Source: a virus
Taxonomy: Duplodnaviria > Caudoviricetes
DNA: 56,836 bases
Reading direction: 5' to 3' (one strand)
IMG/VR virus record: IMGVR_UViG_3300037155_000015
Location: 1-56,836 of that record
The number at the start of each line of letters is the position of its first letter. Within the stretch, counting starts at the first letter, position 1. The position numbers and the translations under genes were made by a program. Under the pieces are notes generated by a model. That model saw nothing but the letters and a program-made list of their open reading frames with translations, had not been told where the DNA came from and ran no database searches. Positions 1-56,836 of the stretch are shown here, one piece after another.

Positions 1-209
1 GCCGATGATGCCGATCTGTCGCCGGTTGCCGATGATGCCGATCTGTAGCCGGTTGCCGATGATGCCGAGCTGTAGCCGGTTGCCGATGATGCCGATCTGT
101 CGCCGGTTGCCGATGATGCCGATCTGTAGCCGGTTGCCGATGATGCCGAGCTGTCGCCGGTTGCCGATGATGCCGATCTGTAGCCGGTTGCCGATGATGC
201 CGATCTGTC
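1..209. repeat. 27-bp tandem repeat GCCGGTTGCCGATGATGCCGA(T/G)CTGT(C/A), left part; continues from the other end of the window
   Basis: Seven full units at 21-209 plus a partial unit at 1-20. Encodes G[DY][RS]SASSAT on the minus strand. Confidence 0.97.
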
Positions 210-587
210 GCCATCAGAATGTTTGGAGGTGGTTTCTTCGTATTTGCGGGAAAATAAAAACTTGATTCCGGACCCGATGAGATCGTGCAGAGAGACGGAC
301 GCCTCTATTTTGATCTCGGAACAGGCAACCTTACTGTCTTCGTTGTGCCGGCTGATTTTGCCAGAGCCCTTTACCGCGACAAAAACACTCTCTCCCGGGG
401 CGTAGTAGCCGAAAACGTCCAGCGGGTTTTCGCAGAAATGGAAGCCGCTTTGACACGCTTTTACATCTCCGTTGTGCAGATAAGTTTCCCCTTCCTTGAA
501 CTGGAACTCCCGACAGGTCATGCCTCGATTGAAGCCCTTGAATCCTTCGATCGGTGCCTCCTTGACTTTTTCCTGCTTTTTAGACAT
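1..587 (-). CDS. 5' part of an origin-spanning phage protein (~286 aa) with GxxSASSAT repeats
   Basis: Not in the ORF track. ATG at 587 with RBS. Reads MSKKQEKVKEAPIEGFKGFNRGMTCREFQFKEGETY...CQSGFHFCENPLDVFGYY, a common phage domain, then the repeats. Confidence 0.85.
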   Translation of the reverse strand, partial: MSKKQEKVKEAPIEGFKGFNRGMTCREFQFKEGETYLHNGDVKACQSGFHFCENPLDVFGYYAPGESVFVAVKGSGKISRHNEDSKVACSEIKIEASVSLHDLIGSGIKFLFSRKYEETTSKHSDGDRSASSATGYRSASSATGDSSASSATGYRSASSATGDRSASSATGYSSASSATGYRSASSATGDRSASS

Positions 588-604
588 ATCCGCTCCTTTA
601 TTTT

Positions 605-787
605 TCATTTCTTCACCTTCACGATTTCCCACTCGCCGTTGATCTCCATGACTGCCAATTTCCCGGCCTGCTGGCTCAACCGGTCAGCCGTTCCCTGGTC
701 TTGCGGGATCGCCGGGGCACAGAGTTGCATCATTCCGAGAAAGAAGCCCGCTAGGAGTAACAAACTGAGGTATTCAAAGGTTTTCAT
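605..787 (-). CDS. Small membrane-anchored hypothetical protein
   Basis: Hydrophobic N-terminus; ATGA overlap with the upstream gene. Confidence 0.6.
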   Translation of the reverse strand: MKTFEYLSLLLLAGFFLGMMQLCAPAIPQDQGTADRLSQQAGKLAVMEINGEWEIVKVKK

Positions 788-1020
788 GCTGCCCTCCCGT
801 ACGATTCTTTCTTCTCGGAGATCCAGACATTGAAGTCCTCGCGGGTCATGTAAATCGGATGATTACAGCGCTTATTGACTGCCCGGCTCTTGCAGCGGCA
901 CAGTTTGAAGATCGGTAAGCCTTCAAGAACCGTGTCCGCCGTGCTGAGATAGTTCCGCAGGGTTTGAGGGTCGTAGCCGAGTTCGCTAGATATGTCTTCA
1001 CTGGTCATCAGGATCTTCAT
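784..1020 (-). CDS. Small HTH/excisionase-like DNA-binding protein
   Basis: LMTSEDISSELGYDPQTLRNY resembles an Xis/MerR-like HTH; translationally coupled to the antirepressor. Confidence 0.5.
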   Translation of the reverse strand: MKILMTSEDISSELGYDPQTLRNYLSTADTVLEGLPIFKLCRCKSRAVNKRCNHPIYMTREDFNVWISEKKESYGRAA

Positions 1021-1745
1021 GCCGCCTCCAACTCCGAATGGGCAAGTATCTTGCGGATGTAGTCCATGCCCTTCTGGAATACGACTGTTTTAAAACTCAC
1101 ACAGCTGGTTCCGTCCGGTTTGTCGTACTGAGATTCCACGACTCGGAAGTATCCCCGGCCGCAATATTGCTGGTAAGGGATGTTGTGCCGGTCCAGGATT
1201 CCCTTCTCGCGTAGGAGGTCGAAAAGCCGGTTGCGGCCGATTCCCATGTTGAGGGTCTTGGCCACAATTGCCATATCAACGGCGGTTGGGCTTCCGGCCA
1301 CGGCATCGAAGAAATCTGCTTTCGGCTGCATCTCTGCAATCTGGAGTTTTTGGGTTTCGATCAGCTTCCCGGCGAGGAGGATGGCGTGAGCTATTTGAAG
1401 TTCGGGGGTGTCGACATGGACGGGGGATTTCGCTCGCGCCTCACAGGCAATAAAGTAAGTTCTTGCCTCTTTGCCCTTGGCGTTCCGTTCGACCATGGAG
1501 AGTTCTTTTCCCATGGCGAGGGTGATATGGTATTCGATGGCCGGGCGGCCGCCGGTGGAGTTTTCGCCCGTTTGGGCGAGTACGTAATCCGTTCCTTCAA
1601 TGAACCCGTATTGCTCAATCCGTTTTTTAATCCAGTTCGAGAAATCCTTGCCGACTTCAAGGAACGCGTGAAGGTCACGGGCATTAACTGTCTGGACTAC
1701 CTCGTTGCCGATTGTTCCTTGATTGACAATAATCAATTCCTGCAT
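1017..1745 (-). CDS. Phage antirepressor (AntA/AntB N-domain plus ANT/KilAC C-domain)
   Basis: VNARDLHAFLEVGKDFSNWIK...GGRPAIEYHITLAMGKELSMVERN in the N-domain; QPKADFFDAV...IGRNRLFDLLR in the C-domain. Confidence 0.9.
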   Translation of the reverse strand: MQELIIVNQGTIGNEVVQTVNARDLHAFLEVGKDFSNWIKKRIEQYGFIEGTDYVLAQTGENSTGGRPAIEYHITLAMGKELSMVERNAKGKEARTYFIACEARAKSPVHVDTPELQIAHAILLAGKLIETQKLQIAEMQPKADFFDAVAGSPTAVDMAIVAKTLNMGIGRNRLFDLLREKGILDRHNIPYQQYCGRGYFRVVESQYDKPDGTSCVSFKTVVFQKGMDYIRKILAHSELEAA

Positions 1746-1846
1746 TACAATTACCTCCTATCGTGGTATTGCCCCGTTCGCCCTTCCCGGCTGCGGGGTT
1801 TTTCTTTTCCGCCCTTCCTTGTAAATCCCACTTAACCCGCTAGACT

Positions 1847-2101
1847 TTAAGGCCCGACTTCCTTGCGCGAATCCCGAGGGGCTTTCTTGGTCTGCGCTTT
1901 CTTCTCCACAATCACGCCAGTTTCCCGCAGAGCCGTGATGATCCGGCCATAGACTCCATCTCCGGATTTAGAAGAAAATCCGCCGGAGAGGAATAGGTGC
2001 ACTGAACCAGGGTTGAGCCCGTGAGCCCGGCACCATCCATTGATCGAATAGCCGCTATCTCTTAACTTTTTCCTTGTCGCCGCGAGGTCGATGTTTAGCA
2101 T
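1847..2101 (-). CDS. Cro/Ner-like DNA-binding protein
   Basis: RKKLRDSGYSINGWCRAHGLNPGSVHLFLSG HTH; first gene after the leftward promoter, divergent from cI. Confidence 0.7.
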   Translation of the reverse strand: MLNIDLAATRKKLRDSGYSINGWCRAHGLNPGSVHLFLSGGFSSKSGDGVYGRIITALRETGVIVEKKAQTKKAPRDSRKEVGP

Positions 2102-2180
2102 TGGACACTCCTTAAAATTTGTGGTAAAAATGAAAACTGTTTATTGTTGCTTTGAATAATTGTTGCTAGTGGTAACAAGA

Positions 2181-2209
2181 ATAATAAACAAGTGACTTGT
2201 ATATGTCAA
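2181..2209 (-). promoter_or_regulatory. Sigma70 promoter for the cro/early operon
   Basis: Minus strand reads TTGACA (2209-2204), 17 nt, TATTAT (2186-2181). Confidence 0.8.
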
Positions 2210-2242
2210 CAACCAATTTGTATTTTTTTACAGGTGGTTTGT
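2188..2242. promoter_or_regulatory. Three 13-bp repressor operators ACA-N7-TGT at 2188, 2209 and 2230
   Basis: ACAAGTGACTTGT (perfect palindrome), ACAACCAATTTGT and ACAGGTGGTTTGT, starting exactly 21 bp apart between divergent cro and cI. Confidence 0.75.
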
Positions 2243-2244
2243 AA

Positions 2245-2292
2245 ATGCAGGTGGGACAACGGATAAAAAAGCAAAAGGGAAAGCGCATATAA
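2245..2292 (+). pseudogene. Probable 5' remnant of the cI repressor
   Basis: ATG immediately after the third operator; MQVGQRIKK resembles HTH helix 1, followed by an early stop. Confidence 0.5.
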
Positions 2293-2382
2293 CCCTGACC
2301 GGTTGCCGCTTTCCCCTCGCCCCCGCAGTATGACCATTGGGGATGCTGTATTCTTCTTAGTCATCCTACAGCATCCCCTTTT
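2277..2382 (+). terminator. Two hairpins, the second terminator-like
   Basis: GGGAAAGCG...CGCTTTCCC, then GGGGATGCTGTA-16 nt-TACAGCATCCCC-TTTT. Confidence 0.55.
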
Positions 2383-2414
2383 CAGAGTCAACGATTTCTT
2401 GGTGTAACTGAATT

Positions 2415-2448
2415 ATTTACTTGACTAGTTAAGTAAATGCGCTATACT
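2415..2448 (+). promoter_or_regulatory. Transposase promoter overlapped by a 24-bp palindrome
   Basis: TTGACT-16 nt-TATACT. ATTTACTTGACT/AGTTAAGTAAAT is an inverted repeat with one mismatch. Confidence 0.6.
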
Positions 2449-2468
2449 TACATCATGGAGGGTTAGCC

Positions 2469-3293
2469 ATGAACAAGTTAAGTATTCAAAAAAGAGCGCA
2501 GATAATCGGAATGCTCGTTGAAGGTAACAGCCTCCGCGCTATAACTCGCATGGTTGATTGCTCCATTAACACCGTTACTAAGTTGCTGGTTGATGTTGGG
2601 ACGGCGTGTGCCAAATATCAATATGAAACCCTGCGTAACCTTACTTGCAAGCGGGTGCAGTGTGACGAGATATGGAACTTCTGTTATTGCAAAGAAAAGA
2701 ACGTCCCGGCGGATCGTCAAGGAGAATTTGGAATTGGTGACGTTTACACCTGGACGGCCATTTGTGAAGATTCCAAGCTTATAGTCTCTTTCATGGTAGG
2801 CAAGCGCTCTGCTCCATACGCAAACGCTTTCATGCTCGACATAGCAAGCCGCCTTAAAAACCGCGTACAACTCACTACAGACGGCCACGGTCCTTATTTA
2901 CATGCAGTCGAGAATGCTTTCGGTGACGATATTGATTACGCAATGTTGATAAAGGTCTATGGAAAGGGTAGCCATGAAGATGAAAGGAAATACAGCCCTG
3001 CTGAATGGGTCGGCTCAGAAATAAAGGTTATCCAAGGCGCACCGGAAGAAAAGCATATCTCGACAAGCCATGTAGAGCGGCAAAACCTTACTATGCGTAT
3101 GGGAATGAGACGGTTTACACGGCTCACCAATGGTTTCAGCAAGAAGATCGACAACCTGTATTATTCGGTTGCCCTTCACTTCATGCATTACAACTTTGCA
3201 AGGATTCACAAGTCATTGAGGGTAACACCGGCAATGGAAGCGGGGATTGAGGATCATGTATGGAGCCTGGAAGAAATTGCAGGATTGATTTAA
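2469..3293 (+). mobile_element. IS1-family DDE transposase (single ORF)
   Basis: N-terminal HTH EGNSLRAITRM; catalytic-type motifs QCDEIW, TTDG and STSHVERQNLTMRMGMRRFTRLT. Element ends not resolved. Confidence 0.85.
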
Positions 3294-3294
3294 A

Positions 3295-3850
3295 GCCTTA
3301 AACCGTCACCACTTAAAAATCGCAACAAAACAGGGGGTTAAGCTTGTGGAAAAAGGAATCGGTCACCACCAATTAGCGCTTTTTCTCAGTCACTACAACG
3401 TGAATCCCTCCTGGTGGGAAACCGACGAGGGTGATATTTTTAAACCTGCCCAACTTATTGCTCAAATGTCGGGCAACCATGACATTTGCTGCACAGTCGA
3501 TATTTACAACATGGTGGATGCAGGTCCAGGGCGCGAACCTGAATGGCATGAACCTGTGGATCGTAAGGCAATCCCGGCAAGATACCTCAAGAACAATATC
3601 CGGCCGGTCATGGTGAAAGGCAGGAGCATGGAGCCGGCCATAATGAACGGGGCGATTATCGGTGTGGACCAAAAGGAAAAACAGGTGATCGAGGGTGAAG
3701 TCTACGCGATCATGCTTCCCTACATGGGGGCAGCTGTGAAAAGACTGTATCTCACGCCTGAAGGTGTTCTGGTTAGGTCGGACAACAAGGAATTCCCTGA
3801 ATCATTTATAAGGAAGGAAGATATCGGGGATCAGTTTATTCTGGGGCGGA
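3295..3850 (+). pseudogene. cI/LexA-like repressor body: HTH remnant plus S24 peptidase, with the 3' end missing
   Basis: TKQGVKLVEKG...YNVNPSWWETDEG linker; VKGRSMEP (catalytic Ser) and VKRL (Lys). After FILGR the frame runs through a terminator to 4032. Confidence 0.8.
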
Positions 3851-3883
3851 ATACATTCTGCAGCATGCCGGGATTCTGCCATC

Positions 3884-3925
3884 AAAAAAAGCCCGATGAT
3901 CTCAGGAGGGCGAGAGTCATCGGGC
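3884..3925 (-). terminator. Rho-independent terminator ending the late/lysis operon
   Basis: Minus strand GCCCGATGACTCTC-loop-GAGATCATCGGGC followed by T7. Confidence 0.8.
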
Positions 3926-3946
3926 GCGGCCATGGCGGGATTGCCG

Positions 3947-4306
3947 TTAGCCTAAATGATATGTATTTTCTTTGTGGCTGGCCCCGCAGTCCATTACCGC
4001 ATCGTACATTCCTGACACTTCCAGCTCATTAAATCCCCCAGCTTTTAAAGCTTCAGCGAATATTCTGTTCGCCTGTTCCAGCACAACATCGTCGCAGGAG
4101 CAAAGGTAATCGTGAAGTACCGATTCTGCCGCCGCCACCCCCTTGAGCAGGGCAAACGATACAAGGTCCGTAATAAACCCGATCGGAATGGTAACCAGTC
4201 TCTGCCAGCTATCAGACCAGTAGACGAGCGGTGCGATTACCAGCCACCGGTTCCGTTTGGATCCGGGAAGGAGTTGGAGCTGTAGAACGGTCCTGAACTC
4301 GCTCAT
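3947..4306 (-). CDS. DUF1353-like protein
   Basis: IPIGFITDL...VLHDYL...ANRIFAEAL motif pattern. Confidence 0.75.
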   Translation of the reverse strand: MSEFRTVLQLQLLPGSKRNRWLVIAPLVYWSDSWQRLVTIPIGFITDLVSFALLKGVAAAESVLHDYLCSCDDVVLEQANRIFAEALKAGGFNELEVSGMYDAVMDCGASHKENTYHLG

Positions 4307-4482
4307 CCCTCTTTTACCATCGGCGTCATAAGCGCGAGAATGGCGTTGAGCGCAGTAAGCCGTTCATCCGGTGTGTTGAACTTGCTTTTCACGTCGGCAA
4401 TAATCTTTGTCGCCAGGGTAAACGCGGCCGGGCCTTCAGCTATGGCGAAGGCAATTATTTGCATTATCGCAGCTACTTCCAT
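4303..4482 (-). CDS. 59-aa hypothetical protein in the lysis region
   Basis: Not in the track. MEVAAIMQIIAFAIAEGP...; overlaps both neighbours at start/stop codons. Confidence 0.65.
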   Translation of the reverse strand: MEVAAIMQIIAFAIAEGPAAFTLATKIIADVKSKFNTPDERLTALNAILALMTPMVKEG

Positions 4483-4901
4483 TATTTTATACCTCCCGTT
4501 GCGGTCATGATGTTGTCAAGGAGTGCCTTGTCAGTAACGAATGTTGCCATTGCCGCAACATAGCCTGTCGCACTGGTCGGGTCCACTCCCGCCGTGATTG
4601 TCGCCTGTAAAGCTTTATTTAGGAGACTGTAGGACGCCAGGGCGCGGTTATAAATGTCAACCGCATCATTGAACTGGTCCCTGGTAAGATAGTTGGCAGT
4701 TCTCGCCGCCTTGAGCGCTCCCGGGGCGACGATAATAACTTCACCGAGGGAAAGCACCGATTTCGTTGCAGCGTCCTGTGCCTGTTCGATTTTGGACATC
4801 GGGACGGTCACCCCAGTAGGATCGGTTTTGGTGGTAGCGCAACCGGGATTGAGCGCCAAGAGCGACAACATCAGAAGCGGGAAAAGTATCAGTTTCTTCA
4901 T
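4482..4901 (-). CDS. Lipoprotein, possibly spanin-like
   Basis: Signal peptide followed by a lipobox-like NPGC; located in the lysis cluster. Confidence 0.6.
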   Translation of the reverse strand: MKKLILFPLLMLSLLALNPGCATTKTDPTGVTVPMSKIEQAQDAATKSVLSLGEVIIVAPGALKAARTANYLTRDQFNDAVDIYNRALASYSLLNKALQATITAGVDPTSATGYVAAMATFVTDKALLDNIMTATGGIK

Positions 4902-4916
4902 CGGGCTAATCTCCTT

Positions 4917-5162
4917 TCAAGATTGCTTGTTTGCCGGCGGTGCCGGCTGTTGATTGAGAATTTCCGTTTTTCTCTGGCTCCCACTGGACGAACCGAAATA
5001 GAAGCAGTAAACATCCTTGACGACTCCGACAAGAGTCCCGAGCAGGACAAGCAAGAGGTCATGCGCTCCATCCTTCACCGGGGCAAAGCAGACGATGAAG
5101 AGCATGGAAACGAAAGACAGTATTGCGATTAGGGAAAGCTCCCTCTTTAACTGCTCGGTCAT
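4917..5162 (-). CDS. Two-TM holin-like protein
   Basis: Probable start MTEQLKRE; two transmembrane segments followed by FYFGSSSGSQRK. Confidence 0.65.
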   Translation of the reverse strand: MTEQLKRELSLIAILSFVSMLFIVCFAPVKDGAHDLLLVLLGTLVGVVKDVYCFYFGSSSGSQRKTEILNQQPAPPANKQS

Positions 5163-5187
5163 AAATTCCCCCTTTCCGAATGATTTC

Positions 5188-5499
5188 TTACTGGATGACG
5201 ACCCCGAGAGCCGAGACGACGAAAACCAGCTTCTGCAGGAGTCCTTCGACTTCTTCTTCCCAGGAAGGAAATGTTGAAGCAAGAAACGTATTTGCCTGCG
5301 TGACCACCTCCGCAACCAGGTCGGCGGGAGCTTTGGTCGTGTCGGCCAGGTCGATGGAAGCGGACCAGATCACGGTGCCGTCATCTTTGACGATCTCGAC
5401 GGTGGCTGCAGTATCGCTCGTCTTGTTGTAGCGCACGGTGACATTTTCGCCGTTCACCAGGGCTGTGTTGATGTTCGTGATGCCGATAGGTAATTTCAT
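5188..5499 (-). CDS. Hypothetical protein
   Basis: ORF preceded by an AGGAG RBS. Confidence 0.65.
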   Translation of the reverse strand: MKLPIGITNINTALVNGENVTVRYNKTSDTAATVEIVKDDGTVIWSASIDLADTTKAPADLVAEVVTQANTFLASTFPSWEEEVEGLLQKLVFVVSALGVVIQ

Positions 5500-5573
5500 T
5501 GCTATTCTCCTTTGGTTGTTTTGTACGGTCGGTGACCGCTCAATATCTTATTTCAGCTCCCGTCTCACGTTGT

Positions 5574-5708
5574 CTAAAGCCTTCTGCGGTAGACATGCTG
5601 CAAATATGTTCCCTCGCCGTAATCGTAATACTCCACTCTCACGCACTTGTCTGGAGCGAAGCAGCCAGCCAGCATGAAGCAGACAGCAACCAAAATTAGA
5701 CTTTTCAT
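5574..5708 (-). CDS. 44-aa lipoprotein
   Basis: Not in the track. MKSLILVAVCFMLAGC lipobox; GGAGG RBS. Confidence 0.55.
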   Translation of the reverse strand: MKSLILVAVCFMLAGCFAPDKCVRVEYYDYGEGTYLQHVYRRRL

Positions 5709-5863
5709 CAAATCCCTCCTTCCCTTCGTCGCGGGCAATAGCAGTCGTACGGTATTTGCGAACAGTTAGGGAACTGACACGCCCCGTAATATTGCGGGCA
5801 GGGTGTCATTTCCCCCTCAGACATTTTCCCTGGCAATTTAGACGGCAACCGGGAGGGCATTTT

Positions 5864-6436
5864 TTAGGCATGGTCCGCCACCACCTTCATTAGATTATTA
5901 TAACGTCTATTGCAATCTCCGGGATGTTCCCTGCCGTATTTCGTATTAGTCAGTTTGAAATCGAGAACGTCCTTGGCGGTGATCGGTCGGCCCAGAGCTT
6001 TGTAATAAATAACCGCCCCATTTCCTTCTGAGCCATACTGATTTATGTAATCTGCTCCCGCCAAGATACCGTCAGGACTCTGGACCGGAATACCGAACTG
6101 TGTATCGAAATTCAGCGCCTTATTGAGACAGAATGAAAGCTGTGCTGTGCTGTACTTCTCAACTATGGCCGGGTCGAGCTTCCCGGATAAGGTGCGGGGA
6201 TCAAGGGTCTGGTCAACAATGCCCCTGATCTCTTCCGTAGTAAACCCGCACTCCCGCAGGCAGGCCAGAGCCTGAGAATTGTTTTGCGTATCGAACTGGC
6301 AGACGCCGAACGACCATCCTGACTTGCCCGACCTCACCCCGTCAGGGTCGGAGAAACGGAGTGCGGCCTTCACGTTCCCGCTCAACTCGTTCTGAAGGAT
6401 GATCTGATAAAATAACTCGTTCAAAGATTTTCCCAT
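5864..6436 (-). CDS. Probable endolysin (lysozyme-like fold)
   Basis: NE...SGKSGWSFGVCQFD motif; located among holin-like and lipoprotein genes. Confidence 0.6.
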   Translation of the reverse strand: MGKSLNELFYQIILQNELSGNVKAALRFSDPDGVRSGKSGWSFGVCQFDTQNNSQALACLRECGFTTEEIRGIVDQTLDPRTLSGKLDPAIVEKYSTAQLSFCLNKALNFDTQFGIPVQSPDGILAGADYINQYGSEGNGAVIYYKALGRPITAKDVLDFKLTNTKYGREHPGDCNRRYNNLMKVVADHA

Positions 6437-6670
6437 TTAGAATCTCCGGTAGGTATGGGCAGTCGATCCACTTGCAATGGCAGCACCGGTCATATTTGCG
6501 ATGGGGGCAGTAAAAGTATTCAAGCACCGAATCTCCATAATTTACTTTCCTCCTTAAAACTATAATAAGGGGAATCGCTATTTTACTTTTCAGCCATCAA
6601 CCAGAGAAAACAGTAGCGGCAGCAGCAATGAGAGGAAAATGATTTGTGCGTTACCGGGCAGAGGATCATT

Positions 6671-6898
6671 TCAACGCCTCGTGATGAAATACACAATTAC
6701 CCCTGCTACGACCGTCGCCAGTGTGCCACTGATCGCAGTCACCACCATAATAAGTAGGGGCGTCGTCATGCCGGATTTCCCCTGTCTGATTAACTCCGCC
6801 GCCTGTTTCGCTATCTCCGGCCCAGGCAGGCCCATCTCAATATTATGGCAGAGCATGGTAGAGCGTTTCAGTGCGATGATGACGAGCGGTGATACCAT
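6671..6898 (-). CDS. Small membrane protein
   Basis: C-terminal transmembrane helix. Confidence 0.55.
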   Translation of the reverse strand: MVSPLVIIALKRSTMLCHNIEMGLPGPEIAKQAAELIRQGKSGMTTPLLIMVVTAISGTLATVVAGVIVYFITRR

Positions 6899-6912
6899 AC
6901 GACCCCTTATTC

Positions 6913-7290
6913 TTAGTCTTTCACCTTATACGTGCATGTCCGGGGGTGTTGACGGCGCTCTACGCCCTTATACGGCTCTTTGTGGTTTATCTCATGCTGT
7001 CCAGTGAGCCATGAAACCTCTTCTTGGAGGTTGCCAATATGCCCCCAGATTTCGCCAACGGTTGTTTTAAAATCTTTGGTGGCTCCGGTAATGGTCTGGC
7101 TCAGGTTGTCGATGGAATCCTTTATAGCCAGAACCATGGCATCCTGTTTTTCTGTTTTGATTGCATCGTTTTGATGCCAGAGGTACTTCACACAACCGAT
7201 AAGCGCGATAATGCCGACAGTCAAGAGCCAGAACACAACCTGCAATTCCATTGTAGCTCCGGCGTGTACCGGCATCGATAATGGCTCCAT
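6913..7290 (-). CDS. TM plus coiled-coil protein (holin/antiholin-like)
   Basis: Single N-terminal transmembrane segment; first gene of the lysis cluster. Confidence 0.55.
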   Translation of the reverse strand: MEPLSMPVHAGATMELQVVFWLLTVGIIALIGCVKYLWHQNDAIKTEKQDAMVLAIKDSIDNLSQTITGATKDFKTTVGEIWGHIGNLQEEVSWLTGQHEINHKEPYKGVERRQHPRTCTYKVKD

Positions 7291-7377
7291 GCTATCCCCT
7301 TTTCAACTTTATTTCCTCTGCCCATCTTTTGTCAGCAATCAATAGAGTCAGCCGGATGATTTTGTAGTAGCGCTGCA

Positions 7378-10287
7378 TTAGTAGGCGAAACAGCTTACAG
7401 CCAGGATGTCGCTTGCTACCCATGCACCCAGAACGCTTGCGGGAGTAATCGTTATTAGCGTGGCAGTGGTGGTGGTAGATGTAATCATTTTACACAGAAA
7501 CGTAGCTACTACGGTATTTGTCATATCATTGCAGAAACAGTTCCATCCGGTTGCTGCTGTCGGTAATCCAATTACTCCCGTACCCGCCGTCCCTCCCGTC
7601 CCTACATTCACACGGAATGCCACTGGCCCATTGTTCGCCGTGATGCTGGGCGAGGTGCCGAAACCTGAGGAGATAGTGGGAGCTGTGGAGGATATGAGCA
7701 TGTTTGGAGTTGAGCCTAAAGAGATACCACCACTCGCACACACCTTCCCCACTCCGGTGCAGGTGGTGGTGCCGACACCTAACGATCCTTCACCAGTTAG
7801 CCGCATTTTTTCGCTTCGTGTTGTCGTTCCGTTTGCCGTCGTCTGAAATTCAAAGTCAGTTCCCTTTGCTGTGCTGGTCCATGCCTCGGAAGCTCTCATC
7901 ATCAGCAAAATCTTTGAACTATCATCCCATACGGTATTAGAGCCATTAGACGCAAAGCCGATACCGCCTAAAGTTAATAATTGCGCTCCTGAAGGAGTTG
8001 CGCTTGGTGATGTATGAGTGCCTCCGGTAGCGCCTCCATAAATGCTATTCCCTCCACCATACCCCATTCCCTGTATCCTATTCCACGTACCTATAAGCTG
8101 AATTGCCTGTCCGTCAGAAGTACCACCGCTTAGAGAATTGTCACCGTTGATTAATAGCCCATCGTTACCCATCGCAGAAACTATAGCACCAGACCCGTTT
8201 TTGGTAACTATTACAGGTTTTGTTACGGTAGCGGTTGAAACTGAAAAATCAGGAGCACCGATGCCAATTTCGATACTATTGTCACTTATTACCCTGGTGA
8301 CTCTCCTAGAAACGCTGTTTGCAGTTATCACATCTCCGACGGAAACCTGTGAGGACATTGCGCAAGCCCCGCCAGCGCAGCTAATATTTAATGGCCCTGT
8401 AGTGCCCGCAGCCATTGAAAATGTAGTTCCTGTTAAATTGATCGCTGTTCCGTCTTGTAACGATATAGTGGCATTGGCATCCTGCTTAACCAACTTGTTG
8501 GCCCCCTGACCACTATTTGCCGTCAAAGTTACTGCGCCGGTGCTTGCAGACACATTTATATCTACATTAGCTGACGCAAGAGAAGACACTCCACTTGTTC
8601 CGCAGGCGGTTCCAGTGCTCGCAAGCGCTCCACTCGACCACGTAGCACAACCAGCGGCCGGAGAGGCAGTCCCCACTGCCGGATAATATGCACCCGTTCC
8701 ACTGGTTTTTATGGGTGGTATTAATTGACTAAGAGTTTTTCTGTTTGTGCCGTCATAAAAAGTCTGTGATGCCCCTACAACTAAGGCATCACCTGCGATA
8801 ATTGCCGAGGACAAATCTACCCCATTGTGGAGATACCCTTCTGCTCTTATGGCCGTATAGTCGTTTGGCGCAGATGACCCTCCTTGAATATAAATTGCTT
8901 CATTGTTATTACTACCATCAGTCGGGACAATAGAGTTTTGCCCTACGAAAAAGCCAGTGTGGTATTTTGCAGAGGCTGGCGGTGCTATGCCTATAGCCAT
9001 AGTTGCATTATTCACGGAATCAGGGATGCCAAGCCATGTTGAAGTAGACATTACTTTATTCGTCTGCGTTCCCAGCACAGAATAATGCCCAGCATCTCCA
9101 CCCGCTTCATAAACATCAAATTCCGCCCCTGTAATATGCCCGTTAATCCCTCCTGCCAGGTAGTTGAGTCCGTATCCCCATATTCCGTAACCGGACGCAT
9201 TATAGCTGCCGTATGTTCCAAGCGGAACATTGTGATTTTCCATAATACCAAGAGTACCAACCGTGTTATTGGTCCCTCCCATACGCATCCCCGCCCCGAC
9301 AAGCGATATCGTGTGAGCGGTCCCCGTGGTGGTGCCGTCGCCATATTTTGCGGTTACAAAGTTACCGGCCCCATTGTCGTTATTGTTATATTGAGAACCA
9401 GTTGTGGTCGTGCCAGTTATTTTTTGGACGTAAAAGGTTCCCTTCTCTGTGGTGGCCGGGGTTGATACTGAACCTTCCAAAATTGTGGAAAGTGCCCCAC
9501 CGTTGCTAGAAAACAGGTATGGAGACACCCCTAGAGCTGTTGCGTTGAAAAAGGGGATGTTGGCAATAGACAGCCCCGTCAACCCCGCCCCACTCCCGGT
9601 AGGCTGCAACGCACTTTTACCAAGTCGTGAACCAACAGAGTAATTAGCATAAGCACTATCCGCTTTCGCCCCTTGGGAGGCGGTGGCTGTACTCATGCAA
9701 ACGAAAGTCCCGGTTGAGGAATAGGACTTGAAAGCTTTGCCTGTGGGGCATCGTTGAGTTGCTGGCTTACCGGATAGTTCGGCAAAGGTTACTGTGAGAC
9801 TATGATAAAGGGTATTGAAATAGGTAAGTAAAGTCGCCTTGATGTTTGTCCACGATAGTTTCTTCATTATGTTTGATGCGGCAGAATCCATAAGAGGGAG
9901 CATATCAGCATCAACTGGCGTAGTCTTAGCCGTAGCGGAGTTAATGAGTGTTCCCACTGAGGTGGCGGTTCCTATGCCGTCGGCGCCATTGGTCCCGTTT
10001 GTTCCATTGGTCCCTGCTGCTCCGGGCGCGCCTTGAATGCCCTGTATACCTTGTGAACCTTGGGGCCCAGTAAGAGGGTCTGCTCCCACGTCTGAGTAGG
10101 TCAGGCTGTTGAGACGTAATTCCAGCCGATCTCTGGTTATCCGGCCGTGCCCCTTCCCGGTGTATGTGTCAAACTTTGGCTCTGTCAGCATTTTGTTGAC
10201 CGGCCCGTAAGTGTCGGCTTTAGGGGATGGAATGGACTGGATGACAACGAACAGCGCAACGATCACATATATCGGCCAGGTTCTCAT
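7378..10287 (-). CDS. Tail fibre / receptor-binding protein
   Basis: Collagen-like GXY stretch; ATAKTTPVDADMLPLMDSAASNIMKKLSW fibre motif; Gly/Thr/Ser-rich body. Start at 10287 gives an ATGA overlap. Confidence 0.75.
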   Translation of the reverse strand: MRTWPIYVIVALFVVIQSIPSPKADTYGPVNKMLTEPKFDTYTGKGHGRITRDRLELRLNSLTYSDVGADPLTGPQGSQGIQGIQGAPGAAGTNGTNGTNGADGIGTATSVGTLINSATAKTTPVDADMLPLMDSAASNIMKKLSWTNIKATLLTYFNTLYHSLTVTFAELSGKPATQRCPTGKAFKSYSSTGTFVCMSTATASQGAKADSAYANYSVGSRLGKSALQPTGSGAGLTGLSIANIPFFNATALGVSPYLFSSNGGALSTILEGSVSTPATTEKGTFYVQKITGTTTTGSQYNNNDNGAGNFVTAKYGDGTTTGTAHTISLVGAGMRMGGTNNTVGTLGIMENHNVPLGTYGSYNASGYGIWGYGLNYLAGGINGHITGAEFDVYEAGGDAGHYSVLGTQTNKVMSTSTWLGIPDSVNNATMAIGIAPPASAKYHTGFFVGQNSIVPTDGSNNNEAIYIQGGSSAPNDYTAIRAEGYLHNGVDLSSAIIAGDALVVGASQTFYDGTNRKTLSQLIPPIKTSGTGAYYPAVGTASPAAGCATWSSGALASTGTACGTSGVSSLASANVDINVSASTGAVTLTANSGQGANKLVKQDANATISLQDGTAINLTGTTFSMAAGTTGPLNISCAGGACAMSSQVSVGDVITANSVSRRVTRVISDNSIEIGIGAPDFSVSTATVTKPVIVTKNGSGAIVSAMGNDGLLINGDNSLSGGTSDGQAIQLIGTWNRIQGMGYGGGNSIYGGATGGTHTSPSATPSGAQLLTLGGIGFASNGSNTVWDDSSKILLMMRASEAWTSTAKGTDFEFQTTANGTTTRSEKMRLTGEGSLGVGTTTCTGVGKVCASGGISLGSTPNMLISSTAPTISSGFGTSPSITANNGPVAFRVNVGTGGTAGTGVIGLPTAATGWNCFCNDMTNTVVATFLCKMITSTTTTATLITITPASVLGAWVASDILAVSCFAY

Positions 10288-10757
10288 ATGACGCAATCCT
10301 TTATGTTTTTGGTGTCGTCTGGGGTGATCTGGAATTCATATACACGATACGGAGTCCCACCGGGCTTTTTGAACGTTATTTTAACGAACATCCCTTTTTG
10401 CGGATATAGCGTGAAAACTCCGGCTGTCACGATTGCCTCAACCGACGCGGGGCGAAGAACTGAACCGGCAGACGTGGTGGGTTGTCCGAACTGATTGCGA
10501 ACCATACTCATAGTCACAACATCAAGATTGCAGATGTTCCCTGTGCCGAACTCGGAAACATCGCCGTAGAGGGTTTGCTGATCGGCGGAAGGAGCGACAG
10601 GGACCACCCGGCCAGTAGGGGGTGCTACGGACGGGGTGACTTTCTGAATGCCCCATGTGACGTTTTCCGGGTCGCTGTCGTCGGCCAATAAACGGTAGAA
10701 ATCGCCGTTCCCGCTGAGAGCCGGGATCAGGTAGCCCGGAAGAGTATAATTGCCCAT
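10284..10757 (-). CDS. Hypothetical virion or tail-associated protein
   Basis: AAGGAG RBS; coupled to the fibre gene. Confidence 0.6.
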   Translation of the reverse strand: MGNYTLPGYLIPALSGNGDFYRLLADDSDPENVTWGIQKVTPSVAPPTGRVVPVAPSADQQTLYGDVSEFGTGNICNLDVVTMSMVRNQFGQPTTSAGSVLRPASVEAIVTAGVFTLYPQKGMFVKITFKKPGGTPYRVYEFQITPDDTKNIKDCVI

Positions 10758-10835
10758 ATGTACGGCTCCTTATCCCTTCATCTCTTTCAACAATTTAGCA
10801 ATTCGAATGGCGATATTGAACCGGTCGAGCGCCCA

Positions 10836-11012
10836 TTATTTCACCTCGTTCAAACAGCCCAGCCACTTCGGGCAATGCCTGGTTACTTCCGGTATATTCT
10901 CCGCGTGGATCAGGACTTCCACGGACCCTTCCTTTTCCAAGGCTTTCTTACGCGCTTCGCAACAGTCGATCAAAAACGTGCCGTCCAGCTTGATGAGATA
11001 TTCGGAGCGCAT
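10836..11012 (-). CDS. Small hypothetical protein
   Basis: GGAG RBS before MRSEYLIK. Confidence 0.45.
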   Translation of the reverse strand: MRSEYLIKLDGTFLIDCCEARKKALEKEGSVEVLIHAENIPEVTRHCPKWLGCLNEVK

Positions 11013-11022
11013 ATTGACTCCC

Positions 11023-11066
11023 AAAAAGAAAAACCCGGCCACACTTTAAAAGGCAAGAGGCCGGGT
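11023..11066 (-). terminator. Terminator after the giant protein gene
   Basis: ACCCGGCC...GGCCGGGT stem with a T-rich tail on the minus strand. Confidence 0.6.
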
Positions 11067-11143
11067 CGGGTATTGCTGCCGTAAAACAGGTAACCGGTGG
11101 TCCGTGAACACGCTAGATTTCATTGGAAAATACTACTTTTAAT

Positions 11144-14100
11144 TCATTCCGTCAAATTAATTCCACGCTTTTTCTGCATCTCGTTGCGGGTCTTCTCCAT
11201 CATGTATTTTCCCAGGATTTGTTTTTCTTCCGGGGAAGCAATCCGAAAGACGATCTGCGCCTGGTCGTAGGTGAGCGCCTTGAAATGATTGACCTCGGGA
11301 GGGTTCTTGGCCGAGTTCCGAATCTTGGTAATGTCGCCATGGGAAAGCTGGCCGCTCTTCGTGGAGTCCGCTATCAGTTGGGGAGCGTCGGGGTCGTTCG
11401 TCTTGATCGCCCGGAAGATCTGCCGCCTGAGATCAAAGCGGCCCTGCTCCGCCTGAGTCCTGCCCCCGATCGGTAATTTGTCGGCCCCGAACTCGGTCAT
11501 TTTCCGTTCGGCAGCCGTCTGGTTGATCGCCCGGGGCGCCGGAGTGATGCCGATGAACGGTGCTATCGTTTCCGCTGGTCCCGCGCCGAGCCCCGACTGT
11601 TTGATGGCCCCTCGTATAGCAAAGGGCGTCATGGTCGCGCCGAGGTGCTTTACGGCGTCCATGGCCTGCACAACGAGCGGATCATCTTCGTTCCGGATCT
11701 TCGTGCCGTAATAGTCTTTGTTCTGCCACATTTCCGCCAGGTAGTTCAGGAGCGGATGGAGCTTGTTGGAGAGGGTCTTGCCCGGTTCCGTGGCGTAATG
11801 GTAGACGTCTTTCATGTAGGTCGGCAGGACTACCCGGTCAGGTCGACCGTTCTCATCGAGGCCCCCGGTTCGCGGGTAGTAGAGGTCTTTCACATCATCA
11901 GGACCTTCCCCGGTCATGAGGTACTGCCCTACGGCTCCCATGATCCCCGTCAGGACCGGCAGAGCGACGACATAGGCCATGCGGGTGGTCAACTCTGCCT
12001 TCTGGCCCTTGGAGAGATTCCTGACAGCCTTGGCCATGTCCTGACCCCCACCGATGATCTCCCGAATCGTGCCGACGTTCCAACCGACAGACCGGACGGA
12101 TGCCATGGCCAGGTCCTTCGCCGTCTTGTTCCAGAAGGTATTATCATAAATCATCTGCCCCATGCGGTTGTCGATGGAGTCCACAATGGTCGCCATCTTC
12201 GCCCGGAGTTCTTCATGCGTGAGATCCTTCCCGGCCCGGGTTGCTTTGGAAATCTCCATTTCTGCCAGTTTCGCAAAGGCTCCTGCTTTTTGCCAGGGTA
12301 CAAGGTGCTCCATGATCGGCCGGGCCATCTGCTCCATACCCGCGAAGGGTGCTCGCAAAGCAGCGCTGATATAATTCCCTTGCGAGATAAGCTTTTGCAT
12401 GTTCCGGGTGATCTGGGTCTTGTAGATTTGATCCATGTGCATCCGGCCGCCGCCGAGGGAATAGAGGTCGTTCAGATCGTAGGTCTTCCCTCCGGCGGTA
12501 AACTTTACTGCATCCGGGTGAAGGCTCGGATTGTCCCAGGATTGCATCATCTGCCGGCCAAGCCGGGCGCTGGTTACCGCGGCGAAAGGAACCCCGCCAA
12601 ACGACTTGGCCGCTTTGCCAAAGTCCCTGTTAGCCAGGTAGTGGAGTCCGAGGGCGAATTGCGATACCATGGCCTCTGCCGACGTGAATCCGGCATGGTA
12701 GGCCGAAAAGCCAAGCTGCATCTGATTGGCGACATTGGCTGTTCCCATGTAGGCCCGGAAGGCGGCATTCTTGCGGAGTCCGGTCGAAAGCATGTTATTC
12801 AGGACCGTGGCGGCTCCTTCCGGGGCGTACAGGTGGCCGACGATAGATAGGCCAGCCCGTGCGTCTTCCGTCTCGCCGTCTACTATTTCAGCATACTTAT
12901 CTGCGCGGTCTTTGGCATCGGCCCACTGGGCGTCTTCCCGTTCGGCGGGCTTCATGCTGGCGTAATCGTCCGCACTGAGGGGCTGCGGCTTAAAGATTTT
13001 CGACTGCTTTTCTCCATCGGCATCCGTCCACTTGACGCGATAGCCGGCAACATCATTTTTTCCATAGATGGTTGCGGAAGGATCATCAATCTTCATCCAG
13101 CCAACGGGACCGTGAAAGTCTACCGGAATCATTTTCATGGTGCCGGTCTTCTTCATCTCGTCATAAATATCCTTCGCCATGACCCATTTAGCCATTTCCG
13201 ACGACTTATGAAAGAGCATGTCGATTGGATTGTCGTAGAGCGGTTTCAAGCCTGCCCTGAGTCCGTCAGAGTACAGGTCAATGGTCTTCTGCTTCAAGAA
13301 AGCCCCGGACCCCTTGAGCGGTCGTTTCGCCATCCTCTCCATGACAATCTGTTTCGCCTTGTCCTGAGATCCCTTATCCCAGATGCCGGGGAAGTAGTAA
13401 TTCATGAATTCTTTTTCGTTCTGCGCGTTGTACTGCTCACGTTCTTCCGTGGTCATGGTCGACTTGAGCTTGCCGCGGTCCCGGACCATTTTCAAAAGGT
13501 CGTCCTGAGTCCGGTAGATGGACTTGGCAATCTCCCGCTGATCCGCCGGCAATTTGTCAAGTTCCCCGGTCTGGATAGCGTCGATGAACCGGGCCTTCGC
13601 GCCTTCCGGGTCTTCCATCTTGTCGGGCATCTTGTCGAAGAGTCTCCGGGCAAGATCGTAATGCTCGGTGATCTGGTCGAGAAGATGTTGACGACCGGAG
13701 TTCTTCTCCCGGATATTCTCGGCGGTCAACTTGGCCTCGGGTCCACGGCTGGCCGGTGTCCATGTCTTCCTGAAACCGTCGGTCAAATCGTGGAGGGCTT
13801 CGCCGATGCTCTTGGCAATCTTCCCGACTTCCGGGTGATCCATGGCGCGGTCTTTGAGGCGGTCGATTTGGTCTGACATGGCTGCGACGGAATCAGCGCG
13901 GCCACCTTCCATCTTCACAATCAAGTCCTTCGGATTGGCAATGTCGGTGCGGTCGTAAGGCGTTCCCATGCGTTCGGCTGCGGTCATGTCGGAACGGGCG
14001 GAAGCGCGGCGGGATTCTTCTTCTCCGGCGGTCCTCCTGTACTGGTCGAACATACTATCTGATTCGGATGTTTTACGCAGTAAATCGGCACCATTTAGTG

Positions 14101-17100
14101 CTTTATAATAACCCTCGCCAAGTTTTTTGAGTTCTTCACTTTTGCCTTTGTAATTCCTCTTGCTGTTATGTATTTCGTTGATTCTGTTTAAATTATCATT
14201 GGCGGTTTGCTGTAAATCTTCAATCTTTGCTTTGATTTCGGCAGGCATCGTTGTGCTTTGCTGATGTTCAATGAGATTGCTTCCTTTTGCGAATCCCCCT
14301 TCATCCTGCAAAAAATGTTGCGTTTCGTGAAGTAGTGTTTTTAACGCTGATTCGTTATCCGCTGCCTTTACCGTAATCCCCCTTTGCCATCCTGACGGGC
14401 TGAAACTACCTTTCGATTTCTCAAAATAAGGGTCAATGGTAATGAACACCGGGAGCTTGTCTAATTCTGGATGTTGCTTAAACAATACAGGATGGTCAAG
14501 CACGTCGCTGAGTTTGTAAGGATACCCGCTTTCAAGACCATCTTTCAGCCTTGCCCCACTGTCGTCAATCTCCACCTTTGCCTTGCGGTCGGTAAGGTCG
14601 GTGAACTGGCCGCGAGTGGGGAGGTCAGGCGGATTCTCGTTGTCAATTACAACTTTTGCAGGGAATGATTCTGCACCCATGATTTTGAGAGCATCGTACC
14701 TGTGACCACCTTCAAGAATATATGGACCGTCCTTGTCTATGACCACGATAAGGGGGTTAATCTCACCAGAATCTTTTATTTCTTCAGCGAGGGCTTTTGT
14801 CCTTGGAGTAATTTCAGGAGGTGCCTCGAAGTCGGATAGCTTAACTTCGCGTATGCCGGGAAGTATTTTGTAATCCGTCAACGATGCTTCAATAGAACCC
14901 ATATTCGGCACGCGGTCCCTCACCACCAGACCGTCAACATCTCCTTTTGCGACAGGGTAATCCCACTTTCCATGACCGGCATTAATGTCTGGGCCGAATA
15001 AGCCGCGCTCATCCTTCGCCATCTTCGCCACATGGTCAAAGACGCTCTGCATCCGCAGTTTGAAGCGGTTCCACAAGTCGCCGAGATATTCTTTCATCCG
15101 GGCGGAGAAGGATTTAAAGTCGGTCGCACCTTCGCGGAAAGCGGCCTTGCCAAGTTCTACCAGGTGGGGGAAAGCGCGAGCCCCGGCGTTAGATAATTCC
15201 CCTAGCTCCTTGAGGGCGAGGGGGAGAATGGAGGTGATGTCGTGGAGTATGTTCGGGTCGGTAGCGTCGAACGTGCCTTTGTTCCCGGCATCTTCGGCCA
15301 GAGTCGCCTTGTCCACACGGGAGATAAGTTTTCCTTCCATGGCCGACTTTGCTTGGCTGCTCTTGAAAAAAACGTAGACTGTAGATTTTTTAGAACCCTT
15401 ATCGTTGTTGTAATAATCAACGGAATTCTTGATGATAATCCCATCGTGCCCTTTCTCTTTCGCTTCACCTAAATGCTTTTCCGTTTCCTTCCAGTTCGCC
15501 CCGCCGGCATCAACAACCATAGGATTTTCGATGGACAGATATAAAGAGATTGTATGCGGTTCGGCGTTCTGATAATCGAAGGCCCGTTTATCGTCGGCAT
15601 AACTGTCCGCCGTTGCGTAAGAGTCGGAGGCAAAGAAGCTATCCCCACGGGTGAGACTATTGAATCCCTCTTTGAGCAATCCCCGAACGTCAGGACTGCC
15701 ATGATAAACCACCAGCGGTTTGCCGTCCTTGTCAACCACCTTGGAGTCGCCAAACCATTGTTTGAATGCAGGGGTGTCGGTCTTAACGGTGGGTTTTGCG
15801 GGAGAGTCCGGCACAGTTTCAGGGTAATCAGCCGTGTAAACCGGCTTGCCCTTCTTACCGCCTCCAAGGGCTTCGATGGCTGTCCCGGTCAGTTCGGATA
15901 CTTCCTGCTTGCTGTACGGCCCTCGGTAGCCGGTAGCGTCGGATTTGACGGTAAAGACGGGACGGTCTTCGGCGTTGATGTACCACTGTGCCTTTTCTTT
16001 TGCGGCAGACTGAACCGTCAAGCTTTCCTTGGGGGGGGATACTTCAGCAGAAGGTTCACCTTGACTGGCTTCGGCGGTAGTTATCCCTTCTCCCTGTTGC
16101 TGGTTCTTGCGTTCGGTGAGGACTGCGAGTGCGGTCTTCTCTCCGGCTGACAATTTTTGCTTGGCAGAAAGAGTATCGAATCTGCGGAGTTCTGCTTTGC
16201 TTAACGGCCGGGTCAATTCAAGCCACGCCCTGCCTGCGTCTGTCGGGGTATAGCCGGACTTATCTTTGAAGTTAGGTCTTGATAGTTCAACGTGTCCGGC
16301 TGCCAACAAATCCTTCATTGACTGCTTTTCTGATTCCGACATTATTCCATTGAACGGTTTGCCCGACTTTACTATTTTTTGTAGCAGTTCGCGGCGGGAT
16401 TCCGCTTGCTTGGTGCTGCTTTTGCTTCCAGCTCCCGTCGCAACTCTTCCGGCTTGTCCTTCAGGTGCGACAGGTTCAGCTTGGCTAACCGGCTCTCGGT
16501 TGACATACTCTCCCCCCTTGTTCAATCGTTGCAGTGCCAACTTAGAATCGGCGGCCTGCTCTACTTCTTTAACGCTGTTGAAATTCTTAAAATCTGCGGC
16601 GCCATGTTCTATCCCAACTCCCGGCGGCATTCCAGTGGTCTTATGAGGGATAGCGTCAATCCCGGCCTTTTTGGCATATAGTGTAACGGCCTTTTGGGCT
16701 TTGTCAAGTGTGGCAGATAAATCTTTTGCGGGAACGTCGGGAGCAATGACAGCGAACTCGTCACCCTGGCGGCGAAATACTTGAGCGGTTGGATGCTCTG
16801 CTTTCACCTTGGCTTTAATAATGTCGGCTATGGCTCTGATATGTGGGTCGGCTAAAGACTCCCCGCCTGCCCACTTGTTAAGTCCGCCCATGTTGGCAAC
16901 GTCGATGCTTCCATAGGCGAAGTCGCGGCCATTCGCTTGATGCTCCTGCCATGCCCGGTCAAGGGTAGGGTAGTGGTGCTCTCTGGCGATAAGTCCCGTC
17001 ACAGCGTCAGGAAGGCGCTCACGTTGGCGGCGTTCGTTGACAAGTTCGGAGTGTAGCGGTTGATCGGGGGTAACGCCCCCTGCTTCCAATTTGGCGGCTA

Positions 17101-18877
17101 CCTCTTGGGCGTGAATGTCGGCTTGTTCGGGGAAGGGCTTGCCGATATTCTTTGCTTTCTGCGCCATAGGTGAAAGGGCTCTTGTCGCTTCCGACAGACT
17201 ACCTTCCACTATGGGAGGCACGGGCAAATTGTTCTGTTCAGCAAAAGTCTTGATCTTTTCCAGCGAATCTTTACGAGCGGCGGTTTGCCCCTGCCCGACA
17301 AGTTCATTGTTGGAAAAATGCTCGTCTACCATTTGAGCAAGTTGTTTCTTGGGCGCTACCTCTTTACCGGCATCGCCCCGATCAACTGCTTTTTCGCCCG
17401 GTCCTGCGTTGACAGTGCTATCGCCAGTGCTTGCTTGTACGGCCTCCCGTGCGACATCTCCGTCTTGATGTTCTCCCCTATCGCCTGGGGCTTGACTGAT
17501 TTCTTGAGGGGCATTGACGGCCTCCTTGGTGGTCTTTCCTTCTCTGCCGGTCGCCATCTGCTCGGCAAGGTTCGGGTCGCGCTGATTCGCAATGACATCC
17601 GAAAGAGCGTCCCGGTTCATGGTCGTACCGTCGAAGATCTTCCCATACTTGCTGTCATGAAGGAGATCATCAGGATTCGACACCGGTTCACCCTGGACAT
17701 CGAGGGGCTTCTGCTCAATCAGACCGGCTATTTTCTGCCGTTCGGGAGATAGAACATCGGGCGTGACATGCTCAACCGGACCACCCTGCAACTGGAAGTC
17801 GGGAGTGTATGACGATTTTAGAGCATTGGTAATCGGTCCGGCAGGTAGCGCGGCCATAGCTTGCTCCGGCCCCCCCGGTTCAAGACCCTGAGGAAACTGT
17901 TGACGGAATTGCGCGTCTCGTTGTGCGGCGAGGTCGGCAGGATTCAGTGCTTCACTGTCTATGACCGGCTGGCGGACGGTTCTTTGCTCCAGGTCGTCAA
18001 GAGCTCCACCAGTGCCCGGGCTTTTCAGGTAATTGCCTACGTTGTCGGAGGCGACAGGAGCCTGCGGATACAATGCGGGCTCTCCCTGTTGTTCTTCGGG
18101 CATGTCTCCAACCGCCTGAGTCGGTTTTATGGCTCTACCAACAGCGTCACTTATGCCGTGGGCCCCGGCAAAGGACCCGGCACCCGTGGCGATATTGGTT
18201 AATCTCTGCTGCCAGTCTTCGGCTGGTTCGGTGGCTCCCGCCCCGGCGCCCAACGCTGCGGATCGGCCATAATCAAACTTGGAGTAAAGACCCTGCTCGG
18301 CATCCGTTAAAGGTTGGCCAGCCTGTACCTTTTCGAAGATTCCTTTGATCGTGGGAGACAGCTTAGAAGCAAGGTGTTCAATCGCTCCCCCGGCGCCCTC
18401 GAATCCGGCGAACATCTTCGCATCGTTTACGGCATTGCCGAGTCGCGTTTCACCTTCTTCCGGCTTGCGAGCTCCACCATATATCCCGCCGAGTTCCGCG
18501 CCCCTTATCAGTCCGCCCACGATACCGGCGGCTTTGGGGAGCATACCGACCACCTGCAAGCCCTTACTGACTGGTAGCAGACCAAGGCCCATGCCAGTGA
18601 GATTGGCGACACCTGCGGCAACCTTGTGGACAATGCCAGCATCCGGAGGGGTGGGGATGGTATTGTCGGCATATCCCCATGTGGCGCCCTTCAGGAACTG
18701 GGAGGGGATGTCGGCATAATCGCCAGCAATCTTCTGGAGACCGGCATTTGCTTTGCCAGTAAGCGAGGATGTTTCGGGAGAGGAAGTAGAACCGGGAGCA
18801 GGCGCCCCGTTCGGATTGTCGAAAACCTGCCCCTCGTAAGGTGTCTTTTTGCCGTCAACAAGCGTGTAGAGAGCCAT
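11144..18877 (-). CDS. 2577-aa large polyvalent (DarB-like) internal virion / ejection protein
   Basis: GGDEF-like domain (DAVTGL...RRQGDEF); ART-PolyVal-like domain (FKQWFGDSKVVDKDGKPLVVYHGS); ParB-like domain (ILEGGHRYDAL); LPD23-like zincin (LLHETQH...YRRTAGEEESR). Confidence 0.85.
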   Translation of the reverse strand: MALYTLVDGKKTPYEGQVFDNPNGAPAPGSTSSPETSSLTGKANAGLQKIAGDYADIPSQFLKGATWGYADNTIPTPPDAGIVHKVAAGVANLTGMGLGLLPVSKGLQVVGMLPKAAGIVGGLIRGAELGGIYGGARKPEEGETRLGNAVNDAKMFAGFEGAGGAIEHLASKLSPTIKGIFEKVQAGQPLTDAEQGLYSKFDYGRSAALGAGAGATEPAEDWQQRLTNIATGAGSFAGAHGISDAVGRAIKPTQAVGDMPEEQQGEPALYPQAPVASDNVGNYLKSPGTGGALDDLEQRTVRQPVIDSEALNPADLAAQRDAQFRQQFPQGLEPGGPEQAMAALPAGPITNALKSSYTPDFQLQGGPVEHVTPDVLSPERQKIAGLIEQKPLDVQGEPVSNPDDLLHDSKYGKIFDGTTMNRDALSDVIANQRDPNLAEQMATGREGKTTKEAVNAPQEISQAPGDRGEHQDGDVAREAVQASTGDSTVNAGPGEKAVDRGDAGKEVAPKKQLAQMVDEHFSNNELVGQGQTAARKDSLEKIKTFAEQNNLPVPPIVEGSLSEATRALSPMAQKAKNIGKPFPEQADIHAQEVAAKLEAGGVTPDQPLHSELVNERRQRERLPDAVTGLIAREHHYPTLDRAWQEHQANGRDFAYGSIDVANMGGLNKWAGGESLADPHIRAIADIIKAKVKAEHPTAQVFRRQGDEFAVIAPDVPAKDLSATLDKAQKAVTLYAKKAGIDAIPHKTTGMPPGVGIEHGAADFKNFNSVKEVEQAADSKLALQRLNKGGEYVNREPVSQAEPVAPEGQAGRVATGAGSKSSTKQAESRRELLQKIVKSGKPFNGIMSESEKQSMKDLLAAGHVELSRPNFKDKSGYTPTDAGRAWLELTRPLSKAELRRFDTLSAKQKLSAGEKTALAVLTERKNQQQGEGITTAEASQGEPSAEVSPPKESLTVQSAAKEKAQWYINAEDRPVFTVKSDATGYRGPYSKQEVSELTGTAIEALGGGKKGKPVYTADYPETVPDSPAKPTVKTDTPAFKQWFGDSKVVDKDGKPLVVYHGSPDVRGLLKEGFNSLTRGDSFFASDSYATADSYADDKRAFDYQNAEPHTISLYLSIENPMVVDAGGANWKETEKHLGEAKEKGHDGIIIKNSVDYYNNDKGSKKSTVYVFFKSSQAKSAMEGKLISRVDKATLAEDAGNKGTFDATDPNILHDITSILPLALKELGELSNAGARAFPHLVELGKAAFREGATDFKSFSARMKEYLGDLWNRFKLRMQSVFDHVAKMAKDERGLFGPDINAGHGKWDYPVAKGDVDGLVVRDRVPNMGSIEASLTDYKILPGIREVKLSDFEAPPEITPRTKALAEEIKDSGEINPLIVVIDKDGPYILEGGHRYDALKIMGAESFPAKVVIDNENPPDLPTRGQFTDLTDRKAKVEIDDSGARLKDGLESGYPYKLSDVLDHPVLFKQHPELDKLPVFITIDPYFEKSKGSFSPSGWQRGITVKAADNESALKTLLHETQHFLQDEGGFAKGSNLIEHQQSTTMPAEIKAKIEDLQQTANDNLNRINEIHNSKRNYKGKSEELKKLGEGYYKALNGADLLRKTSESDSMFDQYRRTAGEEESRRASARSDMTAAERMGTPYDRTDIANPKDLIVKMEGGRADSVAAMSDQIDRLKDRAMDHPEVGKIAKSIGEALHDLTDGFRKTWTPASRGPEAKLTAENIREKNSGRQHLLDQITEHYDLARRLFDKMPDKMEDPEGAKARFIDAIQTGELDKLPADQREIAKSIYRTQDDLLKMVRDRGKLKSTMTTEEREQYNAQNEKEFMNYYFPGIWDKGSQDKAKQIVMERMAKRPLKGSGAFLKQKTIDLYSDGLRAGLKPLYDNPIDMLFHKSSEMAKWVMAKDIYDEMKKTGTMKMIPVDFHGPVGWMKIDDPSATIYGKNDVAGYRVKWTDADGEKQSKIFKPQPLSADDYASMKPAEREDAQWADAKDRADKYAEIVDGETEDARAGLSIVGHLYAPEGAATVLNNMLSTGLRKNAAFRAYMGTANVANQMQLGFSAYHAGFTSAEAMVSQFALGLHYLANRDFGKAAKSFGGVPFAAVTSARLGRQMMQSWDNPSLHPDAVKFTAGGKTYDLNDLYSLGGGRMHMDQIYKTQITRNMQKLISQGNYISAALRAPFAGMEQMARPIMEHLVPWQKAGAFAKLAEMEISKATRAGKDLTHEELRAKMATIVDSIDNRMGQMIYDNTFWNKTAKDLAMASVRSVGWNVGTIREIIGGGQDMAKAVRNLSKGQKAELTTRMAYVVALPVLTGIMGAVGQYLMTGEGPDDVKDLYYPRTGGLDENGRPDRVVLPTYMKDVYHYATEPGKTLSNKLHPLLNYLAEMWQNKDYYGTKIRNEDDPLVVQAMDAVKHLGATMTPFAIRGAIKQSGLGAGPAETIAPFIGITPAPRAINQTAAERKMTEFGADKLPIGGRTQAEQGRFDLRRQIFRAIKTNDPDAPQLIADSTKSGQLSHGDITKIRNSAKNPPEVNHFKALTYDQAQIVFRIASPEEKQILGKYMMEKTRNEMQKKRGINLTE

Positions 18878-18880
18878 TCA

Positions 18881-20479
18881 CTACTCCTGGAAGATCGGAT
18901 TACCCATACCATCGTAGCCGTGAAGGGTTGAGGCTACGTCAAGAGGAACGTAAGCCGGTTTCTTGCCCGTGACCGCCGGCTTGTCGTCCTGCCAGAAATG
19001 CGCTGCCTTTTGGGCGGGAACTGCGGCAACTCCGCCCACAGGGACATTGCCGATATAATTTTGGTAAGCTCCTTGGTAAATATCGCTCAGCTTGCCGGGA
19101 TCGGTTTCGCCGGCCTTCAATGCTGCGGCCCGTTCCTGTGCTGCTGCCTGCCGGGCCATCTGCTCAGTGTCCTTGCCTTTGACAAGTTGTGCCTGTTTTT
19201 GTCCCTCAGGAGAATCAAGGAACGTCTGGTGAGCCGCCTGTGCCTTCCGCTGTTCCTCGACACCTTGATACATGCCAGCACGGGCCAAGAGTTCCGGTGT
19301 CATCGCGGCAATATGCTGACGTTGGACGTCTAAGGCCCCCATCTGGTGGACGTTGGTATTGGCGGCAACGGTCCCTTCAAGAGCAAGTTTCCGGTTGGCA
19401 AGATCGTTGCCGACTGCATGCTCATAGACTCCCTGATTATTGGCTGCCTTCGCTGCCATGAGTTTTGCAGTGATCAGGTCGCCAAATCCGCTCCCTGAAG
19501 ATGGAGCCTCAGCGTAAAGCTGGTCGAAACTCTTAGGCTTGGGAATCTCTCCTGTTCCGGTGGCACCTGCTGGAAGGTTTCCCGCCATGATCTGCCCGGT
19601 TGAGTCGTAACCTGGGGAAGTGGCCCGGTCCTGTTGAGAGGACATTACGTTCAGCGACCCGCCAACTCCGCCGTTGGCGATTGCGGCAGTGTTGCGCGAT
19701 TTTTGCCAAGCGTCAGACCGCTGAATCTGTCCATCTGCTCCGATGGTGGCCGACGCTGCGGGGTTTCCACCGATTGACATGGTGCCAATTGTCTGGGCTG
19801 CTGGTACATCTGGCGTGTATGCTCCCTCTTGGCTTCCACGGAAAGCGGCCTCATTGTTACGGGGGTCCGGTTGATCTTGCTGGAAAAAGGCGTTTCTGCT
19901 GTTCTGCCAAGTGTTGTATTCATCCGTGCCAGGTGTCGGATTAGCCGGTGCGTCAATACGCGGCTTGCCTGATGTTTCCCACTTTCGAATGTCTTCTGTA
20001 TCGTCATTGGCATTCGCACTTTGGGGGAATACCATGTCGGTTGCTATGGCTGCGGCACCGCCTTTGGCAATATTTCCCAATGCAAAGCGCCCTACTTTTT
20101 GAGCCACAGAAGTACCCGCTTTATACCAGCCAGAGGTTGGCGTGACCGGAGGTGCTTCAACGGGTGGCACTCCTACACCGGCTCCCCGAAGTTTAGCGGC
20201 TTCTCCCATTTGCCCGATCCGTTGCTTAATCGCGTCCACTTCGCCCATAGGAGCAGGCCTGCCAGTTGGAGCGTCTACTGGTGGAGCGGGCCGGAAAGAT
20301 TCTGCGTCCGCAACGGGTCCGTTATAAACCCCCTGATTTGCAGGCGGTAACGCTTCGGGGTTGAAACCAGTTGGGACATCAGGTGCGACAGCCGGCAGAT
20401 CGGCACCGATACCGTATTTCAATGCTCTGGTTCCGTAACGTGTAATGTCTCCTGCTTGCTGTGCCATACTGCCTCCCAT
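18881..20479 (-). CDS. Internal virion / DNA ejection protein
   Basis: Ala/Gly/Gln/Pro-rich low-complexity protein directly upstream of the giant gene. Confidence 0.6.
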   Translation of the reverse strand: MGGSMAQQAGDITRYGTRALKYGIGADLPAVAPDVPTGFNPEALPPANQGVYNGPVADAESFRPAPPVDAPTGRPAPMGEVDAIKQRIGQMGEAAKLRGAGVGVPPVEAPPVTPTSGWYKAGTSVAQKVGRFALGNIAKGGAAAIATDMVFPQSANANDDTEDIRKWETSGKPRIDAPANPTPGTDEYNTWQNSRNAFFQQDQPDPRNNEAAFRGSQEGAYTPDVPAAQTIGTMSIGGNPAASATIGADGQIQRSDAWQKSRNTAAIANGGVGGSLNVMSSQQDRATSPGYDSTGQIMAGNLPAGATGTGEIPKPKSFDQLYAEAPSSGSGFGDLITAKLMAAKAANNQGVYEHAVGNDLANRKLALEGTVAANTNVHQMGALDVQRQHIAAMTPELLARAGMYQGVEEQRKAQAAHQTFLDSPEGQKQAQLVKGKDTEQMARQAAAQERAAALKAGETDPGKLSDIYQGAYQNYIGNVPVGGVAAVPAQKAAHFWQDDKPAVTGKKPAYVPLDVASTLHGYDGMGNPIFQE

Positions 20480-20508
20480 AATATCTAACGGGTTTTCGCT
20501 ATAATACG

Positions 20509-22293
20509 TTAATGTTTGGTGATGTCAATATTTATGGCCGCCAGCGTGTTCATGATCGTCTGGATAGCCGAAATAGAGGAAATAAGCGCATGCTCCTTGA
20601 TTGTATTCTCGCTTTGAATCTCATTGACCATGATATTTGCTCGGCTGGTGATGGTCGACTGTAGTGTCTCCCACCGTTTCAAAGAGGTATTGATATTGAA
20701 CTTGTTGACGTCAGCATTGGCCAGGGCCACCTTGAGCTGTGAAAAGAACGTCTCGATCTCCGCCTTAAACGCCTCCATCTTGAATTCGTTGGTGAAGCGC
20801 ATCTGGGAAAGCTTGCCTTCGTACTCCATGATCTGAATCCGGTTGTTTTCCGCCTGGGCCTGTACGACTTTCGCTTGGGCATCCACGCCAACAGAAAGCG
20901 CCCGGTTGTATTCCGTGGTCCCTTCAGTCTTCGCCTTGTACGCTTGAACCTCGGCCTCGAATCCTTGGACCCTGGCAGTCTCGCCGCGCAATTGCGCTTC
21001 ATATCCGCCATACTCGGCAACCTTCGCCTGAATCTCGGCCTGATAACCTTCGATCTGTGCTTTAAAAACGTCAATCTTCAATTTCTCCACGTTGGCGGAC
21101 GCGGTGTAGCCTTCCACTTTGGCGGTATATATCCTGACAAGCTGTTCTTGAGCGGCGATCTTTGCCTTGTAAATCTCGATCTGCTGAACGTTGAGTTCCC
21201 CGGTAATCCGGGCGGCTTCCAGTTCGCCTTTGTAGATTTCGATCTGGGTTGAAAAGGCGCGCAGTCTCGCTTCGAATACCTGCGTTTCAGTCTTGTACCC
21301 TTCCAGAAGAGCGGTATAGCGAGCAAGATAGGCGTTGTAGATAGCGATTCCCGCATTGACCGTCTCCTTTGCTACGTCCAAAGTGAAGGCGGCGAACTGC
21401 ATGGCGAACTGCATCTGCTGCTTTTCGATCTCCACAGCGGTCGTAATGGCAAACTGCCGGTTGGTCTGGGTGATCTCCGCCTGTTTCTGTGATATCTCTC
21501 GGCTTCGGTCGTTCCGGGTAAAGGTGTAATTGGTGATAAGTTCACTTCGTTTCCGGTCCAGCCTGCCAGGGGCAAGAGAAAAGCATTGTTTGGAGAAGGT
21601 ATCGGCTGCCAGTTTCAGGGAATCACCGAGAGCAATCAGGTCGCGTTCGGCTTGTCGCTTCCAAATATCATCTTCAACCGCTGCCGGGACGCCGGTCCTG
21701 CCGTTGGTGATATCGTCAAGGAGGACCTTCCCCACCTGGTCAAGAACCGGAGATTCGTAGACCTGACGCTTGAACTGCGTGATATTGAACCCGGAAAGCG
21801 GATTATCCTTGAAAGGAAGGTCGGGGAAGTTGTCGGCACTCGGCATGGCAGCCGTGAAGACCGGTAACCCTGCCAAGGTCAAAGGTGGAGGAATGGGAAC
21901 GTTTGTCAAGGTCGGCTCGGATATGAACGCCAGGATGGGCGAATCGGGAGCCTTGCCGAAGTCAACTGACGGCGTATCGAACGTTTGAGGCGTAAGACTG
22001 ACCGGCGCAGTGAGATCTCTGCCGGTGAAATCCTTTCCGAATCCTTCCGGTAAAAGTGGGGCGATCGGTGTGATATTCCCTTGCGCGAGAATCGGTGCAA
22101 CAGGTGCACTGTCAGGAACAGGAGCAGCCGGCGCAGAGCCAGAAAAACCGAGTTTTACCAAGTCCGGCGTGAAGTCGGCCGGATCAGCAACGGTAAAAGT
22201 GGTCGGTCGCCAGTCAAGGAGCGTGGCAATCGACGCGGTAAGTTGAGTCTGAAGACTTGCAGCGTATGCCTGGATATCGGATATTCCGGCCAT
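20509..22293 (-). CDS. Coiled-coil virion protein
   Basis: Periodic Y/F-x-A-x-I/V-E-x-Y helical repeats; located in the tail module. Confidence 0.65.
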   Translation of the reverse strand: MAGISDIQAYAASLQTQLTASIATLLDWRPTTFTVADPADFTPDLVKLGFSGSAPAAPVPDSAPVAPILAQGNITPIAPLLPEGFGKDFTGRDLTAPVSLTPQTFDTPSVDFGKAPDSPILAFISEPTLTNVPIPPPLTLAGLPVFTAAMPSADNFPDLPFKDNPLSGFNITQFKRQVYESPVLDQVGKVLLDDITNGRTGVPAAVEDDIWKRQAERDLIALGDSLKLAADTFSKQCFSLAPGRLDRKRSELITNYTFTRNDRSREISQKQAEITQTNRQFAITTAVEIEKQQMQFAMQFAAFTLDVAKETVNAGIAIYNAYLARYTALLEGYKTETQVFEARLRAFSTQIEIYKGELEAARITGELNVQQIEIYKAKIAAQEQLVRIYTAKVEGYTASANVEKLKIDVFKAQIEGYQAEIQAKVAEYGGYEAQLRGETARVQGFEAEVQAYKAKTEGTTEYNRALSVGVDAQAKVVQAQAENNRIQIMEYEGKLSQMRFTNEFKMEAFKAEIETFFSQLKVALANADVNKFNINTSLKRWETLQSTITSRANIMVNEIQSENTIKEHALISSISAIQTIMNTLAAINIDITKH

Positions 22294-22303
22294 GATCTAC
22301 TCC

Positions 22304-23221
22304 TTAATGTCTCTGGGTATCTTCGTAAAGCAGTTCTAGCCCGGCCAGGTCGAAGGCGCAACCATCAACATTGCTCACCTCGGCCTGCCAGTTATTGGCC
22401 TTGATCCCCTTGGCCGGCTTGCACAGTTTAACGTGAATCCCCTGTTTCTCGGATCGGCCGTCCACCAGATAATCGCGGGATATCTCTTCGTCGGCGATGA
22501 GGGTGAGCTGCATTTCCCCTGCTGACCGAAGATGGAGAAAGCCCCGGAGAATTCTTTTTTGTTTACTGGAATCAAACTTGGAATTTCCCGTGGTCACATA
22601 GGCGTCAATCTGAACCCCAGCGTCGTTGTCTCCATTAAGGTGATAGATCCCATCGCCGAGACAGCCGTAATACTCCCCGTCGTCTTTTGCCAGGGCGTGG
22701 AAGGGGAAATTCTCGTAATTGGCAAACTTATGGTTGTGCGCGTTAAAGACCAGGGCCTGAAAGATTTCCGGAACAGTGAGAGCTCCGGAGAAGATAAAGA
22801 ATGGTCGACGCGCTGAGACGAATAACCGGCCCGTAACGTTTTCAGCGACGATCAAGCCGAAGGTCGGCCGTCTGAATGGGATTGAGAGAGCCCCGGCGCT
22901 TCCCTGGAGACCGGCGAAGTGCAAGGCCAGACGATGGGTCGGGATAACCAGTGATCCGGCTGCTCCGATGACCCCTGCCAGGTAAGGAACGGGTCTCCGA
23001 GAAATAAAACTTACCGCTCCGGTGATGGTCTGAACCACTGTGAAGTTCAACGAAACGCGCCGGGATTGGAAGCTGATCGAGATTATCCCGCCCATGACTC
23101 CAGTGAAAGAGACATCCGGACGCCTGCCGGATAGAGATATAGGTCCAGTCGGTGAATCGGGTACAGCGGTTTCGATGAGACTCCCGTATACCTGGATTGT
23201 CGGTGTGCAGATAAGGATCAT
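22304..23221 (-). CDS. Tail structural protein
   Basis: Beta-rich; C-domain NYENFPF...DGIYHLNGDND; coupled ORF. Confidence 0.6.
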   Translation of the reverse strand: MILICTPTIQVYGSLIETAVPDSPTGPISLSGRRPDVSFTGVMGGIISISFQSRRVSLNFTVVQTITGAVSFISRRPVPYLAGVIGAAGSLVIPTHRLALHFAGLQGSAGALSIPFRRPTFGLIVAENVTGRLFVSARRPFFIFSGALTVPEIFQALVFNAHNHKFANYENFPFHALAKDDGEYYGCLGDGIYHLNGDNDAGVQIDAYVTTGNSKFDSSKQKRILRGFLHLRSAGEMQLTLIADEEISRDYLVDGRSEKQGIHVKLCKPAKGIKANNWQAEVSNVDGCAFDLAGLELLYEDTQRH

Positions 23222-24756
23222 TATCCCCCCAAAGTGAACGGCAGTCCGGTGTGCTGAATCATGCCGCCGGAAGAGATATTCGGCACCGGCAGGGTTATGG
23301 CGCTGGTATGCTCATTGAAGCTACCCCCCGAATTGAACGGAAGCAGCGGGGCAGTCTGTTCAATGAAACTGCCTTGGACGATGTAGACGTGAGGCGGTTC
23401 CGTGTGTTCATTGAACGAGCCACCTGCCAGGAAATCGGGTTTTGGTATGTATGCCGTTAGTCCCTCCCCGGTATGAAGTGCGTTGAAAGCATTAATATCG
23501 GCCTGCGTTATGGTCGTATCCGGAAGCTGGGTTCCTGGTTTAGACGTTGACCATGTAACGAAATCGGCGGAATACAGCACGACTCCGCCCAAACTGTTCT
23601 GACCGATCAGCACATAGTAGATGCCGTTATAAACAACGGTGCTCCATGTCGCTGTGACCGGGAGATTTCGTGTGGCCCAAGTCGTTCCGTCTGCTGAGGA
23701 GAATATCCGATTGTCAGCGGATGGAAGTAGAAAAAAAGTGTTATTCGCCGCCGTGAATCCACCCCAGAACGACGGAGTTATCGGTAGGGTGATATCTGAT
23801 GACCATGTTGCGCCGTGGTCTGCGGATACTCGGCACTTATTCAGCGGTGACCACTTTAGAACGCAGACTTTGCCTGTAACTGCGGCCGCCATTTTCGTAG
23901 TGAATGACCCAGGTCCCCCTCCGACATAATTACCGAGCGAGGTCCACGTTATACCATCGGCTGAATTAAACACGGCTCCGGACGAGTTATTGAACGTGAC
24001 AAACTTGGTGCCATCCCAAACCGGCGGGAACCCGCCATTGTTGCCGGTGTTCGTTGTGGTGTAATTCCATGTAACGCCGTCTGTCGAATAATAGACCTTG
24101 CCTGAAGCATCCCCGGTGAGAGCGATGCTGTTAGCGAAAGTCGGATACCGCCCGCTAAAGACACCGGTTCGGGATGTCCACGTGATGCCGTTAGGGGATG
24201 TCCATATTCCGGCGCCGGTGACGTTGACTGCCAGAACAAAAACGCTGCCATTCCACTCAATCCTGCCTGCGCCGATCGCACCGGGAAGCGTCACGCCATT
24301 ACTGGTCCAGGCCATACCGTCAATCGAGGTAATGATCTTGCCTGTTGTGGACTCGAAAGCGACGAACAGACCATTACCATAGCCAAAACAGACCAGAGTA
24401 TCCCAGAAAGATGCCACCTGCGTAAAAAACGTGTTGAGATTCCCTGTCACCGGAGAACCGAGGGAGCCGACAATTCGGGAAACAAACGACGCCACCGGCT
24501 GAGCTGGCAAAGCCGGGTTGATAAGTGGCGGCGACCAGTCACCACCGCCCACCACCGCCGGACGCGGCGCGTTCAGTGGAGGCACATATTTCGTCGGCGG
24601 CTTGATGATGAGTTTGGCGAAGTTGTTGCCCACCGCTATTCCCACCGGGGTTCCGGCCGTCTGGTTCTGGTAAAACTTGCGGTACAGCGCATAGTAACTC
24701 GCTAGCAAATCGCCGCCGGATGCCGCCCCGCTTGGCACATCGATGAGGTTGGACAT
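23221..24756 (-). CDS. Tail protein with BNR/Asp-box-like beta-propeller repeats
   Basis: Repeated SxDGxTW motifs; probable start MSNLIDV after GGAG. Confidence 0.7.
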   Translation of the reverse strand: MSNLIDVPSGAASGGDLLASYYALYRKFYQNQTAGTPVGIAVGNNFAKLIIKPPTKYVPPLNAPRPAVVGGGDWSPPLINPALPAQPVASFVSRIVGSLGSPVTGNLNTFFTQVASFWDTLVCFGYGNGLFVAFESTTGKIITSIDGMAWTSNGVTLPGAIGAGRIEWNGSVFVLAVNVTGAGIWTSPNGITWTSRTGVFSGRYPTFANSIALTGDASGKVYYSTDGVTWNYTTTNTGNNGGFPPVWDGTKFVTFNNSSGAVFNSADGITWTSLGNYVGGGPGSFTTKMAAAVTGKVCVLKWSPLNKCRVSADHGATWSSDITLPITPSFWGGFTAANNTFFLLPSADNRIFSSADGTTWATRNLPVTATWSTVVYNGIYYVLIGQNSLGGVVLYSADFVTWSTSKPGTQLPDTTITQADINAFNALHTGEGLTAYIPKPDFLAGGSFNEHTEPPHVYIVQGSFIEQTAPLLPFNSGGSFNEHTSAITLPVPNISSGGMIQHTGLPFTLGG

Positions 24757-24778
24757 GATGACTCCGATGATGGCTAGC

Positions 24779-25756
24779 TTACGCCAGGTATTCAATGCCG
24801 GTCACATAGGGAATCTGATTCGGATAGTTCATCGCCGCCACCGGTACGGTTACAGTATCCTGCATCCAGATTCTTACCGGAGTATCCGTTGAAATCGCCG
24901 CCGGTTGAAGGACGTGGACATAAGTGCCGGGACTGCCGGAGGAGTCAGGTGCGAACAGCGCCGAACCGATGGTATAAGCTACCGAGTCGGCAGCAACTGC
25001 GTTGTTGTAGGTCAGATCGGAGATGGTCACGGTCGTTGTTGTGTTCGCCGTGATGGTGCCGCGATAGGTGCCGCCATGGTTTAGTGCCCGGCCTATGAGC
25101 GCCCCAGCAACCAGCCCCGAGAAGCCGGAGCCGACCCCGGAAGCGAAGGTCGTACTTGCTGTGGTAAGGCTCGCCTGGGTCTGGGAGTGGTCAAGACTCT
25201 GCACCTGAAGAGTATCGTAGGTGTAGCCCGGAGTTCGTTTCAGCCAGAACGAAGTAGCCGTAGTTTTAACCGTCCCCGCAGCACCGCCGAAGTTGGCACT
25301 AAGTGTCGCAGTCGGAATGGCGTGGAGGATCTGGGTCGTAGCCGGAGCCGCGCCGGTGAGGTTGACGCTATTGCCAACCACGTTGTAATCCGTACCGGCG
25401 ACGAGCTTCGCGTAAGCACTGTAGATGCAGCTCCCGGCAGTCGCCTGGGTGTATGTGATATCGGAAAGGGTGAGGGTCGTTGCCGTGTTGGAGACGATAG
25501 TGCCGCGAAAACTCCCATTATGGATGACTCGGTAGCCGATCAGGGCGTTGATGGTCAGACCTGAGAACCCGGAACCCACACCTGAAGCGAAGGTAACACC
25601 CGCCTGGGTGGTTTGGCTTTCCAGGTAGACCGTTCCCAAGAGGGAGCCGATAAAGGTGGTGAGGGTGAAGGATGTCTGTGCACCGGTCCCGGCAAACGAC
25701 TGAGCGAAAGGAACTTCCTGGGTGCAACCTGCGTCGGAATAGATTTTCAGTGACAT
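24779..25756 (-). CDS. Tail structural protein with an internal duplication
   Basis: TFASGVGSGFSGL...ALIG...RGTI occurs twice. Confidence 0.65.
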   Translation of the reverse strand: MSLKIYSDAGCTQEVPFAQSFAGTGAQTSFTLTTFIGSLLGTVYLESQTTQAGVTFASGVGSGFSGLTINALIGYRVIHNGSFRGTIVSNTATTLTLSDITYTQATAGSCIYSAYAKLVAGTDYNVVGNSVNLTGAAPATTQILHAIPTATLSANFGGAAGTVKTTATSFWLKRTPGYTYDTLQVQSLDHSQTQASLTTASTTFASGVGSGFSGLVAGALIGRALNHGGTYRGTITANTTTTVTISDLTYNNAVAADSVAYTIGSALFAPDSSGSPGTYVHVLQPAAISTDTPVRIWMQDTVTVPVAAMNYPNQIPYVTGIEYLA

Positions 25757-25768
25757 GGGGTATCCTCC

Positions 25769-27766
25769 TTAGATATCGAACATATAAAGTGGTTGATCCT
25801 TATGTTGTAATTTTTCCAGTCGAACTACCGGAACCCCGCCCACCAGCCGGATGGAGACTACCCGCCGCTCCAGTCGATAGCCCCATATCGAGGTGTAACC
25901 GAAGTCCACAGTGACCGGTGCGGCATCAAGTCGGGTCAGGGTGAAGGTATGAACAGTGAGTCCGGTTATGCCATCCACGTACGATCCAAGTCCCGAGGCC
26001 GCATAGACACTACCGGCATTGATTCCTGCCATGATCCCCGCAATGACGGTCAAGGCTGGCTCTGGGGTGCCACTCCCGCCCACGGCATAGATCAGAACAT
26101 CGTCAATAAAGAACGTATCTCCAACGGTGAGACCGGCCCGGTCATCAACGAAACTGCGGCCGCCGAAATTGGCGCACCTGACCCGACAAGAAGCCCCTGC
26201 GTATGTGTCCGTGTCGAACGTGATGGCTGTGTAGGGCGCATCCAGAGGAAGCATCACCGAATAGTTGTCACCGATACCCGAACCACATACCCGCATATCC
26301 CCGATCCCGGCGTCGTTGCGTGTCCCCGTCTGCGCATCGCTGATCTTGAGACCCGCCGCGTCCACCCCGCTCCAAGTGTAGCAGTCGAAGCCTCCTGGAG
26401 GAGTCCCGAGCCAGAGGAGCACCGCCTGACTGAACACATTGGCATCGGTCCCGCCGTTGTAGAAGTCCTGCGAGAGAGACACCCCGGCGAGAAGCGGGTA
26501 TTCCGTGCCGTCCGTATCAATCAGAACAAAGCCCTGTTGTGCGACAAACCGGGTGAGGATGGGAAGATTGCTGCCCGAGAATGTCCCCGAGGCATTGATG
26601 CAGCCATTCGCGTTCACCCGATTATTTGACGTCCCGCCGCCGATAGTTGCTATGAAGCCTTGCAGGGTGGTGTCGATTGCCGAGGGCGTCAGGTTGTAGG
26701 TAGTCACAAGAGAAAGGTCGGTTTTCAGACGCTTCTCTACCGACAAGGCCGTACCAGCGAAAAGATAGGTGTCGCTCCCCGCCGGGTCATATACAGCATC
26801 TACAAAACCCATGTGATGATCCACGGCGCTGTCCACGGTCTGCTTCACCACATAATAATATGCCGACTTCTCGGAGGTGAAGATGTCCGTCATATTATCG
26901 ACACGGCGGGAGCCGGCAGTGGGCCCCCCCTTCGGAGAAGTAGGTGGGTCGAGTCGAGAACCGTTTGCCAGAGCGGGGAGGCTCAAAGGCACCGCATACA
27001 GCACCCCGGTGTCCTCGATCATTTCGTACAGCGCCCCGGAGTGCGTCGTCTCATCATGGAAATAGACGATGACCTTCTCCACCCCATCAGCGACGATCAG
27101 CCGCCGGTAGAAAATCCCGAATTGGAGTAGCTTAGAGATCGCCCGTTCCGAGACAACGTGCACAATAGGTGCATTGGCGTCGAACTCATTAATAACAGTC
27201 CCGGCAGCATTGACGAGAGCCATCTTGGTATAGATGGGCAGGTCATTGACATTGAGATAACCTTCCAGGTTATAGAGGGTAAAGACCATCTGGTTATCGG
27301 TATCGAGGTTCGGTTGCATCATTAACCCCTGCCAAAGCAATGCCTCGCTGTGCGTCGAAGTGATCGGAGTCAGGAACATGACTGATTGATATGGAGAGGA
27401 GTTCCCGGAAACGAAGGTATTGAGTCGATCGTAAAGCGGGACCATCAACTCGTCAGGGTAGACCGGAAAGAACAGCGGCATAGCAGGGAGAAGTTTTACA
27501 AATACCGGCCACGCTTTTGGCACCGTATCGAGAAATAGGGCGTAGAACGTGGTAGTCGCAGGGTTGCCAACGAAAATGGCATATTCAGAGACGAGCATGA
27601 TAACCATGGCTGAATCGTTCTCCCCCACGGTAATGATGATGAGGGCATTGTCAACCATCGTCGTTTTCCGTCCCTTGAAGCCGAGGGCCTTCAACCTCTT
27701 GTAGAGGTCGAGAGCTTCTCCCTCATAATTCTCGGCGCCATCCCCTGTCAGATACGTTTTGACCAT
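25769..27766 (-). CDS. Virion structural protein
   Basis: 665-aa ORF in the tail operon, coupled to its neighbour. Confidence 0.6.
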   Translation of the reverse strand: MVKTYLTGDGAENYEGEALDLYKRLKALGFKGRKTTMVDNALIIITVGENDSAMVIMLVSEYAIFVGNPATTTFYALFLDTVPKAWPVFVKLLPAMPLFFPVYPDELMVPLYDRLNTFVSGNSSPYQSVMFLTPITSTHSEALLWQGLMMQPNLDTDNQMVFTLYNLEGYLNVNDLPIYTKMALVNAAGTVINEFDANAPIVHVVSERAISKLLQFGIFYRRLIVADGVEKVIVYFHDETTHSGALYEMIEDTGVLYAVPLSLPALANGSRLDPPTSPKGGPTAGSRRVDNMTDIFTSEKSAYYYVVKQTVDSAVDHHMGFVDAVYDPAGSDTYLFAGTALSVEKRLKTDLSLVTTYNLTPSAIDTTLQGFIATIGGGTSNNRVNANGCINASGTFSGSNLPILTRFVAQQGFVLIDTDGTEYPLLAGVSLSQDFYNGGTDANVFSQAVLLWLGTPPGGFDCYTWSGVDAAGLKISDAQTGTRNDAGIGDMRVCGSGIGDNYSVMLPLDAPYTAITFDTDTYAGASCRVRCANFGGRSFVDDRAGLTVGDTFFIDDVLIYAVGGSGTPEPALTVIAGIMAGINAGSVYAASGLGSYVDGITGLTVHTFTLTRLDAAPVTVDFGYTSIWGYRLERRVVSIRLVGGVPVVRLEKLQHKDQPLYMFDI

Positions 27767-28557
27767 CAGACGTTGAAGATCTTATCTGTGACCGTAAACT
27801 GCGCGCCGGCGGCAAACGTCGTTGATGAGATGTTCATGTCCGCGCCGGAAGTAGCCACGGTTCCCTGAATCCGTCTCAGGACTATGGACTGGCTGCCGTC
27901 ATCAATGTCGGACTCCCAGCGGAAATACCGGGCTGTTCCTGTGGCAATGTTGGTGCCGGACCAGACTTGTCCGATGGGAGCTTGAAGCTGACCGGCAGCA
28001 ACGGGACCGATGAAGGAAAGTGCGTTAATCGCCGTTACCCCCCCGGCAAAGTTGGCGTTTGTGACAGCTGCGGAACCGGTCAAGGCTGCGGTTACTACCA
28101 GACCATTGCTGCCCGCTCCGAGTCCCACGGGCACGTAGATATTCACCTTGGAAGAGTTGCCGCCATCGACCAGAGCGGTAAAACCGAGACTGGCGATGTT
28201 CGCATAGATTGCCGCGATAATTGCAGCTGCCGAGAGCGCTGTGTTTGCTCCGCAGAGCACCGGGGCGCAGAGTGGAATCCCGCCGGCCTTTGGCTGGATA
28301 GAGTCTGCTCCGGAGGTCCCGGCCGTGACGATGATACTTCCGATCGCCCTGACTTCCCCTGTGACCGCCCCCCCGTTCTGGCTGATAATGCAGAGGACCG
28401 TGCCGTTAAGAGCATGGTCTGCTGCCGCCACACCCCCAGAGTCGACCGGCATGATACCGTCAATCAGTTTCAGCCTGCCATTAGCGAAGGCCATCGCCTC
28501 GCTGCCGAGTAACGCAAGAAAATTCAACATGCCCGACGAATAGTTAATCATTACCAT
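27766..28557 (-). CDS. Tail structural protein
   Basis: WSGTNIATGTARYFR...RIQGTVATSGADMNISST phage tail motif. Confidence 0.65.
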   Translation of the reverse strand: MVMINYSSGMLNFLALLGSEAMAFANGRLKLIDGIMPVDSGGVAAADHALNGTVLCIISQNGGAVTGEVRAIGSIIVTAGTSGADSIQPKAGGIPLCAPVLCGANTALSAAAIIAAIYANIASLGFTALVDGGNSSKVNIYVPVGLGAGSNGLVVTAALTGSAAVTNANFAGGVTAINALSFIGPVAAGQLQAPIGQVWSGTNIATGTARYFRWESDIDDGSQSIVLRRIQGTVATSGADMNISSTTFAAGAQFTVTDKIFNV

Positions 28558-28563
28558 CTCCTT

Positions 28564-29562
28564 TTAAACGCTTTGGGAATCAACATCTATCTGCTTCGCT
28601 ACGTAGGCGTTGTAGGCTTTATCGGTGTTTCTGATCACCATCAAGAGTTGCACGAAGCCATTCTGTTCTCTCAGGACCAGGGTGCCTTCGGTTCCCATCA
28701 GGTAAGAGAATTCACCCTGAGAGAGATTCAGAAAGTTCCCCGAGTTGTCGCCCATGCAGATCCCGCGCTCTGACACCCAAACCACGACATTCCCTTGGAG
28801 GGTGTTGGGCCCAAATAACTCCCCCTTGGTGACAACGTGCATGTAGGGAATAGCTGGGTAGGCAGCAATCAAACGCTCGTCAAATTCATCGATTCCACTG
28901 CCCACCAACGCGACCGTCAATTTCGTGGTGCCGACGTACAGGACATTATCCAGGGAGGCAAGGAAGGTCGGTCGGCCAGGGTAATGTAAATAGTTCTCAC
29001 GGGAATCAACCGCCATGTCGTAGCCGTCCGTGTAGTACAGCCAGGACTCCCCATCTTCGAAGGTCAGGACATAGGTCTTGCCGTTGTAGTATTCGACAAA
29101 CTTACCCGGAGGAAGGGCTTCCTTGAACGAGGGGACCACTACGCCGTCAATCTCAACCGTATCGTTTGGGGGATCGAAGAACCGGGCGACACCCGCCTTA
29201 ATGATGCCAATATCGACTTCATTGGAGAACATGAGTCCCACGGCGTTGTCGTCGTAGTCCATTTTATTGTTCGAGGAGAGCGTGAGAATCGGCGAGACGA
29301 TTAGTTTTTTTGAATCGAACGAGTACAGGACACCCTGATCGACAAAGACGTGAATCTCTCCGTTAGCAAATTCGGAATGAGGCGCTACCCCTGTCCAGAC
29401 TTTCGTGCGGCCGGCACGTCTCCGAATGATCCCGACATTATCAGGGTCAGCGTTGACGATCGCCACTGCCATGGTGAAAGTCCCGGTTTCGTCCGGACTC
29501 CCCACGGCAATCGCATCGTGGACATTATCGGCGCCAAAGAATTTGTAAGCTGCAGTCGGCAT
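28564..29562 (-). CDS. Tail tube/nozzle-like (stabilisation) protein
   Basis: FFGADNV...NADPDNVGIIRRRAG N-terminus; follows the adaptor gene. Confidence 0.6.
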   Translation of the reverse strand: MPTAAYKFFGADNVHDAIAVGSPDETGTFTMAVAIVNADPDNVGIIRRRAGRTKVWTGVAPHSEFANGEIHVFVDQGVLYSFDSKKLIVSPILTLSSNNKMDYDDNAVGLMFSNEVDIGIIKAGVARFFDPPNDTVEIDGVVVPSFKEALPPGKFVEYYNGKTYVLTFEDGESWLYYTDGYDMAVDSRENYLHYPGRPTFLASLDNVLYVGTTKLTVALVGSGIDEFDERLIAAYPAIPYMHVVTKGELFGPNTLQGNVVVWVSERGICMGDNSGNFLNLSQGEFSYLMGTEGTLVLREQNGFVQLLMVIRNTDKAYNAYVAKQIDVDSQSV

Positions 29563-30260
29563 TACCTACCCCGGCGCATGTTAGTGAAGTATCCCCGATA
29601 GACGCCCCTCGTGCCTTTTTTCAGTCGGTTCTCGGCCATTTGGATAAATAGAACCTTGTCGTGTTCCCACTTGGCTAGGTGAGTAGCGGCTTTCTGGGGG
29701 TCGATGGTCTCCGGAATATCCTGCTTCGTGTACGCCTCGGAGAGCATGAACGACTTGAGATAGCGGTGATATTGCGGCCTGATCTCTGGGACGGCAGTCA
29801 AATCCTTCTCGGTAAGGTCCACAAGTGGAGACCGTTTCACCGCGAGACTGAGCACAGAATCTGTGTCGTAAACCTTGTTGAGCGATATGTAACCGGTCGT
29901 CTCGTCAATCGCCCAGGAATCGGGAACGCCAATGCTCGTGCGCCATTCGGGATCCCGGTGGGAGAACTCGGTAACACTCCCCGGCGTGAGCGGCAGTCTC
30001 TGTGCTGAATGTCTTACTTCTTCCATCTGCAGGATGCGTGGATCGTACAGGGCTATGCGGGTATTGGCTGGAATCAGGATGGAGCAAATAGCGGTGGTCG
30101 AGGAATCGGTAATCAGTAAGTATTCCTCGCAGAGCTGGTTCACCGCTTTGTTTGCATAATCGGCCCACTCGTCAAGACCCCAGAGGCGGTCGGCGTTTTC
30201 TGCTCCAACTTCATCTCCAGCGGTCTCCTGTGCCCCTTTGATGATCTCTCCGAGTGTCAT
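29562..30260 (-). CDS. Head-tail adaptor protein
   Basis: MTLGEII...LWGLDEWADYANKA...PEIRPQYHRYL...AYTKQD pattern. Confidence 0.7.
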   Translation of the reverse strand: MTLGEIIKGAQETAGDEVGAENADRLWGLDEWADYANKAVNQLCEEYLLITDSSTTAICSILIPANTRIALYDPRILQMEEVRHSAQRLPLTPGSVTEFSHRDPEWRTSIGVPDSWAIDETTGYISLNKVYDTDSVLSLAVKRSPLVDLTEKDLTAVPEIRPQYHRYLKSFMLSEAYTKQDIPETIDPQKAATHLAKWEHDKVLFIQMAENRLKKGTRGVYRGYFTNMRRGR

Positions 30261-30263
30261 GGT

Positions 30264-30647
30264 TTACTCCTTGGCTGCGGTCCAGGCTGCATCCCGTTCC
30301 GCAGACGTTACTTCAAAGCCTACTGCTTCCGACAAGGCATCAGCGCGAGGCAGGCCGGTTGTGGTGAACTTCTCCGGCTTGTTCGCATCGATCATCACCT
30401 TTATGGCAGCCAGGATCTTTGCGGCTCGTTCAGGGTCATTGGCCTTGTCGCCGTCTTTACCGGGCGGCTCTTTCGGCCCGGCCATGCCCTGCAGCATGTT
30501 GTCGGAAATACAGCCGTTGGCGTAGGCTTCCCGGTGCATGTGGTCGGGAAGTGGCCGCCAGTCTTTCCCGATAACCGCCGTGTGGCCGCTGGTCAGCTTC
30601 ACATGGACGTCGGTCCCATCAATTGATCTGAATTTCTTGTCACTCAT
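30264..30647 (-). CDS. Hypothetical head-region protein
   Basis: C-terminal FTTTGLPRADALSEAVGFEVTSAERDAAW motif. Confidence 0.65.
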   Translation of the reverse strand: MSDKKFRSIDGTDVHVKLTSGHTAVIGKDWRPLPDHMHREAYANGCISDNMLQGMAGPKEPPGKDGDKANDPERAAKILAAIKVMIDANKPEKFTTTGLPRADALSEAVGFEVTSAERDAAWTAAKE

Positions 30648-30684
30648 CGTCTCCGCCTTTTGCTCATGGATTTTTTACAGCTGC

Positions 30685-31116
30685 TTACGGTGATTGATAA
30701 AGGATCCAGACGCCGATATTCTTGGTGGCGGCGGCCCGGGTCTTTGTCCAGACGGCCTGGATAAACTGCGTCTGATCATCAAGAACAAACAGGCCGTTGG
30801 TATGGGTCAGGGTGACTGCGTTGCCCGTTTTGTCCTTGCAGGCAACAAGGGGACCGGCAGCAGTGGGACCGCAATTAAAGGCAACTGTCCCGCTGTAATT
30901 GGTGAAGGTTCCGGGTGCGGTCATGCCGCTTACGACAACCGTTTTCTTCGTGAAGATCCCGGTATTAAACGCTGTGGACGTGGCAGAGGTGGCCTGATTG
31001 GTCAGGAGCGACTTGGTGAAGATGTTTGAGGTTGCGGCCCGGGCGGGGGCAGTAAAGGCTACGGCCATGATTGCCGTCATGAGCGCCAAGGTGAGAATAG
31101 AACTGAATCGTTTCAT
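30685..31116 (-). CDS. Signal-peptide-bearing hypothetical protein
   Basis: MKRFSSILTLALMTAIMAVAFTAPARA with an AxA cleavage site; strong RBS. Confidence 0.7.
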   Translation of the reverse strand: MKRFSSILTLALMTAIMAVAFTAPARAATSNIFTKSLLTNQATSATSTAFNTGIFTKKTVVVSGMTAPGTFTNYSGTVAFNCGPTAAGPLVACKDKTGNAVTLTHTNGLFVLDDQTQFIQAVWTKTRAAATKNIGVWILYQSP

Positions 31117-31175
31117 TGGATGTCTCCTTTTCAGGGAAATGGTGAAGGGGCGGTTTGCGCCGCCCCGAGTAGTTA

Positions 31176-31580
31176 TTACCGTTGGGTGAAGTCAGCACAC
31201 TTTGATTCGTGGTAGAAAACGATGACACGAAGCGAGCCCGCTGTGGGCGCAGTGCCGACACCGGTCCAGATCACATCAACAGTGTCGGGAACGATGTACG
31301 GGAAGCATTCCGCGCCGGCTACACCGACGATACTTCCGGCGGCCTGAATGGACGTGGAAGTGACGAGCCGGTTGGTGGAATTGCCATCACCAACGACAAC
31401 GACGTCCGAGGTTCCCGAGTTAAAGGCCGTATCGACGAAGACTCTCACCTTGTCAATGATGGCATCACCTGGAATATCAATTGCCGGCAAGGCAACCCCG
31501 GAACCGGCGGCGATGAAGTCCGCAAAGGTAATAACCTGTTCAGCTATGACGCCACGCTGGCGCCCTGCATTTTTGATCAT
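31176..31580 (-). CDS. Capsid decoration/cement-like protein
   Basis: Beta-sandwich pattern TAFNSGTSDVVVVGD...TGVGTAPTAGSLRV; directly after the capsid gene. Confidence 0.65.
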   Translation of the reverse strand: MIKNAGRQRGVIAEQVITFADFIAAGSGVALPAIDIPGDAIIDKVRVFVDTAFNSGTSDVVVVGDGNSTNRLVTSTSIQAAGSIVGVAGAECFPYIVPDTVDVIWTGVGTAPTAGSLRVIVFYHESKCADFTQR

Positions 31581-31606
31581 GATGGTTCTCCTTCTGGTAA
31601 AAGTTA

Positions 31607-31692
31607 TGGGAGGCGGGAAGGATTTGCACCTTCAACTCAGGGTTACCCCTATACTCTATCCCGGCTATTCGTAGCATTGAGCTACCGCCCCC
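31607..31692 (-). ncRNA. tRNA-like element lacking an anticodon loop
   Basis: Acceptor GGGGCGG/CCGCCTC-CCA; TA-GCTC...GAGT D-stem; TAGGG-GTAA-CCCTG arm; GAAGG-TGCAAAT-CCTTC T-arm. Confidence 0.65.
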
Positions 31693-31700
31693 CTGGTTTC

Positions 31701-32861
31701 TTAATACTGATCCAGCATGTGGTCGACGGCCAGAATGCCGAAATCTTCCGTGCTGTTATCGTAGATGCTGAAAAACTGCGGTTTAGTGAGGCCCAGCATC
31801 TTGTCGATGTTGATACCGGGCTGGCTGTCGTATTGGAAGTTCTTCTCGACCCAATCAGGATTCCCGAGGTCGGCCAGGCCCAGCGCTTGTGCACCACACA
31901 GCAGAGTCCGGGTTCCATTGACCGTGCCGTCGCCCCATTTGATGGCTGCGCCATTCGTGGAGTACACGTAGCGGTGTTCCTGAATGACCAGGCCGTCGAT
32001 CGTAACGGTGGCGCCGGTGAAGAACGGGTTGTTTAAATCCCTGGGGAGCGCCGTAATGACGGCCGCCTTGTAGTCCGGATCGTTCTTGAGCCGTTTCAGG
32101 GTGCCGGGCTTGACGAAGAGAATGTAATATTCTTTTCCGCCGGCCATCAGGGGTTTGAGGTAGTGGTCCTTGGCGTAAGCGCCCATGCTGGTGAGCATTT
32201 CGTAGGTCGGAACATCGGACGCATCGACGGCCGTGGTATCACCGGCAACAAGAGCTTTCTGTGCTGCACTCCAACGACGGTACCTTTTGCTGGAAGGAGC
32301 GGTGACATGGGAGGCGAAGGCCAGTTTCGGCAGGTTGGAGTTAAGCCGGGCGGAACCGTCATTCTTGAAAGCGTAGGAGATCCCGGACATGGTGAGGAAC
32401 GCCATCTGGTCAATCCGGTCCGGGAGCCAGTAGCCCAGTTTATCCATGGCGGTTTCACGGAACTTGACGATGGATTTCTGTTCGGCCAACTTACCTTCGG
32501 AGATGACGCCGTGGTTCATCAAGTCGACCACTACGTCAATCTCGTAGGACTTCATCGACTCTTCCATGCCTTCCCGCCGGGCATCCCCGACACCACCGTC
32601 TTCAACCAGGTCGGCAACAAGGGTCATGATACATCGATCACCACGTTCGGTCTTGGTGAGTTCGGTAATCCGCTGAACGACGTTGTTCTGATCTGTGCCG
32701 CAGAACTTGTTGATGATGAAGGAGTTGTTGCGGGCCGCTTTCCAAAGCAGACGGCTCCAGGTGCTTTTCTCGCTGGCAGACAGCGACGTGAAGTTTCCCA
32801 TCATGATACTGAGGGGAAAGAGAATGATGGTTCTCAAGAACTGCGTCATTTTAGGGTGCAT
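31701..32861 (-). CDS. Major capsid protein (N4-gp56/DUF4043-like)
   Basis: NFTSL...WSRLLWKAARNNSF...RITELTKTERGDR...LVADL..DG..GD...EG.EE; GGAGGAG RBS before the ATG at 32861. Confidence 0.88.
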   Translation of the reverse strand: MHPKMTQFLRTIILFPLSIMMGNFTSLSASEKSTWSRLLWKAARNNSFIINKFCGTDQNNVVQRITELTKTERGDRCIMTLVADLVEDGGVGDARREGMEESMKSYEIDVVVDLMNHGVISEGKLAEQKSIVKFRETAMDKLGYWLPDRIDQMAFLTMSGISYAFKNDGSARLNSNLPKLAFASHVTAPSSKRYRRWSAAQKALVAGDTTAVDASDVPTYEMLTSMGAYAKDHYLKPLMAGGKEYYILFVKPGTLKRLKNDPDYKAAVITALPRDLNNPFFTGATVTIDGLVIQEHRYVYSTNGAAIKWGDGTVNGTRTLLCGAQALGLADLGNPDWVEKNFQYDSQPGINIDKMLGLTKPQFFSIYDNSTEDFGILAVDHMLDQY

Positions 32862-33024
32862 GGTGCTCCTCCGTTTTTCGGGATAGATGTGGTTTAGCTG
32901 CCTGTTTTTCATTCGAGCTTTGACGCCGCTCTTGAGGCTGAAAACCGCATCCAGTTACCGGAGGATCGATGCCGTGCCGTTTAACGCCGGGCGGGGGCGG
33001 GTGGCGGGAGTTACCCTGCCGTGA

Positions 33025-33285
33025 CTATCTGACTGCGTGAATGATGCCGCTACTCCTGAGATTATTCCCTTGGTAAATAATACGCGACGGCTCTTCTGCT
33101 GGTTTCTCCTGCACAATCCCAAGAGGAGTAGATATCATCCCCCGTTCGTTGATCTTTGCGACCTGGAAGACCCAGCCCTTGTAGACGAACCGGTCACCCT
33201 TCTTTGGGTAGGTCACCTTGCCCTGAGCCTCTTTGACCAGCTTTCGGTCGGGCATCTTGAAGAACTTGCGGATTCTCTGGATCAT
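33025..33285 (-). CDS. Hypothetical protein
   Basis: Coupled to the scaffold gene. Confidence 0.55.
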   Translation of the reverse strand: MIQRIRKFFKMPDRKLVKEAQGKVTYPKKGDRFVYKGWVFQVAKINERGMISTPLGIVQEKPAEEPSRIIYQGNNLRSSGIIHAVR

Positions 33286-34253
33286 CGGCTATCACCGCGC
33301 ATTTTATGGAGATCGGAGGTAGGCAGGGCATCGAATTCCTTCTCGCTCATCTGCTCAACCTTGTCGAGCACCTTTGTTTCACTGGACCGGGCGCCCTCCC
33401 CTACCTTGGCAATGTTGGCCGGCTGAGTCCTGGAGGTAAGAGCTGCCTTCTCGCGAGCTTCCTTCTCGGATGCTGCTTTTTTCTCAGCTGCCGTTTTGCC
33501 ATCGTCCGCCGCATCCGCCTTCTTGCTGCCGAATATCGGCCCCAGTTCGTCGGATGCTCGGCGTAATGCTGCTGGCAGTGAGATGGGGTTCTTGGCATCC
33601 GTGGCGTACTTGTCACGCAGAGCAATAAGGGTATTGATTGCCACCGTGTTCGGTTCGGCAACAGTGGAGTCGAAACAGGCATAATCAGCTGCCACCTTGT
33701 CGGCCTCGGCACTGACAGCCGCAACGAGAGTCTGGTGAGCAGTCTGGGCGTGTTCTTCGCCGCGCTCTTTTCTGATTCGTTCGACGGCACGGTCCTCAGC
33801 CACCCTTGACAGTTCGCCTTCGATCTTCTCGTCAACGGCCGCCGCCTCTTCGAAATCTCCGGAAGCGATGAGCCCGGCCCGCTCGATCCGCAGCGCCTTG
33901 AGGTCGATCTTGTTCTTGTCGGCTTCGACGGCTGCTGCATCAGTTTCAACTTTCTTGCCATCCGCAAGCGCTGCCAGCTCAGCTTTCAACCGGTTACGGT
34001 CTTCCTCGATCTCCTTCTTGGCAGCGTTGACTTCGGCAAAGCGATCATAGGGGATATGCGCCGGAGTCTTCTCGGCTGTCTCGCGCTCCTCTTCGGCCAG
34101 GAGTTCCGCCAGGGCGTCCTTGTCAACTTCCTCCTCGGCATGGGTTTCTTCCGCTGGGCCGAAATCACCGCGGGCTTTCTTGTCGGCCTCCTCCTCGGTT
34201 TCACGGGCGATACGATCTTGTTCTTCCTGTGCTGCAATCTCTTCCGGGGTCAT
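33282..34253 (-). CDS. Scaffolding protein
   Basis: Acidic and helical; IPYDRFAEVN and C-terminal MSEKEFDAL...KMRGD; lies between portal and capsid. Confidence 0.8.
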   Translation of the reverse strand: MTPEEIAAQEEQDRIARETEEEADKKARGDFGPAEETHAEEEVDKDALAELLAEEERETAEKTPAHIPYDRFAEVNAAKKEIEEDRNRLKAELAALADGKKVETDAAAVEADKNKIDLKALRIERAGLIASGDFEEAAAVDEKIEGELSRVAEDRAVERIRKERGEEHAQTAHQTLVAAVSAEADKVAADYACFDSTVAEPNTVAINTLIALRDKYATDAKNPISLPAALRRASDELGPIFGSKKADAADDGKTAAEKKAASEKEAREKAALTSRTQPANIAKVGEGARSSETKVLDKVEQMSEKEFDALPTSDLHKMRGDSR

Positions 34254-34323
34254 GTTCGATCCTTTTCCTGCAAAGATACGCTGGCTTAACGGCCACGACT
34301 CGGCCCTGACCGGGCAAGGTTTA

Positions 34324-34566
34324 TTACTTGTCGTCTGCGTCCGGCTCCATCGGGTCCATGACGGCTTTCATGGCGTCCATCTTCTTCTTGCCATGGGCCA
34401 GGACAGCGGTATGGAGCTTCTTGTTGCCTTTGATATGGTGAGCATCAGTCAAGGTCTGGAGGTGTCGGTTCATGTCGTACTCGTCCATTTTCGCCGGATC
34501 GGCGGTCTTGAGACTGTTCTGCTTGGCATTCATGTTGGGCCTCCCTGCTGTAATCGCGTTGCTCAT
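34324..34566 (-). CDS. Hypothetical protein
   Basis: ORF with RBS in the head module. Confidence 0.55.
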   Translation of the reverse strand: MSNAITAGRPNMNAKQNSLKTADPAKMDEYDMNRHLQTLTDAHHIKGNKKLHTAVLAHGKKKMDAMKAVMDPMEPDADDK

Positions 34567-34782
34567 ATTCGACTCCTGAAATAGAAAAAGCCCGGTACCA
34601 TCAGCGTTGTGCTGTGATACCGGGCAATCAGTGGACCTGTGAAGGGTTGATCCTTACCGGCAGCTATTTGTTTGTGGTTGCGGGCGCGCTACTCACATTT
34701 CACGCGCCCTGGTTGATATGGAAGGGCGGTTCGCGCCCCTATGACGCGCTGCCTCTGTGGGGTTGCTGCTCCCCCTTTGAAT

Positions 34783-34977
34783 TCAAAGGTCCATCTCCAC
34801 ATTTCGGCAATCGCCTTGGCACCAATTCAAAGCTAGCTGCCCCGTAAAATCTAGCGGGATTATGCCACATTCTTTGAAAACGTCAATGATTCTTTTTCGA
34901 CACTCTTTAGAGGGCTGAATGGTGACTCGGCGGCGCTCTCTGATTACCTTGTGGTTGTCGCTCACTCTGCGCTCCAT
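34783..34977 (-). CDS. Hypothetical protein
   Basis: TAATG coupling with the upstream gene. Confidence 0.5.
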   Translation of the reverse strand: MERRVSDNHKVIRERRRVTIQPSKECRKRIIDVFKECGIIPLDFTGQLALNWCQGDCRNVEMDL

Positions 34978-35195
34978 TATTCGAAATTCTCATCCACTGC
35001 GGTCAGCAATTCATGGCGAAGGAGATCCACCATCCCAAGCGTCTCGATTGCGTTCTCTTGGTTCGATAACCGTATCCAGTAGCCGCCATTCTGTTTCTTG
35101 CCGACCAAAACAATTGCTGTTAAACCCATGTCAGCGGCTTCACATAGGACGTTCTGAATGGAATCACGCTTGAAAAGCTGATGGACGTTGCTCAT
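34977..35195 (-). CDS. Hypothetical protein
   Basis: AAGGA RBS. Confidence 0.55.
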   Translation of the reverse strand: MSNVHQLFKRDSIQNVLCEAADMGLTAIVLVGKKQNGGYWIRLSNQENAIETLGMVDLLRHELLTAVDENFE

Positions 35196-35350
35196 ATGTT
35201 TCCTTTCTTGAGTCCTTGCTTCATCCTGCGCCGCGCGATCTTGAACAACTCCGCCTGATAGATTTGAGCCTGGGTCTTTGCTGGAACTGCGTCGTCTTGC
35301 CAGTTCTGGAAGTCGTCAAATTGATCTTTCTTTTCGGCTTCATTCTGCAT

Positions 35351-37618
35351 TTACACCCTCACCCCGTCAGCCGCCGGTGTTTCAATCCCTGCCGCCGCTC
35401 CTGACCCTGCTGACATTGGCCGTGTCGGAAAAGCAGGACTCGTATTATGCTGAACGGCTGGCTGGAAAGGTGTACCCTTTATACCCGTGAGGCTCGTCCC
35501 ATCAATACCGCCAACTTCCTGTGGCACAATTGGCGCAGCGTCCTGATCCTTGAACCCGGCGGAAAGAAGGAGTTTATCAGCAAGCGCGGAAACTGTCGGC
35601 ATCATGGCGATAACCTGCGCCGCCTGCACTCCGGAATAAATGGCCGTGACAGATTGATCAGTGGCCGTGGCATCCTTGAGCCGGGCATCAGCCTCTTGCA
35701 GTTTAATCGCGGCTTCCTGCGCCCTCGCTTGACGGTCGGCAATGGCCGGATCGGGCTGCATCTGCTTGACGATCTCAGCCTTTTTGGCGAGCGTTGAAGA
35801 CATGATCACCACGTTATCAGGAATGGCGATGCCTTCTTTCCTCATATTCATAGCCTGCTGGAACTGGCCGTTCTCAAACGTGGCGGAGGTCGGCACAGAA
35901 TCGGCTACCACGTCATACTCTCCCAGCGTGAGGTTGTTGATCATCTCACCAGTCGGAGTCCATTTGTTGATCGACAAGGGCACCTTGCTTGTCTGGCCGG
36001 TATCGTCCTGCTTGGTGACCAGAATCACTCTTTCGGTCGTGTAGAACTGCTGCACGAGCTCCAAATATTTCCGTGCCCTGAATTCCCGTGTCCGCGCCAG
36101 GTTCTGCAATGGTCCCTGTTCCTGGAGTTGCGCGCCGAACTGTTTATGATCGATGGCCACCCCTGACGACTCGGGACCGGCGGCGCCCTGAAGAGCATCA
36201 GGACATCCGCCTACCTCTTTCAAGATTTCCTTGCCATTCGCGGACATGCGCTCAAGACCGGTGGGAATAACATTCGGCTGGATCTTCACCGGAGCGGACG
36301 TCCCTTTCTTATGGACCAAAACCAGACCGGTAGTGGCACCGATATCCTCTAAATCCTCAGGGTCGTGATTGACGAGACTATTTTCCTCCACCGTCCAACC
36401 GCTGTTTGCCGTGGAATTCAAAATATGGAGCTCCGACGACATGGCCTTGTCGATCAGGTCGGACGGAGATATCAGGTTGTCGATGGTCCCTTTGGTCTTA
36501 CCCCGACGGAAATACGGGAAGAACGGATTGACGGTAAACGATCTGTACGGGCTCCACTCGTCATGCAGGACCAGATCTCGGGTCGTTACTCGCCAGCGGA
36601 TACGGTAGGACATTTTGCGGTAGACGGATAGACCTTCCTGCTGGCACTTCAGCTGAATCGCTTCCGGGGTCAGACTGTCAGGAATCTCTCGTAGATCGCC
36701 CGTGGAAGAGTTGAGGAAGAAGGTGGTCAGGGTGTAAATCTTGTACTGTCGGTCAATAACTCGGACGCGCTTGGAGATCTTCTCATTGCCAATGTAGGCG
36801 TCATACCAACGGGCCTTCTGATTGCCGAACGTGTTGCGGCTCTCCTGGTCGTTCTCCCGGTCATCAATACCGAAACTCTGATCCAGATAGTTGAAATTCT
36901 CCACCTTCGTGGCGGCCTCTTTGCCGTAGAACTGCTCAATCTCGTCAATCGACATGAACTTGGTCAGGATGATATCCTTCCAATCGGCGGGATCGTAGCT
37001 GTTCGCGTCCGGATCCGGAATCACATCCCGAGGATCCAGGAGTGTTTCCCGGACATCCCCCATGATATTGTCGGAGAAGTCCATCCGGATATCGGTGTAG
37101 CCGCGCTGCTCAATGTGGCCATCCCGGAAAACCTCAGTCTCCAGGTAATGCACATGATTATCATAGCAAAGTTGATTGACCAGCTTAGTCAGAACGTCAG
37201 CCACTTCCTGTGTTGCGGCTCCCCAGCGTGGCTGATACGAGATATCGACCCGACTCTGGATCTGCTGGCCGGTCTTGGTCTCGACAATCGGCTGGGCCAG
37301 GTTGATTTCCAGGACTGGCCGGCGGGCATCTTCCAGGAACTTGCGTGTCTCCGGGTCCCAATGGCCATCACAGATCCCCTCTTGGTAGCCGATATAGTAC
37401 CGTTCGCACTTCTGGGCCTGCTTGATATAGTCAGTGTGGCCGCGCATCCGGGCGTACTGGTAACGCGCCCAGTTGTCATAGGCAATCTGCGCCTCGTTGA
37501 GAATGGAACCATCAGCGGTCTTGTTGAGGGTGCCTTCAACGTAGGCATTATCGCCGCGCTCGTCTGGGGATGTGGTGAGGTATGACATGGGTTGCTCCGG
37601 GCCGGTGTTCTCCGGCAA
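35351..37618 (-). CDS. Portal protein (P22-like)
   Basis: RRPVLEINL, DPDANSYDPADW and SGVAI motifs; follows terL. Confidence 0.88.
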   Translation of the reverse strand: MPENTGPEQPMSYLTTSPDERGDNAYVEGTLNKTADGSILNEAQIAYDNWARYQYARMRGHTDYIKQAQKCERYYIGYQEGICDGHWDPETRKFLEDARRPVLEINLAQPIVETKTGQQIQSRVDISYQPRWGAATQEVADVLTKLVNQLCYDNHVHYLETEVFRDGHIEQRGYTDIRMDFSDNIMGDVRETLLDPRDVIPDPDANSYDPADWKDIILTKFMSIDEIEQFYGKEAATKVENFNYLDQSFGIDDRENDQESRNTFGNQKARWYDAYIGNEKISKRVRVIDRQYKIYTLTTFFLNSSTGDLREIPDSLTPEAIQLKCQQEGLSVYRKMSYRIRWRVTTRDLVLHDEWSPYRSFTVNPFFPYFRRGKTKGTIDNLISPSDLIDKAMSSELHILNSTANSGWTVEENSLVNHDPEDLEDIGATTGLVLVHKKGTSAPVKIQPNVIPTGLERMSANGKEILKEVGGCPDALQGAAGPESSGVAIDHKQFGAQLQEQGPLQNLARTREFRARKYLELVQQFYTTERVILVTKQDDTGQTSKVPLSINKWTPTGEMINNLTLGEYDVVADSVPTSATFENGQFQQAMNMRKEGIAIPDNVVIMSSTLAKKAEIVKQMQPDPAIADRQARAQEAAIKLQEADARLKDATATDQSVTAIYSGVQAAQVIAMMPTVSALADKLLLSAGFKDQDAAPIVPQEVGGIDGTSLTGIKGTPFQPAVQHNTSPAFPTRPMSAGSGAAAGIETPAADGVRV

Positions 37619-37726
37619 AGGATTTCCGTTGTGTCCGTGCGGTGGACGATGGTTATTTTATCCGCTGTTCATCATTGTATAGCTTCTATAATATATCGTG
37701 AGTTTTAGGCACAATCGCAGTTTCCT

Positions 37727-39154
37727 TCACGCCGCCATGGCCCCGCGTTGCCGTGAGATCCCCTTGTGAATGTCCCTGGCCACCGGTCGAGTCCTGGCAA
37801 TCTCCATGCCGGTGTTCTCCAGATAGCGGGTCGTGTCCATCAAGTGATCATTCACTTTGACGATCTTCCCGTTCTCGTCCCGCCGATACAGCCTGTACTC
37901 CTCAAACCAGGGCGTGAGCGTCTTGAACACCTTCATCCTGCCGGTCGAGAGCCGCGTCCAGACCCGGTAGATCCCAGACTCCACGGCGTTGTTCGCCTCG
38001 GTCAGGTCAAGCCCCTCGTCACGGTACTGCTGCAGGAGTTGTGCCCCGTCATCCTGTGTCCGCCCGCGGGAGGCCGGGTCGATCGCCCCAGGTATCCATG
38101 AGCCCCGAGCTTTAACAGCCGAGGCATGGATAGGAGGCTGTGCTTTTCCCTCGTAATGGCAGGAATAGAGGTAGAGGCAATCGCTCTCCCGGTCCATCGC
38201 TCCCCAGAGTCCGGCTGTCCGGTTCCAGCCGACATCCAGGGCGTAGGCTCGCGGCCAGTGATCCGGGATAACGAACGAGGCAACGGTGATTTCTTCTTCC
38301 GGGATCGGGTAGATCGCCCCGCTGCCGAGTTGTGGGATACCTTTCGATCGGGCGTCACGTTGATGGGGAGGGAGAGCCGCCCAGAGTTCATCCTTAGCTT
38401 CCCTGGTCAAATGTGGTGCATCGTCCCATGTCGCGGAGATGATGAACTTCTTGGCGTTCTCAGTTGGTACTTTTCCACCAGGTAGGAAAGTGAGCACAAC
38501 TTCTGACAGACCTTGCAGGGGGGTGAAGGTGAGCATTACACAGCCGTCCGTCGTCATCGTACGCAGGAGACATTCCGTGTAGATGCTCAATGGTGGCTCT
38601 TCATCCAGCCAAACGATATCTTTCGACGTTCCCTGGAATGATTCCCGGCCCTGATCATAGCTCTTGAACGTAAGTGCCGAAGTCCCGCCGGAGATGTGCC
38701 GGACATAGACCGTCTCAATCGCATCCGCCACGCTCCGCTTCTTGGCGTGAGATATGATCTTGTCACCAGGGATCATACCGGTCCCGAACTCGGAGGGAAT
38801 GCCCGGAGGGCCGCATAGTTTCGCCTGCAGAATGTCCCGGACCGTCTGATTGGTATCACCAGCCGCCCAGATATCTGTCGGACGGTGGAAGCGCTTACCG
38901 ATCCACCATGCGGGATAAATGCCGGTGAGGTGACAGGTTACTGCGTATGCCCCGGCCTCACTTTTGCCGACACGATTCGCCGCCATAAAAGCAATTTCTC
39001 GCCAGTCGGCGCTTGCTGCAAAAAACGCCATGTGCTTGACGTACAGCTCACGGCGCAACGGTCCTTCTTCGGGGAAATAGTCGGCAAACTTCCTGCGACT
39101 CTGGCGCCAGTCCCACTCCTGCAATAACATAAGGTAGCGCTGGTTGTCGGTCAT
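37727..39154 (-). CDS. terL: Terminase large subunit (P22 gp2-like)
   Basis: Walker A AANRVGKS, FKSYDQGRESFQG, Walker B WLDEEPP, nuclease motifs LDVGW and DHLMDTTRY. Confidence 0.95.
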   Translation of the reverse strand: MTDNQRYLMLLQEWDWRQSRRKFADYFPEEGPLRRELYVKHMAFFAASADWREIAFMAANRVGKSEAGAYAVTCHLTGIYPAWWIGKRFHRPTDIWAAGDTNQTVRDILQAKLCGPPGIPSEFGTGMIPGDKIISHAKKRSVADAIETVYVRHISGGTSALTFKSYDQGRESFQGTSKDIVWLDEEPPLSIYTECLLRTMTTDGCVMLTFTPLQGLSEVVLTFLPGGKVPTENAKKFIISATWDDAPHLTREAKDELWAALPPHQRDARSKGIPQLGSGAIYPIPEEEITVASFVIPDHWPRAYALDVGWNRTAGLWGAMDRESDCLYLYSCHYEGKAQPPIHASAVKARGSWIPGAIDPASRGRTQDDGAQLLQQYRDEGLDLTEANNAVESGIYRVWTRLSTGRMKVFKTLTPWFEEYRLYRRDENGKIVKVNDHLMDTTRYLENTGMEIARTRPVARDIHKGISRQRGAMAA

Positions 39155-39750
39155 TTCAGGAGCCTCTTGGCTTCCAGTGTGGCAATCTGCGCCAGAACCT
39201 GCTCGTCAGTGAGTTGTGTGATCTGGAACAGCGGGTTCTCGGGATCTCCACCGATATGCTGGGTATTTTTCCATCCATAGTTGTTAATCAGGTTGAAAAT
39301 AGGTCCGGTAGCGTTATTTCCGAACAGGGATTTCTCCGCATAATTCTCGCAGCGAACCTTCGCTTTTTTTATCGTGTCATAAAACTCTTCGCGTCCCTCG
39401 TAATTCAGGAGCCCTTGCCGGGTGGTATCAAGTGCTATCGCAAGCCCTGTGATGGTGAATGGCTCGACCTGCTTCTTTATTAACCTCTCCCCAGTCTTTT
39501 TCCCTTCTTCGTCTTTAAGGGCAACGGTGAACTCTTCAAAACATGATTCAAAATAAGCATCAATCGCGGTCTGTAACTCTTCGACTGTTTCGAACTTTCT
39601 TGGCCGGCCAGACTTCTTGCGTGCCTGTTCCTTTTCAAATTCTGCCATCGACGGGAGGGCGCAAATTACCTTCTTATCAGACAAAAGCCCCACAGGTTCT
39701 GCACCCAGGGGCTTCGTGGTAGTCTTCGCTGGAGTCTTTTTGGCGGTCAT
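39151..39750 (-). CDS. terS: Terminase small subunit (P22 gp3-like)
   Basis: GRPRKFETVEELQTAIDAYF...PFTITGLAIAL...GPIFNLINNYGW. Confidence 0.88.
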   Translation of the reverse strand: MTAKKTPAKTTTKPLGAEPVGLLSDKKVICALPSMAEFEKEQARKKSGRPRKFETVEELQTAIDAYFESCFEEFTVALKDEEGKKTGERLIKKQVEPFTITGLAIALDTTRQGLLNYEGREEFYDTIKKAKVRCENYAEKSLFGNNATGPIFNLINNYGWKNTQHIGGDPENPLFQITQLTDEQVLAQIATLEAKRLLK

Positions 39751-39824
39751 GCGCGATCCTTTATTTCGATGTATAGCGCCTTCAGCAACACGGCATAATT
39801 CCGAATATCGGTTGGCGAGTCCAT

Positions 39825-40166
39825 TTATAGCTCCTGCCTGAATTCGATCTCGTCCGGCTCGCCGATCTTTACCTTTTTTATCTGCCGGTCGAGTTTGAAA
39901 CCGTGCCTTTCGAGTTCCTGGAAGATCTCAATCGCGGTGCGAGAGTTGAGCCATCCGGTCGCCTTCCGTAACATCCGCACCTTCGCCTTGACCTGCTTGG
40001 TATTGATGAAGAACTTTCCGCAACCGGCGCACCGCATGACGCTCAACCGAACGACATAACCGGGGAGAGCAGATCCATCTTGCAGATCCTTAACGGCGAT
40101 GAGTTCAGCCGTGGCCAGGGGGTGCTTGCAGAACCATTTCAGCCAGAGGCGCTTCAACCGTTTCAT
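39825..40166 (-). CDS. Hypothetical protein
   Basis: Coupled to the KTSC gene. Confidence 0.55.
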   Translation of the reverse strand: MKRLKRLWLKWFCKHPLATAELIAVKDLQDGSALPGYVVRLSVMRCAGCGKFFINTKQVKAKVRMLRKATGWLNSRTAIEIFQELERHGFKLDRQIKKVKIGEPDEIEFRQEL

Positions 40167-40369
40167 TTCTTCGCCTCCAGCTTATTCCCCTTCACGTTCA
40201 TCTTCTGGAGGTGCTTACCGACGCTCGGCGCTTCCTTGAGCTTCCGGAAACCCTCCGGGGTAACCCCGTCATAGGAATAGGTGCGTCCACCCTTGAACCG
40301 AACGTGCATAACTTCGCCCTCGTGTCCGACGGCTTCAATATGCGAAGATTTTACCGGGTGCATCTGCAT
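40163..40369 (-). CDS. KTSC-domain protein
   Basis: VKSSHIEAVGH...VRFKGGRTYSYDGV...LKEAPSVGK. Confidence 0.9.
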   Translation of the reverse strand: MQMHPVKSSHIEAVGHEGEVMHVRFKGGRTYSYDGVTPEGFRKLKEAPSVGKHLQKMNVKGNKLEAKK

Positions 40370-40396
40370 ATCAGACTCCTTTTGATAACGCGCTAG

Positions 40397-40424
40397 ATTT
40401 TATGCTTTACTGCTGGAATGTCAA
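40397..40424 (-). promoter_or_regulatory. Sigma70-like promoter upstream of the KTSC/packaging genes
   Basis: TTGACA-16 nt-TAAAAT on the minus strand. Confidence 0.6.
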
Positions 40425-40442
40425 GAATTTTCTAATACGGGC

Positions 40443-40503
40443 AATGAACCAGTCGCGGCACACGGTCTGCGCTACCGCTTGCCGGTGCGCTTTGTCGTTG
40501 GAA
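40443..40503 (+). repeat. attC-1
   Basis: AAC CAGTC GCG-G-CAC-A-CGG...CCG GTG CGC TTTGTC GTTGGAA; 52/53 identical to attC-8. Confidence 0.8.
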
Positions 40504-40507
40504 AGCT

Positions 40508-40951
40508 CTAGCGGCCTTGTAGCCGTCGCAGAGCACTGACTAAAATCTGCTGTTCTGCCTGAATATTTTTTTCAGCATGATGGAACTCTTGCTGACTGCT
40601 CCAGATGTTACCCTTAGGCCCAATGTGTTGCCGTGCTTTACCGGCATCGTTGACCCAAATCAGGCCCCACTTTTCGGGCAAATCTTGTGCCGTGATGACC
40701 CCGGCAGGGCAGAGATAAAAACGATAGGTCCCCATCCCCATCCAAGGGTTACGCCGGAAAAGTTTCTTTGCATCCGCTAGAAAATCAGAGCGGCTTGTTT
40801 TACACTCAATCAATGTAGATGTCCCGTCCCGGAATCCGATAGCGTCCGGCGTCTCCATGCCTAGAGTAACCAATTCAGCCAGCACAGCCCCGCACTTGCG
40901 AGAGCCTATCAGCCAACGTTCTGCAATTTTAACGAGTTCAGTATGTGTCAT
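40508..40951 (-). CDS. Cassette 1: PD-(D/E)XK (MmcB-like) nuclease-fold protein
   Basis: ETPDAIGF...LIECKTSRSDFLAD motif. Confidence 0.75.
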   Translation of the reverse strand: MTHTELVKIAERWLIGSRKCGAVLAELVTLGMETPDAIGFRDGTSTLIECKTSRSDFLADAKKLFRRNPWMGMGTYRFYLCPAGVITAQDLPEKWGLIWVNDAGKARQHIGPKGNIWSSQQEFHHAEKNIQAEQQILVSALRRLQGR

Positions 40952-40969
40952 AAAATCCTCAATTCGCTT

Positions 40970-41031
40970 TTCCAACCAGGCACCGGACCGGAGGCGATGA
41001 ACCCGCCCCGGTCAGCGCCTAGCCGTTAGAT
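40970..41031 (+). repeat. attC-2
   Basis: TTCCAAC...GACCGG-A-GGCG...CGCC CCGGTC...GTTAGAT. Confidence 0.75.
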
Positions 41032-41751
41032 AGTCTCTGCCAGTGCTTCCTTGGCAACATCGCGCATTTCACCGTATACCAATGAAGGGGATGAACTGCG
41101 GGGGAAATTGGCGAATGCAACAATGTCTGTCAGGGCTTTCCGCAGCTTATTAATTTCTATCTGCCGTGATATTGCTTTGCCGTACCATCGGTTGCGCTCT
41201 TCCTTTAGTTCAGCAGCCCATGAAAGATCACCGCCAGACTCTTCCCTGCAAATCCGCGCTATCTTTTCGGCATTATACTTTGCGCCCTTACCCCATTGGT
41301 TAGGCGGAGCTTGTGTCATTTCGTCGGCAATAGTGGCGGCAAACTCAAGCCCCTGCAAATAGCCCTCTCTGCCAGCTTCGATAGCATTTAACTGCTTGCA
41401 CTCTAGACATTCCCTTTCTCGACTACCCCGTAACTCAGCAACCAGCTTTTCGAGGTGGTCAATTCGCCCCTGCAACAAGAGACGGACTTGCTCTGTCGTC
41501 ACTATTTCTGGTGGTTCAGGTTCAGCCCACGTCTTAACCTCTACTTGTGCGGCAATACAACCAGCACACCGGGAAAACTGGACAGAAAACCCGCTATGGT
41601 CAGGTTTCAAATATCCATCAGTGCGGAATAGCCGACACAACACGCTGCCATGCTCTTGTACCGCTTTAAGGTAGTTGCAATAAGGGTGACACTGGTTCAA
41701 GTCTTTGTCATTGCCCTTGATCTTTATTTCAAGCGTTATTTCTGCTGGCAC
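41026..41751 (-). CDS. Cassette 2: hypothetical protein (several smaller ORFs lie upstream in the same cassette)
   Basis: Its TAA stop coincides with the GTTA of attC-2. Confidence 0.65.
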   Translation of the reverse strand: MPAEITLEIKIKGNDKDLNQCHPYCNYLKAVQEHGSVLCRLFRTDGYLKPDHSGFSVQFSRCAGCIAAQVEVKTWAEPEPPEIVTTEQVRLLLQGRIDHLEKLVAELRGSRERECLECKQLNAIEAGREGYLQGLEFAATIADEMTQAPPNQWGKGAKYNAEKIARICREESGGDLSWAAELKEERNRWYGKAISRQIEINKLRKALTDIVAFANFPRSSSPSLVYGEMRDVAKEALAETI

Positions 41752-42298
41752 TTGTCACCTCCCGCACCATCCGACGAATCAACCGAATAGTTGCCTTGTC
41801 AAAATTTATGCTGCTTTTGTCGTAGTCTGATAATGTTACCGGCATCGTCATCACTCCTTATAGTCTATCAACTCAAGCACTGCTCTTCTCTACTCATTTT
41901 TCACCCCTCTCCGTTTTGTCCCACTCCCGAACGTAATTCCATTCCCCGCAGTCATCACAAGTGGCGTTGAAGTGGTAACCAAGTATCCGCACCGGTTCAA
42001 TTTGAGTAAGTTCCCAAAGCCCACAATTTCGGCACCTTTTCATTTCTTCCCCCATCCATGTTTTAATCCGTGCAGACACCGCTTACAGGTAACTTCTCCC
42101 TTGTCCTTTTCGTCCATCAGAACCGTGGGGGCAGTATCCAGTTTGATGCCGCAAAGTATCTTTTCTCCATTGAACCAGTGCCTTTTCATAATTCGTCCTC
42201 ATCCTCTCTCGGGCATTCTTCCCACCAGTAGTGGAATCTCTCGCATTTCAGGCAATAGCGAATATTCTTAATTTCTGCCACGATTTCTCCTTTCGACT

Positions 42299-42356
42299 AT
42301 CTAACAAAACGTAGCAGCAGGCGATGAAGCCCGCTGCTGTACTTAAGCCGTTATAG
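42299..42356 (+). repeat. attC-3
   Basis: ATCTAAC AAAAC GTA-G-CAGCA...TGCTG TAC TTAAGCC GTTATAG. Confidence 0.85.
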
Positions 42357-42848
42357 ACCTTTTACGCGTAACACCAGTTGACATGGCCCTGTCCAGCCTT
42401 TGGAAAAATGGAAGGTTCCCGTGCTGAATCCGAAAGGGAAGCCGACCATGCTGCCGCGGCCGTACACCGTTATGCCCTTGATGCCGCCCCAATCGTTAAT
42501 CATCTTCATTATGATCTGCCGCTGGAAAACCTTGTTCGTCGGCAGTATGTACGCTATGTCGTTTGCAATCTTGAAGCTGTGCCGCAGCCATTCCTCAAAA
42601 ATCGAATATGGCGGGTTTCCGATGATCCAGTCCACCGGGTCGCGGTAATCAAAGAAGTCTTTACCCTTTCGCAGTTCGCACCAGTCCGAGCCAGCCGGAA
42701 GATGCTTGTGGAATGCTCCATCGCCGAAACAAGGGTCAAGGCACTTGCCAGAAGGCTGCAGCCAGTCAATGATCTCACTCGCCACGGTATCCGGCGTGTA
42801 AACGATATCTGACGGCCTGGGCGGTATGTAAAAAAGTGGTTGTTGCAT
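42351..42848 (-). CDS. Cassette 3: small N6-adenine DNA methyltransferase-like protein
   Basis: VYTP, LDPCFGDGAF (motif I) and IIGNPPY (motif IV). Confidence 0.8.
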   Translation of the reverse strand: MQQPLFYIPPRPSDIVYTPDTVASEIIDWLQPSGKCLDPCFGDGAFHKHLPAGSDWCELRKGKDFFDYRDPVDWIIGNPPYSIFEEWLRHSFKIANDIAYILPTNKVFQRQIIMKMINDWGGIKGITVYGRGSMVGFPFGFSTGTFHFSKGWTGPCQLVLRVKGL

Positions 42849-42893
42849 CTCGATCCTTTAAAGGCTATGGCCTTCGGCCAACGCGTAAAATGT

Positions 42894-42951
42894 CTATAAC
42901 CAAACGCTCGAAGCCGACCGCTTCGCGGCGGTTCAGCTCAAGCCGTTATAA
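42894..42951 (+). repeat. attC-4
   Basis: CTATAAC CAAAC GCT-C-GAAGCCG-A-CCGC TTC GCGG CGGTTC AGC TCAAGCC GTTATAA; closely resembles aadA-type attC. Confidence 0.9.
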
Positions 42952-43677
42952 ATCTTCTTGCGCTAAAACCTGCCATGCTGTTGCAGCCACCAACGGAACT
43001 TGACCGTTTCCAGTGGCTGCAAGTCGCTCCAATTTTCCGGCCAGCCCATCACCCATTCCCAAAATTCGGGCCTTCTGTTCTGCCGCTTCTTTCCAAGTCC
43101 CAGATTTGCCCACCAATCGCGCAGATTGTATTCTTTCCCGTTTTTGCTTCTGCAAATTCCTCCCCCATCCCCATCGGACTTGATCGGTGTCGGCAAGAAT
43201 CCATATTCGTTCCCGCTTATGCTGGGCGCCAACGTGGTCAGCTCCCAGCACTCCCCATCTTGCATTAAACCCCATCTCGGCCAGGTCTCCGAGAACCCGT
43301 CCGAGTCCCCGAGAAGTGAGCATTGGTGAGTTTTCCACAAGGACGTACTTCGGTCGTACCTCAGAAATGATCCGGGCCATCTCTGCCCACAATCCAGACC
43401 GTTCACCGTCAAGCCCTGCACCTTTTCCGGCGCATGAAATATCTTGGCAGGGGAAGCCACCGCACACGACTTCTGCAATCCCTCGCCATGGCTTGCCGTC
43501 AAAGGTGCAGACATCATCCCAGATAGGGAACCACGGCAGGATTCCGTCTCGTTGCCGCTGTAAGAGGACTTCTCGGCAGTAAGGTTCAATTTCGACTGCA
43601 CAAACTGGCTTATGTCCGAGAAGCAATCCGCCGAGGATGCCTCCCCCTGCTCCTGCAAATAAATGTAGCTCATTCAC
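42946..43677 (-). CDS. Cassette 4: C5-cytosine DNA methyltransferase, alpha frame
   Basis: LFAGAGG, GGFPCQD, VENS, HKRER and GNGQV motifs; GTG start at 43677. Confidence 0.9.
   Translation of the reverse strand: MNELHLFAGAGGGILGGLLLGHKPVCAVEIEPYCREVLLQRQRDGILPWFPIWDDVCTFDGKPWRGIAEVVCGGFPCQDISCAGKGAGLDGERSGLWAEMARIISEVRPKYVLVENSPMLTSRGLGRVLGDLAEMGFNARWGVLGADHVGAQHKRERIWILADTDQVRWGWGRNLQKQKRERIQSARLVGKSGTWKEAAEQKARILGMGDGLAGKLERLAATGNGQVPLVAATAWQVLAQEDL
42963..43673 (-). CDS. Cassette 4: fully overlapping alternative-frame polypeptide (beta, motif IX)
   Basis: 236-aa open frame with LPTP and PEFWEWVMGWPENWS. Confidence 0.65.
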   Translation of the reverse strand: MSYIYLQEQGEASSADCFSDISQFVQSKLNLTAEKSSYSGNETESCRGSLSGMMSAPLTASHGEGLQKSCAVASPAKIFHAPEKVQGLTVNGLDCGQRWPGSFLRYDRSTSLWKTHQCSLLGDSDGFSETWPRWGLMQDGECWELTTLAPSISGNEYGFLPTPIKSDGDGGGICRSKNGKEYNLRDWWANLGLGKKRQNRRPEFWEWVMGWPENWSDLQPLETVKFRWWLQQHGRF

Positions 43678-43715
43678 GTCAACCCCTATGCCCTGTCGGG
43701 CAAGCGCAAGAAAAT

Positions 43716-43774
43716 TTCTAACCAAACATTCGACCTGACCGATGAAACTGGCAGGTCAATTCAAGCCGTTAGAT
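43716..43774 (+). repeat. attC-5
   Basis: TTCTAAC CAAAC ATT-C-GACCTG-A-CC...GG CAGGTC AAT TCAAGCC GTTAGAT. Confidence 0.9.
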
Positions 43775-44341
43775 TGCTAAGTCACATTTCACTTCGTTGC
43801 CCCAAACGTCCCACCCCGGCGCGGCTCTCCGTGCGAAAAGTTCCACCCTCGGGAGATCCCCCGCCAGTGCAAGAATCCTTTCCCGTGTCTCGTCCGGTTT
43901 CCGTGAATGTGCCGCAATCGGTGAATAAATAATCTGGTGCACTCCGGCGCTGACTCGCTTCGGTTGCCCCTTCACTGCCAACAGACAAAATTCAGTATTT
44001 GCCCTTGTCCACCGTCCCATCCCCCAGAAACTGTCGAAACTGTCCACAGGGAAAAAACTGGCTTGGTCAACATTCGTGCGCTTGTTGGTTTTCACCCATA
44101 CAAAGGCGCACGTCTTAAAGTCAAAGCCCCACGCGGCCAGCACTGCGCCAGCTTCAAACAGTTTAGGCCATGCTCCCCACATGAACAGCAGACAATCATC
44201 GGCGGCGATGTCGGCAATCGGAAGGGCGCAAATGTCCGCCAGTTTCATCGTGCTGTAATGTCGCTCTGCCCCCCCACGGTTCAGGGCTTTATCGTCGTAA
44301 CTCCATGGGGGATCAGCGTAAATAATGTTGTACTTTTTCAT
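43769..44341 (-). CDS. Cassette 5: MT-A70-family adenine methyltransferase
   Basis: IIYADPPW, HYSTM, HSRKP and ELFARR motifs; start MKKYNII. Confidence 0.9.
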   Translation of the reverse strand: MKKYNIIYADPPWSYDDKALNRGGAERHYSTMKLADICALPIADIAADDCLLFMWGAWPKLFEAGAVLAAWGFDFKTCAFVWVKTNKRTNVDQASFFPVDSFDSFWGMGRWTRANTEFCLLAVKGQPKRVSAGVHQIIYSPIAAHSRKPDETRERILALAGDLPRVELFARRAAPGWDVWGNEVKCDLAI

Positions 44342-44361
44342 CGATGCATCTCCTAAACGCA

Positions 44362-44420
44362 ATCTAACCAACGCTGTGGACCAGCCCGAAAACCCGGCTG
44401 GTCACGCTCAAGCGTTATCA
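44362..44420 (+). repeat. attC-6
   Basis: ATCTAAC...GT-G-GACCAGCC...GGCTGGTC AC GC TCAAGC GTTATCA. Confidence 0.85.
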
Positions 44421-44606
44421 ATATCTAGTCTCGTACTTGCTTACGAGCCGACCAGAGCAGTAGGGGCAATAAATAAAGCCATCCTGTCCCGGCCCTCCAT
44501 CGTCAATAAAAAGGAATTTCTCTCCGCATTCGGTATCCCATGACGATGTATCGGGATCATATTTCCACATGCAAAGCCGTTGCTTTTTCTCTTCGCTCAT
44601 TTGCAA
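44418..44606 (-). CDS. Cassette 6: small Zn-ribbon-like protein
   Basis: C.W...WDTECG...FIYCPYCSG. Confidence 0.65.
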   Translation of the reverse strand: MQMSEEKKQRLCMWKYDPDTSSWDTECGEKFLFIDDGGPGQDGFIYCPYCSGRLVSKYETRY

Positions 44607-44791
44607 TCCTCCTGATAGTTGCAGAAATCACACGTTGATGATCCTGGCGCATATTCTCCAAAGCACTCCGGTTCATCATCCTCGACGTAATCTCCGCCAA
44701 CTAAATCGTCAGTAATCATCCCAGTACCACCGCACAGTTGACATGATGGGTCAAGGTATCCGTTTGGCGCAACACACTCAGGACAAAGCAT
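44597..44791 (-). CDS. Cassette 6: Cys-rich protein, paralog of 46221-46406
   Basis: CPEC...CQLCGG...PECFGEYAPG...CDFCNYQEDC. Confidence 0.65.
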   Translation of the reverse strand: MLCPECVAPNGYLDPSCQLCGGTGMITDDLVGGDYVEDDEPECFGEYAPGSSTCDFCNYQEDCK

Positions 44792-44993
44792 CTTTTATCC
44801 TCTTTTCCGTGTAAAACTTGCTTGCCGTTTCCCACGGTATCATTGCTCCTTGATTGTCCCCTTCAAACTTCATTGACCACTGCTTATGGCAAGTGTTGCA
44901 CTCCACCTGTCCCGCTTGGTTTGATATCTTCCGCACAAGAAAAAGGTCGTGCTTACCAATTCGACACGCTAGTTGTTTGAATCCCCAATACAT
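44778..44993 (-). CDS. Cassette 6: hypothetical protein
   Basis: GGAGG RBS before MYWGFK, inside the cassette boundary. Confidence 0.55.
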   Translation of the reverse strand: MYWGFKQLACRIGKHDLFLVRKISNQAGQVECNTCHKQWSMKFEGDNQGAMIPWETASKFYTEKRIKDALS

Positions 44994-45006
44994 GCACCCT
45001 CCGAAT

Positions 45007-45057
45007 TGATAACCATCGGCTGTTGCGGTGAACCCGCAAAGCCTCAAACCGTTATCT
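45007..45057 (+). repeat. attC-7 (short)
   Basis: TGATAAC CATC GGCT-G-TTGCGG TGAAC CCGCAA AGCC TCAAACC GTTATCT. Confidence 0.8.
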
Positions 45058-45058
45058 G

Positions 45059-45277
45059 CTAATTGAACCCTTCGATAAATCTGCGCGCTTCCGACACTGA
45101 CGACAACATTCCTCCCATCATCATTTGCATTCCGAGATTTATTGCTATATGGCCTTTTGTCTCTTCATGCTTCCCTAAGTCGCTGAACATTGAAGTCAAT
45201 GCCTGCATTGGGTCGCCTGCATCGCAGTATTCCAACGCTCTTTTTTTACACCATGCCAAGTGTTCTGTTCGTGTCAT
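45059..45277 (-). CDS. Cassette 7: hypothetical protein
   Basis: MTRTEHLAWCKKRALEY; coupled ORF chain. Confidence 0.65.
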   Translation of the reverse strand: MTRTEHLAWCKKRALEYCDAGDPMQALTSMFSDLGKHEETKGHIAINLGMQMMMGGMLSSVSEARRFIEGFN

Positions 45278-45474
45278 TGAATTTCCCCACTGCCCTCTGC
45301 GAATACTTCAAAACCAAAGTGGGCACCGAGTACCGTTTGCCTTGCAGCATCGGCGCATTCATCCTCAGAAATAAATATCGCCAGTTCTTCACCGTCCATC
45401 ATCGGAGTAATAGTCCCGCGTTGCGTGGTCAGCATTGCAAAATAGTGTGTGTCCAGTTCTTGTTCGACCATCAT
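45274..45474 (-). CDS. Cassette 7: hypothetical protein
   Basis: AGGAG RBS; coupled to the next gene. Confidence 0.55.
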   Translation of the reverse strand: MMVEQELDTHYFAMLTTQRGTITPMMDGEELAIFISEDECADAARQTVLGAHFGFEVFAEGSGEIQ

Positions 45475-45483
45475 TCTACTCCT

Positions 45484-45732
45484 TTATCGTGCTCTCAGTT
45501 TTTCCAACTCTTCAAGGCAAACTCTGAACGCTTCGGCCCGCCCTGATTGCCAATCATCGTCATCATCGTTGTGGTCATATTGGTTGATTGCGTCTATCGC
45601 TTCCTGAATAACAGCTTGCCGTGTAGTATGAACTGTTTCCTTAAATGGAAATGGTTGCATCATACCACCACATCGGCACAATGGTTCCGGTGTAAATTGC
45701 TTTATCCTTCCGGTACAAAAATCTTCACTCAT
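45484..45732 (-). CDS. Cassette 7: hypothetical protein
   Basis: GGAGG RBS. Confidence 0.55.
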   Translation of the reverse strand: MSEDFCTGRIKQFTPEPLCRCGGMMQPFPFKETVHTTRQAVIQEAIDAINQYDHNDDDDDWQSGRAEAFRVCLEELEKLRAR

Positions 45733-45925
45733 TCGGCACCTCCGTTATCTTGCCTGTTTTGGCTATTTTGCAAGCAGGCCCATGCTTAAACCTGGCATCT
45801 CCAATGTATTGCCACTTCTGAACAACAATATTCCCATCATGGTCTGTGTGGTCATATTCAAAGCCAAGCCGCCTAAAAGTGGCGTATACCTCTTCTTGTG
45901 GCTCTTTCATATTTGAGGTTTCCAT
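45725..45925 (-). CDS. Cassette 7: hypothetical protein
   Basis: Part of an overlapping ORF chain. Confidence 0.5.
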   Translation of the reverse strand: METSNMKEPQEEVYATFRRLGFEYDHTDHDGNIVVQKWQYIGDARFKHGPACKIAKTGKITEVPNE

Positions 45926-46221
45926 CGGTCAACCTCATGGCAAAGCGCCATTTCTGTCGTCACACCATCAGCAACGTCACATTTTAACCATTGCTCAAAA
46001 CGGACGGACATTCTTTCGTCGCGCAGCGTGTGGGCATATTCTTGACATCCTGCAATAAAGGCTTCGCCCATCAACCACCGCTCCCTTTGAGTCAATTCGC
46101 CCGCAAGTACGCCGTAATTGCTATCAGCAAAGGCATCGGTCATGTCTTTAAGTTGCTTCTGCAATCTTTCAATATCCAGTAACAAATATTTCCGGCTGCT
46201 CGTTCTTCTGTCTAATGGCAT
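45907..46221 (-). CDS. Cassette 7: hypothetical protein
   Basis: Probable start MPLDRR with a TAATG overlap. Confidence 0.55.
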   Translation of the reverse strand: MPLDRRTSSRKYLLLDIERLQKQLKDMTDAFADSNYGVLAGELTQRERWLMGEAFIAGCQEYAHTLRDERMSVRFEQWLKCDVADGVTTEMALCHEVDRWKPQI

Positions 46222-46406
46222 TATTGACATTCCTCCTGATATTCGCAAAAGTCGCAATGTGTTCCGGGCTGATAATCTCCAAAGCATTCAGGACCGTCCT
46301 GTATTTCCTCGCTACAATCCGAGAAAAAGTAATTACCATGACATAACGGGCAGTCTGTGGCGGTCGTATCAGGATAACAATTCGGGCATTCCATCATTTC
46401 CTCCAC
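46221..46406 (-). CDS. Cassette 7: Cys-rich protein, paralog of 44597-44791
   Basis: CPNC...CPLCHG...PECFGDYQPG..CDFCEYQEEC. Confidence 0.65.
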   Translation of the reverse strand: MEEMMECPNCYPDTTATDCPLCHGNYFFSDCSEEIQDGPECFGDYQPGTHCDFCEYQEECQ

Positions 46407-46410
46407 CGCA

Positions 46411-46471
46411 CTATAACCAGTCGCGGCACACGGTCTGCGCTACCGCTTGCCGGTGCGCTTAGTCGTTATAC
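46411..46471 (+). repeat. attC-8
   Basis: Near-identical copy of the attC-1 core, bounded by CTATAAC and GTTATAC. Confidence 0.85.
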
Positions 46472-46753
46472 GAATAAAGTTTTACCCTCAGTGATTGCCG
46501 CTGAATCTTGCCGGTATTTTCCACGACAATCTATGATTTGCCGGTGAAGTGCTAAAGTTACAAGATCATCATCTTCAACAGAGAACACCCAGCAGAAGTT
46601 TTGCCACGGGGCATTTGCAGGTGGAGCGCCAGCGAAATGAACATCTTTGCAATAAGCAGCGACAATGCTACCGATTGCGGTCACAAACTCGCACCATTCA
46701 GATTGCGTCAGTTTGTCGTCTGAGTTGCCAATTTGAAGAGTAATTGTTTTCAT
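46466..46753 (-). CDS. Cassette 8: hypothetical protein
   Basis: MKTITLQIGNSDDKLTQSEW with a GAGG RBS; stop lies in attC-8. Confidence 0.7.
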   Translation of the reverse strand: MKTITLQIGNSDDKLTQSEWCEFVTAIGSIVAAYCKDVHFAGAPPANAPWQNFCWVFSVEDDDLVTLALHRQIIDCRGKYRQDSAAITEGKTLFV

Positions 46754-46798
46754 GTAACCTCTCTTTTGCCAGTAATTTATTGAACTCACGGAAACCTC

Positions 46799-46859
46799 GT
46801 ATAACCAGCGTTTCGACCCGACCGATAAGGCCGGACGGGTCAAACGCCAGCCGTTATGC
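46799..46859 (+). repeat. attC-9
   Basis: GTATAAC CA GCGTTT-C-GACCCG...CGGGTC AAACGC CAGCC GTTATGC. Confidence 0.9.
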
Positions 46860-46863
46860 GTCC

Positions 46864-47181
46864 CTACTCTGCCAGCGCATCGCCGATTGAGATAAGACAC
46901 CCCTCGCACAGTTTCGGTCCGCCGTGGTTCTCGAAACAGCCGGAGACCTTTGCGCGGAGTCGCTTGTTTTCTTCTGTCGCTGATTGAAAACTGTTTCCCC
47001 TGTCGCGTATCTGAATTTTTAGGCATCTGATCTCGGATTGTAGGTCTGATATCTCAGCCCTAAGCGCATCAGCAAGTTCTTGCCGTAGTCCATCGGCGGT
47101 TGCTTGGCATTTGTCGTGATATCTTGCACACGGGAAAGAGAATTTGCAGTGGCTTTCATTTTGTAACAATGGCATCGGCAT
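46864..47181 (-). CDS. Cassette 9: hypothetical coiled-coil/Cys protein
   Basis: AGGAG RBS before MPMPLLQ. Confidence 0.6.
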   Translation of the reverse strand: MPMPLLQNESHCKFSFPCARYHDKCQATADGLRQELADALRAEISDLQSEIRCLKIQIRDRGNSFQSATEENKRLRAKVSGCFENHGGPKLCEGCLISIGDALAE

Positions 47182-47202
47182 CGTTCTAATCTCCTGAATT
47201 TC

Positions 47203-47296
47203 GCATAACCACCGGCTAGACAACGACCGGGGTTAGTGCGCGTTGATATGAGTTTGTATGAGTTCGGCCCGGCGTGTCAGCCGGGACCCGTTATGC
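47203..47296 (+). repeat. attC-10 (long variable terminal structure)
   Basis: GCATAAC CA CCGGCT-A-GACA...CCGGG...CCCGG...TGTC AGCCGG GACCC GTTATGC. Confidence 0.85.
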
Positions 47297-47343
47297 CCAT
47301 CCTGCGGCGTGTCATTGCCCCTTGTAGGTGTAGCCGGGGCGGT

Positions 47344-47751
47344 TTATCCGTAAATGTCTTTGCGCTTCCGCTCTTCTTCGTCTGGCGGATTAAGGGAATT
47401 TCCCCCCGCGTAATCCGTCCCAAACTTATCATCGAGCATGGCGTAGAGTGCTTTTAACTGCTTCGCTGACTCTTCCAGGGTACAGAATGATTCCGGTATC
47501 TGCTTGGCGTTGTAGGGCTGGACCCCTTCGGGCCTGCGGTACGTCTGCGCCAAGGCAATTAAAATCTTGATAGTTGGGAAGGCATCACCCTCTACTGACT
47601 TGTCCAGAGCGAACTCGACCGCCTCAATGCTCCAGGCTTCCAGCTTCAGGTAGTAGATCGACAGTGATTGCTTCGGGACTTGCCGAAAGAACGCCGCCCC
47701 TACCACCGCCATCGCCACCGCAAACCGCTGCTGATCCTCTGTCCCTGTCAT
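47344..47751 (-). CDS. Replication accessory (helicase loader/inhibitor-like) protein
   Basis: Follows the initiator; YYLKLEAW...FPTI pattern. Confidence 0.5.
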   Translation of the reverse strand: MTGTEDQQRFAVAMAVVGAAFFRQVPKQSLSIYYLKLEAWSIEAVEFALDKSVEGDAFPTIKILIALAQTYRRPEGVQPYNAKQIPESFCTLEESAKQLKALYAMLDDKFGTDYAGGNSLNPPDEEERKRKDIYG

Positions 47752-48568
47752 AAATCACCATTTCCTTGACGAAATCACGCGCTGCCTCTTTGTTCTTTTC
47801 GATCTTTAGGTCTTCAAAGGTCTGGGCCTTGACCGGTAACAGCCCAATTTCATCCTCCCATCGTCGAGAACTTAACCATCCTTGCGCCATTTTGGGTGTC
47901 CTGCCTTGGCTTCTCAGTTCTAAGCGACCAGATGCCTCGCTTTTGGCCGCTTCGATGATCCTGGCTAAGATTTGGCCGCTAAGAGTCGGGATATCTAACC
48001 ATGAATCTGCGGCTTCCGCTTTACCGGTTTTATAGTCGAATGTTTTCCAGAAAAGTTCAAACGACTCCAATCTTTTGCCAGTCAACTTCCGACCCTTCTT
48101 TGAGAGATAAAAATCCCCTTGCGCTTCATCGCCAGATGAAGGAATGATTTTAGATTCTTTCTCTATCTCCTTCTCTATCTCTATCTCTATCTTTGCGCCG
48201 GATTTTTTTCCGGGTTTGTCCGGCGTGACTCCTGATTTTTTTGAATACTCGTCTCGGAATTTCAATAGGTTAGGGATTTTTATTTTTAGCTTTCCGATAA
48301 AATTAATGTTGTCATACTCCATTAGAATCAGAGTTTTTTCCGAAAAAACGGAGAAAAACATGGTAGTTTTGCGCGGAGTGCAGTGTAATTTCCGCGCCCA
48401 GGCTTTCAATGGATACGACAATTCGCACTTGTCGGAGGTGTCCATTTCGGCCCCAACGAGCTCAAGAAGTAGCCACCAAAACCCGTAACCTTCCAACCCG
48501 AATTGATGCATGATCTCTTCAAGTTTTTCATCGTTGTGTGATCTGGTTTGATGCTTATACCACCGCAT
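47624..48568 (-). CDS. Replication initiator-like protein (DUF4373/Lin1244-like N-terminus)
   Basis: MRWYKHQT...DEKL...GLEGYGFWWLLLE; C-domain FELFWKTF...QGWLSSRRWEDE. Confidence 0.75.
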   Translation of the reverse strand: MRWYKHQTRSHNDEKLEEIMHQFGLEGYGFWWLLLELVGAEMDTSDKCELSYPLKAWARKLHCTPRKTTMFFSVFSEKTLILMEYDNINFIGKLKIKIPNLLKFRDEYSKKSGVTPDKPGKKSGAKIEIEIEKEIEKESKIIPSSGDEAQGDFYLSKKGRKLTGKRLESFELFWKTFDYKTGKAEAADSWLDIPTLSGQILARIIEAAKSEASGRLELRSQGRTPKMAQGWLSSRRWEDEIGLLPVKAQTFEDLKIEKNKEAARDFVKEMVIYDRDRGSAAVCGGDGGGRGGVLSASPEAITVDLLPEAGSLEH

Positions 48569-48599
48569 GCGCCCACCTTTGCCATCGGCTGATTAAATT

Positions 48600-49325
48600 C
48601 TAAATTTCAGGTACTGACAGATATTCTTTGCCGTCCAGAGGACCGCCCTTGAACATGAAGGGAATCCCCGCCGCTGCCGCCTGATCGCGGAGAGATAACG
48701 CCCACTGAGGATCAAAAAGGCGCTTACCTGGGCCATTTTCAGGACCGGTGATGATCCATTTCGGGAGTACCGGCCAGATATCGAGGCAGAGGTTGAGAGG
48801 AGCAAGCATCGGTTCTGCCAGCACTCCGACATTCCAGCCCATTGTGGCGAGTTTGGCAGTCGTCGGATACCGCTTGTTCACCATCTCTTGATTTTCCATC
48901 GTGACCAGATAAATCACCTTCGGGAAATACATGTTGTGGCTCAACGGAGTATTCGGATTGTTCCAATACCGCAATATTTCACGCGGGCGCTTGGTGCAGA
49001 TGATGTGATAGTCGGATGTCTGCTTAATAATTTCGAAGAGCTTGTCGCGAAATACGTCCGTCACGCCTTCATGGAAAATGTCATTCCAGTACGTCCACAC
49101 TCGCGGCTTCCGGTGTAAACTCTTCGGTAAAATATCAGCCATGCGCTCGGGGTGTTCGGCAATGGTGCCGTCAAATGGTTTCCCTCCGTTGAAGCGCATC
49201 TGCATTGCCTCACTCCAGCAATTCAGACAGCCAGGAGATACCTTTGTGCAACCAGATATTAAAGTTTTGGAATGCGTCCAAAATTTCCCTTTCGGTAAAA
49301 CGTCCTGAAGTATTTCGTTGATCAT
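48600..49325 (-). CDS. DUF5131 (gp37/gp68-like) protein
   Basis: GCTKVSPGCLNCW, TKRP, EPML, WIITGPENG and GIPFMFK motifs. Confidence 0.85.
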   Translation of the reverse strand: MINEILQDVLPKGKFWTHSKTLISGCTKVSPGCLNCWSEAMQMRFNGGKPFDGTIAEHPERMADILPKSLHRKPRVWTYWNDIFHEGVTDVFRDKLFEIIKQTSDYHIICTKRPREILRYWNNPNTPLSHNMYFPKVIYLVTMENQEMVNKRYPTTAKLATMGWNVGVLAEPMLAPLNLCLDIWPVLPKWIITGPENGPGKRLFDPQWALSLRDQAAAAGIPFMFKGGPLDGKEYLSVPEI

Positions 49326-49503
49326 TTTGCGCCCTTTCCTTTACTGTGTTTCGGCAACGGCACCCCGGCATCAAGGCACCTGAACCGTCTATCGCAATTG
49401 TCGCAAATCGGATCACACGCACACACCCATTCACCGTTCACAGTTATATGCTTCACTCTCCCTCCCAAAAATCACCGCCGGCCGCTACACCGGCGGTGTA
49501 TGT

Positions 49504-49929
49504 TTAAAGCTCCTCAACCGTAATCAACACGCCCGGCCGGTCCCCATAGGATTTACTCAGTCGGCTTACGATTGCCACCTGGCTGTCATCCTTCCAAATT
49601 ACCCCCGTGAGGGCATCCTTGACGCAGCGCAGGAGTTTGTCCAAGTCCGGCTTCGAAGTATGATAGAGGGGTGCGTTCTGTTTGATGAGTGCCGCTTTGC
49701 TGCCGGTCCCGTAATGCCCTTTGAGCCTCGGCATGGTGAAAATGACCGAAATAGACACCGGACCGATAATGAGGGCGGATTTGTGCTGTGCCGCCGTGTA
49801 GCTGATAGCGGAAGCCCACGGTTTCTGCTTGGCGCCGTTGTCCTGGGTCACAATAGCGCGGCCCTTGACGACGAAGGCCTTGGCGCTTCCTTTGGGGACC
49901 GGAGTCCCCGCTACAAAGAAAGAAATCAC
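49504..49929 (-). CDS. rusA: RusA-family Holliday junction resolvase
   Basis: KPDLDKLLRCVKDALTGVIWKDDSQV. Confidence 0.9.
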   Translation of the reverse strand: MISFFVAGTPVPKGSAKAFVVKGRAIVTQDNGAKQKPWASAISYTAAQHKSALIIGPVSISVIFTMPRLKGHYGTGSKAALIKQNAPLYHTSKPDLDKLLRCVKDALTGVIWKDDSQVAIVSRLSKSYGDRPGVLITVEEL

Positions 49930-51161
49930 GCGAGATCACCGGGCAGTTCCGGCCAACCCTTGTCAGTCACCGGTTCAGCATCTGCCGGGTAAATATTAGG
50001 AAAGAGCTTATCGGCACACCACTGGGGGCATGCTTCGCCAGGTTGCTTTTCCCGGCAATCAGGGCAAAGACGGGTAACGGTTTCCTCTTCGTTGGGTCCG
50101 GACTCCAAGCGGCAAAACTGCTTAGCATTACAGGGGTCGGTACATTTCTCACAACATCCGTTGCAGTCGGGATGGGCAGATTCACAGGCCACACAATCAG
50201 GATTGAGCGTGGGAACCTCGGCGGCATGAGCGTCAATATTTTGGTCGATCTCGGCGAGGGATTGTTCCACGTCGGCTGCCACCTCTTCGCGCCCGCCGAA
50301 GAACTCAGCAACGTTCTCCTCGCTCTTCTTTTCAAAGTCGAACGACAGATGAAGTTCCGCGCCCTCAAGGGTTTTCTCTTCGACAACATCCCAAGTATCC
50401 AGCCGCCGCAGTTTCTTCACGCCCGTGGCATAATCGAATTCCCAGCGACAGTCAACCTGCTTCTCTTCCGTCCCGGTCATAATGATCTGCGCAATGGCAA
50501 TCATTTGCTCCTCGGTCTGGTCAATCACGGAGTTGCAGGACTTGGTAAACGCCTTCTTGTCCAGCTGGGTCCGCTGCCAGAGTTGGAAGAGCCGGGCCTG
50601 TTCTTTGCCATGTTCGGCCAGTTCATCTTCGGGCAATTCAACGGGGAGATGGTGGGTGAATGTGGCGCCAATCTTGTCCGGATCGCGGGAGACGAAAGAG
50701 GTCGGCAGTGACTCGGCAGCTATGGCGTCCATTTCCTCAGCCATTTCAACTTTAGAGTCGTCAACTAGTTCCCAGAATTCATCATCATCCTGATTTAACG
50801 GGTTGCCCGGGTGTATACACGAACCGCAAGGGGCGCTGATATGACAGGAGCAATTCCCGCCGTCGTAATCTGCGTTAAAACTGTCCCGGTCATTCTGCGC
50901 GGCTTCATTGAGTTGGCGGATCTCTTCCGGTTTTTCTACCTCTTTTGCGGCTACAGCAACTCCAAACAACTCGGCAACCGGGCCCTTGGTTGATTTCGCG
51001 TAACCCTCGGAAATCATCGACTGCTCACATACACGGCACCATAATTGATCATCGCGGAATTCACGCTCTGCCATCGGATGCTGGCAAATATCCTCCGCGC
51101 AGGATTCCGCTATCTGTGCCGCATCGTAAATGAAACTCTCGTCGGTACTCTTCTTTTTCAT
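49926..51161 (-). CDS. Acidic, Cys-rich mosaic hypothetical protein
   Basis: 411-aa ORF with CSCHISAPCGSC and other Cys clusters. Confidence 0.65.
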   Translation of the reverse strand: MKKKSTDESFIYDAAQIAESCAEDICQHPMAEREFRDDQLWCRVCEQSMISEGYAKSTKGPVAELFGVAVAAKEVEKPEEIRQLNEAAQNDRDSFNADYDGGNCSCHISAPCGSCIHPGNPLNQDDDEFWELVDDSKVEMAEEMDAIAAESLPTSFVSRDPDKIGATFTHHLPVELPEDELAEHGKEQARLFQLWQRTQLDKKAFTKSCNSVIDQTEEQMIAIAQIIMTGTEEKQVDCRWEFDYATGVKKLRRLDTWDVVEEKTLEGAELHLSFDFEKKSEENVAEFFGGREEVAADVEQSLAEIDQNIDAHAAEVPTLNPDCVACESAHPDCNGCCEKCTDPCNAKQFCRLESGPNEEETVTRLCPDCREKQPGEACPQWCADKLFPNIYPADAEPVTDKGWPELPGDLA

Positions 51162-51373
51162 GGTTTAATCTCCCTTACTTCGATTTCATATTTCGGAACG
51201 CCGTCAATTTCAACCGTGATGACATTGCCCGGCTCGATTTTATCAATGACCGCTTTCAATACATCTCCAGTCACGTCCTGCTTGCCGTCCAGAAAGGCGT
51301 TTCCGGGCTTATTAATTCTCCCGGCATAAATCCTTCCACTCAGGGCCGCACACGCGACAGTAATTTTGCTCAT
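51158..51373 (-). CDS. Hypothetical protein
   Basis: LSGRIYAGR...KQDVT; coupled. Confidence 0.65.
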   Translation of the reverse strand: MSKITVACAALSGRIYAGRINKPGNAFLDGKQDVTGDVLKAVIDKIEPGNVITVEIDGVPKYEIEVREIKP

Positions 51374-51585
51374 ACCGACACACGATCAATCAGGTAGCAG
51401 CCGCTGACCCCATTGAACCATGCAACAGCACAATGGCGGCCCAGAACTTCGGCGGGATGCCTGACGGTAGTTTCAACCGGCTCATCAACAAAATCCTTTT
51501 TAAGCATGACCGGCGTGCCAATAGGATATTTTGTATTGAAATCGTCGCACTCTTTTCGCAACTGTTTCAAGCTCGACTTCTTCAT
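51370..51585 (-). CDS. Hypothetical protein
   Basis: FNTKYPIGTPV...GVSGC; RBS present. Confidence 0.65.
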   Translation of the reverse strand: MKKSSLKQLRKECDDFNTKYPIGTPVMLKKDFVDEPVETTVRHPAEVLGRHCAVAWFNGVSGCYLIDRVSV

Positions 51586-51638
51586 TGTTCATTCTCCTTG
51601 GAATAATTTTTGGAATAATTTGTAGTGGGAATTAGCAG

Positions 51639-52571
51639 TTAATCGGGCGGCGGCTCGCCATGCTCACATTTCGGATTGTAACAATGGCCCTCAATTCGGA
51701 CCTTGCCGCAACCTTCGCCGGGGCAGAGGTCGGGGCCAGGTTCGGCAACCTTCGCCGCTTCGTTGATCTTGGCAACCTTCTCCGCGTTCCTGCTGGTCGG
51801 TTTATCCTCCTCGGTGATGAATGCCCTATCAACCGAAACGGTCCCTTCCTTGATTGCCGTGGCGATACCTTTGAGGATAGCCAGCTCATCGAGACCGATG
51901 TCCTCAACACCCTTGACACCCATGAATTCGTAGATTGTTTCCGGCGCCACGCTCAACTTCTGAAAGTAGGCCATCATGTCAGTGCGCTTCTTCGCCAGGG
52001 TCTTACTGTCGCCAATCGCTGTTTTCTTGGCGGCGTCATAAAGTCCTTGCCAGATTGCTTTCGGGATGCCTTGTAGCCGGGCGTTACGGACTGCTATCGA
52101 ACAGGCGGCATTCCCCGTTACGCCGATCATGTCAGCCTTGTACCGCTTGCCGTATTTGTCAGTGATTCCGCGCTGGACCTCAACGGTGATCGCCACGTTC
52201 TTTTCAAGGTCATGGAAAACGCCTTGTGCTTTCACGAACTGGCTATCCGCTCCCATTGGCCGAGAGCCTGAACGATTGTTCCCCCAGGACGAAGCGATGA
52301 TTTCGGAAAAACGGACGCTCGGCCCTTCAATGAACTTCTTCTTGCCGTTGTCATCCTTGCCACGCGGGAGAGCAAAGATGCAATCCGCGGCTATTTCCTC
52401 AGTGAGGGTCACAAGGTCCATGGCTTCCGCGTAGAACGCTTTGATGCTTCGGGGGTAGCGTTTGGCGGTCGATACCTGTTGATCGATCTCAGCGGTTGAT
52501 ATGATCGCCAGGGCCGTCAATTCATTCGGTGATTCTGTTACTATTTCTGCTTCAACCTTTTCCATGTCCAT
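51639..52571 (-). CDS. Probable ssDNA-annealing recombinase
   Basis: AEIDQQVSTAKRYPRS...IEGPSVRFSE; directly downstream of the exonuclease. Confidence 0.6.
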   Translation of the reverse strand: MDMEKVEAEIVTESPNELTALAIISTAEIDQQVSTAKRYPRSIKAFYAEAMDLVTLTEEIAADCIFALPRGKDDNGKKKFIEGPSVRFSEIIASSWGNNRSGSRPMGADSQFVKAQGVFHDLEKNVAITVEVQRGITDKYGKRYKADMIGVTGNAACSIAVRNARLQGIPKAIWQGLYDAAKKTAIGDSKTLAKKRTDMMAYFQKLSVAPETIYEFMGVKGVEDIGLDELAILKGIATAIKEGTVSVDRAFITEEDKPTSRNAEKVAKINEAAKVAEPGPDLCPGEGCGKVRIEGHCYNPKCEHGEPPPD

Positions 52572-52577
52572 CTCCTT

Positions 52578-53465
52578 TTAAATAATTTCTATCAAATCGT
52601 CAGGGGTCAATTCGTTCCAGTCATACAGCCCAACAGGAGGCGGGAAGTTCGGCCAGTAATCCTCACAGACCGACTGTTTGACCAGGCCAATGAGCCGCTT
52701 AACTTCAGCTTGTGCCGTTTCCGTCTTGTCCGGATCGCTGTAAAATGCCCGGACCTCGTATGGAGGGAACGCTTCACAAGCGATAAATCCGAACGCTACC
52801 GGGTCAAGGCCGCACTCCTCAGCCCCGTTCAGGTAGTGGCCGCTCTGAAGACGATAATTGAGCCCGCCATCCATTTCCCATTTCAGACCGGATATTTTGC
52901 GGCACTTCTTGAGGTCCCAGATGATTTTACCGTCCAGAATATCCAAGCGGGCCTTGCACGCCAGGCCGGAATCGGGGTCAATCCAGACGAGCGACACCTC
53001 TTTCTGCGACCGTTCCAGAATCGGCCCTACTTTCGGATGGGCACGGAGGGAATTGTCTACGCCGGTGAGCACCTTGGAAATATGGATCTTCTCCGGCCCG
53101 TAAGTGGGAGGTAACAGAACTTTGCCGGGATTCGCTTCTTGATATTCTGCCCGTTCCGCTGTCGCCTTGCCGCTCTTACCTTCGCATGATATGGGGAGAA
53201 TGAAGCACTCCGCATCAAGGCCGTCTTGCCCCTGCAAACTGTAGCTATGGATTCCTGTCCCAACATTCGCATCGTCTCCGGGGATGTACGGCTCTCTCGC
53301 TGTGGAGGGATTAGCGGCGTACCTTTTCAGGAGCGTGGAGCCGATGGCCGGCCAGGAATGATAGACGTGCGCGGGTATATCATAATAGATTCCAGGTGCG
53401 GGACATTCAACCGCTGCCGCTTTTACCGGAGCGGTTCCAAAGAGTTCGGAGAGTTCGTCGCTCAT
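52578..53465 (-). CDS. RecE/exonuclease VIII-like PD-(D/E)XK nuclease
   Basis: PGIYYDIP..YH, GTGIH, CKARLD...IWDLK and YRLQSGHY motifs. Confidence 0.85.
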   Translation of the reverse strand: MSDELSELFGTAPVKAAAVECPAPGIYYDIPAHVYHSWPAIGSTLLKRYAANPSTAREPYIPGDDANVGTGIHSYSLQGQDGLDAECFILPISCEGKSGKATAERAEYQEANPGKVLLPPTYGPEKIHISKVLTGVDNSLRAHPKVGPILERSQKEVSLVWIDPDSGLACKARLDILDGKIIWDLKKCRKISGLKWEMDGGLNYRLQSGHYLNGAEECGLDPVAFGFIACEAFPPYEVRAFYSDPDKTETAQAEVKRLIGLVKQSVCEDYWPNFPPPVGLYDWNELTPDDLIEII

Positions 53466-53581
53466 TTTAGCTCCTTCCTACTTTTATTGTTCACAATCCT
53501 GCTTATTTGTGCCTCTGACACACCGAATCGGGATGCCAAATGTTTTGTGTAATTCTTAGGCAGGCTTATCGTCTGGTTCAT
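53462..53581 (-). CDS. 39-aa HTH-only ORF or remnant
   Basis: Not in the track. KHLASRFGVSEAQISRIVNNK; GAGGA RBS and ATGA overlap. Confidence 0.45.
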   Translation of the reverse strand: MNQTISLPKNYTKHLASRFGVSEAQISRIVNNKSRKELK

Positions 53582-53643
53582 GTGTTCCTCCGTGGAGAGA
53601 TATTGTAACTTCACGTACACATTACGCAAACAACAAGTTAAAG

Positions 53644-54774
53644 TCAGGCTATATTTGCTTCGCAGATAACGCTAATCTTACCCCGCGCGTCCAGATCGGA
53701 AACCCGGTCGTCGGCGCAAATGTCCTGAATTGCCTGAAGCGCGGTAGCAACGTCCTTAAACTTCGACTCTGCCAGTTTCCGGGCTTTCTCTGCCGCCTTC
53801 CGCTCAACCTCGGCCTTCTTCCGTGCGGCTTCGGCATCAACTGCGGCCTGCTGGTCGATTGCCCGCTGTTTCGCCGCCGCCTCGTCAAGTTGGCGCTTCA
53901 TCTCCGCCTCTGCCAGCTCTTCTTTCTCGCGGGCAATGCGAAGTATCTCGGCCCGCTTATCGGCCTCGATCTTCTGCTCGGCGGCGAAGGCAGCACGTTC
54001 CGCGTCCAGTTTGGCAAGAGCTTCGTCATTGACCCGTTTCTGCTCGTCAAGAATCGCCTGGCGTTTCTCAACCTCCACCTTTTCGATCGCTGCCAGCCGG
54101 TCCCGCTCTACCTGTTCTTCCGCGAGTCTGGCAACTTCCAGCAACCGGGCTTCTTCTTGTCGTTCGGCTTCGGCTTCCTGCTCGGACTTAATGACAGCGG
54201 CTTCCTCTTCGGCCTTCCGCATTGCCCCGAGAATTATGTTGATCTCCTTGACCGCTTCCGTCCGTGCTGCCTCTGCCCTCTCCCGGCATTCTCCGATGAA
54301 TTCCCCGCCCATTTCCTTGCTGATGATGAAGTCAAGGAAGGTCTGAATCTCCACAGCGGTCTTACCCATGCAACGAAGGGGAAGTTTGCCGATTTCCAGG
54401 ATCTTGTCATCGAGGATCTTTTGAGCGGCGGCAGCAATACGCGCCTTCTCGGCCTTCTCCTCTTCCTTGCGGGCCTCCTCGGCTTTGATCTGTGTGTCAA
54501 TCGGGGCTTCCAGAGCGTAGAGTTCGGCGGTGATCCTCTTGGCCTCGGCATCAATCAACCGGCACCGTTCCAGCGCCGGGGCCTTGATCTCGATCCGCTT
54601 CCTTTCCAGGTCGGTGCGAAGTGTGACCAATTCGCGCCGGTTGAACTTAGCCAGCGCCATGCCCGTGGCGTTGGTGACCTCGTAAGTTACGCCCTTAAGC
54701 CGGGCCTTCAATTCGTTCAGCCCTGCGGTTGTCGGACTGTATTCCGCAATCTCCGTTGTAATTCCTGTCGTCAT
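53644..54774 (-). CDS. Long coiled-coil early protein
   Basis: LERKRIEIKAPAL...IDAEAKRIT; E/A/K-rich. Confidence 0.75.
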   Translation of the reverse strand: MTTGITTEIAEYSPTTAGLNELKARLKGVTYEVTNATGMALAKFNRRELVTLRTDLERKRIEIKAPALERCRLIDAEAKRITAELYALEAPIDTQIKAEEARKEEEKAEKARIAAAAQKILDDKILEIGKLPLRCMGKTAVEIQTFLDFIISKEMGGEFIGECRERAEAARTEAVKEINIILGAMRKAEEEAAVIKSEQEAEAERQEEARLLEVARLAEEQVERDRLAAIEKVEVEKRQAILDEQKRVNDEALAKLDAERAAFAAEQKIEADKRAEILRIAREKEELAEAEMKRQLDEAAAKQRAIDQQAAVDAEAARKKAEVERKAAEKARKLAESKFKDVATALQAIQDICADDRVSDLDARGKISVICEANIA

Positions 54775-54804
54775 CTGTTATCCTCCCCTTGTGTTTCAGG
54801 ATTT

Positions 54805-54828
54805 AGCCCGTTCGTAGCGGGCTTTTTC
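54805..54828. terminator. Terminator-like hairpin
   Basis: AGCCCG-TTCGTAG-CGGGCT followed by a T run. Confidence 0.5.
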
Positions 54829-54829
54829 T

Positions 54830-55246
54830 TTATGCTACATCCATAAAATCGAACAGCGTCGGCATATTTGCCTCTTCTTCCGCCAGTTTCAGGTACCCGA
54901 CTCCATCCCGAAAATAATCAGCGTTCAGCTCGCAACCTTTACCATGCCGCCCCATCCTGACCGCCTTCTGCGGTACGCTCATGATGCCGCCGAAGGGGTC
55001 ATAAACCAGCTCACCTTTGTTGCTATATCGGGTGATGATCCTTTCAATTTCCAACTGCTGAATGGACTTGCCGAGACCGAAACTCTCAAAGATCGCTCGA
55101 CAACCGCCTTTGATCGCCCACTGTACAGCGTCGCGCTGATGGGGTTTCAGAATCGGATGGATCTCTGATGCTGCTATATCGAAGCCGGTTTCTTTGGCGA
55201 CTTCAATTTTACTCTTCAAGAATTCGAGATACTTCTCCATACTCAC
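54830..55246 (-). pseudogene. Internally deleted SNF2-helicase/DNA-methylase fusion
   Basis: N-half LKPHQRD...GLGKS (helicase Q/Walker A) joined directly to C-half YSNKGELVYDPFGG...GCELN (MTase motif I). Confidence 0.75.
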
Positions 55247-55473
55247 ACCCGCCTTTTCATCTGATCCAGCAAATTAAAAACTTCCTCTTGGTGCATGGCC
55301 GTTACCGCTGGTGTCAGCTCCGAGAACAGTTTACGGATCATCAGGGCCGCTTCCGTGTTCACCCGCTTGCAATTTTTGCAGGCTGGAATTTCCAACTTAG
55401 GAACCCCCGCATCGATGACTACCGGGGCTTCCATGGGGCTGCCACATTCGTAACAAATGGCGTCAAGGTGCAT
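55243..55473 (-). CDS. Small Zn-finger-like protein
   Basis: CYECG...CKNC. Confidence 0.55.
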   Translation of the reverse strand: MHLDAICYECGSPMEAPVVIDAGVPKLEIPACKNCKRVNTEAALMIRKLFSELTPAVTAMHQEEVFNLLDQMKRRV

Positions 55474-55486
55474 CTTCGTGCTCCCT

Positions 55487-55846
55487 TTATAGACTCTTGA
55501 GTGCGTCTAACTGGCATTGCCGCTCGGAGATTTCACTTTCCAGTTTTGCAATCTTCGCCTTGCGATGCTCTTCCTCTTCACGGTGTTCTCTCTCCAGCCT
55601 CTGCGTTTCGTTCTCGCTCGGAATAGCGGTAAAGAACCGACTGCCGAATCCTTCACGGGGCTGCACCGTCATCCCGTCGAAACCCATTTTCTTGCCGAGT
55701 GCCGCCCATGCCCTATTAGCGTTATCTTGCACAGACGAAGGATTACCGCACTGAAGCATAATCATGGGTACAGGTTTGAACGCTTCCATCAGCGTTGCTA
55801 AATCTTCCTCGGTCATTTCGTAATTTGTTCGTGGGTAAATGCTCAT
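55487..55846 (-). CDS. Hypothetical protein
   Basis: QDNANRAWAALGKKMGFD; RBS present. Confidence 0.7.
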   Translation of the reverse strand: MSIYPRTNYEMTEEDLATLMEAFKPVPMIMLQCGNPSSVQDNANRAWAALGKKMGFDGMTVQPREGFGSRFFTAIPSENETQRLEREHREEEEHRKAKIAKLESEISERQCQLDALKSL

Positions 55847-55859
55847 CTATATTCTCCTT

Positions 55860-56051
55860 TCAGTTCTTATCGAACAGATCATCAATCACGGTCTTCTCAG
55901 CGTCAGACAGCGGCTTCCTGCCAAGTTTCACTTTCTCCCAGACTCTCGGAAGGAACGAGTTGATGAAGGGAGTAGCCGGCAATCTCTCCGCGTTGAATTC
56001 AATCATGAGTTTCTGCACCTTCGTTTTATAGGCTGAACTTTCGTCAATCAC
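55860..56051 (-). CDS. Hypothetical protein
   Basis: GGAGG RBS with GTG start. Confidence 0.55.
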   Translation of the reverse strand: MIDESSAYKTKVQKLMIEFNAERLPATPFINSFLPRVWEKVKLGRKPLSDAEKTVIDDLFDKN

Positions 56052-56054
56052 TGG

Positions 56055-56204
56055 CTATCCTCCCAATTCTTCCAATTCGCGCTTGATTTCCTGAGTCCTG
56101 CGCCGCTTGGTCTTCTCCGGCTTCTCGCTGGCTCTGATTACCAGTTTAAGCCATGCGAGTTCAGCCCGGAGAGCGGTAATCTGTTTTGCTTTGGATGTTT
56201 TCAC
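56055..56204 (-). CDS. 49-aa basic hypothetical protein
   Basis: Not in the track. GTGA overlap; MKTSKAKQITALRAELAW. Confidence 0.45.
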   Translation of the reverse strand: MKTSKAKQITALRAELAWLKLVIRASEKPEKTKRRRTQEIKRELEELGG

Positions 56205-56491
56205 CAGCGCCCCCTCGCATCCTCGTAATCCGGCCCCTCACCGCAATCCTCAATCAGCAATTCCTCGATGCGCTCAAAATCATCAGCGGAGAGAGTGTCA
56301 TAGACATTCCGGCCGTGCTCGCTGAATACGGAGATAATCTCAATTTCAGGCTCGTCGTCTGGCTCAAGTTGAATGCCGGCGCCAGGCCTGCCGTTGAAAC
56401 TGTCGCGCGCTCCCTTGCATCCGGCGTAATAGGTGTACTCAACAGCCAGGGAGACACCGGAGAGACAGATTTCCGTGGTGGTTGATTTCAT
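56201..56491 (-). CDS. Hypothetical protein
   Basis: Start MKSTTTEI overlaps the stop of the origin-spanning gene. Confidence 0.65.
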   Translation of the reverse strand: MKSTTTEICLSGVSLAVEYTYYAGCKGARDSFNGRPGAGIQLEPDDEPEIEIISVFSEHGRNVYDTLSADDFERIEELLIEDCGEGPDYEDARGRW

Positions 56492-56761
56492 TTCTCTACT
56501 TCCTGAAATGCGCCGGTCTCGTCGAGGCAGTACCAGACCTCGGCCTTCAGCTTCCCGTCCGAACCATCGCCGCAACCGGTCTCAGCACAGCGCATTTCGC
56601 CACGATCCTCTGCCTTGTTCCACCAGGCCAGGGCGATGCAGCCGTATTTGCCGGCCATAGCTTTGCTATCGAGACCAGTTGCGACAGCAGCCGATCTGTC
56701 GCCGGTTGCCGATGATGCCGAGCTGTAGCCGGTTGCCGATGATGCCGAGCTGTAGCCGGTT
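56488..56761 (-). CDS. 3' part of the origin-spanning protein
   Basis: In frame across the junction. Ends ...GDRSAAVATGLDSKAMAGKYGCIALAWW...DGKLKAEVWYCLDETGAFQEVEK*. Confidence 0.85.
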
Positions 56762-56836
56762 GCCGATGATGCCGATCTGTCGCCGGTTGCCGATGATGCC
56801 GATCTGTAGCCGGTTGCCGATGATGCCGAGCTGTAG
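56690..56836. repeat. 27-bp tandem repeat, right part; 56762-56836 duplicates 1-75 (circular assembly overlap)
   Basis: Direct comparison shows the last 75 nt equal the first 75 nt. About 10 units remain after collapsing the overlap; true copy number is uncertain. Confidence 0.95.

Follow-up and report, generated by a model that had tools for sequence, protein, structure and literature searches.

The nin-like region of lambdoid phages lies between the replication and the late or packaging genes and carries small accessory genes, RusA and methyltransferases. The attC array without intI (CALIN) has been described in phages, virulent ones included, by Qi, Rajabal, Ghaly, Tetu and Gillings (2023, Front Microbiol; PMC9892861), so that the basic idea of a phage CALIN is not new. 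The sections of that paper on which we draw report 17 phage CALINs with DNA methyltransferases among the cargo, propose reliance on bacterial IntI, and state that IntI1 recombined five of the six phage attC sites tested; two sites of Tetrasphaera phage TJE1 were assayed. For chromosomal integrons, the portion of Richard et al. (2024, Sci Adv; PMC13108822) used here describes attC bottom strands kept on the leading-strand template, with the genes in sense orientation. The locus discussed here, positions 40447-47292 of a 56,836-nt phage record (the window), is likewise a CALIN, in which an integrase is absent, with ten integron-type attC sites and nine cassettes, against three sites and four ORFs in TJE1 (PMC9892861, same sections). 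What appears to be new, by comparison with the examples of Qi et al. presented in those sections, is the large array, its turnover visible in natural samples and its inverted polarity.

The window, a 56.8-kb record from peat, is a complete phage genome (CheckV 100%) of the P22-like, lambdoid-style type. Genes for a replication initiator, a DUF5131 protein and RusA flank the array on one side, and those for the small and large terminase on the other. In genome position and type of content the array resembles the nin-like region; the latter, however, has loosely defined boundary sequences, whereas in the phage array the modules are delimited by attC sites, which have a defined crossover point. 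The placement between replication and packaging genes, proposed in the original prediction, is borne out by backbone family matches on either side, to a replication initiation protein on the right (47624-48568, - strand; phrog_270/9474/9327, PF14297) and to large terminase and gp3-type small terminase on the left (37727-39750, - strand).

All ten predicted AAC...GTT hairpins were recovered, at the same positions and on the + strand. From AAC to GTT they measure 43-86 nt, or, when the 4-nt box flanks are counted, the 51-94 nt given earlier. The sites share the attC architecture of AAC/GTT boxes, an asymmetric unpaired spacer, bulges in one arm and a variable loop. In the model-fitted alignment, nine window sites show 5' spacers of 4-5 nt and 3' spacers of 6-8 nt, together with the extra left-arm bases previously noticed, and in all 35 aligned sites, these nine included, the 5' arm has more unpaired bases than the 3' arm. 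Within this set of 35, to which the window and five other viral records contribute 26 sites, pairing occurs in 96.1% of cells, as opposed to 75.0% in shuffles, none of 500 of which attained the observed value; compensatory changes occur in 11 of 15 pairs, and slid controls gave 17-37% pairing. The strict GTTRRRY consensus is found in two of the ten sites (S2 and S5), most reading GTTAT, and TJE1 sites are also of the GTTAT type. A search against Rfam returned no match.

Two covariance models were trained on window sites only, R1 on three sites and R2 as a narrow model. R1 scored S9 (46803-46855) at 33.9 bits (E 4.5e-7), S6 (44366-44416) at 31.3 bits (E 2.6e-6) before that site had joined any model, S2 (40974-41027) at 22.1 bits before training (59 bits with R2, as a training member), S8 (46415-46467) at 21.9 bits (E 0.0017), and the shortest site, S7 (45011-45053, 43 nt), at 14.7 bits (E 0.25 over the window). 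S3 (42303-42352) and S4 (42898-42947) belong to the R2 training set. S1 (40447-40499), the last site along the direction of transcription and adjoining the packaging-gene backbone, obtained 31.6 bits with R2 (E 3.3e-5) and is 98% identical to S8 over 53 nt. S5 (43720-43770) has a bulged C and A 7 nt apart, that is, G and T on the - strand, the spacing of the extrahelical G16 and T23 in the attCaadA7 bottom strand as given in the part of Nivina 2016 (PMC5027507) cited here. S10 (47207-47292), the first site along transcription, is 86 nt long with a long terminal loop, which kept it out of the alignment, and matched neither R1 nor R2 in the window search; its assignment is based on AAC/GTT boxes, 5-nt flank pairing with S9, three bulges seen by eye, all in the 5' arm, and contig breaks at 47289/47290.

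Within the window, R2 matches are confined to the array and always lie on the + strand. Applied to the P1 isolate MH445380, R2 found four sites (25.8-41.2 bits, no others at E <= 10), and the four large cassette genes annotated beside intI1 each have one of these directly at their 3' side. In TJE1 it found exactly three sites, behind orf1-orf3 (next match at E 5.4), which agrees with the 3-attC CALIN in the sections of Qi et al. used here (PMC9892861) and indicates that the site type is shared. Among 151 Gammaproteobacteria and 151 Acidobacteriota sampled, 28 and 23, respectively, also had R2 sites, and all five multi-match bacterial genomes that were checked carry IntI, four of them above the curated cut-off. 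A model built from this phage alone thus recovers attC sites of a class 1 integron, of another phage CALIN and of intI-adjacent bacterial arrays. Individual sites recur in other viruses as well: one in an otherwise unrelated viral record (L091) is 87% identical to S4 and another there 90% identical to S9, and S9 has counterparts of 91-93% identity in five other viral contigs.

The cassettes themselves carry a second signature. The bases following GTT of one site were predicted to be complementary to those preceding AAC of the next, and all quoted pairs are present. From each site to the next, perfect runs past GTT/AAC are 5, 8, 6, 1, 7, 6, 2, 6 and 5 nt; of the first 17 positions, 16 are complementary in cassette 3 and 15 in cassette 4, and the flanks of one and the same site pair mutually over just 0-4 nt. 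In 100,000 permutations of the succession of left and right flanks, the run sum of 46 seen in the window (mean 16.2, sd 4.9) was attained once, and the 58 matches in the first 10 nt (34.5, sd 4.9) were never attained. The weak ends of cassette 7, also anticipated, correspond to the run of 2 nt. Pairing of a cassette start with its own far end is the trace left by cassettes that are exchanged exactly at G|TT and pass through a circle. With the class 1 integron of MH445380 the phage array shares site architecture, the crossover point at G|TT, cassette-spanning R''/R' pairing and mostly promoterless cassettes; the phage array differs from it in having no intI, attI or Pc, in its cargo of methyltransferases and small early genes instead of resistance genes, and in that attC precedes the gene, whereas in the class 1 integron it follows.

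On re-measurement, cassettes 1-9 are 528, 1325, 595, 823, 646, 637, 1414, 388 and 437 bp long, the same 388-1414 bp range as first estimated, and all are read from the - strand. Cassette 1 (40500-40973) contains one ORF (40508-40951; phrog_631, function unknown, E 6.1e-55), with a Shine-Dalgarno sequence and ATG immediately past S2, and cassette 2 (41028-42302) a 241-aa ORF (41026-41751) and four small ones. The next three encode a DNA methyltransferase-like protein (cassette 3, 42353-42897; ORF 42351-42848, phrog_799 E 8.1e-30 and a weak N6_Mtase match), the TAA stop of which is the reverse complement of TTA in G|TTA, a DNA methyltransferase (cassette 4, 42948-43719; ORF 42963-43673, phrog_1008 E 1.5e-17), and an MT-A70 family adenine methyltransferase (cassette 5, 43771-44365; stop at 43769, likely ATG at 44341; PF05063 E 4.4e-27, phrog_359 E 3.1e-84). 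Cassette 6 (44417-45010) holds three small ORFs of 62, 64 and about 71 aa, a family search of one of which gave no match, and cassette 7 (45054-46414) six. Cassette 8 (46468-46802) has a single 95-aa ORF (46466-46753) and cassette 9 (46856-47206) a single ORF at 46864-47180, a homologue of which stands directly past an attC site in L091 (tblastx, 71% over 31 aa), with blastn similarity beginning 8 nt past GTT in the window and 3 nt past it in L091. Cassettes 2, 6 and 7 thus contain several ORFs apiece. The fit between genes and sites is close: cassettes 2, 3, 5 and 8 each have their stop codon within the R box, and a ribosome-binding site and start codon are found about 15-30 nt from the site in six of nine cassettes. 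Methyltransferases and small early genes conform to the earlier view that the cargo is typical of phage and not of resistance cassettes.

In all nine window intervals the genes run antisense, against the canonical attC polarity. The same opposition is seen in 25 of 28 intervals of seven related viral records (L091 10/12, L094 5/5, L081 4/5, L174 3/3, and 1/1 in each of L173, L172 and L170), whereas model strand and gene strand coincide in the class 1 integron (3/3 intervals) and in two Acidobacteriota arrays (3/3 and 4/5). TJE1 genes test as sense, and the sections of PMC9892861 used here call both TJE1 and PH101 typical. In eight of the ten sites the - strand gives the more stable fold, greater fold stability being reported for attC bottom strands in the cited part of Nivina 2016 (PMC5027507), the G...T bulges of S5 lie on that strand, and the gene strands are corroborated by family matches. 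The gene-carrying strand therefore holds the recombinogenic "bottom" version of every site, the reverse of bacterial cassettes. Sedentary chromosomal integrons, in the portion of PMC13108822 used here, share with this phage long arrays, recurring near-identical attC sites and the dependence of site folding and ease of cassette excision on where the bottom strand lies; the difference is that the phage bottom strand is the gene-sense strand. With the genes antisense, expression from a bacterial Pc promoter is not possible for these cassettes, and simple borrowing from bacterial integrons is excluded as their origin. The opposition of genes and attC had not been mentioned in the original prediction.

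Cassette differences in natural samples, which distinguish the present analysis from the phage CALINs of Qi et al., were observed directly in Logan k-mer contigs from other peat metagenomes (X3, X4 and X9). In these related populations similarity to the window ends at site edges: boundaries of the listed contig pieces fall at 40496, 41028, 42346, 45049 and 47289/47290, never more than 6 nt from a GTT. Two joints skip exactly one cassette length each, from 41020 to 42346 (1325 bp, cassette 2; 8 nt of ambiguity; X3 and X4) and from 46463 to 46852 (388 bp, cassette 8; 6 nt of ambiguity; X9), and G|TT falls inside the ambiguity window of both; their short sides are 20 and 21 nt plus the 8 and 6 ambiguous nt, a class flagged as weak by the tool, and they are compatible with exact loss of cassettes 2 and 8 at G|TT. 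Other joints are labelled as having unknown sequence between their sides. Despite differing cassette content, the right backbone (47290-49500) has no differences in X3, two in X4 and one in X9. In all three, the first ORF of cassette 7 (45049-45287) is followed by 21 nt and then by an S7-type site whose flank pairs over 6 nt with the cassette 7 start; cassette 7 is probably a fusion. Two of the three observations that the original prediction had named as speaking against an integron-cassette interpretation were sought, and in both cases the opposite was found, namely covariance-model support and gains and losses that break at G|TT.

Identical junctions could also arise if the hairpins were conserved elements between genes, for example RNA signals, transcription signals or module boundary sequences, at the ends of which the phage's own homologous or single-strand-annealing exchange took place without IntI. 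An exonuclease VIII-like nuclease (phrog_412) and RusA, both phage-encoded, could promote exchange at shared ends; site ends of 6-8 nt are shared, as are 53 nt between S1 and S8, and the - strand of S3 scores as terminator-like. Terminator-like matches are, however, not enriched (11 versus 9.6 expected), sites of 85-93% identity occur in otherwise unrelated phages, and in sequence, structure and bulge placement the sites match IntI substrates that have been validated by experiment. Moreover, the cassette-specific end pairing has no role in homologous exchange, but is needed by the folded site in an excised circle. We consider this explanation improbable.

Exchange by integron recombination would require an enzyme, and, as predicted, the phage appears to have none: six-frame searches of the complete record gave no candidates for TIGR02249, PF00589 or PF00239, while controls were positive in 14, 14 and 13 of 14 genomes, respectively, and no tyrosine, serine or Y1 recombinase was detected. 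Of the phage records with an array, five are complete or nearly so (the window, G001, G361, G362 and G363), and none of these encodes IntI. This absence, the many window ORFs that have no family match, and an inverted polarity that marks the cassette pool as distinct from the bacterial one would suit an unrecognised phage enzyme acting on single-stranded hairpins and belonging to none of the tyrosine, serine or Y1-HUH recombinases. Yet the sites are of the same type as bacterial intI-adjacent attC, no recombinase family was detected in the record, and no gene was found common to all array-bearing phages except the replication initiator, which had served as search bait, so that we regard such an enzyme as even less probable. 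That the array is an inactive relic of a bacterial integron fragment acquired once, for which chromosomal integron fragments described in Vibrio phages (PMC9892861) offer a precedent, is very unlikely given its phage-type cargo, co-oriented with phage transcription and closely fitted to the sites, its polarity reverse to that of bacterial arrays, its variable content beside a near-identical backbone and the occurrence of arrays in several distinct phages.

We thus consider it quite probable that the accessory early region of this phage is a ten-attC CALIN of nine cassettes on which a host IntI acts in trans, the latter part being inferred. TerL relatives occur in three Acidobacteriota MAGs and one Gammaproteobacteria MAG, and of 201 sampled Acidobacteriota, one candidate host phylum, 61 have an IntI scoring above the cut-off; R2 found no sites in five TerL-relative genomes (150 candidates scored per genome) or in the loci around their TerL genes. 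The host integrase would excise, insert and reorder cassettes, using as substrate bottom strands that fold when single-stranded during phage DNA replication; a fork starting from the adjacent replication gene would make the bottom strand the lagging-strand template. The cassette genes may owe their expression to an early leftward transcript that reads through the array, since the sole strong promoter match, a sigma-70-like sequence (40397-40424, - strand; 11 of 12 consensus positions), lies outside the array, just downstream of S1 at its left edge, and is directed at the KTSC and terminase genes. The cargo of three DNA methyltransferases and many small genes exchanged in this way may serve host takeover and anti-restriction.

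The region at 40447-47292 of the window is, with fairly high probability, an attC array whose cassettes are shuffled site-specifically with the help of a host integrase. The architecture itself was observed directly. All ten hairpins described in the original prediction were found at their coordinates on the + strand (S1-S10, with cassettes 1-9 as the intervals between them), and the AAC and GTT triplets bound 10/10 sites. The strict 7-nt motif GTTRRRY occurs in only two of them, S2 and S5, the others reading GTTAT or GTTGG; the attC sites of Tetrasphaera phage TJE1 read GTTATGC, GTTAGAT and GTTATAC. The sites are 43-86 nt long, with unpaired spacers of 4-5 nt and 6-8 nt and variable terminal loops. 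When 35 sites were placed in an alignment fitted to the covariance model, a procedure which favours structure, the 5' arm (+ strand) was richer in unpaired bases in 35/35, 96.1% of the cells paired, and compensatory changes were seen in 11 of 15 pairs. This level of structure conservation was reached in 0/500 shuffles, and slid controls paired at 17-37%.

The succession of the sites carries a crossover footprint. As proposed earlier, the flank following the GTT of one site is complementary to the flank preceding the AAC of the next, with perfect runs of 5, 8, 6, 1, 7, 6, 2, 6 and 5 nt, and in cassettes 3 and 4 pairing takes in 16 and 15 of the first 17 flank positions; within any one site, the flanks are complementary to each other over only 0-4 nt. 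Of 100,000 permutations of the succession of right and left flanks, a single one attained the observed run total of 46 (mean 16.2, sd 4.9), and none the observed match count. In 8/9 cassettes the flanks pair as in a unit that is bounded by G|TT and whose first bases, in the circular form, complete the R' of its own attC.

Assignment of the sites to a type was based on covariance models built only from window sites. The first model (R1), made from three sites and run over the whole window, found five further sites of the ten, with E 0.25 for S7 and at most 0.002 for the other four; its matches were all on the + strand, and outside the array the window gave no convincing match. The second (R2), built from these eight sites, was tried on sequences new to it. 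The class 1 integron of P1 isolate MH445380 gave 4 matches, adjoining intI1, and no more at E <= 10; each of the four large cassette genes annotated there has one of them immediately at its 3' side and on its own strand. In TJE1, exactly three matches were obtained, directly behind orf1, orf2 (methylase) and orf3, the next match having E 5.4. They correspond to the 3-site CALIN (attC cluster without an integron integrase) of Qi et al. 2023 (PMC9892861); in that study two TJE1 sites were assayed, and 5 of 6 phage sites tested recombined with IntI1. R2 matches were also present in 28/151 genomes sampled from the class of a Gammaproteobacteria MAG and in 23/151 from the phylum of an Acidobacteriota MAG, both tallies taking in unpublished genomes. 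IntI was found in 5/5 multi-match gammaproteobacterial genomes checked (four above the curated cut-off), and in two of them a site adjoins intI and points away from it. No Rfam family reached threshold in the whole window, and a megablast search of 50,697 phage records with the array found no match. With S4, blastn against plasmids returned chance-level matches only (24-30 nt); the likeness to class 1 attC could not be brought out by BLAST and took a covariance model. We conclude that the window sites are of the attC type.

A complete integron, with intI, adjacent attI and Pc, would contain such sites as well; it was ruled out, since six-frame searches of the complete record returned 0 candidates both for the integron integrase (TIGR02249; control positive in 14/14 genomes) and for PF00589 tyrosine recombinases (control positive in 14/14). 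The same search for serine recombinases gave 0 candidates (control positive in 13/14 genomes), and the phage therefore has no detectable recombinase of its own, in line with the predicted lack of an integrase. REP/RAYT or IS200/IS605-type hairpin elements were ruled out by a six-frame search of the window for the Y1 HUH transposase (PF01797), with 0 candidates and the control positive in 10/14 genomes. Intrinsic terminators were dismissed as 11 terminator-like matches compare with 9.6 (sd 3.0) in shuffles, S3 being the only site that coincides with one. A CALIN is reportedly defined by Cury et al. 2016 as a group of at least two neighbouring attC sites that lacks an integron integrase in its vicinity, and here ten sites lie within 6.9 kb, with no integrase in the whole genome. 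Four other array-bearing phage records, all at 98-100% completeness, were searched as well. An ordinary phage integrase is encoded in two of them and none in the remaining two; only one of these integrases scored against the IntI model, with 14.6 bits, the cut-off being 265.

CheckV completeness of the window is 100%, with a 75-bp exact repeat at its two ends, and nearly all genes are oriented leftward (- strand). It encodes a P22-type portal, gp3-type small terminase, large terminase (TerL) and major head protein, and to the right of the array a replication initiation protein, DUF5131, RusA and an exonuclease VIII-like nuclease. These gene families on either side confirm that the array lies, as predicted, between replication and packaging genes. 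In lambdoid phages small accessory genes are kept between these two groups. A near-consensus sigma-70 promoter (40397-40424, - strand; TTGACA, 16-nt spacer, TAAAAT), the sole strong match, lies 23 nt beyond S1, just outside the array at its left edge, and faces the KTSC-domain gene and the terminase/packaging genes. The stretch 1017-4032 codes for an antirepressor (AntA/KilAC) and an S24-peptidase repressor, in a complete record with no integrase; a tyrosine integrase is found in G001, a phage record whose TerL is 67% identical, and the window phage looks like a member of a temperate lineage that itself no longer integrates, or that maintains itself by another route. One ORF of 2,577 aa (11144-18877, - strand), of unknown function and with weak PHROG matches, is followed by one of 972 aa with a weak collagen-repeat match that stays below threshold (22 bits, cut-off 27.2); their products are probably tail or injected virion proteins. 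Outside the array, a 138-aa N6_N4 DNA methylase fragment (54830-55246, - strand) covers the C-terminal end of the profile only.

Breaks at site edges between populations were observed in public metagenomes. Parts of the array occur in 14 runs, 13 labelled peat metagenome and one freshwater metagenome, and k-mer contigs of four of them (X2, X3, X4 and X9) were compared with the window over 38500-49500. X2 equals the window throughout. In X3 and X4, the joint from 41020 to 42346 leaves out 1325 bp, which is precisely the length of cassette 2, with an 8-nt ambiguity that includes both G|TT points; in X9, the joint from 46463 to 46852 leaves out 388 bp, precisely that of cassette 8. These two exact-length joints in k-mer contigs are compatible with loss of cassettes 2 and 8, and thus with the deletion alleles crossing at G|TT that had been anticipated. 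The listed edges of contig pieces (40496, 41028, 42346, 45049 and 47289/47290) are each at most 6 nt from a GTT, and unmatched continuations start 1-2 nt after GTT (42354, 45054, 47294) or 1-2 nt before AAC (42302, 44365, 46414, 46801). Further joints (41028 to 44365, 44418 to 45049, 45053 to 47289 and 40509 to 46412), whose intervening sequence is not given by the contig table, would agree with the precise removal of cassette 6 (630 plus 7 overlapping letters gives 637) and of the block of cassettes 7-9 (2235 plus 4 gives 2239). Despite differing cassette content, the right backbone (47290-49500) shows no difference in X3, two in X4 and one in X9; array parts without contig cover in these three runs were not counted as absence. 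The same runs account for cassette 7, rightly singled out from the start as the only weak flank pair. In X3, X4 and X9 its first ORF is followed by 21 nt and then by an S7-type site, and the flank created by that site pairs over 6 nt with the cassette 7 start; this explains the weak cassette as a probable fusion in which an internal site was lost. As these are k-mer contigs, with short sides on the two exact joints and the other joints undecided, the evidence for turnover is good, if not final.

A point absent from the original prediction is the inverted polarity of the genes: the sites are on the + strand and the cassette genes on the - strand, where the ORFs are backed by MT-A70 (E 4e-27), phrog_359 (3e-84), phrog_799, phrog_1008 and phrog_631. 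We compared the strand of the longest ORF of each inter-site interval with the site strand. In the window none was on the site strand and 9/9 were opposite. The loci L094 (5/5 opposite), L174 (3/3) and L173, L172 and L170 (1/1 each) likewise had 0 on the site strand; L081 had 1 on it and 4/5 opposite, and L091, whose gene strand was confirmed by PHROG matches, had 1 on it, 1 tie and 10/12 opposite. The intervals were on the site strand in the class 1 integron of MH445380 (3/3, 0 opposite) and in the Acidobacteriota arrays L167 (3/3, 0 opposite) and L168 (4/5, 1 opposite), and by annotation TJE1 is 3/3 sense. The model matches of the class 1 integron, TJE1 and the two Acidobacteriota arrays share the strand of the genes, with each site coming after its gene. 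The window departs from the canonical cassette polarity, in which ORF and attC top strand point the same way and attC is 3' of the gene, allowing expression from Pc. By a cruder ORF-coverage call, sense orientation applies to the three sites of locus L112 and to one site in each of four other loci, so both polarities are present among phages.

It appears that the gene-sense strand of the window carries the recombinogenic bottom strand, as judged from the strand assignment, the excess of unpaired bases in the 5' arm, the bulges of S5 and the stability of the - strand. S5 bulges C and A on the + strand, 7 nt apart, and G and T on the - strand, a spacing like that of G16 and T23 in the attCaadA7 bottom strand (PMC5027507). 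Bottom strands are described there as more stably folded, and in the window the - strand has the more stable fold in 8/10 sites. Read in the sense direction, a window cassette consists of attC, ribosome-binding site and ORF. The ribosome-binding site and start codon lie within about 15-30 nt after the site in 6/9 cassettes, and the ORFs of cassettes 2, 3, 5 and 8 stop inside the R box, at a TAA that is the TTA of G|TTA read on the other strand.

The most likely mechanism is that a host integron integrase would act in trans on the folded - strand during phage replication, and attC x attC exchanges would then lead to excision, insertion and reordering of cassettes. The bottom (foldable) strand is the non-template strand of transcription, and it would also be the lagging-strand template if the fork leaves the neighbouring replication gene leftward. 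In an inverted Vibrio cholerae array having that orientation, excision increased from below detection (< 7e-5) to 3e-2 (PMC13108822). The polarity suggests that the window array is built for easy folding; the sites of L091 that lie upstream of the replication genes disagree with the replication part of this idea. A bolder proposal, which we find rather doubtful, is that a group of phages maintains its own pool of inverted-polarity cassettes, and that the array is deliberately hyper-recombinogenic and shuffled upon induction of the host integrase. Inverted cassettes would be silent in a Pc-driven bacterial integron, and under such a proposal they could therefore circulate usefully only among phages.

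As to the reading that we prefer, an array shuffled site-specifically by a host enzyme, a supply of host IntI is plausible in view of the peat-labelled runs, the MAGs with TerL relatives, the frequency of IntI in Acidobacteriota and the occurrence of attC beside intI there. TerL relatives were found in three Acidobacteriota MAGs and one Gammaproteobacteria MAG. IntI scored above cut-off in 61/201 sampled Acidobacteriota, a tally that takes in unpublished genomes, and this phylum has sites of the window's type next to intI. R2 found nothing among 150 candidates scored per genome in five MAGs holding TerL relatives, nothing at E <= 0.05 in the loci around MAG TerL genes and on the intI contig of genome G008 (one match, in locus L135, had E 0.061), and, for five intI genes of Acidobacteriota, nothing in the 20 kb on their divergent side. 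The last blank reflects the wrong side having been scanned, because Acidobacteriota attC are downstream of intI and co-oriented with it. Such attC sites, on the same strand as intI, were seen in L167 (G079:C8), L166 (G139:C3), G073 and G030, unlike in class 1 integrons, where attC is divergent from intI.

Sites of this type are spread among other phages. R2 matches were found in 5/80 loci around TerL relatives and in 6/50 loci of replication-initiator relatives, the latter including L091 (13 sites), L094 (6) and L112 (3); one of the five TerL loci, the complete 57.9-kb record G001, has at least 6 sites. The replication-initiator search gave no close relative, the best being 56-65% over a domain. 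A 24-nt stretch of S9 is exact in six viral loci, one of them on the contig of L091; the other five contigs are otherwise unrelated to the window, and four hold at least 2 sites. Across otherwise unrelated uncultivated phage genomes attC types are 85-93% identical, and the flank pairing of neighbouring sites recurs in other viral arrays. On L091 (from record G361, which is 43,086 bp long and has direct terminal repeats), a 3.8-kb interval between two attC-type sites (6929-10881) encodes a replication initiator, a DnaB-like helicase and an HNH endonuclease, and core replication genes may thus also be cassette-bounded in a relative. An identical 47-nt cassette start (100%) follows two different attC sites of this locus (reverse-complement coordinates 7187-7233 and 11467-11513), and a third site is followed by a near copy of the first bases of that start (11/12 identical), which suggests duplication of a cassette within the array. 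The contigs L001 and L002 have 98% identical TerL, and the array is not covered by them. The edge of L001 lies 1 nt beyond the GTT of its first site (1-54), which equals S8 of the window and not S1; S1 and S8 are 98% identical over 53 nt, and we dropped this edge as break evidence as that repeat alone would suffice to produce it.

Phage CALINs were first reported in 2023, as small clusters in 17 of 10,705 genomes, and clusters with methyltransferase cargo and IntI1-active sites are already described in PMC9892861. With phage CALINs already in print there, the novelty first claimed for a phage attC array was overstated. Our literature search, outside the scope of which were the supplementary tables of PMC9892861, found no inverted-polarity attC arrays in phages, no phage arrays of such size, no direct signs of turnover in natural samples and no uniformly antisense phage sets.

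The present results indicate that an entire phage accessory region can be cassette-organised. Integrons are regarded as bacterial gene-capture platforms; here, natural samples differ in cassettes at the predicted crossover while the neighbouring backbone is nearly identical, and a set of phages shares attC types, with genes oriented opposite to those of all bacterial controls tested. The polarity rule predicts which strand recombines, and who can use the cassettes. If host integrases act on these arrays, this would provide a defined mechanism for phage mosaicism and for rapid turnover of anti-restriction methyltransferases.

Follow-up and report, generated by a model that had tools for sequence, protein, structure and literature searches.

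The window, that is, the whole stretch of 56,836 nt that was analysed, is the complete genome of a P22-portal-type phage. In its accessory region, flanked by the replication/recombination genes on one side and the terminase genes on the other, nine attC sites (S0 to S8) were detected with two models, R1 and R2, all on the + strand and bounding eight cassettes (Table 1). The probability of finding nine out of nine sites on one strand by chance is 0.004, and neither model revealed a further attC site elsewhere in the 56.8-kb genome. The span of 41025-46753 given in the earlier note is too small, since the array reaches from S0 at 40444, the end closest to the terminase genes, to S8 at 46859. The widest gap between sites (S6 to S7) is 1354 nt, within the spacing of a CALIN, an attC cluster without integrase. 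The sites fold as expected for such an array, with R'' (AAC) paired to R' (GTT), a spacer in the centre, a stem formed by L'' and L', and extrahelical bases in one arm. Degenerate R'' boxes are present in S0 and S1, and alignment identified S0 as a near-copy of S7. An integron integrase matching TIGR02249 was not found in the complete 56.8-kb genome.

Table 1. Sites, cassettes and further features of the array region
Feature	Position	Strand	Details
Promoter-like site	40397-40424	-	TTGACA, 16 nt, TAAAAT, 11/12; consensus match only
attC S0	40444-40505	+	R1 12.8 bits, E 0.56; R2 33.4 bits; R'' GAAC, R' GTTGG
Cassette ORF, 155 aa, phage family of unknown function	40508-40975	-	phrog_631, E 6.1e-55; TAG stop, 8 nt past S0 core
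attC S1	40970-41031	+	R1 15.3 bits; R2 46.7 bits; R'' CAAC; core GTTA 41025-41028
Cassette ORF, 241 aa	41026-41751	-	stop = TTA of S1 core
attC S2	42299-42356	+	R1 15.0 bits; R2 61.2 bits; core GTTA 42350-42353
Cassette ORF, 165 aa, DNA-methyltransferase-like	42351-42848	-	phrog_799, E 8.1e-30; stop = TTA of S2 core
attC S3	42894-42951	+	R1 and R2 matches; bulged C, G, A in 5' arm; core GTTA 42945-42948
Cassette ORF, C-5 cytosine DNA methyltransferase	42946-43725	-	PF00145, E 1.2e-29; stop = TTA of S3 core
attC S4	43716-43774	+	R1 32 bits, E 1.7e-5; R2 65.3 bits; bulged C and A in 5' arm; core GTTA 43768-43771
Cassette ORF, MT-A70 family (N6-adenine) methyltransferase	43769-44371	-	PF05063, E 4.4e-27; stop = TTA of S4 core
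attC S5	44362-44420	+	R1 8.3 bits, E 6.4; R2 44.3 bits
Cassette, three small overlapping ORFs (44418-44606, 44597-44791, 44778-45047)	44418-45047	-	ORF list
attC S6	45007-45057	+	R1 no match; R2 34.2 bits (S6 is an R2 training sequence); short, single bulged G in 5' arm
Cassette, six small ORFs	45059-46406	-	ORF list
attC S7	46411-46471	+	R1 19.3 bits; R2 48.9 bits; core GTTA 46465-46468
Cassette ORF, 95 aa	46466-46753	-	stop = TTA of S7 core; good Shine-Dalgarno before ATG 46753
attC S8, final site	46799-46859	+	R1 17.0 bits; R2 50.0 bits
Lone GTTA	47290-47293	+	S7-type attC directly beside 47290 in two other runs

All cassette ORFs are located on the minus strand, as the earlier note had stated, and three of them specify DNA methyltransferases. 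The 165-aa ORF also shows a weak match to PF02384, and the C-5 methyltransferase, for which homologous cassettes are present in the viral contigs L002 and L008, is likely to start at an ATG at 43673. Two small zinc-ribbon-like ORFs (41894-42079 and 42040-42189) are contained in the cassette of the 241-aa ORF. Family searches yielded no match for the 241-aa ORF, the three ORFs of cassette 44418-45047, and the six ORFs of cassette 45059-46406.

The stop codons of these genes are often the complement of the TTA with which a cassette opens at G/TT. This applies, as had been claimed, to five TAA codons (ORF ends 41026, 42351, 42946, 43769, and 46466), and a sixth ORF, 44418-44606, has a TGA stop immediately adjoining the GTTA of S5. 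A core-derived stop in five out of eight cassettes is only weakly above the one in three expected by reading frame (p = 0.088), while in other viral arrays such a stop is used by 51 of the 84 antisense ORFs (p = 2.6e-7).

As the arrangement of genes and sites can only be interpreted when the top strand of the attC sites is defined, strand assignment was approached with R1, a covariance model of 25 bacterial attC sites, for the orientation of which nothing but their location upstream of intI1-type genes was used. R1 took the place of IntegronFinder's curated model in the attC covariance analysis. In a control comprising 52 bacterial loci with 113 distinct sites, the expected strand was called at 112. 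Eight of the nine sites of the array were matched on the + strand with 32 to 8.3 bits, S6 being missed, and E-values ranged from 1.7e-5 to 0.17 for six of them, with higher values for S0 and S5. Scoring of the minus strand as the top strand, an outcome that by the earlier note would make the polarity ordinary, gave no R1 match at E <= 10. The nine sites are homologous to classical bacterial attC sites: in the aadA1 attC of plasmid R100, R'' to R' is read on the sense strand of the gene, the 5' arm having an additional C and A, and it is the + strand of the array that aligns with this sense strand upon direct comparison.

The position of the bulged bases leads to the same assignment. The extrahelical C/G and A quoted in the earlier note for the left arm on the + strand are present in S3 (C, G, A) and S4 (C, A), the latter being the top match to R1, and the 3' arms of both sites are unbulged. 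When R''/R' pairing was enforced, an excess of unpaired bases was found in the 5' arm at seven of the nine sites, in the 3' arm at one, and in neither at one. The corresponding numbers for 5' and 3' arms were 72 versus 12 in the bacterial control and 113 versus 30 in viral arrays. With the genes on the minus strand and the attC top strand being +, each attC is situated in front of its own gene and not behind it.

Gene polarity relative to attC was counted with one script for the array, the bacterial control, and viral arrays, the latter collected with a strand-neutral palindromic pattern. Six intervals of the array are antisense, none is co-oriented, and two are without a scorable (dominant) ORF (n = 8); an attC downstream of its gene, as in the classical cassette, therefore occurs in 0 of 8 intervals. 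That ordinary cassettes have the opposite polarity was borne out by the bacterial control (54 co-oriented, 2 antisense, 10 without scorable ORF, n = 66). The mirrored layout is no peculiarity of this phage, because 84 antisense intervals were counted in viral-contig arrays against 28 co-oriented ones (15 without scorable ORF, n = 127), a difference to bacteria with a Fisher p of 2e-20. Among the ORFs flanking these viral arrays are portal, large terminase, tail protein, and DNA polymerase. Three of the ten longest antisense ORFs in viral arrays matched Pfam families compared to none of the ten longest co-oriented ORFs. In the viral contigs encoding IntI relatives polarity is mixed, with 40 antisense, 21 co-oriented, and 10 intervals without scorable ORF (n = 71).

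These counts also bear on the possibility that a bacterial integron fragment was acquired by chance and inverted, the minus-strand ORFs being spurious or unrelated to the sites. Fragments of chromosomal integrons are indeed carried by phages according to Qi, Rajabal, Ghaly, Tetu and Gillings 2023 (PMC9892861), but the longest ORF is on the + strand in 0 of 8 intervals, the matches to PF00145, PF05063, phrog_799, and phrog_631 are strong (Table 1), ORF ends fall at the cores, and the layout is repeated in dozens of phage contigs. A chance origin is hardly credible on these grounds.

Integron integrases are encoded by four relatives. IntI-like ORFs of the viral contigs L002, L009, L007, and L005 scored 296.6, 385.3, 328.2, and 266.6 bits, respectively, against TIGR02249 (the NCBIfam integron-integrase model, cut-off 265 bits), each over a full-length stretch. 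The residues corresponding to R146, K171, H277, R280, H303, and Y312 of IntI1, the catalytic positions, do not vary, and the insertion region could be aligned and is conserved. All 12 sites of the type found in the window (R2) in these four contigs are located upstream of intI and on the opposite strand. A short attI is predicted in each at the end of the array, its core (GTTA or ATTA) being situated some 55-80 nt from the start of intI and a GTTA-like second box upstream, so that by integrase and attI/attC geometry the four contigs harbor complete integrons. Cassette genes in the four contigs read toward intI, and the methyltransferase cassettes with Pfam support are on the intI strand. In L002, the homologue of the C-5 methyltransferase cassette is placed at attI and its stop codon is the TTA of a G/TTA 75 nt from the intI start. 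In the array described here this cassette starts after S3, in L008 after an S7-type site, and an S4-type attC is found 5' of the gene in the array, L002, and L008. The earlier note had proposed a phage-adapted cassette class that would be silent when captured at a host attI. The recurrence of mirrored cassettes in phages agrees with the first part. The relatives, which the note had missed, possess their own IntI and attI, so that neither an attI nor an integrase of the host is necessarily required by the cassettes.

With these relatives, the assumption of a wrong strand call, by which the cassettes would be ordinary with genes ending in the R'' box, can be judged. The attC sites are near-palindromes, and since the R boxes are palindromic, a normal ORF ending in R'' is mimicked exactly by an antisense ORF that has its end in the core. 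In free folds the bulges of S1 and S2 are ambiguous. Furthermore, the joint transfer of genes and attC sites, a test that worked in 38 of 45 control pairs, could be followed in just four distant viral pairs, in which similarity, near background, was higher in the front attC once, in the attC behind the gene twice, and equal once. Against this assumption stand the reliability of R1 and its lack of minus-strand matches, the bulge asymmetry, the sites of the four relatives, which, like 112 of 112 control sites, are upstream of intI and on the other strand, and the front attC that the C-5 methyltransferase retains in three phages. A wrong strand call appears very unlikely.

Near-identical phages, represented by contigs from other peat metagenome runs, vary at the attC sites. 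Four other runs yielded contigs with 24 joint ends, 16 of which are in an attC or at most 5 nt away, and attC sites constitute 9% of the region. Two joints coincide exactly with cores, the shared letters numbering 6 and 7, although contigs cannot reveal the mechanism of joining. By a joint of 46463 to 46852 with 6 shared letters, the cassette of the 95-aa ORF is absent in another run, and two other runs have contigs in which 44418 is joined to 45049. In two other runs, contigs stop at 41028 in the S1 core, contigs of other runs diverge past 45054 in S6, and ORF 45059-45277 is followed in other runs by its own S6-type site. Copies of single sites were also found: S3 in viral contig L006 (53 nt, 100% identical), S7 in L008 and L010 (about 95%), and S8 in L011 (93%). 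The lone GTTA is possibly what is left of an earlier end of the array. Identical attC bodies with unrelated flanks on both sides, as for S3 in L006 and run X5 or for S0 versus S7, are not accounted for by one crossover at G/TT; homologous recombination within the sites would explain them.

Such flanks could indicate that the sites are derived from attC but no longer serve an integrase, acting instead as short shared homologies (mosaic boundary sequences) where adjacent genes are swapped by phage recombinases during co-infection, or as minus-strand RNA hairpins in attenuation or processing; a role at the RNA level or in recombination would impose uniform polarity as well. The phage lacks intI and yet contains a recombination module with a PDDEXK-like DUF3799 protein, DUF1351, and RusA, and the breakpoints 44365, 42896, 45008, and 46412 are at the R'' edge and not at the core. 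S2 was flagged as terminator-like, a T-rich tail following it on the minus strand. Overall, however, there is no enrichment of terminator-like sites (16 against an expected 12.2), G/TT coincides with two joints and three cassette starts, the strand-specific bulges, which are relevant only to strand choice by the integrase, have been kept, and next to sites of this family the relatives retain an attI and a complete IntI in which the catalytic positions are intact. That the sites have ceased to serve an integrase is therefore considered unlikely, though clearly less so than a wrong strand call.

Promoter-like sites are not in excess within the array either (consensus scan, 10 found, 9.3 expected), which fits read-through from the phage without demonstrating it. 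The promoter-like site at 40397-40424 is located just beyond S0, ahead of the packaging genes.

What the sites are, their strand, the mirrored polarity of the genes and its recurrence in phage contigs, the relatives with IntI, and the variation at the sites are established by these analyses. As a whole it appears likely, with a probability of about 0.7, that the array is a CALIN with the + strand as attC top strand and genes on the minus strand, which stems from a lineage of phage-borne integrons. Points against this reading are the absence of an integrase from the phage, the weak R1 matches of S0 and S5 and the lacking one of S6, the few viral pairs of genes and attC sites, the identical attC bodies between unrelated flanks, and the mixed polarity in contigs with IntI relatives. 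We infer as part of this reading that cassettes are exchanged at G/TT by an IntI provided by a co-infecting relative or the host, and that they are expressed via read-through from phage promoters on the leftward transcript. In the relatives, genes reading toward intI would be in line with the one-directional transcription of the phage. Phage-type cassettes would be silent at a host attI, and the mirrored polarity would thereby separate phage and bacterial cassette pools functionally.

A more far-reaching version is tentative and more likely wrong than right: phages may own an integron system consisting of IntI, a short attI, and a large mirrored cassette pool. Read-through into intI could make integrase expression dependent on infection instead of the SOS response of the host. 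Transcription would leave the recombinogenic bottom strand as non-template and may by itself release it for folding, and shuffling might be coupled to infection in this way. There would then be two pools that are silent to each other but rely on a single recombination chemistry, and methyltransferases and other anti-restriction genes would stock the pool of the phages.

In the current view, integrons belong to bacteria and hold their cassettes in one orientation so that the genes are read from Pc. A phage lineage, possibly many, has kept the recombination sites and the integrase geometry with every gene flipped. Phages could thus shuffle their own accessory and anti-defence genes by integron chemistry, and cassette flow between phages and bacteria would be largely non-productive in both directions. 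The published view of phage attC arrays as a means of moving cassettes between bacteria is thereby qualified. Pipelines assuming co-orientation will mis-assign cassettes in viral data.

A description of mirrored gene/attC polarity was not found in the literature searched, but several known systems share features with the array. As in the class 1 integron of R100 (intI1, attI1, aadA1), there are R''/R' boxes of AAC/GTT, an L''/L' stem, top-strand bulges in the 5' arm, and a G/TT boundary, and the relatives resemble classical integrons in having intI upstream of the array and opposite to the attC top strand. Unlike in classical integrons, the genes are opposite to the top strand, attC comes first, a Pc-type arrangement is inapplicable, and intI is absent from the phage carrying the array; where intI is present, in the relatives, genes read toward it and not away from it. 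Sedentary chromosomal integrons contain reverse-oriented toxin-antitoxin cassettes with their own promoters, scattered within co-oriented arrays; such cassettes were reportedly treated by Richard and colleagues in 2024. They are likewise antisense to their own attC but constitute exceptions, whereas here every cassette is antisense and promoter-like sites are not in excess.

Inverted-integrase integrons of the Treponema denticola type have intI and cassette genes in the same direction, as do the relatives. According to Cury et al. 2016 (10.1101/030866) and Wu et al. 2013 (PMC3607928), only intI is flipped in this type and the relation of gene and attC is normal, while the phage relatives have normal intI/attC geometry and flipped genes. 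Identity with this type was rejected, since intI is opposite to the attC top strand and transcribed away from attI in all four relatives; Treponema-type geometry was seen in 1 of 112 R1 matches at viral IntI loci.

Phage CALINs as such have already been published (Qi et al. 2023, PMC9892861). The accessible part of that article describes clusters of attC without intI in phage genomes, DNA methyltransferases as cargo, and recombination of five out of six tested phage attC sites by IntI1, more efficiently for the bottom than for the top strand. For phage P12002L of that study, R1 gave a single weak match (13.6 bits, E 0.31) on the + strand, between two minus-strand methyltransferase genes. The arrays are called typical in structure there and antisense genes are not mentioned in that part, in contrast to the eight out of eight antisense cassettes between nine sites found here, and relatives bearing IntI and attI further distinguish the array from those CALINs.

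Eight of the attC sites in the window, imperfect palindromes 51-62 nt in length, were located by reading the sequence and folding TAAC...GTTA candidates; a ninth, S0, a near-copy of S7, was added by covariance searches. A search of the full genome with R2, a covariance model of the window's own site family, returned at E <= 5 exactly these nine sites, all on the + strand, and otherwise one fragment of 8.9 bits. A 12-mer search allowing three mismatches was uninformative (55 matches, 41.6 expected), and blastn of S3 against plasmids gave chance matches only and no attC. The record is that of a complete virus, 56,836 bp long and ending in direct terminal repeats; the minus strand carries almost all of its long ORFs, among them one of 2577 aa (11144-18877) in the structural half. 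The array sits between the terminase/portal block and the RusA/replication block. Rfam families had no matches across the window.

attC sites and neighbouring gene blocks of the window
Feature	Position	Strand	Detected by
P22-type portal, large terminase, gp3-type small terminase	35351-39750		
S0	40444-40505	+	covariance models
S1	40970-41031	+	fold and covariance models
S2	42299-42356	+	fold and covariance models
S3	42894-42951	+	fold and covariance models
S4	43716-43774	+	fold and covariance models
S5	44362-44420	+	fold and covariance models
S6	45007-45057	+	fold and R2; missed by R1
S7	46411-46471	+	fold and covariance models
S8	46799-46859	+	fold and covariance models
RusA, DUF5131, PDDEXK-like exonuclease, replication-initiator-like proteins	47624-54774		

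Which strand of these sites is the top strand was determined in several ways. On plasmid R100, for which intI1 and aadA1 are annotated, the attC that follows aadA1 shows, along the sense strand of that gene, R'' first and R' last, and an extra C and A are present in the 5' arm. The + strand of the window aligns with this sense strand, asymmetric spacers included. A covariance model, R1, was obtained from 80 bacterial loci that carry intI1 or a relative (73-100% identity) and trained on 25 short hairpins upstream of intI, which were oriented by their position relative to intI only, structure being unused. It replaced an initial orientation-free hairpin detector, which was noisy; among 76 filtered candidates of the latter, bulged bases were in excess in the 5' arm in 39, in the 3' arm in eight, and equal in 29. 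In the control set, the 52 of the 80 bacterial loci with at least 2.9 kb upstream of intI, R1 yielded 118 matches at 113 distinct sites, and at 112 of them the best score was on the strand opposite intI. With filters switched off, R1 matched the + strand of the window at S4 (32 bits), S7 (19.3), S3 (19.0), S8 (17.0), S1 (15.3), S2 (15.0), S0 (12.8), and S5 (8.3); S6 had no match. On the minus strand, no match to any of the nine sites was obtained at E <= 10. When R''/R' pairing was enforced, an excess of unpaired bases was found in the 5' versus the 3' arm in 72 versus 12 cases in the control and in 7 versus 1 in the window. This count is a structural test independent of R1 and agrees with its strand call. 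The bulges quoted in the earlier note for two sites are present in the folds. The alternative under which the minus strand scores as the top strand and the gene polarity is ordinary, named in the earlier note, is contradicted by the R100 alignment, the R1 scores, and the bulge counts, all of which favour the + strand.

With the + strand as top strand, gene polarity was scored in all sets by one script, from the longest ORF, start to stop, that spans half or more of the interval between neighbouring attCs. For the bacterial control, 54 of 66 unique intervals were co-oriented, two antisense, and ten without qualifying ORF. The window gave the opposite result, as the earlier note had proposed: six of its eight intervals were antisense and none co-oriented. 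The remaining two are multi-ORF cassettes, and their small ORFs are likewise on the minus strand. These minus-strand ORFs are genuine genes, with products that match a C5 and an MT-A70 methyltransferase, a further methyltransferase-like protein, and a phage protein family. The mirrored arrangement in the window is confirmed. Five stop codons had been noted as complements of TTA in GTTA, and the sequence and the ORF list bear this out; the share of stops that fall in the core, five of eight, is by itself not significant (p = 0.088). In the control, the TAA of R'' serves as stop in 19 of 54 co-oriented ORFs.

The window-like site pattern was present in 12 loci of viral contigs, nine of which have sites confirmed by R1, and their neighbouring ORFs are again antisense. 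L001, L003, and L004 were matched by neither R1 nor R2 and were excluded from the counts. To avoid a bias towards the window, viral contigs were also scanned with a perfectly palindromic, strand-neutral pattern, and about 30 of 120 loci contained multi-site arrays by R1. Of the 127 unique intervals in these arrays, 84 were antisense and 28 co-oriented, the other 15 having no qualifying ORF, compared with two antisense among the 66 of the bacterial control (Fisher p = 2e-20). Pfam matches were obtained for three of the ten longest antisense ORFs (SNF2 helicase, PAPS reductase, RNA ligase), but for none of the ten longest co-oriented ones. The antisense ORFs of viral arrays look like proteins, whereas those co-oriented resemble antisense noise of high-GC sequence. 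The core supplies the stop for 51 of the 84 antisense viral ORFs (p = 2.6e-7), and bulges are in excess in the 5' versus the 3' arm in 113 versus 30 cases, in accord with the R1 strand. Phage portal, large terminase, tail protein, and family A DNA polymerase are encoded beside viral arrays. The strand and phage-class parts of the earlier interpretation are supported. A second palindromic pattern, ATCTAAC..GTTAGAT, was found in 119 viral stretches; the R1 search covered 80 of them (L214-L293) and gave no match, so that the pattern occurrences in these 80 count as chance. One viral locus, L186, carries two attC arrays, 218-2163 (+, five sites) and 8646-12928 (-, ten sites), the top strands of which converge on a middle segment of 6.5 kb.

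For the cassettes of the window, we infer expression from the leftward phage transcript, as the earlier note did. A consensus promoter/terminator scan of the array showed no enrichment of either. Just after RusA, at 49473-49498, a strong two-way terminator-like hairpin is found (10 pairs, 8 G-C, T-run on the minus strand). Transcripts crossing the array may start downstream of this hairpin; the consensus scan showed no strong promoter-like site between it and S8.

Several observations concern the mobility of the cassettes. The C5-methyltransferase cassette starts identically after G| in three contexts, behind S3 in the window, an S7-type site in L008, and attI in L002, and left of this G the three are unrelated in sequence. 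In each of them an S4-type attC precedes the gene, and beyond the core of this site the sequences diverge. No window-type site lies within 4 kb of the homologous genes in GenBank phages MW202462, phiRSP, and phPA-G; the C5-methyltransferase gene occurs outside cassettes too. In Pseudomonas phage L337 (PP083311), a diversity-generating retroelement with annotated reverse transcriptase and Avd (6957-8491) is located 2.5 kb from such a homologue, with no attC-like site by R2. In a test of attC-gene linkage, the attC behind the gene was common to 38 of 45 control pairs; viral arrays provided four pairs only, all distant, with no clear direction.

Parts of the array are present in sixteen public runs, all but three labelled peat metagenomes. 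In contigs of four runs the flanks are near-identical, and array content and order differ; these joints were read from contigs and show variants, not mechanism, and uncovered array parts in runs X3-X5 were not counted as absence. In 16 of 24 cases a joint end lay no more than 5 nt from an attC site, while sites make up only 9% of the region. Two joints coincide exactly with cores and have 6 and 7 shared letters; one of them deletes precisely the S7-S8 cassette. Bodies of attC are common to otherwise unrelated contigs at 93-100% identity, one and the same body can be flanked on either side by unrelated sequence (S3; S0 versus S7), and several breakpoints are at the R'' edge of sites. One crossover at G|TT does not account for the unrelated flanks and the R''-edge breakpoints; homologous exchange within sites, or near-identical attC families as in large chromosomal integrons, would account for them. 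S0 and S7 are almost identical, lie 6 kb apart as direct copies, and enclose nearly the whole array; in one contig of run X5 the two are joined (40509 to 46412). From the sequences, loss of the array between S0 and S7 by homologous recombination seems possible. The multi-ORF cassettes of the window may be fusions after loss of attC sites, because ORF 45059-45277 is succeeded in runs X3, X4, and X5 by 21 different letters and an S6-type site of its own; in cassette 45059-46406 of the window it continues directly into five further small ORFs. Between the small terminase gene and S0, 39742-40317 is replaced or diverged in X3-X5, with joints 39741/39742 to 40123/40140 and 40227 to 40317 and no attC-like site at the breakpoints. 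Two close relatives detected via the small terminase, L333 and L334, are contigs ending at the array; L333 has a single site at its extreme end, on the strand opposite terS.

Searches of viral loci with IntI1 by tblastn revealed full-length relatives of 33-41% identity in L002, L005, L007, and L009, all drawn from the window-like pattern set. All four proteins score above the NCBIfam integron-integrase cut-off and keep the positions invariant with IntI1, insertion region included. The loci contain 1, 5, 2, and 4 R2 sites, every one upstream of the intI start and on the opposite strand, the normal geometry, and their intI-proximal regions have a common core and an upstream GTTA-like box. Pfam-supported cassette genes, for a C5 methyltransferase (L002) and an N6/N4 methyltransferase (L005), are on the intI strand and read toward intI. 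The methyltransferase cassette occupies the first position in L002 and takes its stop from the TTA of a G|TTA situated 75 nt from the start codon of intI. In total, at least 458 viral contig stretches encode IntI relatives. Among the best 80 of these, R1 matched in 37 loci, with normal geometry for 110 of 112 matches; polarity was mixed, with 40 of 71 intervals antisense, 21 co-oriented, and 10 lacking a qualifying ORF, a count clouded by high-GC spurious ORFs.

Phage CALINs with methyltransferase cargo that are recombined by IntI1 have been published (Qi et al., PMC9892861); the text consulted calls the phage arrays typical and does not mention antisense genes. No paper on mirrored polarity in phage arrays came up in searches of the open-access literature. 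Polaribacter phage P12002L, the sole phage of Qi et al. examined, gave one weak match only. In the Treponema-type inverted integrase, as outlined in the part of the literature consulted, intI is oriented as the attCs and transcribed toward attI. Such a layout, with an attC on the intI strand and downstream of that gene, was seen in L380 (8001-8942 and 9463-9561), the sole case among the 37 viral IntI loci with R1 matches. The phage IntI relatives of L002, L005, L007, and L009 differ from the Treponema type in that their attCs are opposite to the intI strand.
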